A stretch of DNA of 63,082 nt, counting the filler, from Candidatus Woesearchaeota archaeon (GTDB taxonomy: Archaea; Nanobdellota; Nanobdellia; Woesearchaeales; B72-G16), in assembly GCA_003650545.1 (NCBI GenBank). It is 17 parts of 17 records of this genome, joined end to end, with 100 filler letters (N's around TTAATTAATTAA, not from the genome) between each part and the next. Parts side by side here need not be neighbours in the genome. Positions count along the whole stretch, not along the records: positions 26,996 to 30,639 come from QMQO01000095.1; 16 more parts are not named here. One strand, written 5' to 3'. Positions 1 through 63,082 of the stretch are shown here, piece by piece. The notes beneath the pieces were generated by a model. The model was not told the DNA's origin. It ran no database searches and saw only the letters and a list, made by a program, of their open reading frames with translations. Positions within the stretch are counted from its first letter, which is position 1, and each line of letters opens with the position of its first letter. A program made the translations under genes and the position numbers.

Positions 1-162
1 AGCTTTACTTCCAAGTCTCTTATCAACTTTAATGGCCTTGCTCATCACTAAAGGAAAACACAAACCTGCTTTAAACACTTTTTCGAAATTCAGCACTCCA
101 CGCAACTAGTAGGCAGATAGTACATACCATGAAATGTCGAGCTAATAAGTTGTTTAGGGAAA

Positions 163-209
163 TGGCGGGCCCGGCGGGACTCGAACCCGCGGCCCCCGGC
201 TTAGAAGGC
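163..209 (-). mobile_element. 3' fragment of an archaeal tRNA-Arg(TCT), interpreted as an integration att site
   Basis: Minus strand reads GC-CTTCTAA-GCCGG-GGGCC-GCGGG-TTCGAGT-CCCGC-CGGGCCC-GCCA (anticodon loop, T-arm, acceptor strand, CCA). The 5' half is absent and replaced by AT-rich sequence. Confidence 0.85.
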
Positions 210-382
210 TTGAAATTTATATACTAACGTTTCAGTAATTCATGATAAACTGAAACACTTCATCACACCATATTATCCTAAATGATCATCAAAATTGCAG
301 AATGAAACATTAGTAGAGAATGATGTTAATTTTTATAATCAAATTAATTGGCGAGTGTTTATAACTTCATTATTATGTTTGA

Positions 383-574
383 TTGGATGATCTAAAGAGC
401 ATTATATACAACCCATATGAGCCTAATAAGAATACTATGAGAAAAGTAATAGACGCATTGCAAGGAAGAGCCATACCAAGAGAATACAAAATACTTAGAA
501 AATACTACCTAGCATTCGCAATAAAAGAAAATATATACAACCAAGAAAAAGCCACTTATTTGCGCACTTCTTAG
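383..574 (+). pseudogene. Remnant of an SSV1-type tyrosine integrase C-terminus
   Basis: VIDALQGRAIPREYKILRKYYL resembles the IDxxQGRxP...ILxxxY catalytic-tyrosine region of archaeal SSV-type integrases (recalled). It lies just after the tRNA fragment, whose reverse complement translates MAGPAGLEPAAPGLEG as in att-split integrases. Confidence 0.6.
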
Positions 575-580
575 CGTTTT

Positions 581-925
581 TCATTTTAAACTGAAATTTA
601 TCACATGTGAAACACTTAGCAGATGAGTCCAGTAGCATTTATGGAATATTAATTGGAATAGCTTTCTCTCATCATCTTTACTGATCTTACTTTCCATGAA
701 ATCAGTAATTCTCCTAAAAATCATGTATGGAATAGCACTGACAAAAAGAATGTTTCGCTGAATAGCCTTATTCTCAAAGTCATCTATCACATATCTATAG
801 AACTTTAACCATTTAACTGTTGGATCCCTAGAAACAATTACACCTAAAACTTCCATTGGCGTCGGAACCAAAGCTATATCTCTCTCAACTGCTCTAAAAG
901 TACAATTACTGCTCAACCTTAACAA
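581..925 (-). CDS. Hypothetical protein, possibly a degraded gene fragment
   Basis: 114-aa ORF with weak start context and no recognised family. Confidence 0.3.
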   Translation of the reverse strand: MLRLSSNCTFRAVERDIALVPTPMEVLGVIVSRDPTVKWLKFYRYVIDDFENKAIQRNILFVSAIPYMIFRRITDFMESKISKDDERKLFQLIFHKCYWTHLLSVSHVINFSLK

Positions 926-1559
926 AAATCAAGGTAACACATACATCCACTAAGAAGATTATTTACATAGACAAGTATTATTGGAACAACCAATGGCATG
1001 ACAATCCACCACCAAACGGACAATTCATGGGATATAAGTTGTATAAACGTGAAGTTAAGAAGTATCCAGTAAGTGGAAAAATAACAATTAAAACACCAGA
1101 ATGGGCAAATCTTGTTGAAAGCTTCAGTGAAAAAGGCGGTCCAAAACTATCAAGTAAAAGCCAGACACTAAACTTCGGACCATACTCGAAAGAGTGAAAC
1201 TATAACTTAAAGGCAAGCTCATGGCTAACTAAAAACAACATACTAGGCCAGCTAAATTATACGGCTAAAACTTTAACTGCAATATATAGCTGGAAAAACA
1301 ATTATGGTGACAGTGATTGCTACAAGTGATTGTGTAATTATTGAGCGGGCAACTAAGGTTCTTGACCTGGCTGGCCATATTATACGAAGACATTTCTCAA
1401 ATCTTATTTTAAAATAATTAAAATATATTGATTTTATAACTTAGCCTATAGTGGTCTCCTTATATAGTTTATAGTTTGATGTATAATAATATACACTATT
1501 ACTCTTTTATTTAACGAAAAATATATATTTAAAAAAATAGAAGAAAGTGGAGGAGATGG

Positions 1560-1706
1560 ATGATGGTAGCTAAGTACGAAGTAGAACCAATAGCAGAATT
1601 TTGTTTTGCATGCTTCCTATGTGAGGGTTGTCTTTCATGCGGTACTTCTCCTGCAATAATCGTTGTAGCTAATTCAACAACTGTAGCAGTGCTTTTTGGA
1701 GAGTAA
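1560..1706 (+). CDS. Cys-rich RiPP precursor peptide (thurincin H-like sactipeptide), 48 aa; missed by the ORF track
   Basis: MMVAKYEVEPIAEFCFACFLCEGCLSCGTSPAIIVVANSTTVAVLFGE; GGAGGAG RBS at 1549-1555; five Cys at i+3 spacing; stop codon lies 1 nt before the rSAM ATG. Confidence 0.85.
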   Translation: MMVAKYEVEPIAEFCFACFLCEGCLSCGTSPAIIVVANSTTVAVLFGE

Positions 1707-1707
1707 T

Positions 1708-3086
1708 ATGAAACATTATGTACAAACTTCTTCAAGAGAGAATATACTTACGAAATATCCTGTACTTTCGGATTCTATTTTGCTACACAAAGCACCCGAG
1801 GGAGCATATCTAATAGAACGACCACGTATAAACGAATCATCAACTAGATCTTCCATGAGATACGCATTAATAAATCAAGATGCTCTTAATCTACTTCTTT
1901 TATGCAATGGAACACGAACAGTCAAGGAAATTTTGGAAATTTTGTCAAAAAATGAGCAAGAGTTTAAAGGTAATTTAATTTTTATTTTAAAAGCATTGAA
2001 TTTTAACCATATTTATCTGCTGGACTCTCCATTGGCTAGAGGCAAAGATTTTTCAAGTATTATTAAAGGAAGTTACAAGTACACTATTCCTTTACATCTA
2101 GTCATTGAATTAACTTATAAATGCAATTTTAGGTGTAAACATTGTTATGCTTTTTCCTCATTTAATTACAGTGAAGAAATTAAAACAGATGCATTATTAT
2201 TCATTCTTAAAAAATATGCTAAAGCTGGTTCTAGAATTGTTGAATTAACGGGGGGAGAGCCTCTTCTGCATAGTAATTTCCTTGACATCCTTGAGTTTTG
2301 TTGTAAAAACTTTCTCATAGTAAGTGTAATTACTAATGGTTATTATATTGATAGAAATTTAGTCAAAATATGTCAGAAGTATAGAGATGTTATTAGCTTT
2401 AGCATAACTCTATTTAGCGATTCTTCCGATTATCATGACTATTTTACTGGAGTTTCTGGCTCTTTTGACAGAGCTGTGAATAGTATAAAAATGTTAGCAG
2501 ATGCTAAAATAAGAGTGAGAGTTTCAACGTGTATTACACCTCAGAATTATACTAAAATTGAAAATGTTATTGAACTTGCAAAAAAATAGGTGCTTCGTCC
2601 TTTGCTTACTCTCCGATATTACCCTTTGGAAGAGCTTCAAGAAGCTATAATACTCTTAAACTCTCATCTAATCAAGTAAAAATGCTTATGAGAAAAGTAA
2701 AAAAGCTACGGCGTAAATTTAGAGGATTTATACAAATAATTCCTGAACATATTGTTGAAAGTTTCATTAATATTGGATGTGGTGCAGGGCGAAAATCTAT
2801 AGTTATCAATCCTAAAGGTGAAGTAAGACCTTGCATAATGCTACCTTCCACTTATTTATATATGGGCAATATTTTTCGTGATTCTTTAGAGAATATTATG
2901 TTAATATTTAATGACCTACATCTTACATTTCCTAATAAAGATGTCTGCAAAAAATGTTCTCATTTAGCGTTTTGTTTAGGGTGTATTGCCAGAGGGATTA
3001 AAATGTGGGAGTCATTGAAAGATGAGTGTACTTGGGGTTGTAAAATGAATTTACGTGCAAAAATATTTGGTGATTCTAATGGGTGA
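1708..3086 (+). CDS. PqqD/RRE + radical SAM + SPASM peptide maturase, interrupted by a -1 frameshift at an A7 run (2580-2586)
   Basis: RRE-like INQDALNLLLLCNGTRTVKEIL; CNFRCKHC; ELTGGEPLLH. The -1 frame continues IGASSFAYSPILPFGRA with no stop into the SPASM region CGAGRKSIVINPKGEVRPC...CKKCSHLAFCLGC (ORFs 1696-2589 and 2682-3086). Confidence 0.9.
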
Positions 3087-3784
3087 TTATATTGTTATAT
3101 TTGATAGTGTATCGAAGTTTTATCATAGCAGGCTTGGTGTTAATGATATTTCATTTAGAGTGAATTGTGGTGAAATTGTAGGCTGTATTGGTCCAAACGG
3201 TGCTGGTAAAACTACTATTTCTAAGTTGATGGCTGGATTACTTAAGCCTACTAGAGGGATAGTGAAAGTTTTTGGTGAAAATCCATTTAATAATGTTAAT
3301 ATTAAGTTTAGAATTGGTTTACTATTGGATTTTGATGGTATGTATGATGAACTCACAGTATATGATAATCTTCTTTTTCTTAGTAGAGCTTATAACTTGG
3401 ATGCTGGAAGATCGAAGTTGAAGGATTTACTTAGACAGGTTGGTTTAGAAGATGAATTGGATACTATTGTTGGTAAACTTTCTAAGGGTATGCGGAGAAG
3501 ACTTTCTCTTGTTGGAGCTTTAATTCATGATCCTGAGCTTCTAATTCTTGATGAACCTCTTGTTTTCTTGGATTTAACTTGGCAGGAAAGAATTAAGCGT
3601 TTAATTAGATCTTTGAGGGATGAAGGGAAGACTATTTTTATAACATCTAATGATTTGATGTTAGTTGATGATTTAGCTGAGAAAATTATATTGCTAGATA
3701 AGGGTAGGCTTGTTATTCAAGGTGTTAAGAGTGAGATTAAAGAGATGCTTTCTAGAGGTGTTGTTAAGGTTACATTTTTTGATG
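3079..3784 (+). CDS. ABC transporter ATP-binding protein (export/immunity type), truncated at contig end
   Basis: Walker A GPNGAGKT, signature LSKGMRRR, Walker B LILDEP; GGTGA RBS before ATG 3079; overlaps the rSAM stop. Confidence 0.93.
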
Positions 3785-3884
3785 NNNNNNNNNNNNNNNN
3801 NNNNNNNNNNNNNNNNNNNNNNNNNNNNTTAATTAATTAANNNNNNNNNNNNNNNNNNNNNNNNNNNNNNNNNNNNNNNNNNNN
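3785..3884. other. Artificial contig linker (N44-TTAATTAATTAA-N44), first of 16. The others are at 7660-7759, 11530-11629, 15398-15497, 19242-19341, 23075-23174, 26896-26995, 30640-30739, 34356-34455, 38042-38141, 41727-41826, 45354-45453, 48964-49063, 52547-52646, 56098-56197 and 59632-59731
   Basis: Identical 100-nt spacer with stop codons in all six frames; composition and gene content change abruptly across each one; contig lengths decrease monotonically. Confidence 0.99.
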
Positions 3885-4104
3885 CAGCGGATTCCTTTAG
3901 GATTTTTTTGAGTTTTTCAGAGGGTTCCAGATGTCGTTTCTCGTTCATCTCCAAAAAGTCTTTCTCAAGAAACCTCAGTATGTCTTCTATACAGTTCCGC
4001 ATTATTTCTGAACGGGAAGAATTGAAAACGTCAGCCCACACATCAATTTTCTGTATGACTTCGCTGGATAATCGGGTTAAGGGAATCGGTTTCTTACCCA
4101 TCAT
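3885..4104 (-). CDS. Ribbon-helix-helix (CopG-like) DNA-binding protein, truncated
   Basis: LTRLSSEVIQKIDVWADVFNSSRSEIMRNCIE fits the RHH pattern. Confidence 0.7.
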
Positions 4105-4189
4105 TCATCGGAAAGTCTATTTCTTATACATCGTATATAAAATTAACTGTCGAAAAATCTAGACAAACAATCTAAAAAAATAGAGGACC

Positions 4190-4951
4190 CTAGTCGAAAA
4201 CCTTCTTTTTCCGTTTCCACTTAACCTTCTTTTCCTTCTTGGATTTCCATCTTCCACCCTTAACCGTTCGGGTCTTCCAAGTCCGCTTACTTTCTTGGTA
4301 TTGACTCACAAGCACGGCGAAACCGATAACTCCAGCTACGGCAACAACTCCCCAAGTCCTCAAATCAACTTCTGGACGGACAATAGGAACAATGGGAACA
4401 TATCCTCCAGCTCCCGAAGTTCCAGTTCCACCAGCAGAACCAGAACCCCCAGCAGAATCGCTTGGAGCTTCAGTCCAGAGAAACTCCCAAGTATCAGATG
4501 AAGCGAAAGTCCCAGTAACCGTAATGTCATCGTTAGCGTCTATGTCCCATCCTTTTCCCTCATCAACTTCAACACCATTCTTATAGACAGCGGATGGTCT
4601 TCCAAGTCCAGCAGTGTAGAACGTGACCGAATAACTGTCTCCAGAGGAACCAGAAACAGTAAATTTAACCTTCTTATCCAGAAACAAGTCATTAATCGTC
4701 ACGGTTCCACCAGACGCTTTGATATGCCAAGTGTCTAATGTTAAACCATCCATCCGAATACTAGTGAACTCCACTCTTGCAGAAGTGAATTTTATTTTTC
4801 CTACGCTTATAGAATTCTCAAAGAGTATGGTTCCAGTTCCAGTATGAAACTTCGGACCAGTATTTACCGTCCAACCAAGACATGAAAGATAAGGAATAAA
4901 GAGAAAGATGAGAAGAAAGGTAAGGAGAAGTTTTTTGGATTGGACATTCAC
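4190..4951 (-). CDS. Membrane-anchored beta-rich protein (putative virion surface protein)
   Basis: N-terminal signal, beta-rich ectodomain, Gly/Ser linker, C-terminal TM helix and Lys/Arg-rich tail. Confidence 0.6.
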   Translation of the reverse strand: MNVQSKKLLLTFLLIFLFIPYLSCLGWTVNTGPKFHTGTGTILFENSISVGKIKFTSARVEFTSIRMDGLTLDTWHIKASGGTVTINDLFLDKKVKFTVSGSSGDSYSVTFYTAGLGRPSAVYKNGVEVDEGKGWDIDANDDITVTGTFASSDTWEFLWTEAPSDSAGGSGSAGGTGTSGAGGYVPIVPIVRPEVDLRTWGVVAVAGVIGFAVLVSQYQESKRTWKTRTVKGGRWKSKKEKKVKWKRKKKVFD

Positions 4952-4971
4952 GCTTTCAACCCCTCATTATT

Positions 4972-6615
4972 TTATTTAATAAGTTCAATCGTAACTGAGT
5001 GGACAGTTGAGCTTGCACTTGCACTTGTTACTAATTGTATGCAAACTCTATCTCCTGCGGATAAGGTGATGTAATCTGCGTTATCGGAGTTTGTTCTTGA
5101 AGAGTCAGAGACCACTACGCTCAGATCGGTAGACGCTCCATTTACCCGTAAAGTATATGTAAAGCTTTCCCCAGTTCCAGGTGCAGAACCAGCGATCACG
5201 TACATGTTGCGTGCAACACAATCGAATGGAACTACATATTCTGCATTCGCTTCTACTGTCGCCTGTCCCGATAATCCTATATATACTGTGCTATCTGCAG
5301 ATACAGAGGTGTAAGACGTAAACGTTAGCATGGCGAAGGTTATTTGCGAATGATATGGTTCACCGTTCTTTATGATCGTGTTTTTAGCATTAGCTCCAGC
5401 ATCGTCGTTAATGTCAACCGTATTACCTGTAAAGAAAGCGTCTATATGATTAGATGTTGTATCTGAGCTGCTGGTCAAATTTAAAGCGTTATCGTTATTT
5501 TCAAGCAGTATGCCAAATATCCAATTGTCATAAAAATTAATTCTGATTCCTGTGGTAGCTCCTGCAACCTCTCCCCCATAGAATTTGTTTGACGACCCAA
5601 TATCAATATCTATTCCTATGCTATTTGCGACATTCGTAGTTATCATTACATTATAGAAGTTATTTTGGTTCGCTTGACCACTACCTTTAACACCTGTCAA
5701 TTTTATACCATATTTGCAGTTCCAAATTTTAACATTCTCTATATGATTTCTAATGGCTGGGGTTGATGTCCCCCCATAATTGCCATCGAGAAAAATTGCA
5801 TACTCAAAATTTTCAATAAGCAGATTGATCAAAGTGCTTTCTACAAGGCCAGTTGCGTTAATAGCAACTTGATCGCTATCACCCTTAAGCCTTAAGTTCG
5901 CTATACCTCCATATTTCGTTCTAGATGTTGGATCGGCAACTCTAAAGATTCCGCATGACTGCCCAGTTGCATCTAATATTGTTGAGTCTTCTCCTTCACC
6001 AACATACCAAACCCCAGTTTTCCAATCTATCACAGAAGTAATCGTGAACGTACCTTTCAAGACTATTTTCCCCCCAGTAGCTGGAAGAGCATTAGAAGCA
6101 GCTTGTATTACTGCACTTGCGTTTGAACCGTCCACTCCACCAGCATCCCAAGCTCCACCATACTGAATCTGACCGCTCGTAGTGTTCTTGGCATAAACAT
6201 CGTTTGTTGAAGTGTCATTCCGGATGATGAATGTTGCGGTCTGTTCTGGATATGCAAGGACATCTGTTCTGTTCTGCAATACTCCAGACAGGTAGGTGTA
6301 CCAGTGCATACCAGTAATGTTCTCTGCTTGTAGTTGTCCAGACCATAGTTCTGTTGTGAATGGGTTTCCAGTATATCGCATTTTGAGTTTCTGTTCCAAT
6401 TCTTCTAGACTAGAGACTCCGTAATTCTTTTCTAGAAATGATTGGAGTTCTGTCTGTTTTTCTTCTAGTTGGGTGAGTCTTTCGGATAGAATGAGGTTTG
6501 TATTTTCTAGTGTGTTTATTTGGTATGCGAGAAATGAGAGGGAGAGCATGAATGTGAGGAAGAAGGCGAGGAATGCTTTCATGGAGAATTTGATTTCACG
6601 TTTAGAATCCGTCAT
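4972..6615 (-). CDS. Membrane-anchored spike/adhesin with a pectate-lyase-like parallel beta-helix
   Basis: N-terminal TM plus coiled coil; tailspike-like entry motif NASAVIQAASNALPATGGKIVLKG; Asn/Ile/Gly beta-helix repeats; C-terminal beta-sandwich. Confidence 0.7.
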   Translation of the reverse strand: MTDSKREIKFSMKAFLAFFLTFMLSLSFLAYQINTLENTNLILSERLTQLEEKQTELQSFLEKNYGVSSLEELEQKLKMRYTGNPFTTELWSGQLQAENITGMHWYTYLSGVLQNRTDVLAYPEQTATFIIRNDTSTNDVYAKNTTSGQIQYGGAWDAGGVDGSNASAVIQAASNALPATGGKIVLKGTFTITSVIDWKTGVWYVGEGEDSTILDATGQSCGIFRVADPTSRTKYGGIANLRLKGDSDQVAINATGLVESTLINLLIENFEYAIFLDGNYGGTSTPAIRNHIENVKIWNCKYGIKLTGVKGSGQANQNNFYNVMITTNVANSIGIDIDIGSSNKFYGGEVAGATTGIRINFYDNWIFGILLENNDNALNLTSSSDTTSNHIDAFFTGNTVDINDDAGANAKNTIIKNGEPYHSQITFAMLTFTSYTSVSADSTVYIGLSGQATVEANAEYVVPFDCVARNMYVIAGSAPGTGESFTYTLRVNGASTDLSVVVSDSSRTNSDNADYITLSAGDRVCIQLVTSASASSTVHSVTIELIK

Positions 6616-6682
6616 GGCTGTTCATTTATGTTTTCTGTTTTCTCATATTTAAAATTTTAAAGGTTTTACTTAAGAAAGTTAG

Positions 6683-6770
6683 ACATGGGGAGCGGAGCCA
6701 TATTCCCCATGTGTCCACTAAAGGCATTTTGGGGGCGCCCTAGCACATATTCATTACACGGCTCCGCATC
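6683..6770 (-). ncRNA. Candidate structured small RNA (pseudoknot or switch)
   Basis: GC-rich island in an AT-rich intergenic gap. 9-bp stem 6683-6691/6704-6712 whose loop (6692-6699) is complementary to 6760-6767; a further G-U-containing stem in between; TTAAATA box at 6791-6797 on the minus strand. Confidence 0.45.
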
Positions 6771-6824
6771 AAAGAAGTATAATCTTTTCATATTTAAGTT
6801 TTAAGATAAAAAAGAGGGAAAGTT

Positions 6825-7298
6825 TTAGGTTATCCATACGTCTATATGGAAGGTTCCAGCATGCTCTGTAACGTCACTGCTTATCGTCATTACTATTTTG
6901 ATGGTGAATTTCATGGTTTGCGGGCTGTTAATCTCGTAAGATGTGGTTGGGTTGGATGGTGTGAGCTTTGCGACTTCCACGTTTGAATCATCCAGTATGA
7001 CGATTTCTAGGTTCTGGAAATCTGAAGGTTCTGTTACGTTTAGTCTGAAGTTGATTGTGACTTTTCCAGTCTTATAGGCGGTTACTTTCAAGATGTTCTC
7101 ATAGACTTTAGCGTATGTTTCTCCAGCCATCAAAGTTCCCAAATCATACGGGTTACCGTTCCATGATGCGGTTCCGATCGGTTTAACGGTATAATTAAAT
7201 GTTGCAGTATAGATTTGGATTGCTCTATCAATCGCTATTGTTACAAGGAGACAGAGGGAGATCAGTATGAGGATTTTCAGTATTGCTTTTCGGTTCAT
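6825..7298 (-). CDS. Membrane-anchored beta-sandwich protein, hypothetical
   Basis: 157-aa ORF with an N-terminal hydrophobic helix and alternating beta pattern. Confidence 0.55.
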   Translation of the reverse strand: MNRKAILKILILISLCLLVTIAIDRAIQIYTATFNYTVKPIGTASWNGNPYDLGTLMAGETYAKVYENILKVTAYKTGKVTINFRLNVTEPSDFQNLEIVILDDSNVEVAKLTPSNPTTSYEINSPQTMKFTIKIVMTISSDVTEHAGTFHIDVWIT

Positions 7299-7385
7299 GT
7301 CTAAAAAATTGAAAATAGGTGATTTTTAAAGCTAACTCACTAAAAAATGGATATTTGCCGAGCTTTTCTGTATAGAGTTTTAGGG

Positions 7386-7613
7386 TTATTTCCGCAATTC
7401 CCTAAGCCTTAAAGCTAGCCTTGCCCTTTGACCGATCTTCCCAGGTTTCTTAGCGTCTTCACGCATAATGCTAACCTTTATGGTTCCCCTCTCCGTGAAT
7501 CCCTTTTCTCCATATCTTCGATAGACGCTTCGCCTATAGGCTCCTGGTTTCTTGATTGCTTTTTGAATCCAGTATTTTTTGCTTCTTCTTGTTCTCCTTC
7601 TTCCCCTACTCAT
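7386..7613 (-). CDS. Small basic DNA-binding virion protein, SSV1 VP2-like
   Basis: WIQKAIKKPGAYRRSVYRRYGEKGFTERGTIK...LALRLRELRK closely follows SSV1 VP2 as recalled (WVQKAIKRPGRVHRYLMRLYGKRAFTKDGDIK...LAKRLKRM); AAGGAG RBS. Confidence 0.75.
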   Translation of the reverse strand: MSRGRRRTRRSKKYWIQKAIKKPGAYRRSVYRRYGEKGFTERGTIKVSIMREDAKKPGKIGQRARLALRLRELRK

Positions 7614-7759
7614 CTACATTAACTCCTTTTTATTTTTTCCTATAAACAACCCTATAAGCNNNNNNNNNNNNNNNNNNNNNNNNNNNNNNNNNNNNNNNNN
7701 NNNTTAATTAATTAANNNNNNNNNNNNNNNNNNNNNNNNNNNNNNNNNNNNNNNNNNNN

Positions 7760-10700
7760 CCGAGGGGTACCATGACATATATATTCACATAGACAGAGCT
7801 GACAAAATAACCGAAGACAACGAAAACAACAATAAATTTTACAATACCGTCGCCGTTAGTTCGGCTCCCGACGCTATTAATGACCTCGCAGGCTCGGCGA
7901 CAAGCGCAATGGAGATAGATTTAAATTGGCATGCCACCGGGGATGACGGATATACGGGAGATTTGAATAATTCAACTTTTACTATTCAATATACTTCAGT
8001 CACTGCCTGGGCCCAGAGTGAAATCAATTGGAGCACAGATACAACCGGCGTTCCTTCTTATGTTTACACGGTTGACATAGCTACCACAGGAGTAGCGGCT
8101 CAAAGTCAGCGTTTTTATAGACAAGAGAATTTGTTGGCTAATACCACTTATTATTTTAGAATATGGACTCATGACGATTTTATTTCTTACAGCGCCCTTT
8201 CAAACGGAGCCACCGTTTCCACTCTGGCAGAGCCTGTAATTAGCACGCAGGTTTATAACGTCTTTTACACAAGTGTCACTCTTAATTGGGCGGCTTTGCC
8301 TCTTTCTCCGCCCTCTTCCACTTGCGAGGGATATAAAATTCAGGCTTCAACCGCGCCGGATTTTACGGGAATATTTTATTCTTCTTCAACCCTGGACGTA
8401 AAATTAAGCACCTTAACAATCAGGGGACTTACGGTAAGCACCACGTATTATTTCAGAGTAGGCAGCTTGAATTGGACAGAAGAACCTAATTATATTTTAT
8501 CCGGAAGCACCTGCACAATGTCGCCTGTGCCCGACACGCCGCCGATTGAGCCTTATGTCTCTAATGTGCACAAATCAAACATAACTGTAGATTGGACGGC
8601 AAACAACCCGGACAATGGCTATATTTTGCAAGCTTCGACGGCTTCCGATTTTACCGGAACCGTATCTTCTTCTCAAACCGCTGATGGTACAGCCACAAGT
8701 TTGACTGTTTCTGAACCAGCTTTGCACACCAACACTATTTATTACTTAAGAGCGGGTGCTATATGGGGCTCAACCACCTGGTATGCGCAGACCTTATCCA
8801 GTTCGACGTTAGCTGAATCTGTTGCTTCAGTTCAATTTGAGGAAGTTTTTATAACGAGTATTTCCGTTTCATGGCCAGTTTTGCCGCAAACGCCGTCTTC
8901 TTCAACTTGTGAGGGTTATCGTTTAGATGCTTCAACCTCTTCTGACTTTTACGGCACAATCTTCTCAAGTTCAACTCCCTCTGTGAATGTGGCCACTCTT
9001 ACCGTTACCGGGTTATCTCCTAATACCACTTATTATTTCAGGATAGGCACCCTTAACTGGAATTCAGTTGCTAATTATTTATTGGCGGGTTCCACGTCAA
9101 CTTTAGCTAACCTTCCCGGTCAAGAATCTCCGTGGCTTATCTCAAATTCAAGCTGTTCAATCACCGCTCAGTGGACGGCGGGGGACCCTGAAAATCCAGG
9201 CGGCACAAACTATATCCTTGAAGCATCTTCAACCAATTTTTCCGGCGGAACCATTCTTTCTTCAGCAACTTTCAATCTTCAGGCGGAGGTTTTGGGATTG
9301 ATGTCCAATACCACTTATTATTTGAGAACTATTGCAGTTAATTGGCAGGATATTAAGACTTACGGGCAGGTAATGGGTTCGACTTCCACTTTGACCAAAC
9401 TGGTCGAAGATGCTCAGTTCTATCGAGTTAATATTACCAGCGTGACAGTAAACTGGAAAGAATTTCTAACCAGTCCGTCTTCTTCAACTTGCTCGGGATA
9501 TATTGTTCAAGCTTCCACCGCAAGTGACTTTTCTGGTGAAATATTTTCTTCTTCCACGCTAAATGGCGTAACACCTTCAACTCTTACCGTTAAAAACCTT
9601 TATTCGGAAACCACATATTATTTCCGGGTCGGAGCGTATAACTGGAATTTTGTTCCAAACTATTTTGCGATGGGTTCCACCAAAACCAAAGTTGCTGTTC
9701 CGCCTCCTGATTTATCCATTAACAATTGGGATATAACTTTCAACCCGACGGAAGCCGATTTTGGCTGGAATGTGGATATTTCAGCCGATGTGCGAAATCT
9801 TAGCAATGACTTTATGGAGGAGTTGACGGAAAAGCAGGAAACCGGAGCCACCGGTTTTTTAATACAGTCAAATCAATATTTAGCTCAAGGATTTGTGGTT
9901 TCAGAAGACCTTAGTATTTTATCTGTGGAAATGTGGTGTTATGATTATGGAAGTACGGGAGATATGACAACCATTACTATAACGACAGGCACAACCGATA
10001 TTCCAAGCACAGGCGCAGAAATAATAGCCTCCACTAAAAACACGGTATCAACCGAGTATGAATGGGTTAAATTCAAATTCAATGGCCCTGTTCGTCTTCC
10101 GGTTCTTCCAGCTGGCGATGCTTATTGGATAATTGCCAAAAATTCGGAAAGCCCCAGTAATGGCTGGGTTTGGAAGGCCCAGGAAAACACTAATCCTTAT
10201 ACGCCAGCGTCCTCTGCCTTCAACGATGGCGAAGGAACATCATGGAACAATGGTGGGAACGACGATCAAATGTTCAGGGTTTATCAGAGCAGTAATATAG
10301 TGGTTTCATTTTACGATGGCGATCCAGACGATGGCGGAACCTTGATAGGCGTTTCAACCATAGCCGCTCTCAATACGAACCAGACGGAAACGGCGGTTTT
10401 AAGTTGGACGGCCACTTCTCCGGAAGCCAACCGGGATATTTACGCCTATATTGACAGGGCCAACGATATAGGGGAAAGCGATGAAACGAATAATAAAGCG
10501 TATAACACAATAGCGATAAGTTCAGCTCCCGATACTGTCAGTGATTTTTTTGCTTCGACTAACAGCACAACGGATATAGACCTTGAGTGGACTGTTACCG
10601 GAGACGACGGATACACCGGAGATTTAAATAACGCCGAATTCATAATTCAATACACATCCAGTTTACCCTGGGCCGAGGGTAATTCATGGGATCCAGAAAG

Positions 10701-11397
10701 CAAAAACGAATCTTATGTTTACCGGGTTAGTATAACAACGACTGGAGTAACGGCTCAAAGTCAGCGTTTTTATACTCAGACAGGACTTGGTATAAATACT
10801 ACTTATTATTTCAGGATGTGGATTAAAGACGATTTCGGCAGATACAGCGGGCTTTCAAATGGCGCTACCGTCTGCACTTTAGCCGCCATTCCCCAATCTC
10901 CAGCGGAACCTTTCGACGGAGTTTATTTTTCTTCAGTCGCCGTTTCATGGCTTGCCAACGGCAACCCGTCTTATACCGAATATCAATTGCAGGCTTCCAC
11001 CGCCTCTGATTTTACGGGAACTTTATATGGACCTTATGCGGGGCCGGACGGCTGGTTTACCGGAGTTTCAACTGATGCGATTTCATTATTAGGTTGCACA
11101 ACTTTTTACTTTCAAGTTCAGGCAAGAAATGAAGGAGGAATAGAAACGGGGTTTCAGTCACTTGGGAGTACCAAGACCCTTGTCTACTTTGACTGCGGCC
11201 TGAGAGTTTATGATGGAACGCAAATTGTAAACATTGCCTGTCAGCCAACTTATTGCACAGGTGATTCCATATCACCGTTGAGAATGCATAAGGATGGTGA
11301 AAACCTGGCCATAGGACTCGTGGACGTAGCCGACCCTAAAGCTTCCAAAATACGAATTCAAACCCCCGCAGGTATTAAGTCCTGTCGCCAACAATAA
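7760..11397 (+). CDS. Large surface protein with multiple fibronectin type III repeats and CARDB-like domains, 5'-truncated
   Basis: Repeated LxxNTTYYFRV and QASTASDFTG units; CARDB-like IDRANDIGESDETNN; frame open from the contig start. Confidence 0.85.
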
Positions 11398-11440
11398 TTA
11401 TAACCCCAATAACCCCGCAATAAGGGATGAAGGATAAGTT

Positions 11441-11529
11441 AGGAGTCAGGAGTCGAGAGTCAGGAGTCGAGAGTCAGGAGTCGAGAGTCAGGAGTCGAGA
11501 GTCAGGAGTCGAGAGTCAGGAGTCGAGAG
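11441..11529 (+). repeat. Tandem repeat of alternating heptamers AGGAGTC/GAGAGTC (14-nt unit, about 6 copies), running to the contig end
   Basis: Directly visible in the sequence. Confidence 0.95.
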
Positions 11530-11629
11530 NNNNNNNNNNNNNNNNNNNNNNNNNNNNNNNNNNNNNNNNNNNNTTAATTAATTAANNNNNNNNNNNNNNN
11601 NNNNNNNNNNNNNNNNNNNNNNNNNNNNN

Positions 11630-14600
11630 ACCGGCTCCGGGATAGATGTAAATTGCCCCTCCTTCTGCGCCTCCTCCGTCGCCGCCGTTTGTTCCGGGAT
11701 CGTCACCGTCACGTGCAGGAACAATACCCCAGTGGCTGTTCTGGAAAGTCAGCCCATTTATTATCGTACCGCTATCGGTATCAGGGCCGAGTTCAAGTAT
11801 CGGCCCCGGATATTCAGAGCCATCGAGAACCGTCGCTGCAACCCAGTTGGGGTCATCGGGATATTTGGACCTGATTGTAATTGACTTATTTAACATATAA
11901 CCAAAACTTTGACCATGTCCGGGTAAAATCCAGTTGCCGGTATCTACAACAACAACATCGCCATCCTGAGCGTAATAAATAGCCTCCTGAATAGTATGGT
12001 AATCACCATCGGGGCCGACTTCCAAAATGGCGGCCTGTTCGAATTCAACGCCTATATGTTTATCGGTCAAATTAACGACAACAGTGTTTGTTGTGGCGGT
12101 TGAAGAATCGTCGTCGGTACCGTGCCATGCCCTGACCCTCCATCCGGAACGCGGCATTGCTTTAAATGTAACTACCGTACCAGCGTAATAGCGTCCGCTG
12201 CCGTTGGGGGGCGTGATGATATCGACATAGCCATCACCACCATATACCTGGGCCGTTACCTCAAAATCAGCAAGAGTCTCGACATCGGGATAATGATAGC
12301 CGATATCCACGATAGTGCCGCCGTCGAGCACATTATCGATATCAGTTGTATAATCGCCCATATTGGTGGCGGGTGTAACCAAAATGGTGTCGGCAACAGC
12401 ACTTCCACCATCGATAGCGGGATTTTGGCCGGCATCCTGATTAAGGTAGTAATCGCCAAGGGTACCGCCTGTCACAAATAACTGCAGTTCATCCTCCTGT
12501 GTTCTGCCTATATTCAAGTCCACATCCGTTTCACTTACGCCATCAATCTGGGTGTCATTATAATCAACGGGTGAGCCTGAGTCGTCGAAACCATAGAAGG
12601 CACCGTGAGGATTATTGTTGAACAGACTATATGTTACATCCGTTCCGGTGTCTCTGCTTTCATATACGGCGTACTTATAGCATTTGTCGAATATACAGTC
12701 TTTTATGCTGGCCGAGGATTCCCAGTCGCAATATATTCCGCCGCCGAAGACATCGGCCCAGCTCTTGGTGAATGTGCTGTTGGTAATATCAGCATTAACA
12801 CTGGAATAAACAGCTATCGCACCGCCGTTACCTTTTGACAAATTGTCCGCGAACAGGCAATTAACAATCGATGGAGAGGTATTGCTTGACAAATAGACAG
12901 CACCGCCGGCGCCACCAGCGCTGGTAGCACTGTTTTCACAGAAGACATAATTTGTTATGCTGCCTGATACGGTTACGCAGTACAATCCTCCTCCGTCGCC
13001 ATTGACCGCAGTTGCGGTATTGTTTTTGACATCCCCTACATCCATATCCAAAGAGCCATCAACGAGGGACATTCCACCGCCGTGTTCTGCGGTGTTGTTC
13101 AATATATAACAATCGAAAATTTCAGCACCAAAATTCTTAAGATAAACAGCACCGCCGATAGCGGAACTATTGGTAACAAAGCTGCAGTTGTAAATTTGCT
13201 GATTTAATTCGGTATTATCATCCAGATATGAACTTACAGCGCCTCCATAGCCGGCCGTGGTGTTTGCGCTGAATGAACAGTAATCAAGCATTACATCACT
13301 CTTGCAGTTCAAGCCGCCGCCGCCTTCTCCTAAGTTACCGGAGCTGTCACAGTTATTTGCGCTGAACTCACACTCCACAAAGTTTACATCCACACAGTCA
13401 GGACCTACATACATTCCACCTCCGTTCAAAGTGGACGTATTGCGCATGAAAGAGCAATCAAAAACATCGACACCATCAACATCGGATACGACGTAAACAC
13501 CGCCGCCGAGGTTGTCGGTGAAATCACAGTTCCATATACGTACATCTTCGCTGTCGACTTCCACGTGGATACCGCCGCCCTGATAATAGGTTTCAAAGTC
13601 CTTGTATATACTTTCATAAAGGTCTATCGGTAAGTAACCCCAATATTCGTCGTATGCCTCATTGCCGTTGAAAGTACTGTCAACAACATAGGGTTCGCAC
13701 CACTCACCGTAGTATATTGCCCCGCCGGCACCTGTACCGAAACCAAATCCAATGGATCCATCAGTAGAGCGTGGAGTATTGGGGTCGCCACTTCCAATCT
13801 TACCTCCGAGACCACCGACACCTCCCGTAACAATATTATTAATAAACTGACAGTCGTTTATATCCGGGTTAGCATTCCTGTGGAAATATACAGCCGCACC
13901 ATAGCCGTAACCAATACCGAATCCCCCGTTTCCACCACTGCTTTCAACTCCGTTTCCGGGCCCTGGACTGCCACCGTCACCGCCCGAACCACCGATACCA
14001 CCGCTTGCCCTGTTGTCTTGAAAGGTGCAGCTTATAAGAGTCGGGCTGCACCCAGTATCACAATAAATAGCACCGCCGTAGCCATCGCCGTATCCGGACC
14101 CCCCGGCGCCGCCATTAATACCGTCACCGTCTGTATTTATACCGCCGTTAACTCCGTGTCCGCCGTATCCGCCTGTGACAGTGCAATTACGGAACACGCA
14201 GTTTTTAATAGTCGGACTGCTGTCATTGTCAATAAATACTGCACCGCCGAATCCGTCTCCAAAAGCATCCTGACCGTCGGGGTCAACCACTCCGTTCGGG
14301 TCAATAAAATTACCACCATAGGCGCCTGCAATAAAACCATTGGTTATTGTCAGGCCGTCAAGTACGGAATTTCCGTCCTCGCCGCTTGTGAAAATAAAAC
14401 CACGATGGTTGATTCTTTCTGTGCCGGCGCAGTTAATAACAGTCGCGGCCACCTTTGCCGGGTCATGCGGGTCCTCGCCTCTTATAGTGATTGCTTTGCC
14501 CTCGAAATCTATGTCGACATTATTCGGGCCCGCATATGTACCGGGTTTGATGATAATAGTATCTTTGTCATAAGCCGCTTTTATAGCCGGAACAATGGTC

Positions 14601-15397
14601 TGAAAATCACCTTGATCACCGACAATAATGCTCGTCGGAGCATGATAGAAAAATTCCACGGTAACCTTCGTATCGGCATACATAGTGACAGTGTTACGTG
14701 TACTTGTGGTTGAATCATTATCTGTACCTGTCCACTGGCTGACGAGGTAGTTCTCATCCGGAACCGCTCTTAAATTTACCTGCGTACCCGGATTGATTGC
14801 AGCCGTGTTGGGATCCCACATGTTCATATCGACGCCATAGACATTCCAATCTGCATAAAGACGTCCGTTTGTGCCGGAGCCGGAGTTGACCACCTCAATC
14901 TCAAGCTGATACTGCAGCACAGGAGCCACTCGATAATGATAACCCATATCAACGTTACCTGAATCGGCAACATGGTCAGTGCGTGTGGTTGGCTCAAAAC
15001 CTACAATCGAGGCAAGCGCCGAAGCTGAGCCAAAACCAGTATCTACACAGGGATTTGGCGGATTTGCCAATACCTGTCCAGCGGCAACCTGGCTAAGATA
15101 ATAAGTCTGCCCAAGTTGATTGGCCGATACAAACAACGGGTTGGCGTCAATAACGCTGCCTGGAAACGGCAGATAAAGCCATGGCCCTGTAAACGGGTCA
15201 AGTGCAGGGCCTATGAAAACATCATCTTCACCGCCTTGAATATCGCTGTAATAGAGCATTACCGTGGAGGTTGGATTATTTGTCTCATACGGGTCACCTA
15301 TTGCTATCTGAGGTCCATTTCCGGCGTAATTACCCCATAAAATACTGTTTAGTATCTCGACGAAAGCATCATAACAACTCACCCCACCACCACTTCC
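11630..15397 (-). CDS. Large right-handed parallel beta-helix repeat surface protein (Pmp-like GGAI/FxxN repeats, InlB-B-like repeats), truncated at both ends
   Basis: Many GGAIY/GGGMY and CxFxxN motifs; duplicated WxGTDxDSSTxTxNTV and TIQEAI/TIVPAI domains. Confidence 0.85.
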
Positions 15398-15497
15398 NNN
15401 NNNNNNNNNNNNNNNNNNNNNNNNNNNNNNNNNNNNNNNNNTTAATTAATTAANNNNNNNNNNNNNNNNNNNNNNNNNNNNNNNNNNNNNNNNNNNN

Positions 15498-17429
15498 AAT
15501 ATTAGAATCAGATACAACAAAATATGCAGATGTATCAGAAAGAACGCCATATGATATTCCATACAGATCATCTATATTGTCTCTAAATATAGAAACGCCT
15601 TTACCCCAATCTGTAGATATCTCATAATAATTCCTGCACTTAACATAAAGATAATGAACTGAGTCAGAATACAACCTAATACTAACAGTATCCCACAAAG
15701 CAGCAGTTTTATATAACTCACTCTCTATTGTATCACCATTATCATTTATATATCTATGAATAGTAGAATCATATATAGAATATTCGACTGGATACTGAGA
15801 AGAAATATTTAATCCTTCATTTATAGTAATCAAAGCAGAAGTATCTGTATTACCAATAAAATTAACATAAGCAGAAGAAGCTGCTAATGTCATAGTATCA
15901 GAAAGAATACCATAAACAGATGTTAATGAATCAGATCTTCTACTAAGAGCCTTGGCTCTAAACATATACTTAGTATTAGGAGATAAACCAGAAATAGTTA
16001 CAGTATCATAATCATATATAGTATAATAAATCGGACTTGCTAAAGAATCTCCATTTTTATTAATATAACAATGTCTAGAGCTATCCCTCACAACTACCTT
16101 TGTGCTATCTTTATTATTAAAAACACTATTTATAGTTATCTTCAAACTCGTAGAATCAACATATACAATAGAAACAGTATCAGGATAGTCTGGAATAGTA
16201 TATATTAAAGTTGTATCATCTGACATACTTCTTACAGAATCAGAGTTAGATACAAAACCTATAAACCAATATGCACTATCAGGAGACAATCCATCCACTA
16301 TAACACTATCCCACGCTGATCTAGTATCCCACGCTGTATCCCCTTGAGATAAAGTATCTCCACTGATATTAATAAATCTTGAGAAATTTAAAAAATAAAT
16401 AGCATAATCAACTGAAGTAGGATTATCATCTGACGGAAATCTTAATCCTATTTCCGAGCTACTAACTGTAGTATTATTAAGAACTGATGGCTTCTGAGCA
16501 AATGTTCTAAAAACAACTAATGGAGATGCAGTTGTATCTCCAGAAGGAAAAAATGATACCCATATAACTGTATCCATATAGTCTGGACTTAGCTCATATA
16601 AAGTATCATAAAAAGTTTGAGAAGCCTCAGTAGGAGATGTATTAACAGAAAAAATAAATGCATCAGATTTATAGCTATAGATCTTAACAGAATCAATGTC
16701 ATAAAAATTACTATCACTGGCTTCAAGCGCTACAGATGAATCAGAAAGAACAGTAGCAGAGACATTATAGGGAGCATAATGAGTAGGAGTATAATATATA
16801 TCAAGCCTAGGTCTTCTCTCAGGAACTGTATTATAGTTATCAGAATAAAAAACAGCTCCAGTAGCATTATTATTACCAGATTTTGCAACTATAACAAATC
16901 CATTATTGGTAGAATCTCCAGTATATATATCATTAGTAAGAGTAGTAACATCAAAGTATATCCATGAGTCATCATCATCAATATTAATATCAGTAATTGT
17001 ATCTCCCTTATCAGTATATACTCCATTAATACCACCAATACTATCCCAAACTATTGTTTTTTCATTTGCAAGCCGATATTTAGACCTATATATAAATATT
17101 GTATCAATTGTATCATTAACTCCAATATTGTATAAATATAAACTTAATTTAGCAGAATCTATAGTAGATCCGTATGGAATAGCTGATATACTATCCCATA
17201 GACTATAAATCCATAAAGTATCAGATGAAGATACTTTAAGAAACAAATCAGTAATCTGAGACCCACCAGAAGTATCATAATTAGTAGTGCTATTAGCAGA
17301 ACTTATATAAACTGATACTCCAGTTGAATCTGGTTGCCAGGATTTAGTAGCCTGAGAAAACAATAATTCGCTTTCACCAAGAACTAAAAATAAAAATAAT
17401 ACAATTGATACCTTATACATAGAATACAT
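15498..17429 (-). CDS. Secreted DNRLRE-like + Fn3-repeat protein in phage context, truncated
   Basis: Signal peptide; IPYGSTIDSAKLSLY...WIYFDVT...NNGFVI...FYS...RRPRLDIYY pattern; Fn3-like GLSPNTKYMFRAKA. Confidence 0.65.
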
Positions 17430-17432
17430 AGA

Positions 17433-17954
17433 CTATCTAACCATTTTAGAAACTTTCCTAATAATCAATTTAATAGCACTCTGAGTAGTATCATAGGTTC
17501 CTATTTGAATCTTAATAGCCTCCATACCAGAGGTAAGCGTATCAAGATCTACTATATGCCACAAGTTATCAACATACATAGAATCTATCAATGTATCATT
17601 AGCAGCTGAAAAACCCTCTCTATACATAGGACCTGAGGAAGTATCCAGTGTAACTTGAACAGCCATCCACAGCTTAGGATAAATACCAGATTGTCCAGTA
17701 TATAGCTTATGGACATTAAGAGTATCTCCTATATACGCTATAGATACAGCGTTAATACTATTATTTAGCATAAGCCAGGGGCTTCCATCATGAAGAACAG
17801 TCCATACCTGAAATGTATCTTTTTTAGTAGCATTCAGTATAACACTATCCTGATATACACCTTTTTGAACCTTGATGCCCTCTATAATTTGCTGGGAATA
17901 CACACATCCCACCATTACTAAAGTTAAAACTAAAGTTAACATTAACTTTTTCAT
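17433..17954 (-). CDS. Hypothetical protein with signal peptide
   Basis: MKKLMLTLVLTLVMVGCVYSQ signal; 173 aa. Confidence 0.6.
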   Translation of the reverse strand: MKKLMLTLVLTLVMVGCVYSQQIIEGIKVQKGVYQDSVILNATKKDTFQVWTVLHDGSPWLMLNNSINAVSIAYIGDTLNVHKLYTGQSGIYPKLWMAVQVTLDTSSGPMYREGFSAANDTLIDSMYVDNLWHIVDLDTLTSGMEAIKIQIGTYDTTQSAIKLIIRKVSKMVR

Positions 17955-18091
17955 AAGAAATTCCCTATGTTATTATTACTCAACACTCATACTACAGCAA
18001 TATACAACACTCCCAGTAGGAGAAAGTGTTATATATCATCGGAAAGATGTATATGACACATCCTAGCTTTCTAAGATGTAGATATATAATC

Positions 18092-18136
18092 AGAATAGGA
18101 GACTTCACCAGAAAAAATCCGTGAAGTCCCCATTCT
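18092..18136 (-). terminator. Putative intrinsic terminator hairpin
   Basis: GACTTCAC/GTGAAGTC stem with flanking AGAAT/ATTCT pairing, immediately after the stop of 18142-18741. Confidence 0.45.
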
Positions 18137-18141
18137 AAACT

Positions 18142-18741
18142 TTACTGCTTTCTAAAAATAAGCAGTTTATAATATGTCGTATCAAATCCACCTTGAGAAG
18201 CAGCTCCCCAGGTAGCATTGCTCTGATTAGTATCTGCTATCACAGTAAGACAATTCTCTCCAGCAGCAGTTGTTCCAGCCTTAATATACACAGGAGCAAA
18301 CAACTTATTCCCAGCTGTGTCTCCAACTGATTGAACTGTATACCAAGCAGCCTTGTATACAAATGTAGACTCAGGCTGAACTATAAATAAATCGTTATAA
18401 ACATCAATAAAAGATGGCAAATCAGTTCCTACAACAAGAGTATCAGTTGAAGCAGCACTATCAAATGAAAATCTATAGAATGTGCTCTTCAAAGTCCTGC
18501 CCAGTTCAAGCCCAGCATTAGTATATAAGTTATATTGTGAACTAGTTTTCAAAGTATCTTTACTGGAAAAAATAACTTCAGGTGTATTCTTTATCCACAA
18601 TCCATTCCAAAAAATAGAAAGCTTATTTTCAAGCTGAGTAACAACCATATTAGACCTATAAGCCATCGCTCCTATAATTATATAGCTAGCCAGAAAAACT
18701 ACTGCAATAATAGACAGCAGTAACCTATACTTAATATTCAT
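18142..18741 (-). CDS. Hypothetical phage protein with N-terminal hydrophobic helix, directly downstream of the capsid gene
   Basis: AAGGAG RBS; TM/signal LLLSIIAVVFLASYIIIGA. Confidence 0.6.
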   Translation of the reverse strand: MNIKYRLLLSIIAVVFLASYIIIGAMAYRSNMVVTQLENKLSIFWNGLWIKNTPEVIFSSKDTLKTSSQYNLYTNAGLELGRTLKSTFYRFSFDSAASTDTLVVGTDLPSFIDVYNDLFIVQPESTFVYKAAWYTVQSVGDTAGNKLFAPVYIKAGTTAAGENCLTVIADTNQSNATWGAASQGGFDTTYYKLLIFRKQ

Positions 18742-18766
18742 CTTTACTCCTTAAAAGATTAAATTT

Positions 18767-19241
18767 TTACTGTCCAGCCGATCTAACTATATATCTATAG
18801 TCTGTGCTTCCTACTCCAACATACACAGATACTTTAAACCTAGCCACAACATCTCTCTCAAATGCAGCTCCTGAGTCCTTGCCCTGAGATTCAGTAGTAG
18901 GCTTCTGAACCCACTGAACTCTAACTTGTTTCTTAGGAGCTCCTATAAACCACTCAGGACTTGTAATATAAGGAGAAACAACAAGCTTAAATTGTCCTTT
19001 ATATGGATTAACTGCATTATTAGTTGTATCATACATCTGAGCACTATTAAGAAGCATAACAGCCTGCATCTCAAGTTCAGGTGGAATTATCAAATGAGTA
19101 GGAAGAATATTAATATACTCTCCTTTAGAATCAACCATCTTTCTTAAAAGAGCAATAGCACTACCAATAGCTGTAGTTCCAAATGCACTATCAGCTCCAG
19201 AAAGCAGATTATCATTTGTTTGAGCATCTATTGTAGAGTGA
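18767..19241 (-). CDS. Phage major capsid protein C-terminus (Mu gpT-like, HK97 fold), 5'-truncated
   Basis: Frame open from the contig edge: HSTIDAQTNDNLL...LRKMVDSKGEYINILPTHLIIPPELE...NPYKG...VVSPYIT..WFIG...DYRYIVRS. Confidence 0.8.
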
Positions 19242-19501
19242 NNNNNNNNNNNNNNNNNNNNNNNNNNNNNNNNNNNNNNNNNNNNTTAATTAATTAANNN
19301 NNNNNNNNNNNNNNNNNNNNNNNNNNNNNNNNNNNNNNNNNAAGAGGTAGTGATGATGAGTTATAGGCATGGTAATTTTCATTACCTATAACTGAATTCG
19401 AAAAAGCTGTACATGATGATGGGTGCGAACACTGATATATATATACTAATATCTTATAACCTTGTAGCAGTAAACATGGCACGGCGTGACATAGGGATGT
19501 T

Positions 19502-20674
19502 ATGATGAATACTATGCGGATGACAGTATTGGTACTGATGTTGATAACGTTATTGTTAATCATGCTTCCTGCAAGTGGTGTTCAACAACCTAGTCTTAGC
19601 TACCTATACAAGCTAGGAGATAATGGAGTAGCTAGTGTGACAATAATAGTATCAAGGCTTACGGGGATTATAGAATACTCTATACATGTATACGAGGAAG
19701 TTATAAATGAAAGCCTTGTAGCATTTGATGAGCAGGGTAACATAGTACTAGCAACATACAATGGTACACATATCACGATTTATCCTATGAATACTACGGA
19801 TAAGGTAATAATACAATATGAAGCAATAGCAGGTCATGTAACCGTTGAAGGACTAATACAAGTAAACCTAACAGTACATGGTACAACAACAATAATTTTG
19901 CCTGAAGGAGCTGGATTAATATACTTTAGTGGTAACCCCGAAGTAGAGATCATCGGAGAAACAATAAAACTAAGATACAGTGAACCAGGAATAATACAGT
20001 TAGAATACATACCACCTATACCAATTACTACACCACCGCCTTCACCAACTACCTCACCTACAACTACTCCTACACCAACACAAACATTAACAACAGAAAC
20101 CACTCCAACATCTACACCAAGTCCGACAACCTCACCTAGCCCAGTACCCACTACTTCAAGCCCTTCACTAACTACTACACCAAGTCCAAGCCCTATAACA
20201 ACTCCTACGACTAGCCCATCACCTACAACTACCCCTTCACCAACTACTCCAACAGCCACATCAACTACAACGGTACAGCCAGCACCAACATTTCCAACAA
20301 TAGTAATAGTGTTCATTGTAATAATAATAGTGCTACTCATAGGAGGAATAATCTTATACAAAACAAAATTCTCAAAAACATATTTTTCAACTCCAAGCTT
20401 TAAGCCCCTTCCACCATCTACTTCCGGTAAGGAAGTAGAATTTCTAGAACACGGAAAACTAGATGAAAGAGATAAGCTCATATTATCAAAACTATCCAAG
20501 AAATCTATGAGTATCTCCGAATTAGCAAGAGAGCTAGGATTAAGTAAATCAACCGTATGGAGAAGAGTAAGAAAATTAGAAAAACAAGGATACGTTAAGA
20601 CCCGAGAAGAAGGGAAAAAGACTATAATAGAGTTAACAGAGAAAGCAAGAATGATATTGGATAGAGGTGTGTGA
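19502..20674 (+). CDS. Membrane-anchored winged-HTH regulator: secreted domain, Thr/Pro/Ser linker, TM helix, cytoplasmic HTH
   Basis: Signal peptide; long TPS-rich linker; TM IVIVFIVIIIVLLIGGIILY; HTH SISELARELGLSKSTVWRRVRKLEKQG. Confidence 0.85.
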   Translation: MMNTMRMTVLVLMLITLLLIMLPASGVQQPSLSYLYKLGDNGVASVTIIVSRLTGIIEYSIHVYEEVINESLVAFDEQGNIVLATYNGTHITIYPMNTTDKVIIQYEAIAGHVTVEGLIQVNLTVHGTTTIILPEGAGLIYFSGNPEVEIIGETIKLRYSEPGIIQLEYIPPIPITTPPPSPTTSPTTTPTPTQTLTTETTPTSTPSPTTSPSPVPTTSSPSLTTTPSPSPITTPTTSPSPTTTPSPTTPTATSTTTVQPAPTFPTIVIVFIVIIIVLLIGGIILYKTKFSKTYFSTPSFKPLPPSTSGKEVEFLEHGKLDERDKLILSKLSKKSMSISELARELGLSKSTVWRRVRKLEKQGYVKTREEGKKTIIELTEKARMILDRGV

Positions 20675-20691
20675 TTAACCAGGGATTCTTA

Positions 20692-21126
20692 TCATCCTAC
20701 ATTTCCAACTAGTTCTCGTGGATCAAGTACCTTGAGCCCCTTTATTCTGCGATAAGCCTTATCAACTGATATTATTGTTTTGTCATAAAGTAGAGCTGAA
20801 GCGGCATGAAGAGAATCAAAGTATGATAAACCATACCTATTTCTAAGTCTAGATGCCTCTATGAGGATGCTTGATGTTAATGGTACTTCGTCAAGATTCT
20901 TCATCAATCTAAACGCCTCTATATCCTTACGTATAACTTCTTCGTTATAACCTTTTGACCTAAGTATAAGCTCATACTCCATGTAGGCGGAAGTGGGTAC
21001 AGCTACATTCACTAATTCGCCATTTACTATTCTAGTGAAGATCATTGAAGCTATCCTATGTAGTTTGTCTATTATGTTTACATAAGCTATAAGCATATCA
21101 AACTCTATTATGGGCATGGATCTCAT
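20692..21126 (-). CDS. vapC: PIN-domain toxin (VapC)
   Basis: PIN pattern with YGLSYFDSLHAASA...IISVDKAY; overlaps the antitoxin gene. Confidence 0.88.
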   Translation of the reverse strand: MRSMPIIEFDMLIAYVNIIDKLHRIASMIFTRIVNGELVNVAVPTSAYMEYELILRSKGYNEEVIRKDIEAFRLMKNLDEVPLTSSILIEASRLRNRYGLSYFDSLHAASALLYDKTIISVDKAYRRIKGLKVLDPRELVGNVG

Positions 21127-21355
21127 CTGCTATTAATTTATCTGCTTCGCCTTCAATTTTATCGTAGACGATATTAGGGTCACTATACTTACCCTTCAAG
21201 TATTTACTAGGATCCTTAACAGCTCTAACAATAGCAATCTTCTTCTCAACATCTACGTCCCAAATAAGTATATCCCCTTCTTCAATTCCTAGTTCTTTTC
21301 TAACATTTGCAGGGATAGTTGTTAATCCCTTGCGTGAAACCTTACTTACAGCCAT
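21098..21355 (-). CDS. vapB: AbrB/MazE-family antitoxin (VapB)
   Basis: SKVSRKGLTTIPANVRKELGIEEGD. Confidence 0.88.
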   Translation of the reverse strand: MAVSKVSRKGLTTIPANVRKELGIEEGDILIWDVDVEKKIAIVRAVKDPSKYLKGKYSDPNIVYDKIEGEADKLIADEIHAHNRV

Positions 21356-21422
21356 GTTATTACCAGATTGATAATTGTAAAGCTAAGAGATAATAAGTTT
21401 TGCTAAGATTTTCCAATATTTG

Positions 21423-21465
21423 CTAAGAGTCTTGTTATACATACAAGTACTCCCAAGACTCTTGG
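21423..21465. promoter_or_regulatory. Inverted repeat upstream of vapBC, possible autoregulatory operator
   Basis: AAGAGTCTTG ... CAAGACTCTT. Confidence 0.4.
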
Positions 21466-21491
21466 GTATTATGGTATCAATGTTTAACCAT

Positions 21492-21527
21492 GAATCGTTC
21501 CGTTCCAAAATTTTTACGGAACGGTTC
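21492..21527. promoter_or_regulatory. Inverted repeat operator upstream of the TATA box (TTTAAATA, 21559-21566) of the coiled-coil gene
   Basis: GAATCGTTCCGT-N12-ACGGAACGGTTC (11/12 match). Confidence 0.5.
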
Positions 21528-21615
21528 CTTAAGAAATACTACGATCTTTCGCCTGTATTTTAAATAAGAACGAACAATAAAAGGGTTCTCACGGAGCGCG
21601 TGAGCTAAGAGGTGT

Positions 21616-23074
21616 ATGAATATGACCTGGTATATGAATATGAAAATGTACTCTCTAATGTTATTAGCCATAATATTGACTGGTATAGTTGCACCAGTAG
21701 GAACTATGGTATATGCTAATGCACAGCAGGGTCAAGGTGATGAAGTTACTACTCCAACTAGTAAAGGTGTTGAAGCCCTTATATTTGTGTTAAGGAGAGC
21801 AGTTGAACGTGCAAGGGAGTTGTTTATTAAATGGAATGTATCTAGCGAGGAAGAAGCTTGGAGTAGACTTGAGGAGATAAACACTAGTATAGCTAATGTA
21901 ACAGAGCTACTCAATGCCAGTAAAATAGATGAAGCACGTAAATTAGCAATATCATTGTTAAAAGAGATAGCGGAACTCGTAAGAGATATGGCAAGGAAAT
22001 ATGGAGAACACTTAGTGAATGCTACTAATGCTACTATAGGATTAAGGCATAGGCTTGAGTTAAAAATTAAGATAAGAGTGCTTAACAACACAATAAACAT
22101 ACTATTAAACCTAACCACAAGAATAAAGGAGATTAATGCTACGTTAGCTGAAAAACTTAGAATACAGCTAGAGGAAGCTAAAGATAAGTTAAGTAAAGCA
22201 TCAGAAGCATTAGAGACGGGTAATGTTAGTGAAGCGAAGGAGTTAATCAAAGACGTAGAAGGTATAGTCAAGAAAGTTAGGAAAATCATGGATAATATAA
22301 TGATACATATCGTTAAGAGAAGAATACACTGGCATATAGATAAAGCTATAGAGAGGATAAGACATGCAATAGAAATACTTGGGGATAGAGCTAAGGAGCT
22401 AGAGAATATGAACTTAACTACAGCAGCTACACAATTAAGAGAAGTTATTGCTAAGCTTCAAGAAACTATAAGTAAGTTAAAGAACATAACAGCAGAAGAA
22501 CTTAATATTACAATAGCACCTGCTATGCTCGCAAGGATATACATCTCCACTATGAAAGAAGTACATATACTAAGAGGTGAGGTCAAACATTACGGAGAAC
22601 ATGCGGAGAAAGTGAAGAATATAGAACCATATGTTAATGGCCTAATAGGCTTAGTAGGAGGACTATCAAGAGCATTGCAACAAATAAGTGAGCATATGAA
22701 GTTACTGCCAGGAGAAGCAAAACAATTAATTGAAGATGTAGTCTCATCCATAGATGAGTTAAAGGATACGATAAAAGAGCTAGTCAACGCCACCCAGATA
22801 GGAGACGAATCTAAGGTAAAAGAACTTAAGGAGAAAATCCATGAGCTCATAGAAGAGATAAGATCTATGATAGAAGAACTAAAGGACGAAATAAAGCACA
22901 AGCCATTACTTAAGCCGATACTCATAGCATTAGACAGAATTGAAGAGTCACTAGGAAAGATAAATGTCTACGTAGAGAAAGCGCTAGAGAAGGTGGTTAG
23001 AACTCCTGAAGAAAGGAAGAAGAATAGAGAAAGGGTAATGGAAGGCTTAGAAGATCTTGAGGAAAAGATTAAGA
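21616..23074 (+). CDS. Secreted all-helical coiled-coil protein, truncated
   Basis: Signal peptide, heptad-rich E/K/L/I composition and several N-x-S/T sequons. Confidence 0.75.
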
Positions 23075-23174
23075 NNNNNNNNNNNNNNNNNNNNNNNNNN
23101 NNNNNNNNNNNNNNNNNNTTAATTAATTAANNNNNNNNNNNNNNNNNNNNNNNNNNNNNNNNNNNNNNNNNNNN

Positions 23175-24053
23175 ATAAATTCCCTTTTTGGTAGACTCCA
23201 TATTATCATCGTGTAAAGGTAAAAAACCGCCTAATTCCGGAAAAAACTTGAATTCGCATCCTGCCAAACTCGCTAATTGCCCATTGGGGTTTAATCCTAC
23301 CGAAATACATACCGTATCTGCAGAAACAGTTTTTTCTGTTCCTTCTATGATATTCCATCTTTTATCCAGGGTAGTAATGACTGCCTTTTCTACACTTTTT
23401 CTTCCTCTTACCTCTTTAATAGTATGACTGGTATAGATAGGAATCCCTGCCCTCATAACCTTCCCGGCATGAACTAAATATCCGGTTATGGATGGTGCTG
23501 CTTCGACAATACCCACCACATCGGCTCCGGCTTGTAGTAATTGATAACTTATAATTAAACCAACATTACCAGAACCTACCATAAGAATTCTTTCTCCCGG
23601 CAACACTCGTTCAATATTAATTAAAGTTTGGGCAGCTCCAGCGCTCATAACCCCCGGTAAAGTCCAGCCCGGAAACGAAAGAGCTTTTTCGACCCCCCCC
23701 GTTGCCAAAACTATCCTTTTAGCTTTTAATAATTTCATTTCTTTTTCTTCAACTAATAATGAGATGATGCCCTTTTCCATAATTCCCAAAACTTTTGTCT
23801 GAAGAGAAATTTCCACACCCTGAGAATCTGCCTCCTTAAGTAAATGTAAACCAATATCAAAACCTCTGGTACCCGCCAAATGTTCTTTTGAACCAAAAAA
23901 CTTATGAATCTGTTTAAAGAGCTGACCACCCGGTTTATCTTTATCATCTACCAACAAAACTTTAACCCCGTAACGACTGGCCTCTATAGCCGCCCCTAAA
24001 CCGGCTGGACCTGCACCGACGACTAAGAGTTCAACTTCTCTCATTCTTTTCAT
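23175..24053 (-). CDS. FAD/NAD(P)-dependent oxidoreductase (sarcosine oxidase alpha/proline dehydrogenase-like subunit), truncated
   Basis: VVGAGPAGL, GGQL, LATGG...FPGWTLPGV, VGSGNVG; likely start ATG 24053. Confidence 0.88.
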
Positions 24054-24360
24054 CCTTATCTCCATATCCGTATTGTGTTTCAATTATCATCCCTTCTTCA
24101 ACTCTGGTAACGCAAGTCCTGATATTTGGCACTCCGTTTACAATCATAGAACAATCGGTACATTGTCCTACTCCACAAAAAAATCCGCGAGGGAGATTAA
24201 AGCGATGAGTGTAACGAAAATCTCTATAGCCATTAGCTATTAAGGCAGCAGCAATAGTTTCTCCTTTATAGGCAAATATATTTTTTCCGTTAACAACAAT
24301 TTTTATTTTTTTTCTTTTCTCTTCTTTTCCTAAAATTGGGTGTTCTTTAATTCTTTTCAT
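24031..24360 (-). CDS. 2Fe-2S-binding subunit partner
   Basis: GETIAAAL...RGFFCGVGQCTDC...VNGVPNIRTC. Confidence 0.9.
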   Translation of the reverse strand: MKRIKEHPILGKEEKRKKIKIVVNGKNIFAYKGETIAAALIANGYRDFRYTHRFNLPRGFFCGVGQCTDCSMIVNGVPNIRTCVTRVEEGMIIETQYGYGDKDEKNERS

Positions 24361-24488
24361 GCTAGAACCTCTTATTCACTTCTCGCGTAGTATAAATTTA
24401 TTTATAACTAAAAGATATTTGTTCTTTAGTCGTAAACAAATACCAAGTTTATTTTTTTGATTGTATTTTTTTGATTTACAATTTACTC

Positions 24489-25841
24489 TTATGCTTTATC
24501 GAAATTAATTTCTTTTAAAATTTCTTCGCCTTTTTTAATGCCTTCTCTTGTAAGACTTTCTTCATCAATAGTAAGAATTTTTCCCTTTTCCATAATTATT
24601 CTTCCATTAATTATAGTAGTCTCCACATTACTATCTTTTGCACAATAAACAATATTCTGTATTACATTATTAACCGGGGCCGAATGCACTTTATTTAGAT
24701 CAAGGATAATTAGATCCGCTAATTTCCCCTCTTTAATCGTCCCGGCATCTATTCTTGCTGCCTTCGCCCCATTTTCTGTTGCCATCTTAAAAATCTCCTG
24801 GGCACTGATTGCTCCCGGATCTTTATGAAATACTTTTTGTAATAATGCTCCAACTCTCATCTCTTCAAACATATCCAATTGGTCATTGGAGGCCGGACCA
24901 TCTGTACCTAAAGCTACCGTAACTCCTTTTTCTAACATTTTCACTATAGGTGCAACTCCATTACTTAATTTCATATTACTTTTTGGATTATAAACTGGTA
25001 CTACACCCCTTTCGGCAGCTATATCGATTTCCTTATCGGTTAAATATATACAATGGGCAGCTGAAATTGGCCGCCTTAATAAATTCATTTTTTCTAAATA
25101 TTCAAGTGGGGTGGTTTTAAATTCTTTTAAGGCATCATTATTCTCCCATTTAGTTTCGGAAATATGAATCTGAAAACCCAAATCATATTCTTCGGTTTTT
25201 TCTACTAACCACTCCATCAATTCCGGAGTACAACAAAACAATGTAGATGGTGCTATAAAAACTTGGATTAAACCGTTATCCGAAGAACCTTGATGCCATT
25301 CTTTAATATATTTTTCAATTCCCGTTTTTATTGAATCATCATCACTGCAAAATTCCTTGGGAATCCAGCGATTCGCCACAGTAATAGCAGCAATTCCGCG
25401 CATCCCGATATCCTGCCAGGCTTTGAAAATATTATCTAAACTAAGATCCATATCGATACAGCAAGTTATCCCATTGTGAATCATTTCTATGGAACTTAAC
25501 ATTGACCAATAATATCCGATCATTGTATTTCCTTTTTCCCGACGTTCCTTATAAACCATATCTACAAAAGGAAAGGTCACCTTCTCGCACCAGGGGACCA
25601 AAGTTAAATCATCTCGGCATCCTCTTAACATGGATTGGTATAAATGTGTATGGGCATCTATCAATCCCGGCATAACCACTTTTCCGTTGGCTTCAACAAT
25701 TTTACAATGAGCGGGTAAATCTTCGGGTAAAATAGTACCGACCTTTTTAATTTTATTACCTTCAATTAATATATCTTTGTTGTTAAGTATATGATAAGCA
25801 TCTTGGATTAAAGTGCTTATATTTTTAATTAAAATATCCAT
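24489..25841 (-). CDS. Metal-dependent amidohydrolase (MTA/SAH-deaminase/AtzA family)
   Basis: PGLIDAHTH, IHISET, AAHC, LGTDGPASN, GKLADLIILD. Confidence 0.9.
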   Translation of the reverse strand: MDILIKNISTLIQDAYHILNNKDILIEGNKIKKVGTILPEDLPAHCKIVEANGKVVMPGLIDAHTHLYQSMLRGCRDDLTLVPWCEKVTFPFVDMVYKERREKGNTMIGYYWSMLSSIEMIHNGITCCIDMDLSLDNIFKAWQDIGMRGIAAITVANRWIPKEFCSDDDSIKTGIEKYIKEWHQGSSDNGLIQVFIAPSTLFCCTPELMEWLVEKTEEYDLGFQIHISETKWENNDALKEFKTTPLEYLEKMNLLRRPISAAHCIYLTDKEIDIAAERGVVPVYNPKSNMKLSNGVAPIVKMLEKGVTVALGTDGPASNDQLDMFEEMRVGALLQKVFHKDPGAISAQEIFKMATENGAKAARIDAGTIKEGKLADLIILDLNKVHSAPVNNVIQNIVYCAKDSNVETTIINGRIIMEKGKILTIDEESLTREGIKKGEEILKEINFDKA

Positions 25842-25914
25842 AGCTTTTCCTTTTTATGTAATTAGTAATTTTTTATTTATAAAGAATAAATGTATAGAAA
25901 ATAATATCTTCCGG

Positions 25915-26844
25915 TTAATTTTTTACATAGTGCTTACCCAATGCACTTGGTCCTCTTACTTTGCCGACTACCCCGATTAGGGCAGCAATAGTTAAAATAT
26001 AAGGCAGCATTTGCACTATTTGGATAGGTATTTTTACGCCCATTACTTGTAATTGTAACACCAGAGCAAACCCTGCACCAAAAATCAATGATGCCCATAA
26101 TGTTCCCCACGGCGTATATTTACCAAAAATAATTACTGCTAAAGCTATCCAGCCCCTCCCATCAGTAATATTTTCTGAAAAACGGGTAACTTGGGTTAAA
26201 GTTAAAAATGCACCACCGATAGCCGCCAATATTCCACTGACAATCGCCGCTACATATCGTATTAGATACACATTTATTCCTGCAGTATCAGCAGTTTCGG
26301 GACTTTCTCCTACAGAACGAAGACTTAAGCCGTAAGTTGTTTTATAAAAAAACCAACTTACAAAAATTACCAATAATATGGCTAAATAGGTCAAAAAATT
26401 ATGGTCAAAAAAAATCTCACCTAAAATTGGTAATTTACTGAAAAAAGGTATGTGTATTGAAGAAAAATTTGCTGTCTTTGTTGTATCAGTGAGTAATCCG
26501 GCACTACAAAGCATGCGGTAAAAAAAACCAGTTAAACCTAAAGCAAAAAAATTCATTCCTAATCCTATTACTAATTGGTTTCCCCCTAAAGATACTGTTA
26601 CATAAGCAAGTAGTAGCCCTAATACAGCTCCACCAATTATTGCTAGCAAAAGACCTACCCAAGGGCTACCAGTTATCAAAACTCCATAAAAGCCTAAAAA
26701 AGCACCCGTTAACATCATTGCTTCTAAACCCATATTAAATACTCCGGTTTTAAATAATATAAGCCCGCCTAATGCTGCAAAAAGTAAGGGGATAGACAAT
26801 CTAATTGACATTGAAACCCATGATGCTATAGTAATTAAATCCAT
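25915..26844 (-). CDS. Nucleoside/sugar ABC transporter permease
   Basis: GVFNMGLEAMML, TYGLSLRSVGESPETADTAGINV, GRGWIALA, MLPYILT. Confidence 0.9.
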   Translation of the reverse strand: MDLITIASWVSMSIRLSIPLLFAALGGLILFKTGVFNMGLEAMMLTGAFLGFYGVLITGSPWVGLLLAIIGGAVLGLLLAYVTVSLGGNQLVIGLGMNFFALGLTGFFYRMLCSAGLLTDTTKTANFSSIHIPFFSKLPILGEIFFDHNFLTYLAILLVIFVSWFFYKTTYGLSLRSVGESPETADTAGINVYLIRYVAAIVSGILAAIGGAFLTLTQVTRFSENITDGRGWIALAVIIFGKYTPWGTLWASLIFGAGFALVLQLQVMGVKIPIQIVQMLPYILTIAALIGVVGKVRGPSALGKHYVKN

Positions 26845-26996
26845 CTACGCCCTCCCCCCTATTAAATTAGTTGAAAATTTATTACTTAAATATTCNNNNN
26901 NNNNNNNNNNNNNNNNNNNNNNNNNNNNNNNNNNNNNNNTTAATTAATTAANNNNNNNNNNNNNNNNNNNNNNNNNNNNNNNNNNNNNNNNNNNNG

Positions 26997-27245
26997 TTCT
27001 ACCATGAGATAGTCTTAGAGACAACAAGGGAAGGAGAAGAAATAGACCTAGCAACACTCTACAGGGCCATAAAGCTTTGGAAACAAAACCCTGTCATAGG
27101 CGGAAAATCAAGCATAGGCTTCGGTAAAATCAAGATAGAATACGAGTTCCCGAAGAAGGTGAGCGATAAACCATACCTAGAGTTCATAGAAAAGAATAGA
27201 GACAGGATAAAGGAGGTACTCGACAAGCTAAGGGATAGGCTATGA
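26997..27245 (+). CDS. csf2: Type IV CRISPR Cas7-like Csf2, C-terminal part; missed by the ORF track
   Basis: FYHEIVL...AIKLWKQNPVIGGKSSIGFGKIKIEY...YLEFIEKNRDRIKEVL; RAMP Gly-rich loop; ATGA overlap with the next gene. Confidence 0.8.
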   Translation, partial: FYHEIVLETTREGEEIDLATLYRAIKLWKQNPVIGGKSSIGFGKIKIEYEFPKKVSDKPYLEFIEKNRDRIKEVLDKLRDRL

Positions 27246-27907
27246 GCTATGTTCCATTGAAGATAACGTTTAGAATGGAGACACCAGTAGCCCTAGGGTT
27301 CCCGTGGATAAGCTTCGATGGTCTAGTACTCCACGTTCTCCTACGTGAAAGCCTAGGCGAGAAATACTATTATTTACCGACAAAGACGCCCATCGAATAC
27401 ATTATAAAGAAACTAGATGTACCAATGATACATGACCCTCCCCTCAAAAAGTGGAGGGACTTGTATGTGGCAAGCGTGAGTATCATAAATGGCCAACCAT
27501 TTGTTTTCCACTACTTCAAGAGAGGAGACTTCAGGTTTCCTTCAGGTAAGATTAGGCGTGGATCTGGTTTCTTCAAGGACTTCTACTTGAAGATAACCTA
27601 TGTCCCTGTAAGAGAAGTAGTCTTCTACGCTACAGGTGATCCAAGAGAGCTTGCAAGAATACTGGGCAAGGTGAAGGCCCTTGGAAAGGATAGGAACATT
27701 GGATTCGGCTTCATAAAAGAAGCGAGAATAGAGGAAGTAGACTACGAGGCAGGCCTAGTATGGAACAATAAGTGCATGAGGCCCATACCAGTAGAATACC
27801 TCAAAGAATACGAGGACGCAGCATACCTCGCTTATAGGCCACCGTACTGGGATAAACGCAACATAAAGCTATGCGGGGTGCCCTTCACCAAATGCGTGTT
27901 GAAGTAA
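27242..27907 (+). CDS. csf3: Type IV CRISPR Cas5-like Csf3
   Basis: LKITFRMETPV..ISFDGL, VFYATGD, G-loop LGKDRNIGFG, MRPIP and C-terminal YRPPYW. Confidence 0.82.
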   Translation: MSYVPLKITFRMETPVALGFPWISFDGLVLHVLLRESLGEKYYYLPTKTPIEYIIKKLDVPMIHDPPLKKWRDLYVASVSIINGQPFVFHYFKRGDFRFPSGKIRRGSGFFKDFYLKITYVPVREVVFYATGDPRELARILGKVKALGKDRNIGFGFIKEARIEEVDYEAGLVWNNKCMRPIPVEYLKEYEDAAYLAYRPPYWDKRNIKLCGVPFTKCVLK

Positions 27908-28623
27908 AAGTAGACAGGGAATGGCTTGAAAAATGGAGGAACTACTTCACAGAATACTATGATATAGGAGGCGTTGAGGAAAAAGTAAGAGAAGCAATAT
28001 CGTTTACAAAGCTCTATATAAGAGACTCTATAGTGGCCGTCAGCGGTGGCAAGGACTCGATGACAATGTTGCACATAGTGTACAATAACATTTCACATGA
28101 TATAACGGTTTTCCATTGGGATCACGGGCCATGGCTTATGCCACGCCACATAGAAAACGAGATACTGGAAAACATAAGAAAGGTGGCTCCTAAAGCCAGG
28201 CTTGTTGTTAAAAGATATGCTTATGGTGCAAACCCTAGGTCGAGAATAGACTATGTCAAATGGTATAAGGCTTTCTTTAGGACGCTTGAAGAAATAGGGG
28301 CAAGGCATCACTTGCTTGGCATAAGGGCCGAGGAGTCGGGCAACAGGAGGGCCAGGGGGAGCATAGTTAGGAAAAGGAAATGGATAGAAGTATACCCTGT
28401 CTACTACTTCACATGGCGGGATATATGGGCCTATATCTTTAAACACAATGTACCAGTACCGAGAACCTACTTCAAGTACGCTAAAATGCTTGGATGGAGC
28501 AGGGCTAGGCTAACAACATTCCACGACCAGGAATTCATGAAGTACGGTTCACCAAACATAGACTCAATAATACTCTGGAGAAACAAGAGTATTATGGTAG
28601 ATAGCAGCCGTAAAGTGCTATAA
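27871..28623 (+). CDS. cysH: PAPS-reductase-family (CysH-like) protein associated with type IV-B CRISPR
   Basis: PP-loop VSGGKDS, GIRAEESGNR, YPVYYFTWRDIWAYI; overlaps csf3 (alternative start 27892). Confidence 0.88.
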   Translation: MRGALHQMRVEVKVDREWLEKWRNYFTEYYDIGGVEEKVREAISFTKLYIRDSIVAVSGGKDSMTMLHIVYNNISHDITVFHWDHGPWLMPRHIENEILENIRKVAPKARLVVKRYAYGANPRSRIDYVKWYKAFFRTLEEIGARHHLLGIRAEESGNRRARGSIVRKRKWIEVYPVYYFTWRDIWAYIFKHNVPVPRTYFKYAKMLGWSRARLTTFHDQEFMKYGSPNIDSIILWRNKSIMVDSSRKVL

Positions 28624-28954
28624 CCTTCCAGATGATGATATCCTTTTCTGATACTCTGTTTGTTTCTTGTCCTCTAACAGGTTTTCTTAATGTGATGATG
28701 TAGATGACGTCGGTCTCATGAAACTCATAGAGTTTGTTGCTCGGTTCAATTCTTACTCCAATCCTTTCAAGGTACTTGTTTAGTAGGTCTATTGTTGCCT
28801 GGTGGCGTATATAGCACTTGACCTCGGCATCATATTGTATTTTATCCTCAGCGATTTCTGACAAAAACGTCTGCAAACTGATCGGCTTTGCGTAAATGGT
28901 CACGTCACGTTTAAAGATGTTAAGTGGCAAAGCATTAAGTAAGATGATCCTCAT
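28592..28954 (-). CDS. DUF1874 (STIV B116) family protein, AcrIII-1/Crn2-like ring nuclease
   Basis: LLNALPLN...CYIRHQATIDLLN...DVIYIITLRKPVRGQE follows the recalled DUF1874 pattern LxNAxxxNM...S/xIGHxxT...D...RxxEG; 120 aa; GGTGA RBS. Confidence 0.75.
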   Translation of the reverse strand: MRIILLNALPLNIFKRDVTIYAKPISLQTFLSEIAEDKIQYDAEVKCYIRHQATIDLLNKYLERIGVRIEPSNKLYEFHETDVIYIITLRKPVRGQETNRVSEKDIIIWKVIALYGCYLP

Positions 28955-28966
28955 TGGCTTTCACCG

Positions 28967-29731
28967 TTATAACGTGTCATATAGTACGAGGTCTTCGCTA
29001 ATAATTACACGTCTAACATAGTCTCTTTGAATTGATGGAAATGCTACAACATTAGAGTTCCCAACTCTTCTAATCTTCACATACTTTATATCAAACTTCT
29101 CGATGTTACTACAATCAATGATAGCGTACTCGTAGCCGTCGTAGATATAGACGAACGTTGGTATGCTAGTCTTGTAGTATTTTTCAACATAGCACTGTAA
29201 TACCGCTTCATCAAGGTCTCTTTTGTCTTCGCTTACTTTTTCTCTACACTCACTGAACTCTTTAGCAACATAGTAGTCTCCAACATCAGGGCTACTAGCA
29301 AGCAATAGTTTTCCAACACGATAGTAATGGATAATGAATCTCGCTAACTCTTTAACACCATATTCTGGATTACCAAGCTCATATAATGGTGTAAAGTCAA
29401 TAACATATGCATAAAGTTTCGCTCTTAACAGTATCACAGCAATTTCTTCGTCTTTGCTTATCGCTGATTTCACGACTTCAGTAAATTCAATTGGCTCTCC
29501 AGCGAAGAGGTCTATAACAAGTTGTTTAATATACTCGTTGTTTGGTTCAACATACTGTATTTTATAATATTTACTGTATTCATCAACATCAGCTTTAAAC
29601 TTGTTTATTGCCTTGTTCAAGTCAGTATAAATCTCGTACTCTCTTCCTGTCTCATCCTCCCTTATGAGAACATACAAATCAAAAAGATATCTTGTTTCAA
29701 GATTTTTATATGTTTTGACTTGGATTTGCAT
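28967..29731 (-). CDS. Hypothetical protein co-oriented with, and 12 nt upstream of, the DUF1874 gene
   Basis: 254-aa ORF; TTTATAA box at 29783-29789 on the minus strand. Confidence 0.7.
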   Translation of the reverse strand: MQIQVKTYKNLETRYLFDLYVLIREDETGREYEIYTDLNKAINKFKADVDEYSKYYKIQYVEPNNEYIKQLVIDLFAGEPIEFTEVVKSAISKDEEIAVILLRAKLYAYVIDFTPLYELGNPEYGVKELARFIIHYYRVGKLLLASSPDVGDYYVAKEFSECREKVSEDKRDLDEAVLQCYVEKYYKTSIPTFVYIYDGYEYAIIDCSNIEKFDIKYVKIRRVGNSNVVAFPSIQRDYVRRVIISEDLVLYDTL

Positions 29732-30137
29732 GGGTTTTCCACCCGAGCGGATATTCTGTATATACTGTATATCCAGAGGGAGTTATAAACCTGTCGCCTC
29801 TTCACTATTAAAACTCATTTCACCGTGAAGACTGATTCATGTAAAGAGAACCTCCTTCTCTACTGGAACCCACTCTAGTGGAGCGGAAGTTCAAACTTAA
29901 GTTTGACAAAAAACACTCTTCACCACAACATAACCGTCTCCATCGGAAAGTCAAACACAAGTTTAACTTTCTCCATCAACCACCTTCTTTTCCTCTGGAG
30001 CAACTGGAGCACACCAGAGTGGGACACATCTTATAAAATAAAATAAGAAAGGTAATATAACAGGAAACAAGAGAAAAAGAGCCCGCCAACCCCCCAGTTA
30101 AAGACAACAAAAAATAAAAACGAATGGGAAAAAAGGA

Positions 30138-30428
30138 TTAGGCTTGGTAGACTTTAAAGAAGCCTAGTTTCTGAAGCAACTCTTCAACATCGTAGATACT
30201 ATATTCTTGAAATACTCCAGCAGTTATTACTTTTGTTTCTACACCACCGCTATCCTCGTGTGGTATTGAAAACTGTCTTACGAATATTGAGTGTAGATGA
30301 TAGTCATAGTAGCCTTCGCTAGTTCTTGCCTCTACTATGACTACGAGGTCTTTTTTAGCAATCTCCGCCTTCTCAATCCACTCTTTTAATTCTTTTTCGA
30401 GATTTCTTAATTCCATTTCTTGGGACAT
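30138..30428 (-). CDS. Small acidic hypothetical protein with its own BRE/TATA promoter
   Basis: 96-aa ORF; AGAAAAGTATATAAG at 30466-30480 on the minus strand; T-rich tract downstream. Confidence 0.65.
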   Translation of the reverse strand: MSQEMELRNLEKELKEWIEKAEIAKKDLVVIVEARTSEGYYDYHLHSIFVRQFSIPHEDSGGVETKVITAGVFQEYSIYDVEELLQKLGFFKVYQA

Positions 30429-30739
30429 GTTTCCCGACCCCAGTCTATACTATAGTCTGAACCCCCTTATATACTTTTCTATATCACCCCTCCAATACTT
30501 TTTCAAATAGCCGATTGTAAATATCGTATGTAGTCAGATACTTTGAAATAGTCGAATGACTCTGCTAGTTTGTAATCACCCTTCAAATACCATTCGACTA
30601 CCAGAAAGATGTTGCAGATTTTTGGTTCTGCGTTGCAGANNNNNNNNNNNNNNNNNNNNNNNNNNNNNNNNNNNNNNNNNNNNTTAATTAATTAANNNNN
30701 NNNNNNNNNNNNNNNNNNNNNNNNNNNNNNNNNNNNNNN

Positions 30740-30874
30740 CTTAACACCCTTAGCTAGTATAGGTATAGAGCAGACACCAACATAGCAAAGAGTACCAACT
30801 AGGAAAGCCGTTAGAATCAGAGCAATAGCAGCCAACAAGAGAAAAACGATAACTATCGCAGCCCCATAACCCAT
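30740..30874 (-). CDS. Small membrane protein, truncated
   Basis: Hydrophobic N-terminus in a run of co-oriented genes. Confidence 0.5.
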
Positions 30875-30885
30875 AGTCTACACCC

Positions 30886-31233
30886 CTACTTGGTAGACGT
30901 AACGTTAGCCGTGAAAGCACCAAGCTCTGATGCTAACTTTCTATAGAGCCCTTCTATGATAGCTTGCACTAGTAAATCGAGCTTCTCATACTTCTGTAGA
31001 TACTTGTTCATAGAGCCCACGTTCTGATTAAGCTCCTTGATTTGCATCCTCAACATCTCTAACTCACTCTTTAGCCTAGCAGTCTCATTAGTGAAATAGT
31101 TCACCATCAGCAGCATTGTAATGAACTGCATAATCACAACAGCTAGCAGCAGCACAGCAGATAGAGAAAGCTTGGGCTTCTCAACCTCTACGTACTCCTC
31201 AGGTGGAGACTGTGAATTAGACATTTTACACAC
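30886..31233 (-). CDS. Single-TM coiled-coil protein
   Basis: TM LSAVLLLAVVIMQFITMLL followed by heptad repeats. Confidence 0.6.
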   Translation of the reverse strand: MCKMSNSQSPPEEYVEVEKPKLSLSAVLLLAVVIMQFITMLLMVNYFTNETARLKSELEMLRMQIKELNQNVGSMNKYLQKYEKLDLLVQAIIEGLYRKLASELGAFTANVTSTK

Positions 31234-31264
31234 CCTATACAGAATACTATACCCAAGTTAAAAA

Positions 31265-31840
31265 TCATTGCTCTCTACAAACGTTACCCTCGCAGCTCCC
31301 TAGGCTAGCCCTAGTAAACTTGCGTTTCATTTCCTGCTTCTCAATAAACGGGGTCCTACTCTTACTTTTCTTAGAAGAGGTAGCCCTTTCAGCGCCACCC
31401 CCAGATTTCGAGGTGCTGCGCTTAACAACATTGAGAAATGCTGATACCCTACCCTTAGCTCTCTTCTCAGTAAACAGCAAATCCATTAGCTTTGTATATG
31501 GTATAACATCATCACCTAGAACAATAGCAGGGGTATCATAACCCAAGGTCCTTTGAAGGATATTAGAATAGGTGAAATCAGCGCCCATGATATAAGCCTC
31601 TTCATCAACAGCAATATCATCAACTAGCTTAAGAAGCTCCTTGAAATCCCTACGCTCAATGAGCTTATCGCAGTTAGAGCAGTTCCTAGATATTACTAGA
31701 AAGGCTCTGGGCTTACCCCCATACTCCTCCTCAGCCTCAGGTTCCTCTTCCTTAGAAGCCCCCTTCTTGCTGCTGCTACTCTTGCTAGGCGTCTCAGAGA
31801 TAGCAGAGACAATATCCTTAAAGCTAGGAAGCTTAGACAT
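31265..31840 (-). CDS. CxxC (thioredoxin-like) hypothetical protein with low-complexity termini
   Basis: FLVISRNCSNCDKL...TPAIVL resembles the thioredoxin CxxC and cis-Pro motifs. Confidence 0.45.
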   Translation of the reverse strand: MSKLPSFKDIVSAISETPSKSSSSKKGASKEEEPEAEEEYGGKPRAFLVISRNCSNCDKLIERRDFKELLKLVDDIAVDEEAYIMGADFTYSNILQRTLGYDTPAIVLGDDVIPYTKLMDLLFTEKRAKGRVSAFLNVVKRSTSKSGGGAERATSSKKSKSRTPFIEKQEMKRKFTRASLGSCEGNVCREQ

Positions 31841-31976
31841 AGCTACCCCCTATCATAATTTGCAAACAGCATTAAAAGCATCTATAAGAAGCTGAAATAA
31901 GCCCAAGGGAGTTTATATGAACGAGGGTAATATAATAAAATTCTGTGCTCCTAGGAACATAGAATATTAGTAAAAA

Positions 31977-32561
31977 TCATTGAGTTGTGAACTCAATAAC
32001 AGCAGTACCGCTAACAGCGTAGAGTTGGTTATATGGTCTTACCTTGAATCTCAGCCTAGCTGAATCAGCGCCTAGAGCCGCAGCAATCCTAACACTATGA
32101 ACACCTGTTACTGATGTCCTCAACATCTCATACTCACCTGTGTAACACTCTCCTTCATCAGTACTGAGGACCTGTGAACCGTCTACGTAAACCGTAGCAT
32201 TGCAAAGCTCAGTTATCAAGAACACTAGGTATGTACCGCTCTGATTATACGTAAACTCAACAACATTGATAGTAAGGTTACCCTCAGAGCCCACAACATC
32301 AGCAACAACCTCTATGAAATCATGGTAATACAGAACATCGTAGTTTATAGTAACCCTATAACCATTCTCGATTTCCTCAATCGCAACAGAGCCATAATCA
32401 GGGCTGTGAATATCGTAGATGCTCAGCGTGATAGGAGCAACAGGTCTATAGACAACCTCTATCGTAGCACCCCAGTAATCAATAGCGTAGACCGCAGCAG
32501 CGAAGAGCAGCAGAACAACAAAGAACAGGGTATACCTCATAGTATCACCCAGCAGGCTCAT
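31977..32561 (-). CDS. Secreted beta-rich hypothetical protein
   Basis: Signal peptide ending AAVYA; beta-strand pattern. Confidence 0.6.
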   Translation of the reverse strand: MSLLGDTMRYTLFFVVLLLFAAAVYAIDYWGATIEVVYRPVAPITLSIYDIHSPDYGSVAIEEIENGYRVTINYDVLYYHDFIEVVADVVGSEGNLTINVVEFTYNQSGTYLVFLITELCNATVYVDGSQVLSTDEGECYTGEYEMLRTSVTGVHSVRIAAALGADSARLRFKVRPYNQLYAVSGTAVIEFTTQ

Positions 32562-33189
32562 ACCTAATCTCTATATTCAGAGTGTAGGTTTTACCAATTT
32601 CACCCTCGATGTTGAACTCGATGTTGAACCTAGCCCAAGGTGGATAGTTAGGTGGCACCCCTCTCGATAACCCATAGACGTTTTCAACATAGAAGACACC
32701 TGTAGACCCAACAGGTATTGTAGCAACCTCCCTATCGTAGAAATCAGAGCAGCCCAGACTATCACCAGCTATATGATAGCCCTCAGCATCATCAACAGCT
32801 ATGTAACAACCGTAATCGAGTAGGACCTTGATATTACCCGTAGCATTACCATCAACCCTAACAGTAACCCTCCAATACATCGTATCGTTTTCCCAAGGAG
32901 GTACATAGTCATAGCGATAGTAGAGTTCTAAGAGCTTCAAACCCTTAACATCGCTCCTGTTGATAGACATCTTAACCATTTTGTTAGGTACAATATGCGT
33001 AATCTCAACACCTGTAGCAGGGTAATCAGGACCCGCCTCAACCCAGAACCCCTTGTATATCTTAGAAGTGATGTGAATCTCTACATTCTTGTATAGCAGC
33101 GGTAGAGCATAGGCGTAGACGCTGAACAGCAGAGCAGCAATAATGAAAGCTATACCTAATGTTCTGCGCAGGCTCATAGTATCACCCAA
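32545..33189 (-). CDS. Secreted beta-rich hypothetical protein
   Basis: Signal peptide ending VYAYA; overlaps its neighbours. Confidence 0.6.
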   Translation of the reverse strand: MGDTMSLRRTLGIAFIIAALLFSVYAYALPLLYKNVEIHITSKIYKGFWVEAGPDYPATGVEITHIVPNKMVKMSINRSDVKGLKLLELYYRYDYVPPWENDTMYWRVTVRVDGNATGNIKVLLDYGCYIAVDDAEGYHIAGDSLGCSDFYDREVATIPVGSTGVFYVENVYGLSRGVPPNYPPWARFNIEFNIEGEIGKTYTLNIEIRYEPAG

Positions 33190-33637
33190 TTATACCCAGT
33201 ATAGCAGCTATTGCTAGCAAAACCGTAAATACTCCCATACCCATCAGCAGAACCCTAATAACCTGCACCGCATAGGACAATGCGAATAGCAGCAAAGAGA
33301 CAAACGCAGCCTTAATGATTACATCTAGAGTGGTACCGCTAACGACAAAGCTAACATAACCCTTAAACCAATCAAAGACCTTGTTAAAACTACCAACAAT
33401 CCTAGAATCGCTAACAAGCTCTTCAATACCGCTATATGAAGAGCTGCTAGAGGTCTCAGTAGCTTCATCACTAGAGGACCCATTAGAGGTCTCACCTGCT
33501 TCATCAGCAGCGCTGCTAGCAGTACCTATATTATATATATTATAGGTATAGCCTCCTCTCCCACCAATAATCAGAGCTGCGAAGAGCAGCACAACAGCGA
33601 TGATACCAACAGCAACAAAGGCGTTCTTAGCACCCAT
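33182..33637 (-). CDS. Multi-pass membrane protein
   Basis: N-terminal TM, Ser/Glu-rich loop, two C-terminal TMs. Confidence 0.6.
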   Translation of the reverse strand: MGAKNAFVAVGIIAVVLLFAALIIGGRGGYTYNIYNIGTASSAADEAGETSNGSSSDEATETSSSSSYSGIEELVSDSRIVGSFNKVFDWFKGYVSFVVSGTTLDVIIKAAFVSLLLFALSYAVQVIRVLLMGMGVFTVLLAIAAILGIIG

Positions 33638-33696
33638 TCTCCCACCTATTCACTAAATATTTAGCAAAGCGATTTAATACAATTATTGGTGTTTAT

Positions 33697-34122
33697 ATGA
33701 GCCTTTCAAAGATATTGCTCCTATCACTAACAGCCCTAGTAGCACTAAGCATATTCAGCTACGTAGGCTTAGGAAGACCTGTTATGGTAACGGTCCTTGG
33801 AAACTCGATGTACCCCACGCTGCTACCCCTAGATGTCGTTTTCGTAAACCCTGTTCCCACGATAATCAACGAGGGAGACATCATAGTATTCCGCAAATAC
33901 GATATGGTGATTATCCATAGAGTGGTGAGGATAACAGAAGAAGGCTACATAACAAAAGGAGATGCTAACCCTGTTGAAGACCCTTGGATTGTAAAGAAAG
34001 AAGAGGTCCTAGCCAAGGTCCTACAGATAAAGGGAGTTCCTCTAAAAACAAACGTTATACCAACAGCAGCCCTCTTTATCGGTCTAGACTTGCTGCGTAG
34101 GCGTAAAGCTCAGAGAACCTAG
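33697..34122 (+). CDS. Signal peptidase I (S26, Ser-His type, Sec11/SipW-like)
   Basis: GNSMYPTL, GDIIVF, IIHRV, TKGDAN...DP. Confidence 0.9.
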   Translation: MSLSKILLLSLTALVALSIFSYVGLGRPVMVTVLGNSMYPTLLPLDVVFVNPVPTIINEGDIIVFRKYDMVIIHRVVRITEEGYITKGDANPVEDPWIVKKEEVLAKVLQIKGVPLKTNVIPTAALFIGLDLLRRRKAQRT

Positions 34123-34315
34123 CTTCATCTCTACAGATAGCCCTAAGCTCTTCAAGAACAAGCCCAACATCAATTTCCTTAGGAAGACGCCTAGCCTTAG
34201 CCCTAAGCTTCTCCTTAACCCTTAGACACCCTACATCAACAGCCCTGTGAAACAGGTATACCTGCATCATCAAGAAGCTACCAAGCTCAACCGAAATCTT
34301 GTTCTTGGGATACAT
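34076..34315 (-). CDS. Hypothetical protein
   Basis: 79-aa ORF with a TTTTATATA box upstream. Confidence 0.45.
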   Translation of the reverse strand: MYPKNKISVELGSFLMMQVYLFHRAVDVGCLRVKEKLRAKARRLPKEIDVGLVLEELRAICRDEARFSELYAYAASLDR

Positions 34316-34455
34316 CTAACCCCTTAGAACAGGGAGTATATAAAAGGGGATGGGANNNNNNNNNNNNNNNNNNNNNNNNNNNNNNNNNNNNNNNNNNNNT
34401 TAATTAATTAANNNNNNNNNNNNNNNNNNNNNNNNNNNNNNNNNNNNNNNNNNNN

Positions 34456-34797
34456 TCAAGAGTTGTTATTGAGAACCTAGATTATCGTGAATGTATTAGG
34501 AAGTATGATAGCCCCGAAACATGGTTCTACCTGGACCCGCCATACCTTGGATATAAGGGTGGCTACGTCCACGGGGACTGGAGCGAGAAGGACTACGAGG
34601 AACTCTACAGGATCCTGAGAAGTATTAAGGGTAAGTGGATAATGAACCATGCAGACCACCCATACATACGTGAACTATTCAAGGAATTCTATATAATCGA
34701 AGTAGAATGTATTAGGAGCACAAAACGAGTTAAAAAGGGAGGTAAAAGGGAGAAGTATACCGAGTTACTCATAGCGAACTACTCACTACAATACTAA
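34456..34797 (+). CDS. Dam-family DNA adenine methyltransferase, C-terminal part; missed by the ORF track
   Basis: RVVIENLDYRECIRKYDSPETWFYLDPPY...IKGKWIM...TELLIANY. Confidence 0.9.
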   Translation, partial: SRVVIENLDYRECIRKYDSPETWFYLDPPYLGYKGGYVHGDWSEKDYEELYRILRSIKGKWIMNHADHPYIRELFKEFYIIEVECIRSTKRVKKGGKREKYTELLIANYSLQY

Positions 34798-34927
34798 TAT
34801 CAGGAAGGTGTTAGGGAGAACCTTACTGGGAGATTTCTCTCTAACACTTTAACGCAAATTTCCGCATCTGACAGAAAGGGATAAACTTATATATTTACTC
34901 AAGCTAATAGTATATTCGGGAGCAACT

Positions 34928-35266
34928 GTGGTAAAACATAGTTTATGTTTATATTTCATGGATAAGTTCATACCGCTAGATATTCCTTTGGATAAGGTAT
35001 TGGAGTTTGCTGAGAATAGACCCCTAGAGCTTTTCAAGCTAGTTAGAAATATCATTGAGAATGAAGTAGGGCAAGTATATGATGTAGAGGTTTATGAGAA
35101 GTACTTTGATCCAAAGGATATGGATATAGTTATAGAATATTTCGTTAAATGTAGTCTTGGTGAATTATCACTAAAAATAATATACTCTAGAGATCCTATG
35201 AAAACCTTAAACAAGTATTATGACTATGAGAAAAGTATAAAGAGCCGATCTCATGGGAATTATTGA
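34928..35266 (+). CDS. Hypothetical archaeal protein
   Basis: ORF with a probable start at the MDKFIP methionine. Confidence 0.55.
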   Translation: MVKHSLCLYFMDKFIPLDIPLDKVLEFAENRPLELFKLVRNIIENEVGQVYDVEVYEKYFDPKDMDIVIEYFVKCSLGELSLKIIYSRDPMKTLNKYYDYEKSIKSRSHGNY

Positions 35267-35318
35267 GGCTATTACCTTGAATTAACGACTAAATTCTATT
35301 GAGGCTTTATGGCAAGCT

Positions 35319-36461
35319 CTAATACCGTTTGCCTTCTTTTATGAGCCTATTTAATTCTTCCAACTTCTCTGCCAGGTCTTCAACTCTTCTTTCAATGGTC
35401 TTCACAACCTCATATAAGTTTGACTCTCTGGACTCTTTAGCCTTCGCTGCACATACACCCCAGTCAAAGTACTCTACGAGAGATTTAGCAAGTCTAGCAG
35501 CATATTCTATATGTGTCAAGGCTTTATCAGATTTAAGTATTAATAAAAACTTACTTGAAAACCCTTTTATCATCAAATTAATATCCAGAGTAAATGCAAC
35601 CATAACCATTTCAGCTAGCTGCTTTATGTACATCTCCTGATGTACTGTAGTATCTATGGGCATACCCATAATTTCAGGTGCTGGACCTGCTCTCATCGAA
35701 AGTCCACTTTTCCAACCAGATAAGTGTACATTAAGTCTGAGACTGCAATATCTACTCTTAATTTCAAGACTTACATGGTCTAATGAACGATCGATTACCG
35801 ATAGCTGAAATGCTTCTGGTAGCGTTATGATTATTTGGGGTAGGCTATGTTCCGTTATCTCCTTAGGTGTTATGCTAAGTACATTCATTAATATGCTATT
35901 GTCCTTAAACATATTAGCTACAGCCTGCTCCCTGTATTCTTTGACTTTCATACCATAAAAGGGTCCATATACTAGGTTAGATGAAGTATAGCTGAGGCCT
36001 TTAATTAAAATGTATTCCATAAAGTCCATTAATATGTGTCTCTTACTGGTTCTTATATCAGGTAGCTCTTGTAGTTTTTTCTTATCTATAAGTCCTCTTT
36101 TATTGAGTGCTTCAAATACATCATATGCAATGATCTGTGGCCAATAGTATATTGAAGGAGGCCATACGACTTCACCCTTGACGGCATTTATTAGGAGAAT
36201 GGTATGAGCTCTAAAATTCCATGATAACCTAGGTTTCACATAGCTCCATAACTTAATAACCATGATAAAAGCAAGAAATAATAGCGTTACAATTGACAGT
36301 ATTACCACGTAACCTTGTACAAAAGGAGTAATGAAATAAGCAATTACATTCCCTGTAACACCGAAAAGTAATGCTAAAATATATCCCGTGAGCACTATGA
36401 TCTTAAATTCCCTTATAGTTCTCCTTAAGTCCTCAAGTACATTGTCAATGTCTGAGGACAT
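35319..36461 (-). CDS. Two-TM protein with a large soluble domain and C-terminal coiled coil
   Basis: Two N-terminal hydrophobic helices; 380 aa. Confidence 0.65.
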   Translation of the reverse strand: MSSDIDNVLEDLRRTIREFKIIVLTGYILALLFGVTGNVIAYFITPFVQGYVVILSIVTLLFLAFIMVIKLWSYVKPRLSWNFRAHTILLINAVKGEVVWPPSIYYWPQIIAYDVFEALNKRGLIDKKKLQELPDIRTSKRHILMDFMEYILIKGLSYTSSNLVYGPFYGMKVKEYREQAVANMFKDNSILMNVLSITPKEITEHSLPQIIITLPEAFQLSVIDRSLDHVSLEIKSRYCSLRLNVHLSGWKSGLSMRAGPAPEIMGMPIDTTVHQEMYIKQLAEMVMVAFTLDINLMIKGFSSKFLLILKSDKALTHIEYAARLAKSLVEYFDWGVCAAKAKESRESNLYEVVKTIERRVEDLAEKLEELNRLIKEGKRY

Positions 36462-36871
36462 GTACTTCGCCCCTAGGATTATTATTGATAAGTTTCATTA
36501 TTACTGTGTCCTCCTGCAAGTTGGTATAAACTAAATAGTTTCACCGTTCTAAACGTAGTCATTGTAGTATAAACTCTGTTCTCGTGACTGGCTGCAAATT
36601 CCGACATTCCCTCGATTATACTCATATAATTGTGCTTATGTTGCATTATTTGATAAACCTGCTTAGGGTAAGAGCTATATTGTACAGATTGTGGGAACGA
36701 GAGTCATGATTTGGAAGGTTAATATTAGAGGTGTTGATAAAATGACTCATTTGATAAATGAGTCTAATTATTATGCTTACTAAAGCATTATCTCTAAGGG
36801 ATCCTTTAAATGTCCTGTAATCGGCTGTAATGGGATTCTAGAGGCTATATGCAAAGAATTGAATGGACGAG

Positions 36872-37510
36872 CTATATGCTACTTTCACATAATATTGAAT
36901 GAGCTTTTTCGATAAGTATCCTTGTAATCTTGGCGGTTTTCTCTAACGCATTATATGCTTCTCTATCACTAGCCCAGCCTTTCCTTGCTACTAAGAGTTC
37001 AAGTTCTTTACTACGGTCTAACGTTTTAGATAGCTCTTTTCTTAGTCTTTGAGCATAATGGGCCACAATATTTCTTAGATTCCTAACATCATTTATCTTA
37101 GCCTCAAGCTTCCCATTTATTAACTTGATCTTTTTAGCCTCTTCAATAACACGACCAAATTTCAAGTTATACACGGTATTGTCTAGTTCAACGCTCCAAA
37201 TACGTCCTTGCCTGTCACACATAACTTTACCTTTTATAGCTGAGGTAAGGTCGTAAAGTAGAGACTCTAAAACCACTCCGCACATGAGTATTGCTGCCAT
37301 AAATGCACCATTCTGATAGCATGATAATGCCTCTCTGAATAAGTCTATATCTGAGCCAATAATTAAGTACATATCTGTAAACCTTCTACATGATACAAGT
37401 ATGTGCCATGCATTCTTTAAACGTTCTTCTCTAGCAGCTCTTAACTCATCGCACTTACTAGGGCCTATCCAAATAACTTCACTTTCTGTTCCAGATCTTA
37501 CCTTAGACAA
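36872..37510 (-). CDS. HEPN-like (DUF4145/Abi-type) protein
   Basis: EALSCYQNGAFMAAILMCGVVLE and RxxxxH motif RNIVAH. Confidence 0.7.
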   Translation of the reverse strand: MSKVRSGTESEVIWIGPSKCDELRAAREERLKNAWHILVSCRRFTDMYLIIGSDIDLFREALSCYQNGAFMAAILMCGVVLESLLYDLTSAIKGKVMCDRQGRIWSVELDNTVYNLKFGRVIEEAKKIKLINGKLEAKINDVRNLRNIVAHYAQRLRKELSKTLDRSKELELLVARKGWASDREAYNALEKTAKITRILIEKAHSILCESSI

Positions 37511-37795
37511 GAGGGCTCACCTTAAGGATTGCTCTGGAAAAATATAGTATAGAGTGATATATGGTTCTATTAGTCGGTAATTCTTCTTTAAGACCTTTAC
37601 TCACAGGCTACGCTCCTTACAACTAGCAATGAGTTCTTTTGAGCTAAACTTGTAACATTAGGACGTTTTTAAGTATTCTAAATTGACTGTGAGGTTAAAA
37701 GATAAGCAGCTATCTTTTAATGTCAAGACTATAATACTAATTTCTGAACTTATATACATCAGGTCTTTAGCAACATTATACTTGAGGTCGACTTC

Positions 37796-38041
37796 ATGGT
37801 AAAATGCGTAATATCTGAGAAGTCTCTTGAAATGAATGTTTCTGAAAACATTGTAAATATTGTTAGGCGTAATCACCCTAAGGCATACATATATGGATAT
37901 AGTGCGAGGATTGAAGCTATACATGGGCTTGACTGCTCAATAAACATACCTGGACACTTAAGAATCACTAGTTTTCAATTCAAAAAGCCTAACTCGAGAT
38001 CCGATAATAATTACAAGTTTACTTTTAATATTAGACTTCAA
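37796..38041 (+). CDS. Putative PD-(D/E)xK nuclease N-terminus, truncated
   Basis: SEKSLE...GLDCSI...FQFKKP. Confidence 0.5.
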
Positions 38042-38141
38042 NNNNNNNNNNNNNNNNNNNNNNNNNNNNNNNNNNNNNNNNNNNNTTAATTAATTAANNN
38101 NNNNNNNNNNNNNNNNNNNNNNNNNNNNNNNNNNNNNNNNN

Positions 38142-38589
38142 TAAGGCTCTTAATTATCTCATTAATCTTTATTCTTCTCTCCTCTAACCCAGATTCAATC
38201 TTACTCTTTTCCAGTTCCTCCATATATGTTTCAATCTTGTTCTTAGGAATAAGGATTCTGCCGCACTCCCTGCATGTACACCTCAGTAAATCATATATAA
38301 CACTAACAAACTTGATATGTATGACTGGTCTTGCTAAGGAGATATAACCAAAATGACCAATACACTCCTTAAGCTTTGAACCACATGTTTTGCACTTAAG
38401 GCCAGGATCTATCACTCCAAGCCTTGCATCCATTAATCCGCCATCAACTGGATAACCCTCTTTGTCATAAAGCTCTGGAGTTACTATTTTGGCAGAAGCC
38501 ATTTTCTTGATTGTATTTGGGCTTAAAATACTAAAGGCAATACTTTCAACCTTTTTAAAAACCGGAATTTCATTGTCTTCCATTTTCAA
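38142..38589 (-). CDS. rpo1N: Archaeal RNA polymerase subunit A' (Rpo1N), N-terminal part
   Basis: GGLMDARLG, CKTCG...CIGHFG..LARPVIH, CRECG. Confidence 0.97.
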
Positions 38590-40388
38590 TATTTGTTTTT
38601 TAAGACCAGCCTTGGATGCACTGTTAATGACTTTAATTCATCAAGCAGTAGCTTGAAGGCATAGCTTACCTCAATAAAATTTATTTCAACATTATCGCCG
38701 CATATTGGGCAGTATGATTTATTCTTGAATTTATCATGTATTGCTATCATCCCACACTCTTCACAGACAGGAACTACTGTTCTGTCTGCATCAAACCTTT
38801 CCTTTAACAATAAGGATGCTCCATGTGCAACAAATGTATCTTTTTCCATCTCTCCTAAACGCAGGCCACCCTCTTTTGCCCTGCCCTCTGTTGGCTGTCT
38901 TGTCAAAAGCTGTATTGGGCCTCTTGCTCTGGCATGTATCTTATTAGCAACCATATGCTTTAATTTCATATAATAAATATTTCCAATATAGATCTTTGCC
39001 TCAAACTCTTCTCCTGTAATTCCATTATACATTGTTTCAGTACCATTCTCTCTGAAGCCAAGCGATAAGAGTTCTTTTCTTAATTTTTCTTCTGGCTCAA
39101 CATCAAACAGTGTTCCATCTATATACCTTGATGATAAAGCACCTACCTTGCCTGCAATTAATTCTATAAGATGTGAGATAGTCATTCTTGATGGAACCCC
39201 GTGAGGTGAAAATATAAGGTCTGGCGTAATTCCAGATGCTGTGAAAGGCATGTCTGCCTGGTCGATTATTAATCCAACAACGCCTTTCTGGCCATGCCTT
39301 GATGTGAACTTATCACCAATCTCTGGGATTCTCTGATCCCTTATCTTTACCTGAACAAGCCTATTACCTTCACTGCTTTCGGTTATTAATACAAAGTCAA
39401 TAATTCCCTCTTCTCCATGTTTTAGTGCTACCGAACTTTCACGTCTGTTGCTTGGTGCAAAGTTATACTGATCCATAGAACTTAAAAACCTTGGTGGGCT
39501 TGTCTTGCCGATAATAACATCCCCTTCTGAAACCTTTGCTTCTTGGAAGATAATTCCATCTTTTTCCAATAATCTATAATCCCTCTCACTTTTATATCCT
39601 TTTACATCCTTATCAGGTATTGATATTTCATCAGTAAGTCCGCCAGAATATCTTAGTTCCTCAGCTATCGATGGCCTATAATATGTTGATCTTCCAAAAC
39701 CAAGGTCAATTGAAGCCTTATTTAAAACCACTGCATCATCAACATTATATCCTTTATAACTCATAATAGCTACTACAATATTTTGTCCTGAAGGGTGCTT
39801 GTTATAGTTAGAAACATCATGCATGACTGACTGTACAAGGGGTATCTGTGGATAATGCAGCATATTAACATCCATATCAATTCTTATTGGGAAGTTTATT
39901 GCATACATCCCAAGTGCCTGTTTCTGATTTTTAGAGCCAATGCTTATTCTTGCACCAGGGCTGAAATTTGCATAAGGTACTAATGATGTGCATAAACCAA
40001 CCATTGCCAGTGGAGCAAGCTCTAGATGGGTATGTTCTTTTGTTAACTCTTCTCTGGAAAAAGCAACAAAGGCACTTTCTTCTTCAGCTGCATCAAGATA
40101 TTCAATAACTCCTTGTTTTACAAGATCAGAAAATAAAATCTCATTTTTTTGTAATTTTTTAATATGCTCTTCTGTTAAAAGTGATTGCCCATCTTTGACA
40201 ACAATTAATGGCCTTCTCAGTCTACCTTTATCATCATTTATGTGTATATTGCCAACTATTTTATCATAATATATATTTATATTATTTGAAATAACCCCTT
40301 TTCTTCTTCCTTCCCTAACTTTATCACTAAATTCACCAGGGTTTTCTACTGTTCCAATAAATTTTCCATTTAGATATACTTCGCTCAT
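38586..40388 (-). CDS. rpo2C: Archaeal RNA polymerase subunit B' (Rpo2C)
   Basis: GDKFTSRHGQKG, KLKHMVANKIHARARGP, RQPTEGRAKEGGLRLGEME. Confidence 0.97.
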   Translation of the reverse strand: MSEVYLNGKFIGTVENPGEFSDKVREGRRKGVISNNINIYYDKIVGNIHINDDKGRLRRPLIVVKDGQSLLTEEHIKKLQKNEILFSDLVKQGVIEYLDAAEEESAFVAFSREELTKEHTHLELAPLAMVGLCTSLVPYANFSPGARISIGSKNQKQALGMYAINFPIRIDMDVNMLHYPQIPLVQSVMHDVSNYNKHPSGQNIVVAIMSYKGYNVDDAVVLNKASIDLGFGRSTYYRPSIAEELRYSGGLTDEISIPDKDVKGYKSERDYRLLEKDGIIFQEAKVSEGDVIIGKTSPPRFLSSMDQYNFAPSNRRESSVALKHGEEGIIDFVLITESSEGNRLVQVKIRDQRIPEIGDKFTSRHGQKGVVGLIIDQADMPFTASGITPDLIFSPHGVPSRMTISHLIELIAGKVGALSSRYIDGTLFDVEPEEKLRKELLSLGFRENGTETMYNGITGEEFEAKIYIGNIYYMKLKHMVANKIHARARGPIQLLTRQPTEGRAKEGGLRLGEMEKDTFVAHGASLLLKERFDADRTVVPVCEECGMIAIHDKFKNKSYCPICGDNVEINFIEVSYAFKLLLDELKSLTVHPRLVLKNKY

Positions 40389-40390
40389 TT

Positions 40391-41726
40391 TTACTTTAGT
40401 AGCTTTAGGCCAAGACCTTTTAGTGGTTTTATTGTTTCTTCTTCTTTAACATTCTGTGATATATTTGCAATTAATGCCAAGTTTTTCTTTAGGCCGATGT
40501 TTGTTCCTTCTGGAGTTTCAACAGGGCATAACCTTCCAAGGTGAGTGCTGTGAAGCTCTCTTGCCTCAAAATTTTCCTGGGTTGCTGACAATGGGCTCAC
40601 AACCCTTTGTAAGTGAGACATCATATCAAGAAAATTTAGGCGTTGTATCCTCTGGCTTACACCTTTTCTGCCTCCAACCCAGTTTCCTGTTGCCATTGAG
40701 GAATAAATTCTTGATGTCAGCAACTTCTCTCTTATAATCACTTTTATAGATGGGAATTTACCTCTTTTTACGATTCTTTGGAAATTATATAAGATATCAT
40801 TTATTAGGATATTTAGATTAACTCTTATCAGGTCTGCCAATAAGTCACCACTCATCTTGACCTTTTTGTTCATGTAATGGTCCTTGTCATCAACTTTTAT
40901 TTCCCCTCTAGAAACACGTATGAACTTTTTTATTATCTTACATAGATTATGGGCTTTTTGTAGTCTGTCTTTTTTATCAACACCTATATGGGGCATAAGA
41001 TATTTATCCATAATTTCCTTTGTTCTCTCGATCCTTATATCCTTTGATTGGGTTATGCCTGATTTTTTTGCTATGTAATCAATTGCATCTTCCTGTGTTT
41101 TTATATCAACACATTCATATAGATTTACAAGCATTTCATCATAATTATCTTCTGAGACAGCCCCCATTATTTCTTCATCCTTCATAAGACCAAGTGCCTT
41201 AATTACAGTAACAATAGGTATTCTCTTGATTCTTGTAAAACTTAAATAGATTATTCCATCTTTCATCCTCTCAATTGTGTGAGGTATCTTGAAAGAGCCT
41301 CTTTCTGAAAATAGTTTTCCAACATATTCACTAGGTCCTGTTTTTGTTTTTTCAACCAAGAGCCTGTTTGAAGCAAGATCCTCTATGTTAACAAGCACTT
41401 TCTCGCTTCCATTTATTATGAAATAACCGCCTGGATCATCAGGGTCTTCTCCTTTATTTATTAACCCCTCTCTATCTAGCTTGTTAAGATGACAGTATTT
41501 TGACTTGAGCATTATTGGAAGATTGCCAATCTGTGCCTTTATTGATTCTCTTTTTTGCCCGTTAATATGTGCGGATACCTCAACAAACATTGGAGCAGCA
41601 TAGGTTATCTTCCTTAGTCTTGCTTCTGATGGGAATATATCCCTTTTTGAGCCATCTGCTTCAGTTATCTCTGGCTTGGTAATCCATATTTTGTCAAACC
41701 TTATTTTATATGTATCAACATTAGGA
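40391..41726 (-). CDS. rpo2N: Archaeal RNA polymerase subunit B'' (Rpo2N), 5'-truncated
   Basis: DPGGYFIINGSE, DDKDHY, ARELHSTHLGRLCPVETPEGTNIGL. Confidence 0.97.
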
Positions 41727-41826
41727 NNNNNNNNNNNNNNNNNNNNNNNNNNNNNNNNNNNNNNNNNNNNTTAATTAATTAANNNNNNNNNNNNNNNNNN
41801 NNNNNNNNNNNNNNNNNNNNNNNNNN

Positions 41827-42761
41827 CCGCAACATGGAACTATTGGAACGCAACCAGAAGCCATTGCCTCAACAACGCTAATGCCAAAAGCCTCAGAAGG
41901 TTGGGTATGAAAGTATAAGCTAGCTGAGGATAATACATTAAGGTAATCCTCAAATGACTGGTTCACCATCAATTTAACTCTATCATTAACTCTGAAATGT
42001 TTAATGAGAGCTGTAATTCTCCTCATAGCAGTTTTTGATGCTTTATCAGCTATGGTAAGTAAAATAAACTTTGCATCTTTAACCAAGCTAGCTACCTTAG
42101 GTATAATATCTAACCTCTTTCCTAACCTAAGACGAGCAACGGCAACTATTAAATCTTCATGTTTTTTTCTATAATGAGAATTTTTCATAAATATGTTCAC
42201 ATCTACAGGTGGATGAACAACAATAGAATTACGCCTTAATTTCTTTAGTAAAACTTCTTGGATAAACTTGGAATTGGCCACAAGTAAGCTTTTATAAGCA
42301 AATCTCCAGAATGGGGCTCCATTGTATATACGGGTGAAAACTTGCCAAGATGGTTGAGGAAAAGTAAAGCTAACTTTATAAGATAATCTGATAGGTATAG
42401 CATTAACGTAAGCTAAATCAGCTATGCAATCTACTAAATCTCCATAAGTGTTGATTAGAAGGCTCTTTCTTTTGTGCCTCAGGAGTAAAAGCGTTAATGG
42501 AAAGAAAGAAGCTGTTATTGCTGCTTGTGACGACATGCCGAGATTAGAAATGGCGCTCATAAAATAGGTCTCTTCATTTGGTCTACTAACCTCGCCGAAC
42601 CTGCCTTCAAGCATCTTCCAATCGGTCTTATCTAAAGTGACTAATTTAACTCTATAGCCTGCGTTGATCAAAACCTCAATAAAAGATAAGCAAACTCTTT
42701 CAGCCCCACCGCCTCTATTAAGTGAAGGATGAGCAATAACTACATCCACCATGTCCTTCAA
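41827..42761 (-). CDS. GT-B glycosyltransferase family 4 (Alg11-like), truncated
   Basis: HPSLNRGGGAERV, ANSKF, VHPPVD, EAFGISVVEAMASG. Confidence 0.9.
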
Positions 42762-43108
42762 CTCTCACCTAAAATACTCAACTGAAAGATACAAAAACAT
42801 CAGCCACATAGCAAATATCTTCTAAAAGAGACTTAAGATTTTCTGAATTACTGAATTAATTGCGTCATCTACAACCCGATTTCTCCCATTAATTAGAGCT
42901 ATATAGCCGATACCATTCTATTCATTCAATGAAAGAATTTTCATTTAAAGCAAAGATTATAAGCATGGAATTAACATCCAGAGCTTTGACCGAATAAAAA
43001 TGAATATTATGAAGAGCTTCTACTCTTATAAGCTAGCTTGAGGATGATGAATTTAACCGATTATATCGCTTTAATAGAAATATATCAAAAATTCAAAAAT
43101 AATTAAAA

Positions 43109-45353
43109 ATGTGGCGACATAACATGCATTTGAAAGCAATAAAACTATTCAAATACGCAAAAACATTTTTCCCAAGAGATAAGGTTGCCTTATTTTTTGC
43201 AACGTATCCCATAGCGCTTTTGGTTATCTATGGTTCTCCATTAGGCTTGGGCGATGAATGGTATAATATATATGAATATCTGGATAAACATGGAGCAATC
43301 CCCTATCTGGACGAGAGAGAGGGTTACCCTCCTATAGGTTTCTTAGTATATATGCCTCTATACCACTTATGTAAAGGAAATCCCCCCGCGTTCTACTATT
43401 GCTTCAGATTTGTAAATGGGTTAGCGATAGTGATGGTTGTTACCATCCTTTATGCAATATTCAAGTCAACAGCTGATAGGAGTAAAGCCCTAAAGTATAC
43501 GGTAGCTTATAGCATACTTCCTTCAGTAATATTAGCTAATACGTATTCAAATGATGTGATCGCTCTTTTACCAGCAACTCTAGCTATTTATGCCATGATT
43601 AAAAAGAAACCTAAACTTTGCGGCATACTATTAGGTTTAGCGACGCTCAGCAAGGGTTTTCCCGCTCTACTAATAGTGCCGGCTCTAATAAAATTTCAAA
43701 GCCTTAAAGAAAAATTTGAGGTTATTGGTTTATTTTCACTCACATTTCTTTATGTAAGTCTACCCTTTCTAGCATTAAATCCCCTAGCATACATATCGAC
43801 ATTTATACATCATGGCTCTAGAGGTCCTTGGGAAACGATCTGGGCGCTTATTGATGGCTATAATAGTCACGGAGGCTTCCTTCATCCATATTTCGACAAA
43901 TATTTCTATCATGGAAACCTAGTAAATGTTTATACCTTCAACCATTATGATCACGCTTTTTATCTATGGAAATACGATCAGTTACCGGGCATACTCACTT
44001 TAAGCCAAATACTCTTTATAGCAATCTTTTCACTAGCTTATGCCAACCATCCTAATGAAGCAACAGAGTTATGCGGTTTTCTTTACCTAACGTACATGCT
44101 GTTCTTTAAGGGCTACAGTACACAGTTCGCTGTTTCAACATCTCTCTATTTAATCTTAGCGACTCAACAGCTGAAATTATTGGCTATTTTGGAATTAAGC
44201 CATATGATGCAGATACTTTCTTGGAATTATGCTACACAGATAAATATAAGGAATATACATGCCCATTTACTTGCATCTTCAATCCTGATTAGAACATTTA
44301 TCTTCGCATATGTGCTAATACTGCCCATTAAGAATCACTTTTCAGACTTAAAACATGCTACTGCAATAGTTGTAAGATTTTTGGAAGTAATCAAATGGGC
44401 GCTGAATAATAAACGTATAATAATTTCCGCTATACTTGTAGTCTTAACGGGCTTCCTCTCTTTAGCACAAATATGCAATTATTTGCATCAGAAAGATAAT
44501 TTTAGGATTCTTATAGGAGATATCAATCTCTCGCAGAATAAATGGGCAAACATAACGTTAAGTAATCTTGAAAGAGGAGACAAAATCCTAATTAAGTTAT
44601 CCACGCACACATGGGTAGAAACATACGTTACGCCTAAAGTGGTGATTGAGCGAGGTGTAAGAAACCCATGCAACTTTAAAGGTTCATTTAACGAGACCAT
44701 GCTTTTCTTCAGAGCTGAAGCAAAACGTTACATATTATCACTTAGAATAGCGCACCCTAAGATTCCTTTCAGGGTTACAGATGGATTTAAAGGGGACCTA
44801 GAAGTAAACATAGAGAGTAATAACTCAGCACTAATAATAAAACTTGTAGATAAAGGAGTCGATGGAAAGGACAGTAGATTTAGGATAGCGTATCCATATG
44901 AAACTTACGTAGATGATGATTTCAAAATAAATATGGAATGTGAAGTGATCGCAGCAAGTAAACCTGTAATGCTATTAGACGTGTTTGATGAAACTGATGA
45001 GTGGCTCTATGCATTTAAAATAACAAAAGAAAACTTTACATTAACGTCAGAAACCCCGAGCATAGATGGATATGCAAACCTTAGAGGAGACCTCATATCG
45101 CTAGTGGCATTATCCGTTACGATCAAAGAGGGAACATCAGCAACAATTATACTTAAAAATTTAAGTATAAACAATCAAACAATAAAATTCTTTGCAGAAA
45201 GTAGCGAATTACTATCCTACAAGATTTATATAGAGAAAAGTTTCAGAGCGCCCGAAATTTATTATATAACTTTATTTTTATTCAATCTTTTAATTACATA
45301 CGCTATCTTACTATTAATTCAAAATGCCAAGAACATTATTACATGCTCTTCCC
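43109..45353 (+). CDS. Multi-pass GT-C-like glycosyltransferase (GT87/DUF2029-like) with C-terminal extracellular domain
   Basis: PYLDEREGYPP, SND, LLGLATLSKGFP, many TMs; divergent from the GT4 gene. Confidence 0.7.
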
Positions 45354-45966
45354 NNNNNNNNNNNNNNNNNNNNNNNNNNNNNNNNNNNNNNNNNNNNTTA
45401 ATTAATTAANNNNNNNNNNNNNNNNNNNNNNNNNNNNNNNNNNNNNNNNNNNNTTGCTCTCCTAGGCGCCTTCTTTAAGGCTGTAAATGATTGGGAATAC
45501 GGTTTGGGAAGAGCTTTTGCAATACTGTTGGGATTGCCAATATTATTTGTCATAATCTGTGCGATAGTGCCTCATATGAGTGCTGAAGCTACAGGCTTGC
45601 TACTTACCTTGAGATTGTTACTTTTAGGTGCAATATTAGGTATTATAATCTGGATACTTCAACGTTTCTCCCCTGATTAGAACCCCTAGTCTTAGGCTGA
45701 GACGCCAGAAGAAGTGGTAGACATTTTCTTCGAATCAGCTAATGGGATCTTCGGATTAAAGCTAGGCCAGCTCTCTGAAATCCCTTCTCATACACCCACA
45801 TATTATCCAGTCAGTCTCTTAACTCTTTCTAGATTCTTTCTCAGCAGATTTATTATTTGAGGCATATTCTCTACTACATCCCTAGGGATCTCTCTGCCCT
45901 CCGGACATCTTGTTACTTCGAAGAACTGGCATAGATATGTATGTAACCCAAAGTATGGTGTAATAG

Positions 45967-46836
45967 TTAGGTATAAGTTTCTTTGGTTTTCTTCACTACC
46001 TCTTGAAGTTGTTTGGTTTCTCTATCTATGGCTTCTATAGCTGTATCCACTATCTCGAGCAACGCTGGTATGTATTTTGCCATTGCTGTATTGCTGAGCT
46101 CTTTGGGTCCTAGATCTGGTTTTTCTGGATATCTCGTTAACGTTGATATTCTACAGGTTTCAAATAATAGCTGAATCGGTAAAAGCGCTGCAAACCCGTA
46201 GAACGCTTCGATATGTGATACAAGCATTGGGATTGTGTCGATGAAGAGCTTGATAACCTTATCTATCTGCTCGGCATCTAATGGAGTTATCATTCTAGCG
46301 TATTCCTTTAGCATCTCGATGCTCTGAACAAAGTAGGGATCTCTAAGAATTTCCTCGAGATCAGGCTTGTTGTTGTGGATATGCTTCAGCTCTTCTAGAA
46401 ATTCCTTAGCAGTTGAGATGAGTCTTTGAAGCATGTCCTCGTCGTTCAAGATCTCTCTAACATCTGTGAAGTGCAACTCTTCAATGTCCTTAACGGTTTG
46501 CTCGAACCTATTTGCAAGATCAATAAGCTTATTTACAAGACCTTCCTTAGCACCTTTGCTCGTCAGAAGTTTAGCAACATGTCTCAATCTCCGTGTTTGT
46601 TCTGACATCTCCTTTCGTACTTCATGATAGATCGGTTCGTGTCTAAGTCTCTTCAGTTCTTTGCAGTAGGTCTCATCTTTACCGACTGCTAGGAAGCTCT
46701 TCAAAGCCTTCTCTACAGCTTGAGATAACCAAAATAAGCTGTGAGCATGCAGTCCATGATTATATAGAAGCTTAGCAGCACACAAATCATTCTTTGCCAA
46801 CACTAGGAAATAGATAGAGCACCAAGGCAAGCGCAT
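45967..46836 (-). CDS. HEPN domain protein with a long helical insertion
   Basis: AKNDLCAAKLL...SQAVEKALKS...RH and C-terminal TRYP. Confidence 0.8.
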   Translation of the reverse strand: MRLPWCSIYFLVLAKNDLCAAKLLYNHGLHAHSLFWLSQAVEKALKSFLAVGKDETYCKELKRLRHEPIYHEVRKEMSEQTRRLRHVAKLLTSKGAKEGLVNKLIDLANRFEQTVKDIEELHFTDVREILNDEDMLQRLISTAKEFLEELKHIHNNKPDLEEILRDPYFVQSIEMLKEYARMITPLDAEQIDKVIKLFIDTIPMLVSHIEAFYGFAALLPIQLLFETCRISTLTRYPEKPDLGPKELSNTAMAKYIPALLEIVDTAIEAIDRETKQLQEVVKKTKETYT

Positions 46837-47027
46837 ACAAGTCCACGCCTTTTCGACGTTGTTCTAAGTATGCATAAGTATGTACTTAATGGACATGAGC
46901 TCCACCATGAAATTATTTAGAAGGAGCCGGGATAAAACACTTGCCTTTCCCAGAATAATGTCTGATTTTACCTATCCTAAATAAGTGTTTTATACCTGCA
47001 TTATAGGTATATATTCATGGGGGTATC

Positions 47028-47384
47028 ATGGATGTTGAGGAAGTAACATGGAAGGTCTTAAGACGCGAAGTTAAGATTGATAGGCTAGACAGCTATATGC
47101 TATACTATGTATACTCAGCACTGATAGATCTGAAAAGACGTTTAATTTCAGCACAAGTAAAATATCCTGAAGAACTACAGCCACTTAAACCAATAATTGA
47201 ATTGGTTGATGAGTTAATTGAGAATATTTATCCGCGAGTCAAAAAAAACATGGACATATGTTATGCGGTTCTTGAATCATCAGAACAAATTGCAAAGGCG
47301 ACATCAAAGAGGATTTTCGGAAAAAAATTGTTAGAAAGATCGCCGGGAGACCAACAATCCTTCCTGTTATTTTTAAACCCCTAG
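47028..47384 (+). CDS. Hypothetical protein
   Basis: 118-aa ORF with GGGGGT RBS and an upstream TTTATA box. Confidence 0.55.
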   Translation: MDVEEVTWKVLRREVKIDRLDSYMLYYVYSALIDLKRRLISAQVKYPEELQPLKPIIELVDELIENIYPRVKKNMDICYAVLESSEQIAKATSKRIFGKKLLERSPGDQQSFLLFLNP

Positions 47385-47483
47385 AAACACATATCTAGTG
47401 GGGAAAAGAAAACTACAACAAACTAGAACAGTTCGAGTATCTCCCGCATGTAGCCCCGCTCTCCTCCACCCTCCTTTCCACCA

Positions 47484-47636
47484 CTACATGTACCCTGTAA
47501 GGACAAGGTCAGCTCCTTTAGGTCTCTGACTTACCAAGATATTGGCGACTATCCCGTTTGTGGCTATAGCGACAGCAACGACTATACCTATAACTACCAG
47601 TAATGCTAGGAGATTAGATATCCTCCAACCATCCAT
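47484..47636 (-). pseudogene. Probable degenerate archaeal type IV pilin-like N-terminus
   Basis: MDGWRISNLLALLVVIGIVVAVAIA resembles a class III signal peptide but lacks the Gly at the cleavage site; stop after 50 aa. Confidence 0.35.
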
Positions 47637-47738
47637 GCCCCTCTAAACAAGGGAAACTAAATACATATAAATATAAACCAAGCAGGTAGGCAGATATTTA
47701 TAAATAAATAAGATATAGTTAAGCAGGGTAAAGAGAAA

Positions 47739-48092
47739 ATGATAATACTAAAAATCCCAAGGAAAGTTGATGATAGAGACTTAAGGGAGTTTATACTAAA
47801 CCAGATCAAGAAGTTCAGGCGTAATAAAAAACACAGATACATACAGCTCCAAGGAGAAGTTGCTTATTCAAATAACTATGTATATTTCATATTTCCGAAT
47901 CGCGGCTTGGAGCTCGCCTTCGCATTATCGCTCTATCTTAAATGCAAGAAACATAGCATCCCATGCGAGCTAGAGTTTTCTAAATCTGTAGGCTTAGAAA
48001 AACTACCTAAAGATGTCTTAGAAGCAGCAAAGATATGGGCAGAAAGAAAACTACATAGGAAGTACTACAAGCTTAAGAATCTAAAGCTATAG
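47739..48092 (+). CDS. Hypothetical basic protein
   Basis: 117-aa ORF; TTTATAAA box about 35 nt upstream. Confidence 0.6.
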   Translation: MIILKIPRKVDDRDLREFILNQIKKFRRNKKHRYIQLQGEVAYSNNYVYFIFPNRGLELAFALSLYLKCKKHSIPCELEFSKSVGLEKLPKDVLEAAKIWAERKLHRKYYKLKNLKL

Positions 48093-48108
48093 CAAAATCT
48101 ACAGGTGA

Positions 48109-48594
48109 TGTACGTTAAGCGATCTAATAGTAGCTATCGACTTAAGCGAAGACGGGCCAAGAATAATAGCTTTAGTTGGTGCTAGAGAACATGTCTTAAA
48201 GAGCCATGAGTTCTCCACCACTGCTGCTATACTTAAGCATTATAGGAGTGTTCAGTCCAAGAGAAAGCGTAGTTACATTAAAGCATTTCCTAGGAGATAC
48301 TCAAAGTTGCTGAGGCATTTGGAGGTAGTTAGGGTATACATTTACAGCTCCAGGATCTTGAAAGAAATAAATAAACTTCTACATGAGCTAGAACCAGCAC
48401 TAGTAATAGTAGATGACAAACTCTATAGATGGATCAGGTATTCGAAGAAACATATGCGTAGAGAAGGAGAGGCTAAGAGAAGGTATGAAGAGTACTTGAA
48501 GAAGCTTACAGACAACTTAGCGAATTACTTCAGAATACTCCTGAAAGAAAATCCAGGAAAATTTTATGAAGAACTAAAGAAGTTTGAGAAATAG
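48109..48594 (+). CDS. DUF3800-like RNase H-fold protein; true N-terminus lacks a canonical start codon
   Basis: Frame open from 48109: LIVAIDLSEDGPRIIALVG ... LVIVDD ... LTDNLANYFR (acidic triad). GGTGA at 48104-48108 is followed by TTA/ATA rather than ATG/TTG. Confidence 0.55.
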   Translation, partial: CTLSDLIVAIDLSEDGPRIIALVGAREHVLKSHEFSTTAAILKHYRSVQSKRKRSYIKAFPRRYSKLLRHLEVVRVYIYSSRILKEINKLLHELEPALVIVDDKLYRWIRYSKKHMRREGEAKRRYEEYLKKLTDNLANYFRILLKENPGKFYEELKKFEK

Positions 48595-48597
48595 TGG

Positions 48598-48664
48598 ATC
48601 GCCGGGTCACGGGAACACTCTACGGATCATCTCCGCTCACCGTAGAGCCCACATCCCCGGCGGT
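48598..48664. ncRNA. Candidate structured RNA immediately after the DUF3800-like stop codon
   Basis: Nested stems ATCGCCGGG/CCCGGCGGT, GGG/CCC and CTCTACGG/CCGTAGAG; GC-rich in an AT-rich contig. Confidence 0.55.
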
Positions 48665-48752
48665 AAAATCTGTACATAGCAGTAACAACTGTAACGACCG
48701 TTACAGTCGTTACCCCAGTAACATATAATGTTTAAATAAGGTATAAAGCTTT

Positions 48753-48962
48753 CTACACCTCAGCTTCATCAACTACTTCGAAGTCCCTCCACACCTCTAA
48801 GTCCATATTATTCGTATTTAATATTAGGTAGTGTCTCTCCTTCTGCGAAGAATCTATGTAGATATACTTTGTTCTCCACGGAAAATCATGTGTCCTATAG
48901 CCTCCACTATGCATGTGCCCGTTAATTACTAGTCTTGGTTTAATTATTCTTACGGTTTCTAA
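48753..48962 (-). CDS. Metallophosphoesterase C-terminus; missed by the ORF track
   Basis: IKPRLVINGHMH (GHxH motif); frame open from the contig edge. Confidence 0.75.
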   Translation of the reverse strand, partial: LETVRIIKPRLVINGHMHSGGYRTHDFPWRTKYIYIDSSQKERHYLILNTNNMDLEVWRDFEVVDEAEV

Positions 48963-49063
48963 ANNNNNNNNNNNNNNNNNNNNNNNNNNNNNNNNNNNNN
49001 NNNNNNNTTAATTAATTAANNNNNNNNNNNNNNNNNNNNNNNNNNNNNNNNNNNNNNNNNNNN

Positions 49064-49758
49064 TAGCTCTCTTTGATAAACCTCATCTTTGGACCAAGGT
49101 TCTGTATTACAAAACCCACTTTTACCTTTTCACTTTTAACTTTTAACTGTGTGCCCAAGTCTACAGCTACTCCAAAAGCTCTTTCATCCTCAATCTTCTG
49201 CTGGATGAACTTAAGGTTTAAGCCAAGCCCTGTTTTATCTCCAACCATCCTGCTATATGTGAGTGTTGTGGCAAAATCGTATGCACTAAAGTTATCTGAA
49301 AGTCTTTCCCGCCTCTCTCCCCTTCTCTCCATCTCTCCCATTGACAGATATACTACACTTATTCCAATTGTTTCCCTGTTCACTGCTAACTGTTCACTGC
49401 TAACTGACTTTATCGGGTGAACATAGCCAAGAAAATCATACCTCAGGTCTCCAATCCATTCATTATGCATGGCAGATATTTCCCGTTTAGAGAGTTGTGT
49501 TAATCCTGCTGGATTCCAGTGGATAGCAGTTACATCGTTGGCAATAGCAGTAAATGCACCGCCCATGCCAGCTGGCCGAGCTCCCACGCCAACCTTGAGA
49601 AAAGCTGCACCGGTCTTACCAGAAGCAAACGCTTCGTTTAATGTGTAAGGTGTAAGGTTTAAAGCAAGGAACAAAACAAGAAATAATTTCATCAATTTCT
49701 TTTTCCTCGTCGTTTTTACTTCACACTTCACACTTTTCACTTTACACGATTTCATCAC
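49064..49758 (-). CDS. PorV/PorQ-family outer-membrane beta-barrel protein, truncated
   Basis: GAAFLKVGVGARPAGMGGAFTAIANDVTAIHWNPAGL. Confidence 0.88.
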
Positions 49759-52546
49759 TTAATCACTGCTAACTTCTTTAATTCCGTAATATCCTTCTCT
49801 CCCTCCTTTTTTGCCCTGATGTGGTACAGATATACCCCGCTGGCTGTTCCTGATATGTCCCATCTGTATTCATAGGCGTATTTCCCATTGATACTGTCCG
49901 GGTCTTCATAAAGCTCTACCGAGTGTACTGGCTCACCAGCAACGTTATAGATTGTTATCTCCACTGTATCTGCCTTGCCAACTTCAACATGGATAGTGGG
50001 CCATTTTCCTCTCTTTGCCGGGTTGGGATAAGAGTAAATTTCACCTTTAACAAAGGTTGTGTTAGTATCAGAAGTGTTTAAAGAAGCAGAAGTTAGGGTT
50101 GAAGAGGTTGTTCTTTTCTCATCAATTGACCTTACTTCTGCTTCCCCATTCAGAGTTACCAATTTACCAAACATGTTTCTTAAAACAATTCCCTGGCCAT
50201 TAATGATTATCTGGCTATCTGGTGCATAGATGATTGCACTTAACTCCCCTTTACCAGTAACGCTCAAAGTTTCTGGTGTGTTACAGAATAGAATAAAGTC
50301 AAAGGGATCTCCATTCTGGTTTGCACTACTATGGCCTGCAATTTGAACTTTGCCAGTACAGAATATTGCTATTTTTCCTTGTAAAATTAAAGACGCCTTA
50401 CCAGTTACCTTTAGCCCGGTTATGTAATATGTCCCTTCAGACAAGGTAAAGGAGTCATTATCTCCCACCTGTAGAGCTCCATCTTTCCATGGGTCTTTAC
50501 CTTTTTCAGTTAAAGGAACTTTATTATTGTCATTTTCTATTCTAACTTCCTCTTCAATCTCTTTAAGGTCAATTGGATAAGGGCTGGTGGGAGGAACCCC
50601 CTCTTCTATCTCTCCTGTAATCTGGCTTTTCCCTTTAAGGGTTACAGTATCTCCCTGGGCATCTCCATCAATTAAAGCATTACCGTTTAAGAGAATATCT
50701 CCATTACTCCTCACATCACCTGTTGCCTTAGCTTTTCCATTAAAAGAGACTCCATCCCTCCCAAAGATGGCGTACTCGTTCAATATGGTAACCGTAAATG
50801 TCCTGGACTTAACCTCTTCTTTATTTTCCACATTATCAGTACTAAAAAACTCCACCACATGCACACCTTCGGTAAGGGTAAATGTGCCAGTAATAACTTC
50901 AAATACTCCTCCATCTACCCTGTACTCAGTGCGGGATACGCCAGATGCTACATTATTTTTCACAGGGTCAATTGCCTCAAATCTTAAAGGTGTTGATGGT
51001 GCAATGAACGTCCGGCCAAAGGCTGTAAATTTAAGCTCACCAATGATTAATTCTGTTTCAGGCGGGGTTGCATCCACGTAGACTGTAAAGGATTTTGTTA
51101 TCTCTTTATTTCCAAGATTATCCAGGCTATGGTACTCAATGGTATGAATTCCCTCAGGTAAGGTTAGAGCTGTCTCATATTTAAGGAACGCTCCTTTATC
51201 AATTGAATACATAATTTTCTCCAGGCCAGAGGCAACTCCATTTATAACCGGGTCTTCGGCAATGAGGATGTATTTTGTGTCAGGGGAAGCATAGAGTATG
51301 CCCTCTGGAGAAGTATACTGCACGCCTCCTTCCATGGTTAGAGTGGAGACTGGTGGAGTGTTATCCAGTTTTACTGTGATTGATTTAGTCTCCTCAAGGT
51401 TCTCTACATTGTCCATGCTCCTGTATTCAATTGTATAAAGGCCATCATCTCCAGTAATGGTAAAGGTTGTTGTGTATATTAACCATGTGCCTTTATTAAT
51501 CCTGTACTCAGTCTGCTTTACTCCAGAAGGAACTATGCCCAAATCATTTGAAGTTAATGTAAATTCTGTGTCAGAGGTGACAAAATCCTGGTATTTTGGT
51601 GTTCCTACTGTAATCTCTGTTTCTGGCGGGGTGTTATCAATAATTACCTCAATACTCCTCTCTTCTTCCGTATTATCAACGTTGTCGGTTGAATAATAGC
51701 AGATTGTATGATAACCTTCATCAAGAGCACTTAAATTAAATGGACCAACATAATCAATCCATTCCCCTTCATCAAGCCTGTACCTGGTGGCTTTTACTCC
51801 AGATGGAATCAGGCCTTTATCAGTAGCTTCCAGAGTAAATGGAGTATTGCCAGTTACCCAGATTTTGCCTTCCAAGGAATATTGTGGGCTTCCTATGGAT
51901 ATTGTGGTAACCGGTGGGGTGGCATCAACAATAAATGAAATGGATTTAGCCTCTTCAGTATTACCAAGGTTATCAATGCTTCTATAGGCAAGGGTATGTT
52001 CACCTTCAGCAGGCACTGTTATGGTTGTGATGTAAGTAGTGAACTCTGCTCCATCTAAAGAGAATTCAGTCCTGTTTACACCTGAGCCTTCTCTGTCATC
52101 TGCTGAGAGGATAAATTGGGTCTCTCCATTTGTAAAGAATCTCCCTTCAATATCAGTGAATTGGGAACCTATAATGGCAAGTTCAGTAACTGGCGGGGTA
52201 TTATCCAGAATGAGACTCTTTGATTTTATTTCCTCAACATTCTGGACATTGTCCATGCTTCTATACTCAACTAAATAGTCTCCATCATCGCCTGTAATTG
52301 TAACTGTGGTGGTATATACCTCCCATCCTTTAGAATTAATCCTGTATTCTGTCCTTAAAACACTGGAATTAACCCCGTTTACCACAGGGTCCTCTGCAGT
52401 TAGTATTATTTTTGTATCAGACCTGATATAGGTTTTTCCTTCTGCTTCAAACGTTACACCTTCCACGTTACACGATGTTACTGGCGGAGTTCCATCAACA
52501 TATACTGGGAAAACCTTTGTCTCTTCCTGATTATCAACATTATCAA
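49755..52546 (-). CDS. Large secreted Ig-like-repeat protein with a T9SS-type-A-like C-terminal sorting domain, 5'-truncated
   Basis: Repeated DNTPPVT...SGVxxTEY...EYRSxDNVxNxE units; C-terminal YSYPNP...IYNVAGE...ASGVYLY...KKLAVIK. Confidence 0.85.
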
Positions 52547-52646
52547 NNNNNNNNNNNNNNNNNNNNNNNNNNNNNNNNNNNNNNNNNNNNTTAATTAATT
52601 AANNNNNNNNNNNNNNNNNNNNNNNNNNNNNNNNNNNNNNNNNNNN

Positions 52647-53104
52647 ATATATTATTGGAATAAGAAGCCCAATTATCCCGGAAAAAATTCCTACTCCCCT
52701 TGAGTTTATAAGATTCACTAATCTCCAACGATAATCTAGTACGCTCTCTTTTTGTGTTGCTTGGTTGAAAAAAATTTGCATGTGTCTCCTCGACATTTTT
52801 TTACTTTCTCTGCAAGTTCTTCATCCAATAACTTTAATTTATTTTTGATACCTATGTTTAACAATTCAAAACATGGATCTGAAACCTTAAACCATTTTTC
52901 CCATACACGTCGATAGATAGTCATGACATAAGCTTGATATGTTATATACCCTACAGGTATAGCTAACGCGATAGAAAGCGCTACTAACGTCGAGGTAACT
53001 GCAGAGATTCCGCCGTCAACTAGCAAGATAAACATATAGACAAAGAAAAATACGAAAAAACCGGAGATAGAATAGTAAAGGAGATGTTCCGTTTCAGTTT
53101 TCAC
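52647..53104 (-). pseudogene. Membrane protein split by a frameshift at an A7 run (52796-52802 on the minus strand)
   Basis: ORFs 52736-53104 and 52599-52796 join if one A is added (GTA AAA AAA ATG). Confidence 0.55.
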
Positions 53105-53853
53105 ATGTAGTCTCCTCAGTTAAATTACGATTCTTATACAATGTATACACTTTTAAAAATCTTCTTCTAAAAAGAAGAAAAAGGAGAAATATCGAAGCAG
53201 TTCCCATAAAAATGGGGGAATAAGTTTCAAATACAATGGAAGAAATTTTGCTTATCTATCTCCAAGAAGAGAAGCGTTCGCCATAGAATGGAAACAAAGT
53301 GATGGTTGGTATTACTGGGGCAACCATAAAGAATTAAATGTGTTCGAGAACTTATCGAAGGAAAAAAGGAATCTCTTAAACTTGTGGGGGACTTAACGGA
53401 AAGAGACTGCAAAGCCGATGTCGTTACATTTCTAATCATTAGGGATGACGCAAAAAAGATTGTTTGAACATGAATAATCATGCTATTTCCACCACAGAAA
53501 GATAAGGATGGAAAATGGCACTATGTCGGAAAGACAAGAAGTTTCGACGAGAAAAACATGACGCAGTTGCTTCAAAAAAGGTTTCAAACTGATAAGCCAC
53601 CAGTTAATGAGAGAAGCAAAAATGGCATGTTCAGATTTCCGACTTCCTACGCATCAGAGAAGACAAGAAGAATGCGCACTCCGATAATCGCCTAGATTGT
53701 TAAAGTTTGTAAATCGTTTTATATGACTTCCTTTAATTTTTAAAATATAGAGAGCGTGGGTATTGGATTGTGATTCCTGAGCCTACTGAGGACAGTATTA
53801 CTGGTCTTTTGGCTAAGGAACTTGAAAAGCATAGGGTTAAGGTGGAGATTTTT

Positions 53854-54405
53854 CTATTGAGGGCATATCAACATCTTATTTCTATCTAAAAAGTCTATTA
53901 GATGTAATAGCCAATACGCGTCTGGTAACATTATGACTTTTCCTTTTGATTTAGTTTTGTATGGGGGATTATCCTTCCAATCACGAATTGTTTGTAAAAC
54001 TTCTTTGCATAAAAACTCTGGTAAGGGTCTAACGTCTATGCCTAATTTTTTAGCATCATTTATCACGGTTTTGGTCCAGAAGCTGGCTACATAAAGCTTT
54101 TTATAATCTACATTTTTTTGAGTAAAGGCGAAAATTTTTCTAAAATAATTCTCAATAGTAGTGCATATACTGTTTGAAAACTTCTTTTGAAGTGATATAA
54201 CGCTTCTTTGACCCCCTGCTAATGCACCAACCTCAGCATGAACTATCTTCAAAGTATTGGCTTCAATTTTTGCACCCACTACATCTGCCTCGAATCTCCC
54301 TCCCATACTTGGTGCACCTACTGGTAATCCTATCTTAACCAAGTAACCTTTCAAGAGTAACCATTCCGCCACGATTTCTTCCGTCCAAGTTTTTGCAAAA
54401 GGCAA
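53854..54405 (-). CDS. PD-(D/E)xK-like nuclease-fold protein
   Basis: TWTEEIVAEWLLLKGY...EADVVG...IVHAEV. Confidence 0.6.
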   Translation of the reverse strand: MPFAKTWTEEIVAEWLLLKGYLVKIGLPVGAPSMGGRFEADVVGAKIEANTLKIVHAEVGALAGGQRSVISLQKKFSNSICTTIENYFRKIFAFTQKNVDYKKLYVASFWTKTVINDAKKLGIDVRPLPEFLCKEVLQTIRDWKDNPPYKTKSKGKVIMLPDAYWLLHLIDFLDRNKMLICPQ

Positions 54406-55249
54406 CTTCTCACCTCTCTTTAAAAATTATATCTCTAAATAAATAAAAGCCTTTATATCTCTAAAACCATCAGTTATAACTTATAGCAAATTATGTGTTG
54501 CGTGGAAAAGAAGCTTAATTAGGTTGTCGAGTTTTGGCCTATTTTCTTGAGCTTTTAAGCTCCCTTTTGTAGGCGCTCTCGTCAAGATACACAGTTATGG
54601 TCTTACGCATCATAAGCCCTCATCAGCAGAAAAATTGAAAAAACCAAATCAGGTATTCACAGCCATATAGAATACGATTTGGTTAGAGCATTTGAAGTAG
54701 CGGTTTACACATTTGCTTCTAAGTTCAACCGCCTTGTTCCCTCGGATTCGATGGAGACGTTTAAACGTCTCCCTATTACATTTTGATAGGGCGTTTCAAG
54801 AAGAAATGTAACGGCAACTTGATTTCTTTCAAGATATGTTACAAATTTTTACACGTAGAGTTTAGCTGCGTCTCTTATTTTCTGTATTTCTCCTTCGTCA
54901 CTTACAAAATAGATTTCAACATCACCTAGCCATGGATGATAGTTTTTGGCGTATCTCTCGAAGATTTTCCTGTTGCTGTCGCTTGATTCCTCAAGCTTCT
55001 CCATTAACCAAACATACTCATAGAGAGCACTAAACTCAGCTGAGGGTGTCAGACGAAGCGAAAAATCTCGCTTCTCACCGCCCAAACAGAAAACGAAACA
55101 CGGGGTAGGTTAAAATAGCTGAGGAAAAACATGTTTTTATTTTGATTTTCAATTGCCATTTTTACATATTGTTTTCTATGTAAAAATTGCTATTTCACGG
55201 AAAACTTTTCAGTCTAGTTTTTGCATGAAAAAGAGGTAATGTTTCTTTG

Positions 55250-55933
55250 TTACCAGATTATAATGTAGTTTGTGATGGTGTCGTTGTAGCTTGGCGGTTC
55301 ATAGCCGTTGTCCCTCCAATATTGGATGCCTATGTCCACGGTTACTATTCGGTCGTCCTGGGGTTCTATGAAGATTAATTCATGGTCGGTTGTGTTGAAG
55401 CATATTATTGCATGTGCGCTTTCCGGGAATTCTATGTAGACGAAACCGCATCGATAGCCTGCTTTAAATGCGTTGTTTTTTACGTCGGCTGCGAAGTTTA
55501 GGCAGACGTAGACGCCTGGGATATATGGGTTTTTGTCCGTTTCGTCCTGGGCTATAAACTGTAGGGCTTCATGGTAGGTTGGGTCTCTGATGGTGAAGCC
55601 TCTTCCAGCTCCATCAATCACTCCCTGTAAATAGCCTTCCCTATATCGTTGCTCATGCATTCTTTCGTATTCTAGCTGGAGGTTGTGGTATGCTGATTGA
55701 AGGGAACTATAATTCAGCTGAAGCGTTTCGTATCGGGTTTGGAGGTGGGATAATTCTGCCTGTAAATTTTCTTTTTCAGCCTCAAGCTGGGAGAGATGGG
55801 TCTGCAGTCTCTCGATGATCCCGGAGTAATAGAATGCTGAAACAATTAAGCCTATGAGAAGAATTGTTGATAAAACGCCTAATCCGATTGCAACGCCCCT
55901 GCTGACAACCTTTCGCTCCTCTTCCTCGTTCAT
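55250..55933 (-). CDS. Membrane-anchored coiled-coil protein with a C-terminal Cys-His-Glu (transglutaminase/cysteine-protease-like) domain
   Basis: TM, heptads, YVCLNFA...AHAIICF...FIEPQ. Confidence 0.7.
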   Translation of the reverse strand: MNEEEERKVVSRGVAIGLGVLSTILLIGLIVSAFYYSGIIERLQTHLSQLEAEKENLQAELSHLQTRYETLQLNYSSLQSAYHNLQLEYERMHEQRYREGYLQGVIDGAGRGFTIRDPTYHEALQFIAQDETDKNPYIPGVYVCLNFAADVKNNAFKAGYRCGFVYIEFPESAHAIICFNTTDHELIFIEPQDDRIVTVDIGIQYWRDNGYEPPSYNDTITNYIIIW

Positions 55934-56197
55934 TTAAGTAGAATCCCTCCGAAAAATGGTTTGAGATATTTAAATCATAAAAGATTAACTCCTCCGCCAA
56001 CTTTCCATAAATCTTCCGCCAAAAACTCTAAAAATATTATTTTTTAAATAAATATAACACTCTTATGTAAGGATGTTTAAAAAATATTTCTTGGTTGNNN
56101 NNNNNNNNNNNNNNNNNNNNNNNNNNNNNNNNNNNNNNNNNTTAATTAATTAANNNNNNNNNNNNNNNNNNNNNNNNNNNNNNNNNNNNNNNNNNNN

Positions 56198-56520
56198 CCT
56201 CGTCTTCGTATATGAATTCACGCTCATCTTTGCGCAAAAACAATCGCGTGTTGGAATTCTCGGCCATCCATTTCTCTATTTCGTCCCGGCGCCTCTCTCT
56301 TTGGCCGCGGTAGTATTCGATAGAGGTATATGGAAAGTTCGTGCGAGCAGACTCCACGGTTTTGACCTCACACAGGAAGCAACTATCGTCTTGGCAGACC
56401 CGAAAGTCGGCGGCTTTTCCGTTTTCTCGTGTTTTCAGCTTGGTAACAGCCCACCCCAGTGCCTCAAAGTATGTCTGGACAATCTGTTCGTTTGGCCCTC
56501 TTTGCTTTGCATTCATATTC
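56198..56520 (-). CDS. Putative PD-(D/E)xK nuclease, truncated
   Basis: NEQIVQTYFEALGW...ADFRV...LCEVK. Confidence 0.55.
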
Positions 56521-56623
56521 CGCGCTGTCCCATTATTTACGAACAACTTTGCCGCACTAACAGCTACATGTCGACAGACAAGTCGCGGTATAGTTTCAAT
56601 TCGGGGAACTCCCGACTTCTGTC

Positions 56624-56887
56624 TCAATAGCCTGAAAAATTCGATAGAGTTGATACCACGTTTATGGCAGCACAACAACCTGCTAACAGAGAGAGCAAAG
56701 ACAGGACGAAGAAGAAATAAGCTACAGAACGGATGTTTTTAAGAATTCTTGTTTGATCTTTCTGTTCAGCGTGTATTGCTCGAAACCACTTAAGCAAGTC
56801 TCTTTGTTGAACCACGAGCGATTCTACCTGCTCCCTTATTGAGCGTAACTCTTCCTGAGGTGATTGAGACGCGGATTTAGAAGTCAT
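56624..56887 (-). CDS. Small coiled-coil + TM protein
   Basis: AAGGAGG RBS; C-terminal hydrophobic helix. Confidence 0.55.
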   Translation of the reverse strand: MTSKSASQSPQEELRSIREQVESLVVQQRDLLKWFRAIHAEQKDQTRILKNIRSVAYFFFVLSLLSLLAGCCAAINVVSTLSNFSGY

Positions 56888-57094
56888 ACTCGCCTCCTTA
56901 TACCAAACAACACCTGAGACAGGGCTCGGGACACCGCCGCCCGGCCCACCAAACGCAGCGCGGCCATACGCCCCCAGGAAGCGCCGCCTCTTTTCCTCCC
57001 GCGAATAGGACGAGGCCGGCGCCTGAGTTGTACACCAGCTATCCGACCTGCCCTCCCACAGCTTAGGCGGCGGTTCCCATTTGCCCTTATGCTT

Positions 57095-57358
57095 TCACCT
57101 TAACAAACGCTCGTATTCATCGTGACTACCGATCCAATACCAGATCACCGTATCCCCCTCAAGAATGCCCACAGCTCGATAAGCATCGCTCACCCGTGCA
57201 GAGTAAACCGGTTCTTCGTCGTCCACTCGTTTAAATTGCACACCAGGATGACGAGGGTTCTCTTTCCACATTTGATAAGCCTTTCGTGCTTGCTGTTGCA
57301 CTCTGCGAGGGAGACTCGTATAAAGCTCCCAGAACTGCGCAGTGGCTTGCGATTTCAT
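57095..57358 (-). CDS. RelE/ParE-superfamily toxin
   Basis: FWELYTSLP...ENPRHPGVQFK...YSARVSDAYRAVG...WYWIGSHDEYE. Confidence 0.85.
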   Translation of the reverse strand: MKSQATAQFWELYTSLPRRVQQQARKAYQMWKENPRHPGVQFKRVDDEEPVYSARVSDAYRAVGILEGDTVIWYWIGSHDEYERLLR

Positions 57359-57669
57359 GCTGGCGTCAGTAGCCCATCTTCGGTGATCTCTATGTCAGTC
57401 GTTCGCCCGGCGCGATATTCCTCACGGGCCTCGCGTGCCATTTCTCGCATAACACGCCTTGCTTCCGGCTTAGCGAATAACTTCTCCCACTTTTCTTCTC
57501 CGGCTTCGGGACCTTCTTTTAGCCACTTCTTGTACTCTTGAGTATTTTGAAGCTCGAGAAAATATGCAAAGTTGACAAGTTGCACAACATGCTCCGGCGG
57601 TAGTCGGCGCATAATGCTAATTACCGTCTGCTCGTACGTTGAAGACTGAACATCCGTGTGTTTTCCCAT
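57355..57669 (-). CDS. Cognate antitoxin
   Basis: ATGA overlap with the toxin; EEKWEKLFA...MAREAREEYRAGRT; probable start MGKHTD. Confidence 0.7.
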   Translation of the reverse strand: MGKHTDVQSSTYEQTVISIMRRLPPEHVVQLVNFAYFLELQNTQEYKKWLKEGPEAGEEKWEKLFAKPEARRVMREMAREAREEYRAGRTTDIEITEDGLLTPA

Positions 57670-57743
57670 CGTTTCATCTCCCAACCTATTCAAATCGCAG
57701 ATCCATAGCCTATTCCGGGCGTAGAATGCGGCCTGTACTGAGA

Positions 57744-58001
57744 CTATTGCGCACTGGCGCCTGGAAGGCGCCAAAGACGCTGACCGCACATCACATTGAG
57801 TTTGCACCCAAGCTCCACTGCCTTCTCGGGCCACTCCCCGAAGTCGAAGCGGAGCTGGTCCACGCGCGGCTTGTTGACTGTCTCCACGGTCTGGAAGGGC
57901 AGCACGACGCGCTCCACCTCGGTGCGCTTGCCCGGCCAGACGAGGGCCGATCTCTCCGTGATCGCCTTGGTGGATGTGATTTCGCTTGGGGTTTGGGTCA
58001 T
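57744..58001 (-). pseudogene. N-terminal remnant of a site-specific DNA methyltransferase (Mod-like)
   Basis: LVWPGKRTEVERVVLPFQTVETVN is typical of such N-termini (recalled); no catalytic DPPY follows. Confidence 0.5.
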
Positions 58002-58147
58002 TGGTGGGTCTCCTTGTGCGTTCAACTTTGGCTGTTAACGAGGATACTCCACGTTGCTGGCATAGTTATTGAAAAAATACTCAGTGCTCGACGAACCTTT
58101 CGTCGTCGGCGCCTTCGACCCAGAGATAAATCCGTGAACACCTCATC

Positions 58148-59414
58148 TTAGCTCTCCAGCAAACCCTGAGCGAAAAGGTCAGCAACACCTATGTCATTTT
58201 CCAGAAACGTTTTCACATCCTCCCTATCGGCGGGTCTGGAGACAGTGGAAAAGCCCTGCTCGTTCCTTGATACTAGCAGAAGGGCCTCCAGATCGGCATA
58301 TTTTACGATCTGAGGACTGTGGGTAGTAACAATAACTTGTCTGTGATCTGATACCTCTTTCATCATGCTGACCACCTTGGCAATAAGCGAAGGATGCACG
58401 TTTCTTCCCGGCTCCTCGAACACAACCAGTGGCCTTTTATCAAAGTACAATGCGATAATCAAAGAAATCAAGCTAATTGTATCATCAGAGAGCAAAGAAG
58501 CAGGAAGATAAGTCTCGTAGTACTTCTCTCGCATTGTGAAAATGATGGACTTGTCCATGAACTTTTCTGTCTTAAAACTATCCACAAAGGACAGGACATC
58601 CCTTACTAGATTGGAGAATTTCCTCCTCTCCTCATCGCTCTCTATGATATTCTTGAGGACAATGGCCAAGTTGCTTCCGTCCTCTTCCAATTCGGTCTTT
58701 CCGGTGATTGGAGTTGATCTTCTGGGGAGTTTCGGGTCGAAGTCGTATACTCGGATGCTCTCAAAAATCGGCGTGGGTATGGGAGGGGCCAAAAAAAGGG
58801 CTTGACAGAAGTAGGGAGCCATGCGGCAGTTTTACTTCCTCCGTATCCTTGGCGGGGACAAACATTAGCAAGTCGCCCACACCTATTCTTGGTGGTAAAC
58901 CTTCCGGCAAGTCCAGACTGTATTCCAGTCTTCCTTCGATATTGGATAAGGAAATCTCCCCTGTTCCAATCTCTTCCTTCTCATCCAGATTACCATTTTG
59001 CTCCTCAAGTTCAAAGAAATGATACTCTCTGGTCAAACTATCACTGCCAATTTCAAAGCCAGCATTGCCGTCGGTAGCCGTTATGGAGAATTCGTAGATC
59101 AACTGCTTCTTTCGGATCCCTATTATCATTTCCTGCCTGTGTATTACGAATCTCCCGCTTTCCTCACAAACAACTCTTAATGACACTGGCCTGGAAGAAT
59201 CCATTGTGACATTTCTAAGATACTCAATTCCGCCCTGCATTGATACTGCATTTTGCAAGCCGTGATTTGCTATGTCTCTCAGGAACTTGAAAATCTCCAC
59301 GAAGTTAGACTTGCCAGAAGCATTTGCGCCGACTAGCACATTGAAGTTATCAAGTTCAATCTCTAAATCCTTGAAACTTCTAAAATTCGACACTCTGAGT
59401 TCTCTTATATTCAT
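58148..59414 (-). pseudogene. AAA_21/AbiEii-like ABC-type ATPase, frameshifted near a T7 run (58791-58797)
   Basis: NFRSF, Walker A GANASGKSN; second ORF carries LSDDT (usually LSDGT), VFEEP..HP and TTHSP. Confidence 0.8.
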
Positions 59415-59416
59415 TT

Positions 59417-59631
59417 TCAGTCGCTCTCCTCTTGATATGTGGCCATAGCTTCGGCCAAGACGGAGGCAGCGCTATAAGAATCGTAGGGCGTTGGCAGGTA
59501 ATAGGTCTTGCCAGACTCGAAGGGAAAGATTTCCTTGTCGCCTTCGAGTTCCTCGGCCAAACTGCGTATCAGCCTGAGCTTGTCGCGAGCAGGCAGCATG
59601 CAGACCACAGGAACGATCTCGGTCAACGTCA
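59417..59631 (-). CDS. Small hypothetical (antitoxin-like) protein, 5'-truncated
   Basis: LPARDKLRLIRSLAEEL...TPYDSYSAASVL. Confidence 0.5.
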
Positions 59632-59731
59632 NNNNNNNNNNNNNNNNNNNNNNNNNNNNNNNNNNNNNNNNNNNNTTAATTAATTAANNNNNNNNNNNNN
59701 NNNNNNNNNNNNNNNNNNNNNNNNNNNNNNN

Positions 59732-62634
59732 TGTTCTTGCCTAATGAACGGTATCAGCCCCAGCGAAGTAATCTGGAAGCTCTTGAACTCCACGATGGAT
59801 GTGGGAACCCTATACCAAGCCTTAAACTCTACATCCGTATGGTTTATTGTTACGACTCTGGTGGATTCGTTATATCCGTCGAAGAAACCGTAGAATTCGA
59901 AGCCATTAATGGATGATGGCAGTTTAACCACGTAATCCTCAGGGTAGAAGTAGTCTTCAACCACTGCTCCAACATATTTTGTGCTGTTCACGTAGGCGTA
60001 AATCCATGAAGGCATGTAGTTGCCGAACCTATCATATATTTCTATCTTGAGCCTGTAGAGGTCGATTACATTCAGTTCTCCAACACTGTCCAGTGTCCCC
60101 GTTATCACTAGGTAGTTGCCATCCCAGTAGTAGTTAAGATTAGTTACATTACCTACGACAGTAACCTTTGTCGGCAAATCACCCCTATAGTTAATGTACA
60201 GCTTGAACATGCCGATTCCGTTAAGCAGAATCCTCATCCTACTGAACGGGTACTTGGAGCTAACGTTTTCAACAGACAAAAGCTGCTTGTCATGCTCTAA
60301 AATCACCGACCTATTAAGACCCCTATAGTCTCTCGCAAGAGACTTCATTGCACATGGTAGGTTAGCCGTTGAATTGTCAGTAGTAATGTTTAGCTCAAAC
60401 GGAGTATCAGCAATAACAATATCTTTAAACTTAGCCACTAAACTGTAGTTACCGCCCCAGAGGTTATCAAAGCTGAACAGTTGATTACCTATAAGCTCCC
60501 CGACAACATATCCGGTTCCGTTAACCAATTGTAGCACTATGTTTTCATAGTTTATCACCTTGGAGTCAATGTCCAAAGGTTTAACTGAAAAAGCACCATA
60601 CTTAACTGTAATCGCTTTTTTACCGTAGCCAAGCCTCCAAAGAGAAGCCTTGGTCAAATTAGTCTCAATAATGAATATGCCCGTTTCGTTAAACCTTACA
60701 GATACCGACAAAACATTAGTGTATGTTTTGTTAAGCTCAACAATTGTTATATTTCCTATTTCGGGAAGCTCAACGGTTAAAGGCTCACCTATAAGTATGG
60801 TTTCAGTATCATAGCCCTTAGCATGCGTTCTAAAAGTCTTGAACCTATTCTCCAAGAGAGCATAAATAGCCAAATACTGGCTATAGTTTGCTGGATCAAT
60901 CCTATAAACAGTATAGTTATATGAACCAATAGTTTCATTTCCAACGTACACTGGTTGAACAGGATACTCTGTTGTATTAAATATTAAATATTGAACAAGT
61001 TTAAAGGTTATTACTGATGAGTTAAGATGTTCTGTTGAACCTAAATCCACATAGTGACTAGCAGAACAATTAAAGTAATCAACATTAGGTTCCCAAGGTG
61101 CTGAAATTTGCGGGTTAGTATTATACTTTGCATAAACTCTAACGTCTTTAATCCCGATTTCCTCTCCTATAGTAGTTATTGACTTTACAGTAGCATTTAT
61201 CCATACAGTTATTTGATTGCTAAGGTTAGCATTAACTGCCAAAAAAACCTCTGCCCAATCAGTACCTATGGTTGCATTAGTTAGTTCAGCAACGACTCCG
61301 CCAGTAGAGTTAAGCACTTTAACCCATAGTTGCCTAAGACTGCCAGTACCATTTGTTTTCGCCAACAAAGTAACATTTTCCACTAATACTTCAGAGTATG
61401 GGAGCGTAATGTTAACTTCGCTTACAAGGCTTACAAGATTCTCATAGTTCACGCCGCCACTCTGGTATGGGTTAGCGTAAACCCTCCAGCCATAAGCGTC
61501 AGTATAGTTGGTTTCATAACCAGCAACAGTAGCATTAGTAGCAGTAAAGCTATGGCTAAACTGAGTTGAATTAGGACTATAAGTTATTTCATGAATTAAT
61601 AATAGCGAATCTGATGGCAACTTCACTTTTTTTATTGCTACTGTTTCAAAACCGATTTCATAGGAAGGTTCTGGGTCAACATATTTGCGTAAAATAAAGT
61701 TGTCAAAGTGTAGTTCACTACTTTCATTAAAAGCCATGAACATAGCGATATAATATTGTTCCTCTGCTAACGAATAACTAACACTAGCTATTTCTACGCC
61801 ATCTTTTAGCAGCTTAAACACCCCATCAGCATATCTAAGCTCAAACTTGTGGAACTCTGTATCTGTTATTATATTTCTAGTCCACAACTGTGTAACACCA
61901 ACTGATGTTGCTTTGGAAAACTCATCTATAAAAACGTTAACAACGTCATTATCAACCTGTTTAAACCATAGTTCTTCACTACTTCCTTTAAGCGCTATAC
62001 CTACTTGAGAATGAGCTGCCGTATCGAGGTCTTTGCAATCACATCTAATGGCAAACCTATTTTTAACAGCAACATTAGGATATATTATTACATGACCCTC
62101 AGAAGATACTTTGCCAACACCTACACCTTCAGATACTGTAAAAGTCCCCTCACCCCCATCAAAAATGCCCGGTTCAACATTATATGTTTTTAATGTGCTA
62201 AAATCGTCAAAATAGTCAAAAACCTGGCTTGGGTCATTATAATCCGTGTATGGATTGTCGCCGCCGTAGTACATGTAGATTATTGTTTCCCCGTTCGCAG
62301 GTATTTGCGGTACCTTAACCCATATTGTTGCTTCCTGTTCTGTTACATTAAAATACTCTATCCAGTAATAAAGTGGATTGCCTAATGAATCAGTGAAATA
62401 TATGTCCGAGCCATTTGCACTTACTATGTGGCTCCAGTACATGAAATTTGTTGAGTTCAGAACTATTTTTATTTGATAATCGGATAGGTTAGTTCCGCTA
62501 AGTTCCTTTACTGTTATTGGAACATAATACTCTGCACCAGCTTGTACTAGTGGGGTCGTTAATATGGTGATAGTTGAGCTTAACAGAATCAGCACTATAA
62601 AAACTGTACATAGAGCTTTCTTAGCTCCAACCAC
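59732..62634 (-). CDS. Large secreted DUF2341-domain glycoprotein, truncated
   Basis: Signal peptide; DYQIKIVL...GSDIYFTD..GNPLYYWIE...IWVKVP..IYMYYG..VFDYFDDF; many N-x-S/T sequons. Confidence 0.85.
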
Positions 62635-62711
62635 TTCTTATCCCCTAGCTAATATTTTTCAGAAGTAACAATTTAAATTCTCCCGTCTAAAATATATGTA
62701 GGAGATGAAAG

Positions 62712-63082
62712 ATGAAGTCTGCAAAAAAAGTTATTTCATTAATACTAGTAGTAGCGTTGTTAACTTCCATCATACCTACTACAATACCACATGTAAGTGC
62801 CACCACACAGCAGTTGCCTAGGGTTACCCTAGTAAAGCTCTGGGAAATAAGCCACCAAGCATACATGGCTAAGTTCATTGGAGAAGACTACGTAGCCGTC
62901 TTTAAAGGACACGGCGATGTCAGCTTGGATGGAAAATACGTTGGTGTATTGGGCTCCGGAGGAGAAGTATGGATTTACAAGGTTTCCACAGGGGAGCTCA
63001 TAGCTCACTTGACAAGCGACACTGACGATAGCTGGGGTGACACTTGGGAGATAACTAGCTGGGAGCCCTTCCAAGCCGTAAA
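62712..63082 (+). CDS. Secreted protein (possible beta-propeller), running off the window end; missed by the ORF track
   Basis: MKSAKKVISLILVVALLTSIIPTTIPHVSA signal; VSLDGKYVGV...VWIYKVSTGELI; no stop before the end. Confidence 0.7.
   Translation, partial: MKSAKKVISLILVVALLTSIIPTTIPHVSATTQQLPRVTLVKLWEISHQAYMAKFIGEDYVAVFKGHGDVSLDGKYVGVLGSGGEVWIYKVSTGELIAHLTSDTDDSWGDTWEITSWEPFQAV

Follow-up and report, generated by a model that had tools for sequence, protein, structure and literature searches.

The window analysed here is a stretch of 63,082 nucleotides in which 17 MAG contigs are joined, and the locus described below occupies one of them, positions 1-3784 (C88), which ends inside the gene for an ABC transporter ATPase. 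The plus strand of this contig encodes, at 1560..1706, a 48-residue precursor peptide comprised of a leader of about 14 residues, a core with Cys at positions 15, 18, 21, 24 and 27, and a 21-residue tail following the Cys ladder that is rich in Ala, Val, Ile, Ser and Thr, with Gly also represented in the predicted acceptor half. A GGAGG ribosome-binding site (1549..1553, +) lies 6 nt ahead of the ATG at 1560 and is kept in a second Culexmicrobium copy of the locus (L013), and an AT-rich, TATA-like stretch (1520-1539) precedes it. An earlier note on this DNA had described the five-Cys ORF and its strong ribosome-binding site just as they are found; it had also taken the ORF to be unannotated, but public gene calls exist, albeit nameless (P0124-P0127 in NCBI nr, JGI and ENA). 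The five-Cys ladder occurs a single time across the six frames of the 63-kb window, and thus the pattern did not arise by chance. The precursor matches no Pfam, NCBIfam or PHROGs family and no curated model, and the Atlas gave nothing usable.

The precursor gene is tightly joined to the genes that follow. Its TAA stop (1704-1706) is separated by a single nucleotide from the ATG at 1708 of a gene for a radical SAM-SPASM maturase with a putative RRE (1708..3086, +; 459 residues when intact), with GGAGAG at 1698-1703 just ahead of this start, and the TGA stop of the maturase gene (3084-3086) overlaps the next coding sequence, whose ATG stands at 3079 (ATGGGTGA) behind a GGTGA at 3069-3073. The proposed translational coupling of precursor, maturase and transporter genes is therefore borne out by a 1-nt gap followed by an overlapping stop and start. 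The third gene (3079..3784, +) encodes the first 235 of 302 residues of an ABC transporter ATP-binding protein before the contig ends (PF00005, 1.2e-28); the full 302-residue ATPase matches the DrrA-type model TIGR01188 at 4.2e-56. Beyond the window, at L012:12226-12960, lies an ABC-2 permease gene (ABC2_membrane_4, PF12730, 8e-08), and the order maturase-ATPase-permease recurs on a Bacillus cereus plasmid. The sactipeptide-like arrangement of precursor, RRE-radical SAM-SPASM enzyme and ABC protein is supported by this gene coupling together with Pfam matches to Radical_SAM, SPASM and ABC_tran.

In the window, the maturase gene is split into two pieces (1708-2589 and 2589-3086), since one T is missing after position 2586 and a false stop arises at 2587-2589. 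The extra T is present in a 199-kb contig that matches the locus and in the contigs of all three sequencing runs that cover the site (X1, X2 and X3), of which X1 is possibly the source of the same DNA and X2 and X3 come from other studies; a further run, X4, has no cover there. The frameshift is an assembly artefact, and the enzyme gene, which had been thought to need frame repair, is intact. A programmed -1 frameshift, or slippage, within the A7 run that precedes the stop (2580-2589) was also considered and is ruled out by the extra T in the 199-kb contig and in X1-X3. Indeed, a database protein (P0121) corresponds to the intact 459-residue maturase at 100% identity, and the two pieces align collinearly to the AlbA profile (positions 1-271 and 279-432 of 442).

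The window bin is a Woesearchaeota MAG, but this genome is not the host of the operon. The contig at 1-3784 is 99.97% identical to the 199-kb contig, on which the FEN-1 gene product bears the name Ca. Culexmicrobium cathedralense; judged by this match, the contig is foreign to its Woesearchaeota bin and belongs to a Culexmicrobium (class Culexarchaeia). Besides FEN-1, the 199-kb contig encodes the PolD small subunit, a Trm5/TYW2 protein and a tRNA with an intron, and so the operon is placed on an archaeal chromosome; the claim of an archaeal rather than a Bacillota origin holds, for a different archaeon. The low-GC composition of the island that bears the operon explains its placement in the wrong archaeon's bin. 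The practical lesson is that composition-driven mis-binning of a low-GC island can combine with a one-base assembly error that passes for a pseudogene. For the uncultured Culexmicrobium lineage, a growth optimum of approximately 91 °C is predicted (Table 1, PMC9723716); the main text of that paper, apart from supplements that may list the cluster, makes no mention of radical SAM, bacteriocin or secondary metabolite.

The operon is carried on a low-GC island of 4.5 kb whose borders are 48-bp repeats of tRNA-Arg(UCU). In the Culexmicrobium locus that holds the whole island (L012), a perfect 48-nt repeat stands at 8455-8502 and 13009-13056, and the GC fraction is 0.316 within the island against 0.434 and 0.419 outside, so that both direct repeats of the tRNA 3' part at the two ends and a compositional break, the hallmarks of a tRNA-integrated island, are present. 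The right copy forms part of a whole tRNA (L012:13013-13115, minus strand; Rfam RF00005, 47.3 bits). The left, attL-like copy lies within the window at 162..209 (-) and comprises the 48-nt 3' half of tRNA-Arg(UCU), including CCA, a perfect repeat of that in L012. Of the CCA-encoding tRNA proposed for this contig, the CCA is there, but only within this 3' half: ARAGORN reported none in either the window or L012, the whole gene was found by Rfam in L012 only, and the RNA search of the window gave only an 18-nt tmRNA-like T-arm match. Outside the island, positions 1..105 (-) hold the first 35 codons of a Trm5/TYW2-type tRNA methyltransferase gene, a chromosomal flank that is 100% identical to the start of a 372-residue ORF in L012 (7280-8398; PF02475, 7.2e-52).

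A 63-residue ORF at 383..574 (+) probably preserves the C-terminal end of a tyrosine integrase from the archaeal SSV family, a link that is transitive: the ORF matches L190:8153-8464 (35% identity over 60 residues, pairwise E 7e-10), which itself scores 28 bits with PF16795, "Archaeal phage integrase", whose cutoff is 27. The integrase remnant named in the earlier note is thus retained through L190, while the window ORF has no direct match to PF16795 and none to any Pfam (even at E 10), NCBIfam or PHROGs family; an intact integrase is absent from the island, which bears this weak C-terminal remnant only. A 114-residue ORF on the left side of the island (581..925, -) has no Pfam, NCBIfam or PHROGs family and Atlas matches all below 0.9. 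Riding with the operon is a 3' gene remnant of the DUF434/DUF5616 kind, 37 codons long (1304..1417, +), which aligns to the end of a 219-residue gene at L013:743-1402 (PF18481, 2.3e-46; PF04256, 4.9e-20); the remnant is 89% identical to this L013 gene, with which the host's full copy (G096:C4:48103-48744) shares 68% identity. The island is seated at a Culexmicrobium tRNA-Arg(UCU) gene; its horizontal acquisition is one part of the joint explanation given below, with the same slight lean in its favour.

An integrase cut down to a remnant, the DUF5616 fragment riding along and the stop in the enzyme gene of the window contig could together be read as signs that the locus is cargo decaying on a defunct mobile element, in which the small ORF or the enzyme would be non-functional. 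This reading is highly improbable, as neither the 199-kb contig nor the contigs of any of the three covering runs have the stop, and in two species-level copies every frame remains open and most changes are synonymous. The maturase gene differs between the two Culexmicrobium copies by 33 synonymous versus 15 non-synonymous codon changes. The precursor ORF differs between the island and L013 at 5 nt, making 4 synonymous and 1 non-synonymous codons and no indel; the 256 nt directly upstream of the ORF, which include the 1304-1417 remnant, are 87% identical with 24 gap positions between the same two copies.

The predicted domain order of the maturase is that of RiPP-modifying radical SAM enzymes. 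The radical SAM core is recognized at 1.4e-23 (PF04055), with a CxxxCxxC motif formed by C139, C143 and C146 that is invariant in 15 sequences, and the SPASM domain by PF13186 (8.9e-08) and TIGR04085, with C358, C376, C414, C417, C423, C426 and C441 conserved in the 15 homologues. Of the two profiles suggested as a check, SPASM was thus recovered, but PqqD (PF05402) was not; a putative RRE region is instead suggested by the AlbA and SkfB profiles, which align from residues 17 and 24, respectively, and by full-length fold matches to SuiB and CteB, and homologues P0003-P0005 carry PF05402. An AF2 model of the maturase (pLDDT 84.3, pTM 0.84) presents N-terminal strands at residues 17-55 followed by three helices at 57-98. 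Among NCBIfam profiles, the sactisynthase AlbA scores best over the whole protein (201.9 bits, profile positions 1-432 of 442), ahead of GeoRSP (137.3), SkfB (133.4), PapB (93.3) and StsB (93.2 bits), and AlbA is again the top profile for each half alone. The closest solved relative by sequence is SkfB (6efn, E 5.7e-30), which also leads the Foldseek matches (E 1.3e-23, target TM 0.79, 26% identity), followed by the RiPP maturases SuiB and CteB. The best profile and the best fold both belong to sactisynthases, which speaks against a grouping with non-RiPP SPASM proteins. The scores lie far below the curated cutoffs throughout, at 201.9 versus 850 bits for the AlbA equivalog (NF012164), 133.4 versus 300 for the SkfB equivalog (TIGR04403), 36 versus 425 for TIGR03974 (SPASM half) and 93.3 versus 340 for PapB (NF047865), the latter two being SCIFF/ranthipeptide maturase models, and function is therefore not transferable by family membership.

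Pairing of the maturase with the precursor receives weak support from structure prediction. The predicted complex scored 0.51 against 0.01 for the best of three controls, above a mark that was passed by 116 out of 157 complexes with solved structures and by 2 out of 215 mismatched pairs, and within a range (up to 0.60) that holds only 18 of those 157 along with both passing mismatches. The runs had at least 47% of contacts in common and a partner pLDDT of at least 41, with author-made alignments, and the pass may reflect memory of solved complexes (e.g. SuiB-SuiA, 5v1t).

Relatives of the enzyme lie beside peptides of the same type. At the best 3 of 80 GTDB loci (L014 from Brevefilum, L015 from Dysgonomonadaceae and L016 from Bacteroidales), a co-oriented Cys-ladder ORF stands upstream of the enzyme gene, with 4, 5 and 5 Cys residues, respectively, spaced at i+3 ahead of a small/hydrophobic tail; homologous loci keep the Cys-rich peptide to this extent. 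Among the other loci of the set, one more ladder segment was seen, at L082, 3.6 kb off the enzyme. A profile of five peptides retrieved 5 clusters at E≤1e-3 among 1,835,955,588 representatives, all of the Cys-ladder type, and four Cys and two Ala residues are invariant in the five aligned peptides (two near-identical from Culexmicrobium and three bacterial). The closest archaeal enzyme homologues (P0002-P0009), under Methanobacterium and Methanobrevibacter names, are 31-35% identical, and no peptide from these homologues is among the matches of the precursor profile. Weak enzyme matches only, at 25-33% identity, were found in 6 of 40 other genomes of the same order as G000; 40 genomes neighbouring a Methanococci genome, searched with a relative of the maturase as query, gave none at 1e-30, which is uninformative. 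Bacillota plasmids were considered as carriers of the same family and rejected, their enzymes being 25-29% identical and their precursors of other types. No viral contig is close among 100 confirmed relatives, of which 80 were retained. One locus of the viral set (L098) matches best over the RRE region, with 32% identity across residues 17-206.

These features are best explained by a working four-gene operon for a ribosomal, cross-linked peptide on an acquired 4.5-kb tRNA-Arg(UCU) island of Culexmicrobium, whose likeliest product would be a nested multi-thioether (sactipeptide-type) hairpin, an account that we place a little on the favourable side of even. In this scheme, the N-terminal RRE domain of the enzyme would bind the 48-residue precursor through its short leader, the radical SAM site would cleave SAM and take a hydrogen atom off a residue located in the C-terminal core half, and a Cys thiol held at the SPASM auxiliary cluster would close the thioether. 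Up to five such rounds would yield a nested hairpin, most likely through bonds from sulfur to the alpha-carbon (sactionine), as in thurincin H. The leader would presumably be removed thereafter, and family searches of the island genes revealed no leader peptidase gene; the ABC-2 ATPase/permease pair may serve in product export and/or producer protection. By its sequence features, the locus is thus a credible candidate for the source of an antimicrobial peptide that an archaeon would make and whose general type is already known.

The same operon might instead link its Cys residues to side-chain beta- or gamma-carbons and so produce a ranthipeptide, as do CteB, PapB and the archaeal CrpC. The SPASM half of the enzyme scores 36 bits with the SCIFF maturase profile (TIGR03974) and 32.4 bits with that of PapB, CteB is among the top folds, and closeness among such enzymes does not predict regiochemistry. 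Against this, AlbA and SkfB score above the PapB, StsB and SCIFF maturases, both for the entire protein and for either half, and the acceptor half is rich in Ala, Val, Ile, Gly, Ser and Thr, with no conserved Asp/Asn motif in the five peptides, where known ranthipeptides use Asp/Asn motifs. CrpC, the one characterized archaeal enzyme of this architecture found, does install ranthionine (as described in the part of PMC13692751 that concerns it), and the ranthipeptide reading is regarded as unlikely yet deserving of weight. Less probable still is another radical SAM chemistry (epimerization, C-C cross-links or Cys oxidation), or a Cys-rich metal- or iron-sulfur-binding peptide free of sulfur cross-links. 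Such outcomes are suggested by RRE-radical SAM-SPASM enzymes of near-equal fold score that make Lys-Trp links (SuiB) or epimerize (EpeE), and by a family that has no curated model; the four Cys and two Ala that alone are invariant point to Cys as the reacting groups, and the best profile and best fold are both thioether synthases.

If the sactipeptide-type reading is extended, the peptide could be the archaeal founder of a RiPP family that spans two domains and has no curated model (Culexmicrobium, Bacteroidales and Anaerolineae; 5 clusters in 1.84 billion representatives) with up to five thioethers, one above thurincin H, as a hyper-cross-linked hairpin from a host with a predicted growth optimum near 90 °C, its operon moving between Culexmicrobium species as cargo of the 4.5-kb tRNA-Arg island; this fuller proposal is tentative and falls somewhat short of an even chance. 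Archaeal sactipeptide and ranthipeptide clusters have already been predicted in print (in the consulted portions of PMC12144867 and of the preprint 10.64898/2026.07.27.741052), and the Angew. Chem. survey, supplements apart, which may list the cluster, counts just two archaeal lanthipeptides validated earlier (PMC12144867). A literature search found no experimentally characterized archaeal sactipeptide and no paper pairing sactipeptide with CxxCxxC, and CrpC was the sole characterized archaeal thioether enzyme that it returned (PMC13692751, in the text available). With four genes, a 48-residue substrate and an intact enzyme sequence, the locus makes a compact test case; a five-thioether hairpin from a host with a predicted optimum of approximately 91 °C would, if true, be of interest for peptide stability and bear on the archaeal use of bacterial-style peptide weapons.

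Among known systems, the locus resembles that of thurincin H and its maturase ThnB. In thurincin H, Cys4, 7, 10 and 13 are linked to Ser28, Thr25, Thr22 and Asn19, respectively, and, to the extent described in the pertinent part of PMC8172795, both systems share Cys donors strictly at i+3 in the N-terminal half of the core with an acceptor half of similar length, a short leader (a 40-residue thurincin H precursor gives a 31-residue product), one radical SAM maturase, ThnB requiring its PqqD-like domain, and ABC transporter genes in the cluster. The likeness is one of pattern (Cys spacing) alone, drawn apart from the ThnA and ThnB sequences, and no named ThnB is among the 120 enzyme homologues listed. 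Unlike thurincin H, the locus has five Cys rather than four, a more hydrophobic tail and an archaeal host, and it lacks a ThnP-type protease, a regulator and triplication of the precursor gene. Carried over to the 48-residue peptide, a thurincin-like pairing would be C27-I33, C24-V36, C21-S39, C18-V42 and C15-L45, an extrapolation of low confidence. In the peptide from Brevefilum, the innermost acceptor of such a register would be a Pro, and the register is therefore not transferable.

Other thioether systems share parts of the design. SCIFF with CteB, and PapB, similarly combine a short Cys-rich precursor with an RRE-radical SAM-SPASM enzyme and thioether formation, predicted in the locus, but they differ in Cys spacing and tail, and the locus maturase falls far under their profile cutoffs. 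CrpC and CrpA of Methanococcus voltae likewise comprise an archaeal RRE-radical SAM-SPASM enzyme and an adjacent Cys-rich substrate, which differs in being a large protein with ranthionine links, a comparison made by description rather than sequence (PMC13692751, in the part describing them). SkfB has the same order of RRE, radical SAM and auxiliary-cluster domains as is predicted for the maturase, but installs a single Cys-Met link and has an auxiliary cluster reported as [2Fe-2S] (in the relevant part of PMC8172795), whereas the locus maturase keeps a seven-Cys SPASM. Subtilosin A is made with three Cys and a head-to-tail cyclization by AlbE/F, which are missing at the locus; its sactisynthase AlbA (NF012164) is nonetheless the top curated profile for the maturase from end to end, and precursor, radical SAM enzyme and ABC ATPase are arranged similarly in the minimal sboA-albA-albC clusters that have been proposed for Thermococcus (10.64898/2026.07.27.741052, in the portion that sets them out).

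The whole finding falls within the first contig, C88 of the Woesearchaeota MAG G000 (window 1-3784); the window's 17 short contigs of 3.3-3.8 kb range in GC from 0.33 to 0.49 and are joined by runs of N and TTAATTAATTAA linkers. The precursor gene at 1560-1706 encodes the 48-aa peptide quoted in an earlier note, with Cys at residues 15, 18, 21, 24 and 27, and GGAGG stands 6 nt 5' of its start codon. As read from the sequence, 1 nt separates its stop from the ATG of the radical SAM-SPASM maturase (rSAM) gene, whose stop is overlapped by 8 nt by an ABC ATPase gene beginning at the ATG at 3079, after GGTGA, in agreement with the coupling claimed for these genes. A pattern scan across six frames finds the five-Cys ladder once in the 63-kb window. 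The rest of G000 has it in a few places, mainly on C119 (outside the window; 2.8 kb, 43% GC, same bin), where a long ORF consists almost entirely of CxxC repeats and yields dozens of overlapping ladders.

In C88, the rSAM gene is split over two frames joining at 2587-2589. Joined as ...AKKLGASS..., the two pieces make up P0121, a public intact maturase of 459 aa encoded on L012, a 199,170-bp JGI contig of Ca. Culexmicrobium cathedralense. C88 is 99.974% identical to L012 8294-12078, with one gap as the sole difference, and a T is inserted behind 2586 at full depth in the Logan contigs of sequencing runs X1, X2 and X3 (81.5/81.5, 24.8/24.8 and 6.53/6.53, respectively), X4 having no cover there; the C88 DNA may come from X1, and X2 and X3 are from other studies. 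The extra T in L012 and these contigs implies an intact rSAM gene in the population, and the frameshift in C88 is evidently an artefact.

On L012 the four-gene operon is complete, comprising the precursor (9853-9999), the rSAM (10001-11380), the 302-aa ABC ATPase (11373-12281) and an ABC-2 permease (12226-12960; PF12730). A perfect direct repeat of 48 nt lies at 8455-8502 and 13009-13056, and GC drops from 0.41-0.46 outside to 0.29-0.35 exactly between the two copies. At the right end the repeat forms the 3' half of a complete tRNA gene (L012:13013-13115, minus strand; Rfam, 47.3 bits) whose anticodon reads as UCU (Arg) in the Rfam alignment. Between its D arm and anticodon arm, a non-canonical position, this gene carries an insert read as a perfect 8-bp hairpin of about 28 nt (39 letters against 6 model positions in the Rfam alignment), and ARAGORN misses the gene because of this insert ahead of the anticodon arm. 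The island is flanked by archaeal housekeeping genes, namely Trm5/TYW2 (Pfam) and FEN-1 (NCBI name), with PolD small subunit, ThiL and PIMT read from translations; matches to G000 proteins back the PolD and PIMT readings.

G000 is a 1.64-Mb MAG of 133 contigs (completeness 85%, contamination 3.9%), and the L012 flanks of the C88-matched stretch (8.3 kb and 9.3 kb) are without any match in it. The PolD small subunit and PIMT that G000 itself encodes share only 36% and 43% identity with the L012 counterparts, and the best named relatives of the former are from Woesearchaeota/Nanoarchaeota, at 49-57% identity. The L012 FEN-1 is letter-identical to an NCBI protein of 'archaeon GB-1867-005 / Candidatus Culexmicrobium cathedralense', and C88 matches L012 perfectly over 161 nt beyond the island, which hold the start of the Trm5/TYW2 gene. 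These two identities mark C88 as a Culexmicrobium fragment in a Woesearchaeota bin, so that the binning check proposed earlier leads to an archaeon. Culexarchaeia are a class of the TACK superphylum, and GB-1867-005 is described with a GC of 42.2% and an optimum predicted at 91 C (PMC9723716). The tetranucleotide correlation of C88 with the large bin contigs, 0.924, is the best among 64 contigs below 5 kb; C88 resembles the AT-rich bin because GC is 0.316 in the island and 0.43 and 0.42 in the sequence on either side, and it was apparently misbinned owing to this mimicry of bin composition.

A second copy of the operon lies on L013, a 2,906-bp contig; its DNA identity is 94.5%, its precursor carries the change I11T, and its rSAM bears the name 'Ca. 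Culexmicrobium profundum / archaeon GB-1867-035'. There the operon is preceded by the C-terminus of an aminoacyl-tRNA synthetase and a whole DUF434/DUF5616 gene. Window 1304-1417 is a 3' remnant, 37 codons long, of such a gene; it shares 89% identity with the L013 copy, to which the full gene of the host, 12 kb off, is 68% identical. The island GC of 32% is near the 35.0% given for GB-1867-035 (PMC9723716), and the nearer remnant and the GC together suggest a profundum-like genome as the origin of the cargo. A search of 62 genomes of the class around a Methanosuratincola handle finds the enzyme at E<=1e-35 only in the cathedralense genome (G096, 100%) and the profundum bin (G098, 96%). The latter holds two DUF434/DUF5616 genes (C241:743-1399 and C24:252-905; 100% and 85% identical to the query), fitting its reported redundancy of 7.8%, and the assignment of L013 to this bin is therefore not secure.

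The SSV-type integrase remnant claimed earlier finds no direct model match, as no island ORF matched an integrase model in searches of the Pfam, NCBIfam and PHROGs family collections. At another G096 island, L190, a 104-aa ORF narrowly passes PF16795 'Archaeal phage integrase' (28 bits, cutoff 27) and shares 35% identity with ORF 383-574 (pairwise E 7e-10); this transitive likeness weakly and indirectly suggests a remnant. SSV-type integrases have their att site inside the int gene, and window 196-297 (the repeat end and island start) may reflect such a layout, as it matches the 3' end of the 104-aa ORF at 75% identity. L190 (G096:C2:452000-468000) holds a low-GC (0.31-0.39), tRNA-adjacent island at about 6900-16000, with a 331-aa HTH and integrase-like ORF, the PF16795 ORF, a DNA methylase and a 1041-aa helicase; at the 3' end of its integrase ORF is a stretch that resembles the end of the repeat of the RiPP island.

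The profile search suggested for the frame-corrected rSAM returned Radical_SAM, Fer4_12 and the anticipated SPASM from Pfam, and AlbA as the top NCBIfam profile (201.9 bits, cutoff 850; profile 1-432 of 442), followed by GeoRSP (137.3, cutoff 400), SkfB (133.4, cutoff 300), PapB (93.3, cutoff 340) and StsB (93.2, cutoff 625); all these scores lie below their cutoffs, and the enzyme belongs to no curated family. Sequence matches in the PDB are to SkfB (5.7e-30), PqqE (2.7e-14) and CteB (6.3e-11). An AF2 model from 15 sequences (pLDDT 84.3, pTM 0.84) begins with strands at 17-55 and helices at 57-98, an RRE-like layout, and is ranked by Foldseek nearest to SkfB, then SuiB (about 460 aligned columns) and CteB. 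With Cys 139, 143 and 146, and 358, 376, 414, 417, 423, 426 and 441, invariant or nearly so, this evidence identifies an rSAM-SPASM RiPP maturase with a probable RRE, nearest the sactisynthases. Beyond the two Culexmicrobium copies, identity among homologues falls to about 35%.

The best three of 80 GTDB loci by score, from Brevefilum (L014), Dysgonomonadaceae (L015) and Bacteroidales (L016), each have an upstream co-oriented ORF with 4, 5 and 5 C-terminal Cys at i+3 spacing, respectively, followed by a small/hydrophobic tail. Elsewhere in the 80 loci, scanned over the retrieved flanks for stop-free segments of 25-200 aa, a Cys ladder occurs only in L082, far from the enzyme. In the alignment of the five peptides, four Cys are invariant and 'CxAC' is conserved, and a profile of these peptides recovers 5 clusters at E<=1e-3 from 1.84 billion representatives: the archaeal one, that of Brevefilum, and three of long-leader peptides of the Dysgonomonadaceae/Bacteroidales-locus type. 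No family peptide matches NCBIfam, nor do the three scanned against Pfam (window, L014, L015). Leaders are about 30-80 aa in the bacteria, compared to about 14 aa in the archaeon. At L015:3135-5236 and L016:1468-3644, precursors of ~120 aa have a conserved leader of ~80 aa, and an ORF of 112-118 aa, without a Pfam family and read from translation as a membrane protein, separates precursor and rSAM; a downstream ORF of L015 reads as an ECF-type sigma factor, and the L016 rSAM comprises two ORFs. On the Bacillus thuringiensis plasmid pHS18-3 (L191:3013-3682), five tandem ORFs of 30-37 aa, each with a conserved ...SASCACG... motif at its end, precede genes for an rSAM, a separate PqqD protein and an S24/S26 peptidase; they resemble a multi-copy array of RiPP precursors from another family.

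Prediction of the enzyme-precursor complex scored 0.51 (best control 0.01) and passes the mark that 116/157 solved complexes and 2/215 mismatches reach; of those that reach it with scores <=0.60, there are just 18 solved complexes and the two mismatches. The runs share at least 47% of contacts, with a partner pLDDT of at least 41. As like complexes are already solved, the prediction shows likeness at most, and hints weakly at binding.

Most economically, the operon would comprise genes for a thioether-forming RiPP and an ABC-2 pump for export or immunity; the island holds no leader protease gene. The favoured prediction is a nested hairpin with sactionine links like that of thurincin H, whose crosslink positions are documented (PMC8172795), because the Cys donors are evenly spaced, many residues of the acceptor half lack reactive side chains, and the enzyme is near AlbA and SkfB. 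The same three features leave the attacked carbon unfixed, and ranthionine links instead of sactionine are a live rival to this hairpin. Among the papers searched, none deals with this precursor family or with Culexarchaeia RiPPs. The operon is real, coherent and testable, and unsurprising to a RiPP genome miner: archaeal sacti/ranthipeptide clusters are predicted in bulk (PMC12144867), subtilosin-like clusters are proposed for Thermococcus (preprint 10.64898/2026.07.27.741052), and an archaeal ranthionine-forming enzyme is characterised (PMC13692751).

Follow-up and report, generated by a model that had tools for sequence, protein, structure and literature searches.

The window, that is, the whole stretch of DNA analysed (63,082 nucleotides), consists of contigs of about 3.6 kb strung together through linkers of the form N44-TTAATTAATTAA-N44. 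The locus lies on contig G000:C95 (3,644 b, window positions 26996-30639), whose 5' end falls inside csf2. The features at and around the locus are as follows.

26896..26995, no strand: artificial contig joint N44-TTAATTAATTAA-N44; the contig of the locus begins at 26996
26997..27245, plus strand: 3' fragment of csf2 (type IV Cas7), last 82 codons and TGA stop, including NPVIGGKSSIGFGKIKIEY
27078..27118 (match 27078-27115), minus strand: protospacer in csf2 for a 44-nt spacer from a chromosomal array of genome G748
27242..27907, plus strand: complete csf3 gene (type IV Cas5), 221 aa, with a start codon that overlaps the stop of csf2 (ATGA)
27871..28623, plus strand: cysH-like gene (CasCysH), 250 aa, PP-loop ATP-pyrophosphatase fold; 37-nt overlap with csf3
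28587..28588, no strand: recombination breakpoint where DNA homology to locus L002 stops, 36 nt before the cysH stop
28592..28954, minus strand: 120-aa ORF, weakly STIV B116-like (Pfam STIV_B116-like, E 0.02, below the cut-off)
28967..29731, minus strand: 254-aa ORF without family match
30138..30428, minus strand: 96-aa ORF without family match

The sequence-only reading had placed an operon of three overlapping genes, csf2-csf3-cysH, at 26997..28623. All three were recovered there by PADLOC, Pfam and NCBIfam searches, as the last 82 codons of Csf2, a complete Csf3 and a CysH-like protein of the PAPS-reductase fold, and the overlaps were confirmed (ATGA at 27242-27245 between csf2 and csf3, 37 nt between csf3 and cysH). 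The HMM check proposed for the two Csf proteins also came out as expected. The csf2 fragment matched the PADLOC typeIV_Cas7 profile Csf2_0_IV with an E value of 1.6e-15 over profile positions 231-317 of 329, and it is the sole Csf2 match in the whole bin. Csf3 matched Csf3_0_IV with an E value of 7.8e-45 and carries the motifs LGKDRNIGFGF, MRPIP and YRPPYW; its match to the NCBIfam model cas5_csf3 (E 3e-19, 69.6 bits) did not reach the model cutoff of 140 bits. Because contig C95 starts inside csf2, the Cas7 fragment results from the contig cut and is not a truncated gene, and csf1, cas11 and most of csf2 have been cut off at the contig end. Neither csf1, cas11 nor the N-terminus of Csf2 was present on contig C95 or in the rest of the bin. 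Compared with the closest relative, L002, dN/dS was 0.05 for csf2, 0.08 for csf3 and 0.11 for the cysH-like gene, showing that the window genes are maintained by purifying selection.

The CysH-like protein matched Pfam PAPS_reduct above the curated cut-off (E 1.6e-14), and its SGGKDS PP-loop is invariant across 41 sequences. With the NCBIfam models of CysH and PAPS reductase it scored far under the cut-off (e.g. 32.5 bits versus 154). PAPS reductase (CysH, EC 1.8.4.8) has a C-terminal catalytic cysteine in an ECGLH-type motif. The window protein contains no cysteine at all, and none is conserved across the 41 sequences; it can thus be neither a PAPS reductase nor a DndC-type sulfurtransferase. 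The AlphaFold2 model of the protein (pLDDT 85.6) was matched by Foldseek to TtuA, CysH, CysD, LarE and the ATPPase domain of GMP synthetase (probability 1.00, TM about 0.5), all of which are PP-loop adenylating enzymes, and the top PDB profile match was CysD, the ATP sulfurylase subunit (E 3e-15). The CysH-like protein thus belongs to the PP-loop ATP pyrophosphatase superfamily (adenine nucleotide alpha-hydrolases). For CasCysH, the absence of the catalytic cysteine and a predicted activity as ATP alpha-hydrolase have been described (PMC8175902).

It had also been claimed that no cas1, cas6, dinG or array follows the operon. No PADLOC match was found in the three ORFs downstream of cysH and no CRISPR array in a repeat scan of the contig, so the claim stands for the roughly 2 kb of sequence that remain past the cassette and reaches no further. 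The 120-aa ORF next to cysH matched phrog_5063 of PHROGs (E 2.4e-5) and the B116-like protein of L076 (BLASTP E 5e-4), and its family adjoins the cassette in four other loci (L034, L046, L061 and L063). Other contigs (from runs X1 and X4) run on past 28587..28588 with an L002-like flank.

The same cassette was found at 91.6% DNA identity on a 28-kb contig of a Desulfurococcales MAG (L002), in the order csf1-cas11-csf2-csf3-cysH. There, Csf1 matched Csf1_0_IV (E 5e-17) and Cas11 matched Cas11_0_IV (E 9.1e-20), both in PADLOC, and full-length Csf2 matched the type IV model with an E value of 3.3e-67, versus 1.6e-11 for the best Csm3 (type III) model. Neither cas10 nor cas3 was seen upstream, where the genes of L002 are those of Csf1 and Cas11. 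Four cysteines of Csf1 are invariant across 35 sequences, and inspection of the C-termini of archaeal Csf1 by eye revealed no canonical PCNA-binding motif. The genes csf1, cas11 and csf2 lie upstream in all 45 related loci with enough upstream sequence, which places the locus in subtype IV-B, as had been read from the three window genes. Downstream, cysH was present in 61 of the 62 related loci with room for it, adjacent or overlapping in 59, and the five-gene order never varies within the clade. From these relatives we infer that the window copy belonged to a complete cassette.

A total of 91 Csf3 relatives were found at E ≤ 1e-3, and the clade comprises at least 210 metagenome stretches from hot environments. 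Named relatives come from MAGs of Thermosphaera, Fervidicoccaceae, Sulfolobales, Nitrososphaerales and Desulfurococcales. Of the 351 genomes in the class to which genome G001 belongs, only one holds the cassette, in contrast to the at least 210 metagenome stretches. No Csf3 relative was found among 50,697 phage and archaeal-virus records; in IMG/VR, none was found with a single-protein query and eight distant ones with an alignment query. No cas-related family (DinG, RecD, Cas6, Cas1/2) was detected by PADLOC, Pfam or PHROGs among the flanking ORFs of L002 that were scanned, a set that leaves out some small ORFs.

Arrays stand beside the cassette in 5 of 80 relatives. One of them, L021, was considered as an array-associated, cysH-less variant of IV-B and rejected: its arrays abut a truncated cysH and the DNA upstream of csf1, and relatives such as L047 and L031 run on uninterrupted at the junction points. 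L025 and L026 are 99.87% identical, yet the same repeat is joined to them at different points, and L019 and L056 show a similar junction pattern. We read the arrays in all five loci as assembly joins at spacer/protospacer identities, although real recombination may have taken place at these sites instead.

The flanks of the relatives hold 384 ORFs in 296 clusters. When representatives were scanned, 100 of 132 had no Pfam family at E ≤ 1e-4, and among the remaining 32 are integrases, a resolvase, PriX primase, MCM, ParA, a VirB11-like ATPase, TnpB and a STIV B116-like protein. The L002 contig encodes two Sulf_coat_C (PF12193) coat paralogues (E 1.6e-9 and 4.9e-15), together with Hjc, a glycosyltransferase and a 1,834-aa protein. 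Its coat protein matched 42 Rudiviridae records by tblastn, with about 27% identity over 93-97% of the query, and by this predicted SIRV2-type major capsid protein the contig is assigned to a rudivirus-like (Adnaviria) virus. The cassette lies 1.4-4.6 kb from one end of the contig; its 28 kb showed no inverted terminal repeats. Contig C95 (3.6 kb) and its bin hold no gene for a SIRV2-type major capsid protein, nor does C95 hold any virus hallmark gene, its B116-like ORF being a weak match.

The cassette is also a target of CRISPR immunity. Spacer 35 of G748 matched csf2 at 37 of 38 bases (E 7.6e-14), with AGG at 27116-27118 flanking the protospacer (read as CCT on the crRNA-identical strand). 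G748 belongs to the class of the Desulfurococcales MAG that holds L002, and cas6 adjoins its array. In run X4, loose ends were found in which the repeat CTTTCAATTCTTTTGTAGTTTTAT flanks 27078-27115 on either side; neither G000 nor G001 contains this repeat. Among the 230 spacers of the bin's own arrays (on contigs C13 and C37), none matched the contig or any relative over its full length, the best matches being 15-22 nt. A search with four repeats (up to 5 mismatches) found no mini-array or solitary host-type repeat in C95, L002 or L097. The placement on an archaeal mobile element was borne out by the relatives in archaeal MAGs, the rudivirus-like L002, the mobile flanks and the host spacer against csf2. 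Taken jointly, it is very probable that the window locus is the 3' half of a five-gene IV-B cassette, csf1-cas11-csf2-csf3-cysH, carried by a virus or another mobile element whose hosts are hyperthermophilic Thermoproteota; this judgement covers identity and context together, Csf2 having been placed by HMM and PDB rankings.

Two readings would take the locus out of this context. That it is a chromosomal gene set of the bin's DPANN (Woesearchaeales) archaeon instead of mobile-element cargo is very unlikely. The contig was indeed binned with a Woesearchaeales genome, and the supplement of PMC7038947 includes a IV-B locus from Aenigmarchaeota (DPANN). However, the GC content of the contig is 40.4% versus 33-35% for the core of the bin, its tetranucleotide PC1 is -0.0245 versus about +0.01, and Csf3 was found in none of the 400 other genomes of the bin's phylum. 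The nearest cassette is that of the Desulfurococcales MAG, and the matching spacer belongs to a genome of that MAG's class. Contig C95 was probably mis-binned into the DPANN bin. A decaying remnant without function is scarcely credible: the assembly does hold the 3' half only, but the truncation falls at the contig end, the reading frames are intact, dN/dS ranges from 0.05 to 0.11 and relatives share an invariant architecture. The mobile IV-B cassette remains our reading of the locus.

The IV-B system of Mycobacterium sp. JS623 (PDB 7JHY; PMC7937560, PMC8175902) has the same set of csf1, cas11, csf2, csf3 and a cysH-like gene. It shares with the archaeal cassette the lack of an array, Cas6, adaptation genes, helicase and nuclease, a CysH-like protein without catalytic cysteine, and carriage by a mobile element. 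The carrier is an actinobacterial plasmid in JS623, whereas here it is virus-like and the host a hyperthermophilic archaeon. Csf2 matched 7jhy with an E value of 1.2e-4 as a single sequence, and no match at E ≤ 0.01 was obtained with the archaeal profile. The best solved-structure match of Csf2 was instead Cas7c of Pyrococcus abyssi IV-C1 (PDB 11FS, 11HC, 11HD; PMC13676074), with E values of 2.6e-13 (single sequence) and 7e-20 (profile), and Cas11 is present in both systems. IV-C is described as chromosomal and crRNA-using, with a Cas10-like HD large subunit (PMC13676074), whereas the archaeal IV-B clade has the small zinc-ribbon Csf1 as large subunit and a CysH-like gene. A role of the archaeal clade as a bridge between IV-C and IV-B was ruled out, since the Csf2 of bacterial IV-B is likewise nearer to Cas7c than to 7JHY and the closeness is thus not special to the archaeal clade.

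Archaeal IV-B loci have been reported before, and the earlier reading had rated the novelty of the locus too high. The supplement of Pinilla-Redondo et al. (2020, PMC7038947) already includes IV-B loci of 'Thermoprotei archaeon' MAGs, which agree with the present one in subtype label and archaeal class-level taxon, the comparison being one of names and labels. Virus-borne archaeal IV-B has been described in two viruses, in 2023 and 2024 (bioRxiv 10.1101/2023.08.02.551345; PMC10848311). The Fuxivirus ('Fuxiviridae'; PMC10848311), a head-tailed hot-spring virus of Bathyarchaeia, likewise carries csf1-cas11-csf2-csf3-cysH, and a host CRISPR spacer against its cas7 gene parallels the targeting of csf2 seen here. 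By description, which is how the two were compared, it differs in being tailed (Caudoviricetes) and in having a two-repeat mini-array, while the relative found here is rudivirus-like (Adnaviria) and showed no mini-array or solitary repeat. In our literature search no report of IV-B CRISPR in Desulfurococcales was found, and for IV-B together with Rudiviridae only the paper on the Bathyarchaeia virus. The window locus therefore adds a member to a known kind of IV-B and leaves the picture of where IV-B occurs unchanged.

As to how the cassette works, the published structure of Mycobacterium IV-B and the protein families present suggest that Csf2 and Cas11 would form a filament on RNA, with Csf3 and the zinc-ribbon Csf1 as its caps. 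An array, Cas6, adaptation genes, a nuclease and a helicase are all missing from the cassette, so such a complex must load RNAs made elsewhere. These would most likely be crRNAs processed by the host Cas6, and the CysH-like protein would most likely adenylate some substrate with ATP alongside the complex. The likely role would be that of a mobile-element weapon, aimed at the CRISPR immunity of the host or at rival elements. This mechanism of crRNA loading and adenylation is a tentative proposal, plausible but short of probable. In published work a IV-B complex bound heterogeneous non-CRISPR RNA (PMC7937560). Simple crRNA capture is made less likely by the finding that type I-E crRNAs co-expressed with a recombinant IV-B complex were not loaded (PMC8175902).

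Two more specific uses of such a complex can be weighed against each other. In one, the Csf complex, with host crRNAs or RNAs of the element, would bind matching DNA of rival viruses or plasmids and silence these as in type IV-A, and the CysH-like protein would mark the bound target. CRISPRi-like repression by type IV-A in plasmid conflicts (PMC12669027, PMC13676074) is a precedent, many unrelated mobile elements carry the cassette, and large arrays adjoin cas6 in hosts of the class of G748. We nevertheless regard this use as possible but doubtful, considering that the cassette lacks a helicase and an array, shows no sign of PAM reading, and that no solitary repeat or mini-array turned up in C95, L002 or L097. 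The other use, to which we give a similarly modest chance, is an anti-CRISPR sponge: the complex would sequester crRNAs of the host or other small guide RNAs, the CysH-like protein would inactivate them, and the virus would evade the type I-A and type III immunity of its host. The idea has already been proposed for a Methanoperedens virus (bioRxiv 10.1101/2023.08.02.551345). It is favoured by the cassette being virus-borne and close to one contig end (1.4-4.6 kb), and by host arrays that target such elements, csf2 included. Against it, Pinilla-Redondo et al. (PMC7038947) judged an anti-CRISPR of five genes unlikely, and type I-E crRNAs were ignored by the recombinant complex (PMC8175902). A detailed version of our proposal, that of a counter-defence ribonucleoprotein in viruses of hyperthermophilic archaea, is speculative and rather unlikely as a whole. 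It holds that the Csf filament captures host Cas6-made crRNAs through their common 8-nt repeat tag and that the PP-loop enzyme adenylates the captured RNA or a bound partner, which would disarm type I-A and type III.

IV-B is described as the only widespread CRISPR-Cas subtype that has no known function, and a paper of 2026 (PMC13676074) still speaks of its function as unclear. The carriers in the present clade are archaeal viruses and other mobile elements, and at the level of spacer matching the cassette is demonstrably targeted by a G748-type array. The clade offers for biochemistry a compact and probably thermostable protein set, together with a matching crRNA-making system of the host (the G748 repeat and cas6). 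If the counter-defence ribonucleoprotein proved true, IV-B would gain a function, and a multi-subunit anti-CRISPR that loads RNA would be known for the first time.

Three overlapping genes, which the sequence-only reading had described as a Cas7-like C-terminus, a Cas5-like gene and a PAPS-reductase-family gene, lie at one end of contig C95 (3,644 b, window 26996-30639).

Cassette genes in the window
From 26997 to the TGA at 27243-27245, plus strand, frame +1: 3' end of csf2, 82 residues including NPVIGGKSSIGFGKIKIEY
27242-27907, plus strand: csf3, 221 aa, start within an ATGA overlap with csf2
27871-28623, plus strand: cysH-like gene, 250 aa, 37-nt overlap with csf3

HMMs for Csf2 and Csf3, the check that this reading had proposed, confirmed the description together with Pfam. 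The csf2 fragment is a type IV Cas7 (PADLOC Csf2_0_IV, E 1.6e-15, profile positions 231-317 of 329), the top type III model on it, Csm3, reaching just 1.8e-4. The second gene matched Csf3_0_IV at E 7.8e-45 (NCBIfam cas5_csf3 at 3e-19, under its cut-off), and the third matched PAPS_reduct at E 1.6e-14, over the cut-off. Only the Cas7 C-terminus had been visible because C95 begins inside csf2; no second Csf2 match was present among the 133 contigs of the source bin. The claimed absence of further cas genes and of an array downstream holds for the remaining 2 kb of C95, where three opposite-strand ORFs gave no match to defence or Cas families in PADLOC and a repeat scan of the contig returned no CRISPR array.

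Searching 5.8 billion proteins gave 91 Csf3 relatives, the named ones in MAGs of Thermosphaera, Fervidicoccaceae, Sulfolobales and Nitrososphaerales. The best locus among species-representative genomes, L002, is on contig JAGGXK010000014.1 (28,169 b) of a Desulfurococcales archaeon MAG. Its Csf3 is 96% identical to that of the window, and its DNA is 91.6% identical to C95 across 1,592 nt. The dN/dS values between the two are low (0.05 for the csf2 end, 0.08 for csf3 and 0.11 for cysH), so the cassette genes are maintained by selection. The L002 operon runs Csf1 (E 5e-17), type IV Cas11 (E 9.1e-20), Csf2 (E 3.3e-67), Csf3 and the CysH-like protein.

A metagenome scan returned at least 210 related stretches; 80 were kept, one being the window contig, and architecture was counted in L002 and the other 79. 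csf1, cas11 and csf2 were present in all 45 loci whose upstream sequence spans 1.9 kb or more, and cysH in 61 of the 62 whose downstream sequence exceeds 750 nt (adjacent or overlapping in 59). An upstream cas10 or cas3 had been named as evidence against the subtype. At this position in the relatives no cas10, cas3, dinG or recD was found; csf1 and cas11 stand there instead. The order csf1-cas11-csf2-csf3-cysH is the defining IV-B architecture in PMC7038947 and PMC8175902, and the gene content of the relatives indicates that the window cassette is genuine IV-B, as had been claimed. In one locus (L010), a further ORF with a PAPS_reduct domain (2-628, Pfam E 7.4e-9) lies upstream of csf1 and may be either a paralogue or the tail of an adjacent cassette.

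The translated CysH-like protein of the window contains no cysteine. Among 41 CysH-like proteins of IV-B loci in archaea, bacteria and viruses, no cysteine is conserved; the invariant or nearly invariant features are the PP-loop SGGKDS, several aromatics and a GxRxxExxxR motif. The protein is incapable of cysteine-dependent PAPS reduction and DndC-type chemistry. Its confident AlphaFold2 model (pLDDT 85.6, pTM 0.84) matched the folds of TtuA (a tRNA thiolase), PAPS and APS reductases, CysD (ATP sulfurylase), FAD synthase, LarE and the ATPPase domain of GMP synthetase, with TM about 0.5; CysD was also the top PDB profile match (E 3.1e-15). The retained PP-loop and these matches mark it as a PP-loop enzyme, one that most likely splits ATP between the alpha and beta phosphates to adenylate some substrate, and the analysis of the IV-B CysH-like protein in PMC8175902 agrees.

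The remainder of the L002 contig (L097) codes for a pair of SIRV2-type coat paralogues (PF12193, E 1.6e-9 and 4.9e-15), an Hjc resolvase, a glycosyltransferase, an RHH regulator and a 1,834-aa protein; many genes of the contig have no known family. No close relative was found among deposited viruses, one coat protein being about 27% identical to those of 42 Rudiviridae records over 93-97% of its length. Judged by these genes, JAGGXK010000014.1 is a rudivirus-like (Adnaviria) genome within the Desulfurococcales MAG. This contig has no terminal repeats and may therefore be incomplete; the cassette sits 1.4-4.6 kb from one of its ends.

Four further loci have relatives of the 1,834-aa protein beside the cassette, and two have relatives of a 453-aa protein that JAGGXK010000014.1 also encodes. 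Flanking sequences differ extremely between members of the family (384 ORFs in 296 clusters). A Pfam scan of 132 cluster representatives left 100 without a family at E <= 1e-4; among the 32 that matched are integrases of the tyrosine and SSV types, a resolvase, Hjc-like nucleases, PriX primase, MCM, ParA, a VirB11-like ATPase, TnpB, an STIV B116-like protein and a Cas4-like nuclease. The cassette occurs in just one of 351 species genomes of the MAG's class and is missing from all 50,697 phage and archaeal-virus records searched among deposited sequences. On C95 itself, a mobile element is hinted at only by a 120-aa ORF, weakly similar to B116-like proteins, whose family turns up again next to the cassette at four more loci. 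Contigs from four public runs were aligned to the window stretch. Homology of C95 to L002 ends at window 28587, 36 nt short of the cysH stop, and other contigs in runs X1 and X4 keep the cassette to exactly this base and then continue into an L002-like flank. This shared breakpoint with different flanks shows that the cassette recombines between backbones. The claim of an archaeal mobile element is thus supported by the coat proteins, by the integrases and other genes in the flanks, and by a host spacer against csf2.

In run X4, window 27078-27115, within csf2, is flanked on both sides by CTTTCAATTCTTTTGTAGTTTTAT. The exact repeat forms arrays in G747 (39 copies) and G748 (70 copies), two genomes of the same class as the Desulfurococcales MAG, and is absent from that MAG and from the source bin. 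A 44-nt G748 spacer shares 37 of 38 bases with C95 (E 7.6e-14, local database) and fits L002 more poorly (24 of 26); a second matched the virus-like contig weakly (28 of 32 bases, E 0.004). A cas6 gene adjoins the G748 array (E 2.1e-32). The triplet beside the csf2 protospacer is CCT on the crRNA-like strand, which would fit the CCN motif of crenarchaeal type I-A systems. These spacer matches indicate that host CRISPR arrays attack these elements. Fuxivirus offers the same kind of targeting, with a host spacer against its cas7 where the G748 spacer hits csf2 (PMC10848311). By the csf2-targeting array, L104 (G748:C5:36000-52000) holds cas6, a viperin-like radical-SAM gene (pVip E 3.3e-23), HerA-NurA and a CARF-PIN-like gene, and looks like a defence island in a Thermoproteota genome.

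Five of the 80 related loci run into crenarchaeal-type arrays, which break csf2 or cysH mid-gene.

Array joins in related loci
L021: 64-1495 and 4129-5080
L026: 14-976
L025: 2794-2935
L019: 1117-1206
L056: 3-97

These were considered as IV-B loci with arrays of their own, a reading we rejected: close relatives continue unbroken at these places, and two near-identical contigs meet the same repeat at different points. The junctions are probably assembly joins at spacer/protospacer identities, which would imply that hosts target these elements often; genuine recombination there is the alternative.

The window strings together 17 short contigs, each about 3.4-3.8 kb and ordered from longest to shortest, with N44-TTAATTAATTAA-N44 linkers between them. 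Its 32 N runs mark 16 joints (e.g. 3785-3884 and 7660-7759, the last at 59632-59731), and because it is a concatenation, genes on either side of a joint are neighbours in no genome. On a different contig from the cassette (window 20692-21355, minus strand), two overlapping small genes have by eye the VapBC-like look of a PIN-domain toxin and an AbrB/SpoVT-type antitoxin. GC content per 2-kb interval ranges from 31% to 48% across the window, which suggests that the source bin (1.64 Mb in 133 contigs, estimated completeness 85%) is mixed. C95 has 40.4% GC versus 33-35% for the core contigs and lies far from them in tetranucleotide space, as does contig C13. The latter carries (13000-32999, L093) a 205-repeat CRISPR array, repeat CTTTCAATATTCTTTTGAAATGCAG, by a complete type I-A set (Csa3, Csa1/Cas4, Cas1, Cas4, Cas6, Csa5, Cas7, Cas5, Cas8a, Cas3', Cas3''), and may come from another organism than the rest of the bin. 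Csf3 was found in none of 400 other genomes searched of the bin's phylum. Taken with the spacer evidence, these observations make a Thermoproteota archaeon the more likely host of the element and the assignment of C95 to its bin doubtful. C37 (L094) holds the bin's other array, with 27 repeats of 37 nt each, beside a ShosA-like gene (PADLOC E 1.4e-58), an SMC/LmuB-like ATPase and an IetA-like ATPase (2378-3325 and 6386-9674), possibly further defence genes.

The Csf gene set has no array, nuclease or helicase, comes with a PP-loop enzyme, is under purifying selection and resides on viruses and mobile elements. By analogy with the 7JHY structure (PMC7937560), Csf2 and Cas11 would form a filament bound to RNA. 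Such a filament would have to take RNA made elsewhere, and Cas6-processed crRNA would be the obvious supply in these hosts; the element would then turn the loaded filament on host immunity or on rival elements. Both uses of captured crRNA, to blunt host immunity and to direct attack on rival elements, are tentative proposals of equal and rather low likelihood, and the failure of the recombinant Mycobacterium IV-B complex to take up type I-E crRNAs (PMC8175902) weighs against each.

The claimed archaeal IV-B system on a mobile element is real, but such systems were already in print (PMC7038947 and PMC10848311). PMC7038947 places IV-B 'to a lesser extent' in Archaea, and its supplement lists loci in Thermoprotei, Thermococci, Aenigmarchaeota and Methanosarcinales MAGs. 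Archaeal viruses with IV-B include Fuxivirus (PMC10848311) and a Methanoperedens virus (bioRxiv 10.1101/2023.08.02.551345). No report of IV-B in rudivirus-like viruses or Desulfurococcales was found in the open literature, and the supplements of PMC7038947 and PMC10848311 may bear on this point. In conclusion, archaeal and virus-borne IV-B is already known, and the cassette adds one more genuine case, whose added value is modest and lies in its carrier, its link to a host spacer and its suitability for thermostable biochemistry.

What the first reader, a model, noticed from the sequence alone, without database searches (positions are those of the whole stretch)
28592..28954. AcrIII-1-like ring nuclease converging on and overlapping the type IV-B cysH gene
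Seen: a DUF1874-like ORF whose 3' end overlaps cysH by 32 nt; the catalytic His is in an IRH context instead of the usual IGH. Known: DUF1874/AcrIII-1 degrades cyclic tetra-adenylate and blocks type III CRISPR. Inference: a type IV-B module physically joined to an anti-CRISPR supports the idea that IV-B/CysH is itself a counter-defence device, for example sequestering host crRNA or acting on adenylate signals. Together they may form an undescribed anti-CRISPR island.
Basis: partly seen in the sequence, partly recalled or inferred. Interest (0 to 1): 0.78.

Follow-up and report, generated by a model that had tools for sequence, protein, structure and literature searches.

The report
Ring nuclease gene abutting type IV-B CRISPR
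A small gene of the AcrIII-1 (DUF1874) ring-nuclease family really does sit tail to tail against a type IV-B CRISPR module on a short piece of an archaeal mobile element, but the join is a recent recombination seam, not a conserved partnership.

Summary
Window 28592-28954 (-) encodes a 120-aa protein with the DUF1874/AcrIII-1 fold. Its profile finds only DUF1874 structures in the PDB, and the 17 best Foldseek ranks are DUF1874 entries. The catalytic His is present and a homodimer is predicted. It overlaps by 32 nt the 3' end of a Cys-less CysH-like gene that follows csf2'-csf3, so the neighbour is a true type IV-B module.

'IRH' is not a quirk. It marks a large subfamily (137 of 158 aligned relatives) in which the Arg before the His replaces the Arg that the solved 'IGH' members carry about 20 residues later (136:16:1 exclusivity).

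- The window is 17 unrelated short contigs; the locus is one 3.6-kb contig.
- A 92%-identical IV-B module in another genome loses homology 4 nt from the DUF1874 stop and continues into other genes.
- Both junction forms occur in public runs.
- 0 of 16 other csf3 loci carry DUF1874, and 1 of 79 other DUF1874 loci carries csf3-cysH.
- The closest DUF1874 relatives lie in other contexts.

Most likely these are two independent cargo modules shuffled together. A functional counter-defence island is not excluded (about 0.15), because the juxtaposition arose twice.

The parts
26997..27245 (+). 3' end of csf2 (type IV Cas7), last 82 codons; cut by the contig end
   Evidence: Open-ended ORF; PADLOC typeIV_Cas7 Csf2_0_IV 1.6e-15; colinear with the full csf2 of L081
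27242..27907 (+). csf3 (type IV Cas5), 221 aa
   Evidence: PADLOC Csf3_0_IV 7.8e-45; NCBIfam TIGR03116 3e-19, below its cut-off; 96% aa identity to L081 csf3
27871..28623 (+). CysH-like (CasCysH) PP-loop protein, 250 aa, no cysteine
   Evidence: Pfam PAPS_reduct 1.6e-14; SGGKDS at residue 58 and 0 Cys; 90% aa identity to L081 cysH
28588..28623 (+). New 3' tail of cysH (SIMVDSSRKVL + stop), read from the antisense of the DUF1874 3' end; the recombination junction lies between 28587 and 28588
   Evidence: Homology to L081 ends at 28587; L081 cysH ends ...RNKHTTR*; loose ends at 28587 in runs X1 and X4, and a bridging contig in X2
28592..28954 (-). DUF1874/AcrIII-1-family ring nuclease, 'YIRH' subfamily, 120 aa
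28967..29731 (-). orf254, unknown function, same strand and 12 nt upstream of the DUF1874 gene (probable operon)
   Evidence: no family reaches significance; 49% aa homolog in L002 next to an MCM helicase gene
29732..29805 (-). Probable promoter of orf254-DUF1874: TTTATAA box followed by two ATATACAG repeats, conserved in L002
   Evidence: reading it as a promoter is inference
30138..30428 (-). orf96, unknown function
   Evidence: no significant family

Best explanation
Window 26996-30639 is a 3.6-kb fragment of an archaeal mobile element (plasmid or virus of a thermophile). Two separate cargo modules meet on it tail to tail.

Module 1 is the 3' part of a type IV-B operon (csf1-cas11-csf2-csf3-cysH in the close relative). 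Its products form an RNA-binding Csf complex plus a Cys-less PP-loop CysH-like protein. Its function is still unknown.

Module 2 is orf254 followed by a DUF1874 gene. The DUF1874 protein most likely works as AcrIII-1 does. As a homodimer it encloses cyclic tetra-adenylate at the dimer interface, and His51 acts as general acid to cut the ring into A2>P. This removes the second messenger of host type III CRISPR systems.

The protein belongs to a large, biochemically untested subfamily. In it the ligand-contacting Arg of the solved enzymes (R66 in SIRV1 gp29) is missing, and an Arg sits directly before the catalytic His.

The 32-nt overlap with cysH arose when recombination joined the DUF1874 cassette, almost at its stop codon, into the last codons of cysH. 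The overlap has no demonstrated function.

Shown: gene identities, fold, conserved residues, the junction and its polymorphism.
Inferred: cA4 cleavage, anti-type III role, independence of the two modules.
For: Fold and family:
- A profile of 10 relatives hits only DUF1874 chains in the PDB: 2j85 at 6.3e-6, 2j6b, 2x4i, 6scf.
- The aligned His is Ala in 6scf, the H47A variant.
- AlphaFold2 pLDDT is 87.9. Foldseek ranks 1-17 are all DUF1874 entries, including gp29+cA4 and Csx1-Crn2, TM 0.56-0.68; the next hit has E 0.74.
- The best BFVD match is a Stygiolobus rod-shaped virus protein, TM 0.78, E 1.1e-8.

Conserved residues in 158 aligned relatives: H51 154, T54 153, N7 120, R94 124, G95 135, E97 118 plus 26 D.

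Lid: residues 91-100 have low pLDDT (62), as expected for the mobile lid that is residues 82-94 in gp29.

Dimer: score 0.74 against a best control of 0.00. The mark was reached by 20 of 30 proteins solved as pairs and 1 of 23 solved as single chains. Runs agree in at least 92% of contacts and partner pLDDT is at least 87. Similar dimers are solved, so this may be recall.

Arg relocation: R50 without R73 in 136 sequences, G50 with R73 in 16, both in 1, K or S at 50 in 5, of 158.

Modularity:
- L081 is 91.6% identical over 26996-28587 and unrelated beyond.
- L081 has a complete IV-B module and no DUF1874, and neither does its genome.
- Runs X1 and X4 hold contigs that leave the window sequence at 28587. 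An X2 contig bridges 28469-28677 without a difference.
- DUF1874 relatives sit among mobile-element genes (MCM helicase, ParA, archaeal integrase, TFIIB-like, ParB) and not next to cas10 or CARF genes.
Against: - No activity was measured. The single sequence is below Pfam's gathering score.
- The R66 equivalent is absent, and no member of the IRH subfamily appeared among the solved structures. Substrate or rate could therefore differ.
- SIRV2 gp37, a close homolog of gp29, does not act as an anti-CRISPR in native infection (abstract and section 10 of 10.1101/2023.01.10.523387). AcrIII-1 genes rarely carry the early anti-defence promoter (prevalence 0.13; PMC11065993 passages).
- Against independence of the modules: DUF1874 lies within 3 kb of csf3-cysH in a second, diverged contig (L078). 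On the DUF1874 tree the two cases fall in separate supported clades, so the juxtaposition arose twice. Meanwhile csf3 is rare (1 of 351 genomes of that class).
- No Cas10 was found in the bin. The bin is 85% complete and the contig's membership is doubtful (GC 40% against about 34%).
Confidence: 0.68

Rival explanations
1. This is a functional counter-defence island. The IV-B Csf/CysH module (an RNA sponge or a modifier of guides or signals) and the ring nuclease are selected to travel together and jointly disarm host CRISPR systems.
For: - The two modules are adjacent here. They lie within 3 kb in L078, whose DUF1874 gene belongs to a different clade, so there were two independent juxtapositions.
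- csf3 is rare in genomes (1 of 351) yet occurs in 2 of 80 DUF1874 loci.
- PAPS-reductase-like genes of any kind lie within 4 kb in 4 of 80 DUF1874 loci.
- A sponge role for IV-B has been proposed (PMC7937560 passages).
Against: - A 96%-identical csf3 module has no DUF1874 nearby or anywhere in its genome.
- A 90%-identical copy of the L078 DUF1874 protein (L073) has no csf3 or cysH within 3.7 kb.
- 0 of 16 csf3 loci have DUF1874.
- Gene order, spacing and intervening genes differ between the two cases.
- The overlap is a scar at a polymorphic junction.
- Two events give no statistical signal (shuffles as low in 500 of 500).
- The function of IV-B is still unknown (PMC11656645 passages).
Confidence: 0.15
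2. The protein has the DUF1874 fold, but its main role is not anti-CRISPR. It could bind and inhibit a host factor, as reported for SIRV2 gp37 and a lysine methyltransferase. It could also act on another nucleotide, given the altered Arg arrangement.
For: - gp37 has no Acr activity in native infection and inhibits SiL_1451 (abstract; section 10).
- The anti-defence promoter is rare on acrIII-1 genes (0.13).
- The gene is the last one of an operon behind orf254, not a small stand-alone early gene.
- The R66 equivalent is lost.
- No Cas10 was found in the bin.
Against: - His51, T54, N7 and the lid R-G-x-E are strongly conserved across 158 relatives, which argues for retained catalysis on a gp29-like ligand.
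- According to the same preprint, the residues that bind the methyltransferase are conserved only in a few rudiviruses.
Confidence: 0.14
3. The adjacency is an assembly chimera between two elements of one metagenome.
For: - The contig is short (3644 bp) and comes from a metagenome.
- The graph branches at 28587. Both continuations are present in run X1, and the X1 contig on the DUF1874 side starts 30 nt before the junction, one short of the 31 needed to count as bridging.
Against: A 209-nt contig of run X2, from another study, spans 28469-28677 (119 nt left and 90 nt right of the junction) with 0 differences.
Confidence: 0.03

Closest known systems
AcrIII-1 / DUF1874 (PF08960): SIRV1 gp29 (PDB 2x4i, 6scf), STIV B116 (2j85), AFV3-109 (2j6b)
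   Same: Same fold (Foldseek prob 1.00, TM 0.56-0.68). Similar size. Predicted homodimer. The catalytic His aligns. N8, N13 and T50 of gp29 correspond to N7, N12 and T54. There is a flexible lid loop with Arg. The gene is carried on a mobile element.
   Different: Only 14-20% identity, and below Pfam's cut-off as a single sequence. Gly before the His is replaced by Arg, and the R66 equivalent is Asn. A conserved 5-residue C-terminal tail lies in the predicted dimer interface. Activity is untested.
Crn2, the cellular DUF1874 ring nuclease, e.g. the Marinitoga Csx1-Crn2 fusion (PDB 8y6z, 8y7f, 8y7g)
   Same: Same fold (ranks 7, 9, 17).
   Different: Crn2 is fused or adjacent to type III effectors. 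Here, and in the neighbours of the 80 related loci that were examined, no cas10 or CARF gene was seen. The neighbours are mobile-element genes.
Type IV-B CRISPR-Cas (csf1-cas11-csf2-csf3 + cysH-like), e.g. Mycobacterium sp. JS623 (PMC7937560) and the Bathyarchaeia 'Fuxiviridae' virus locus (PMC10848311)
   Same: csf2-csf3-cysH order. The CysH-like protein has a PP-loop and no catalytic Cys (PMC8175902 passages). cas11 and csf1 are present in the 92%-identical relative. No array was seen. The module is on a mobile element.
   Different: Only the 3' part lies on this contig. cysH has an altered C-terminal tail created by the junction. A ring-nuclease gene is the convergent neighbour, which the papers read here do not mention.

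Membership tests
DUF1874 / AcrIII-1 (PF08960) | Sequence match to the family model | tested here: met
   The single sequence is below the cut-off (15.5 against 26 bits). However, 10 of 10 relatives match PF08960 (best 2.7e-9), and the family profile hits only DUF1874 chains in the PDB (4 of 4 at E <= 1, best 6.3e-6). phrog_5063 2.4e-5.
DUF1874 / AcrIII-1 (PF08960) | DUF1874 fold | tested here: met
   Model pLDDT 87.9. Foldseek ranks 1-17 are all DUF1874 entries; the next hit has E 0.74. BFVD top hits are archaeal-virus and phage DUF1874 proteins.
DUF1874 / AcrIII-1 (PF08960) | Absolutely conserved catalytic His (H47 of gp29) | tested here: met
   H51 aligns with the His of 2j85, 2j6b and 2x4i, and with the Ala of the 6scf H47A variant. 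It is present in 154 of 158 relatives. Its role is taken from 10.1101/778746 (passages).
DUF1874 / AcrIII-1 (PF08960) | cA4-contacting side chains (N8, S11, N13, S49, T50, R66, Q81; lid R85) | tested here: inconclusive
   By the alignment: N8=N7, N13=N12 and T50=T54 are kept. S11=P10, S49=A53 and Q81=T88 are changed. R66=N73 is lost, with R50 as a possible substitute. Lid R94 is a probable equivalent of R85, but the loop was not aligned by HMMER.
DUF1874 / AcrIII-1 (PF08960) | Homodimer enclosing the ligand | tested here: met
   Score 0.74 against a best control of 0.00. The mark was reached by 20 of 30 solved pairs and 1 of 23 single chains. Contact agreement at least 92%, pLDDT at least 87. 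This may reflect likeness to solved dimers. No ligand was modelled.
DUF1874 / AcrIII-1 (PF08960) | cA4 cleavage and inhibition of type III immunity | not testable with these tools
   Needs biochemistry and a type III challenge assay.
Type IV-B CRISPR-Cas | Core genes csf1, csf2, csf3 plus cas11 | tested here: met
   On the window: the csf2 C-terminus (1.6e-15) and csf3 (7.8e-45); the contig ends there. In L081 (91.6% nt identity): csf1 5e-17, cas11 9.1e-20, csf2 3.3e-67.
Type IV-B CRISPR-Cas | Adjacent cysH-like gene lacking the catalytic Cys | tested here: met
   PAPS_reduct 1.6e-14. 0 Cys, SGGKDS at residue 58. cysH is adjacent in 13 of 16 other csf3 loci.
Type IV-B CRISPR-Cas | No CRISPR array, cas6, dinG or adaptation genes | tested here: inconclusive
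   None was seen in the 3.6-kb contig or by TRF in the 12.8 kb of L081. The elements are incomplete.
Anti-defence (Acr) island | Cluster of several anti-defence genes, recurring together, under a shared early promoter or Aca regulator | tested here: not met
   Only one candidate Acr is present. IV-B has no shown anti-defence function. The linkage is absent from the closest relatives of either module. The promoter belongs to orf254 and also occurs in L002, where DUF1874 is not downstream.

The most novel reading that the evidence does not exclude
Archaeal mobile elements repeatedly bring a cA4-degrading ring nuclease next to a type IV-B Csf/CysH module because the two cooperate in counter-defence. 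The Csf filament would soak up host guide RNAs, or the PP-loop CysH-like enzyme would act on adenylate-derived signals, while the ring nuclease removes cA4. In addition, the 'YIRH' enzymes would be a mechanistically distinct ring-nuclease variant in which the phosphate-binding Arg has moved next to the catalytic His, possibly changing rate or ligand preference.
Probability: 0.13. Interest if true: 0.8.

Novelty: new member of a known kind. Interest (0 to 1): 0.36.

Why it matters
The function of type IV-B CRISPR systems is an open question; it is called 'to be characterized' in PMC11656645 (passages). A conserved partnership with a known anti-CRISPR would have been a strong clue. The evidence here says the partnership is not conserved, so the locus gives only a weak hint: two independent juxtapositions.

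Three points are useful and testable.
1. A large, uncharacterised DUF1874 subfamily (277 cluster representatives at E <= 0.001) has a relocated active-site Arg.
2. There is a natural polymorphism in which the same IV-B module occurs with and without the ring-nuclease cassette. This is a ready-made comparison for fitness or interference assays.
3. Windows made of concatenated bin contigs can suggest 'islands' that do not exist beyond a few kilobases.

Tried and rejected
- Single-sequence phmmer against the PDB gave only chance hits (Kemp eliminase designs, E 0.23).
- PF08960 searched over the own genome missed the gene, whereas the A1 profile found it.
- A scan of viral contigs with the DUF1874 profile found no relative. 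tblastn of the DUF1874 and csf3 proteins against the phage collection found no match.
- No tRNA and no Rfam family (one chance hit, E 0.75) lie on the contig, so no att site or known RNA explains the junction.
- I looked for a mini-CRISPR array in 29700-30200. Only short imperfect repeats are there. TRF on L081 found nothing array-like.
- Cas10 (TIGR02577, TIGR02578) and csf2 (TIGR03115) were not found elsewhere in the bin. This is uninformative because the bin is 85% complete and the contig's membership is doubtful.
- The search of earlier findings returned nothing for this place.
- No RNA holder was listed for the stretch.
- The published AcrIII-1 paper was not held under its PMC id, so I used passages of its preprint. 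A role for 'E88' that I recalled is not in that preprint (0 occurrences) and is not used.
- Depth figures are per contig and were not used to estimate the ratio of the two junction forms.
- I rejected the chimera explanation (bridging contig in X2). I also rejected a Crn2-type host role, because no type III genes lie near any of the relatives examined.
Full report
**What the window is.** The 63,082-base window is not one stretch of genome. It holds 16 linkers of the form N44-TTAATTAATTAA-N44, which separate 17 pieces of 3,784 down to 3,351 bases with G+C from 0.33 to 0.49. These are contigs C88-C104 of a metagenome bin with 133 contigs, 1.64 Mb, 85% completeness and 3.9% contamination. The finding lies on C95, which is window 26996-30639 (3,644 bp). 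Its G+C is 0.404, while the large contigs of the bin have about 0.34, so its membership in the bin is uncertain. Nothing outside 26996-30639 is context for the finding.

**Genes on the contig.**
- An open-ended frame at the left edge (26997-27245, +) is the last 82 residues of Csf2, the type IV Cas7 (PADLOC 1.6e-15).
- csf3, the type IV Cas5, follows at 27242-27907 (PADLOC Csf3_0_IV 7.8e-45).
- A CysH-like gene follows at 27871-28623 (Pfam PAPS_reduct 1.6e-14). It keeps the PP-loop SGGKDS and has no cysteine at all. This fits the published description of type IV-B CasCysH (PMC8175902, passages).
- Three genes converge on these from the minus strand: the 120-aa ORF of the finding (28954-28592), orf254 (29731-28967, 12 nt upstream of it) and orf96 (30428-30138).
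- The stop codon of the 120-aa ORF is at 28592-28594 and cysH ends at 28623, so the 32-nt overlap is real.

**Is it DUF1874?** On its own the protein scores only 15.5 bits against PF08960, whose cut-off is 26, and it finds nothing real in the PDB.

It does have relatives: 10 proteins at E <= 0.01 among 13 candidates. All 10 match PF08960, best 2.7e-9. A profile of these 10 finds four distinct PDB sequences at E <= 1, and all four are DUF1874. They are STIV B116 (6.3e-6), AFV3-109, SIRV1 gp29, and the gp29 H47A complex with cA4. In that last alignment the query's His faces the Ala of the H47A variant, which identifies His51 as the catalytic residue described in the AcrIII-1 preprint (10.1101/778746, passages).

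An AlphaFold2 model has mean pLDDT 87.9. Foldseek against the PDB gives 16 matches at E <= 0.001, and ranks 1-17 all belong to DUF1874 entries: 2j6b, 6scf, 2j85, 2x4i and the Csx1-Crn2 structures 8y7f, 8y7g and 8y6z. TM-scores are 0.56-0.68, and the next hit has E 0.74. Against predicted viral structures the best match is a Stygiolobus rod-shaped virus protein (TM 0.78, E 1.1e-8), followed by STIV B116 and a Thermoanaerobacterium phage protein.

The only low-confidence internal stretch is residues 91-100 (pLDDT 62). It corresponds to the mobile lid, residues 82-94 in gp29.

A homodimer is predicted with score 0.74 against a best control of 0.00. The mark was reached by 20 of 30 proteins solved as pairs and 1 of 23 solved as single chains. 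Contact agreement is at least 92% and pLDDT at least 87. Because DUF1874 dimers are solved, this may only reflect likeness to them.

**The 'IRH' motif.** An exhaustive profile search finds 277 cluster representatives at E <= 0.001, of which 131 are at <= 1e-10. I aligned 158 sequences: the 10 plus the listed best. Conservation at the positions of the window protein is as follows.

| Position | Residue | Count of 158 |
|---|---|---|
| 7 | N | 120 |
| 50 | R / G | 137 / 16 |
| 51 | H | 154 |
| 54 | T | 153 |
| 94 | R | 124 |
| 95 | G | 135 |
| 97 | E (D) | 118 (26) |

So 'IRH' is the rule in this branch of the family. It also covaries with a second site. All 16 'IGH' sequences have Arg at the position of N73. 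This is the equivalent of gp29 R66, a cA4-contacting side chain. Among the 137 'IRH' sequences, 136 lack Arg there and 1 has both. The remaining 5 sequences have K or S before the His and no Arg at 73.

All solved structures are of the IGH + N-R type (alignments). I read this as a relocation of one active-site Arg. That is an inference: the two states may simply mark two clades, and I could not inspect side-chain geometry with the tools at hand.

**Is the join to type IV-B meaningful?** Five lines of evidence bear on this.

1. *The nearest IV-B module.* It lies on a contig of a Desulfurococcales bin (L081; csf3 96% and cysH 90% aa identity). L081 carries the whole operon: csf1 (5e-17), cas11 (9.1e-20), csf2 (3.3e-67), csf3 and cysH. 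Nucleotide identity with the window is 91.6% over 1,592 nt, from the contig edge to 28587, and then stops. In the alignment 85 of the first 88 columns agree and the rest is unrelated. The break lies 4 nt from the DUF1874 stop codon. In L081 cysH ends ...RNKHTTR and is followed by unrelated ORFs. In the window it reads on through the antisense of the DUF1874 3' end and ends ...RNKSIMVDSSRKVL. The DUF1874 C-terminus (...ALYG-YLP) is shared with its three closest relatives, so the DUF1874 end is native and the cysH tail is the new part. The overlap is therefore a by-product of a recombination junction.

2. *Absence from the nearest relative.* Neither L081 nor its genome contains a DUF1874 relative. 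The same profile finds the window's gene at 2.8e-51.

3. *Public runs.* Contigs from public runs show both forms. A 209-nt contig of run X2 spans 28469-28677 without a difference. Contigs in X1 (two) and X4 (one) follow the window up to 28587 and then continue differently, beginning like L081. The junction is real and polymorphic in nature.

4. *Co-occurrence counts.*

| Set examined | Result |
|---|---|
| 80 metagenome loci with a DUF1874 relative (92 confirmed, best 80 kept) | csf3 + cysH in the window's own contig and L078 only |
| Same 80 loci, flank available | 29 have >= 3 kb on one side; 54 have >= 1.2 kb |
| 16 csf3 loci (4 from genomes, 12 from viral contigs) | cysH adjacent in 13; DUF1874 in 0 |
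| 351 species genomes of the class of L081's genome | csf3 in 1; DUF1874 profile in 9; both in 0 |

5. *The closest DUF1874 relatives.* L002 (68% identity, a whole 17.4-kb contig) and L003 (64%) have no csf3 or cysH. In L002 the gene lies among an MCM-type helicase, a ParA ATPase, a C2H2 zinc-finger protein and a homolog of orf254 that sits 2.8 kb away on the other strand. Other relatives neighbour an archaeal-type integrase, a TFIIB-like protein, ParB and many ORFans. No cas10 or CARF gene was seen among the neighbour clusters examined. This is the context of mobile elements, not of a cellular Crn2.

**What speaks for a link.** L078 is a G+C-rich contig whose csf3 and cysH are 57-58% identical to the window's and whose DUF1874 protein is about 37% identical. 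There the DUF1874 gene also converges on csf3-cysH, but 2.6 kb away with five ORFs between. On a tree of 79 DUF1874 proteins the two cases lie in separate supported clades: the window with L002 and L003 at SH-aLRT 98, and L078 with L073 at 95. L073 is 90% identical to L078's protein but has no csf3 or cysH within 3.7 kb downstream.

So the juxtaposition arose at least twice. Two events carry no statistical weight (label shuffles as low in 500 of 500). They do keep the 'island' idea alive, since csf3 is rare. In addition, stand-alone PAPS-reductase-like genes lie about 1 kb from DUF1874 in L066 and L074 (Pfam 7e-11 and 5.6e-13).

**Literature.**
- The function of type IV-B is unknown. Its Csf complex binds heterogeneous RNA, and an 'RNA sponge' role protecting plasmids from RNA-guided defence has been proposed (PMC7937560, passages; PMC11656645, passages).
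- An archaeal virus family with a IV-B locus has been described (PMC10848311, passages).
- For AcrIII-1, the biochemistry comes from the preprint 10.1101/778746 (passages).
- The early anti-defence promoter is rare on acrIII-1 genes (0.13; PMC11065993, passages).
- Two full-text searches ('type IV-B' + cysH + CRISPR, 12 papers; 'AcrIII-1' + 'type IV', 15 papers) and the passages I read gave no report of a DUF1874-IV-B association. I did not read all listed papers or any supplements.

**Verdict.** The proposed anti-CRISPR island is not supported as a conserved unit. The overlap is a recombination seam between two shuffled cargo modules of an archaeal mobile element. I put the functional-island reading at about 0.15.

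Noticed in passing
window 1-63082 (linkers at 3785-3884, 7660-7759... 59632-59731): The window is 17 bin contigs in descending length (3784 to 3351 bp) joined by N44-TTAATTAATTAA-N44. G+C ranges from 0.33 to 0.49, so adjacency across linkers is meaningless and the bin looks mixed.
   Followed up: yes
window 29812-29887; L002 9935-10010: A 76-nt non-coding stretch is 96% identical to L002 but inverted and at a different place relative to the orf254 homolog. Several run contigs end or branch at 29805-29887. No tRNA or Rfam match. It may be a recombination hot spot or a small mobile or regulatory element.
   Followed up: partly
window 29732-29805 (- strand); L002 11095-11182: The region upstream of orf254 is conserved with L002. 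It has a TTTATAA box followed by two ATATACAG repeats before the start codon, which looks like a promoter with an operator. The C-terminus of orf254 (about residues 219-232) weakly resembles an AbrB/antidote-type DNA-binding motif (NCBIfam E 0.081). The resemblance itself is my reading.
   Followed up: partly
L066 1630-2202; L074 1748-2308: Stand-alone PAPS-reductase-like genes (187-191 aa, about 25% identical to the IV-B CysH-like protein) lie about 1 kb downstream of DUF1874 genes on the same strand, without csf genes.
   Followed up: partly
L048, L049, L062, L074, L078 (e.g. L078 810-1739): In this clade DUF1874 is followed by a conserved gene for an unknown protein of about 295-310 aa, immediately (L048, L049, L062, L074) or after one short ORF (L078). 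No Pfam match.
   Followed up: partly
L073 84-562 (-) and 1636-2047 (+): Two diverged DUF1874 copies lie on one 5.8-kb contig. Homology to L078 is confined to the gene itself, so the gene behaves as a cassette.
   Followed up: no
window 38142-41590 (contig C98): RNA polymerase subunit B is encoded as two genes (Rpb2 domains 1-3, then 4-7), and Rpb1 is cut by the contig end. From memory, split B subunits are not typical of Thermoproteota, whereas the nearest IV-B module is in a Desulfurococcales bin. This is another hint that C95 may not belong to the main organism of the bin.
   Followed up: no
window 18767-19138, 20692-21126, 45967-46836: Other short contigs of the bin carry a Mu-like/HK97-type capsid fragment, a PIN-domain gene and a HEPN-domain gene. 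They are unrelated to the finding.
   Followed up: no
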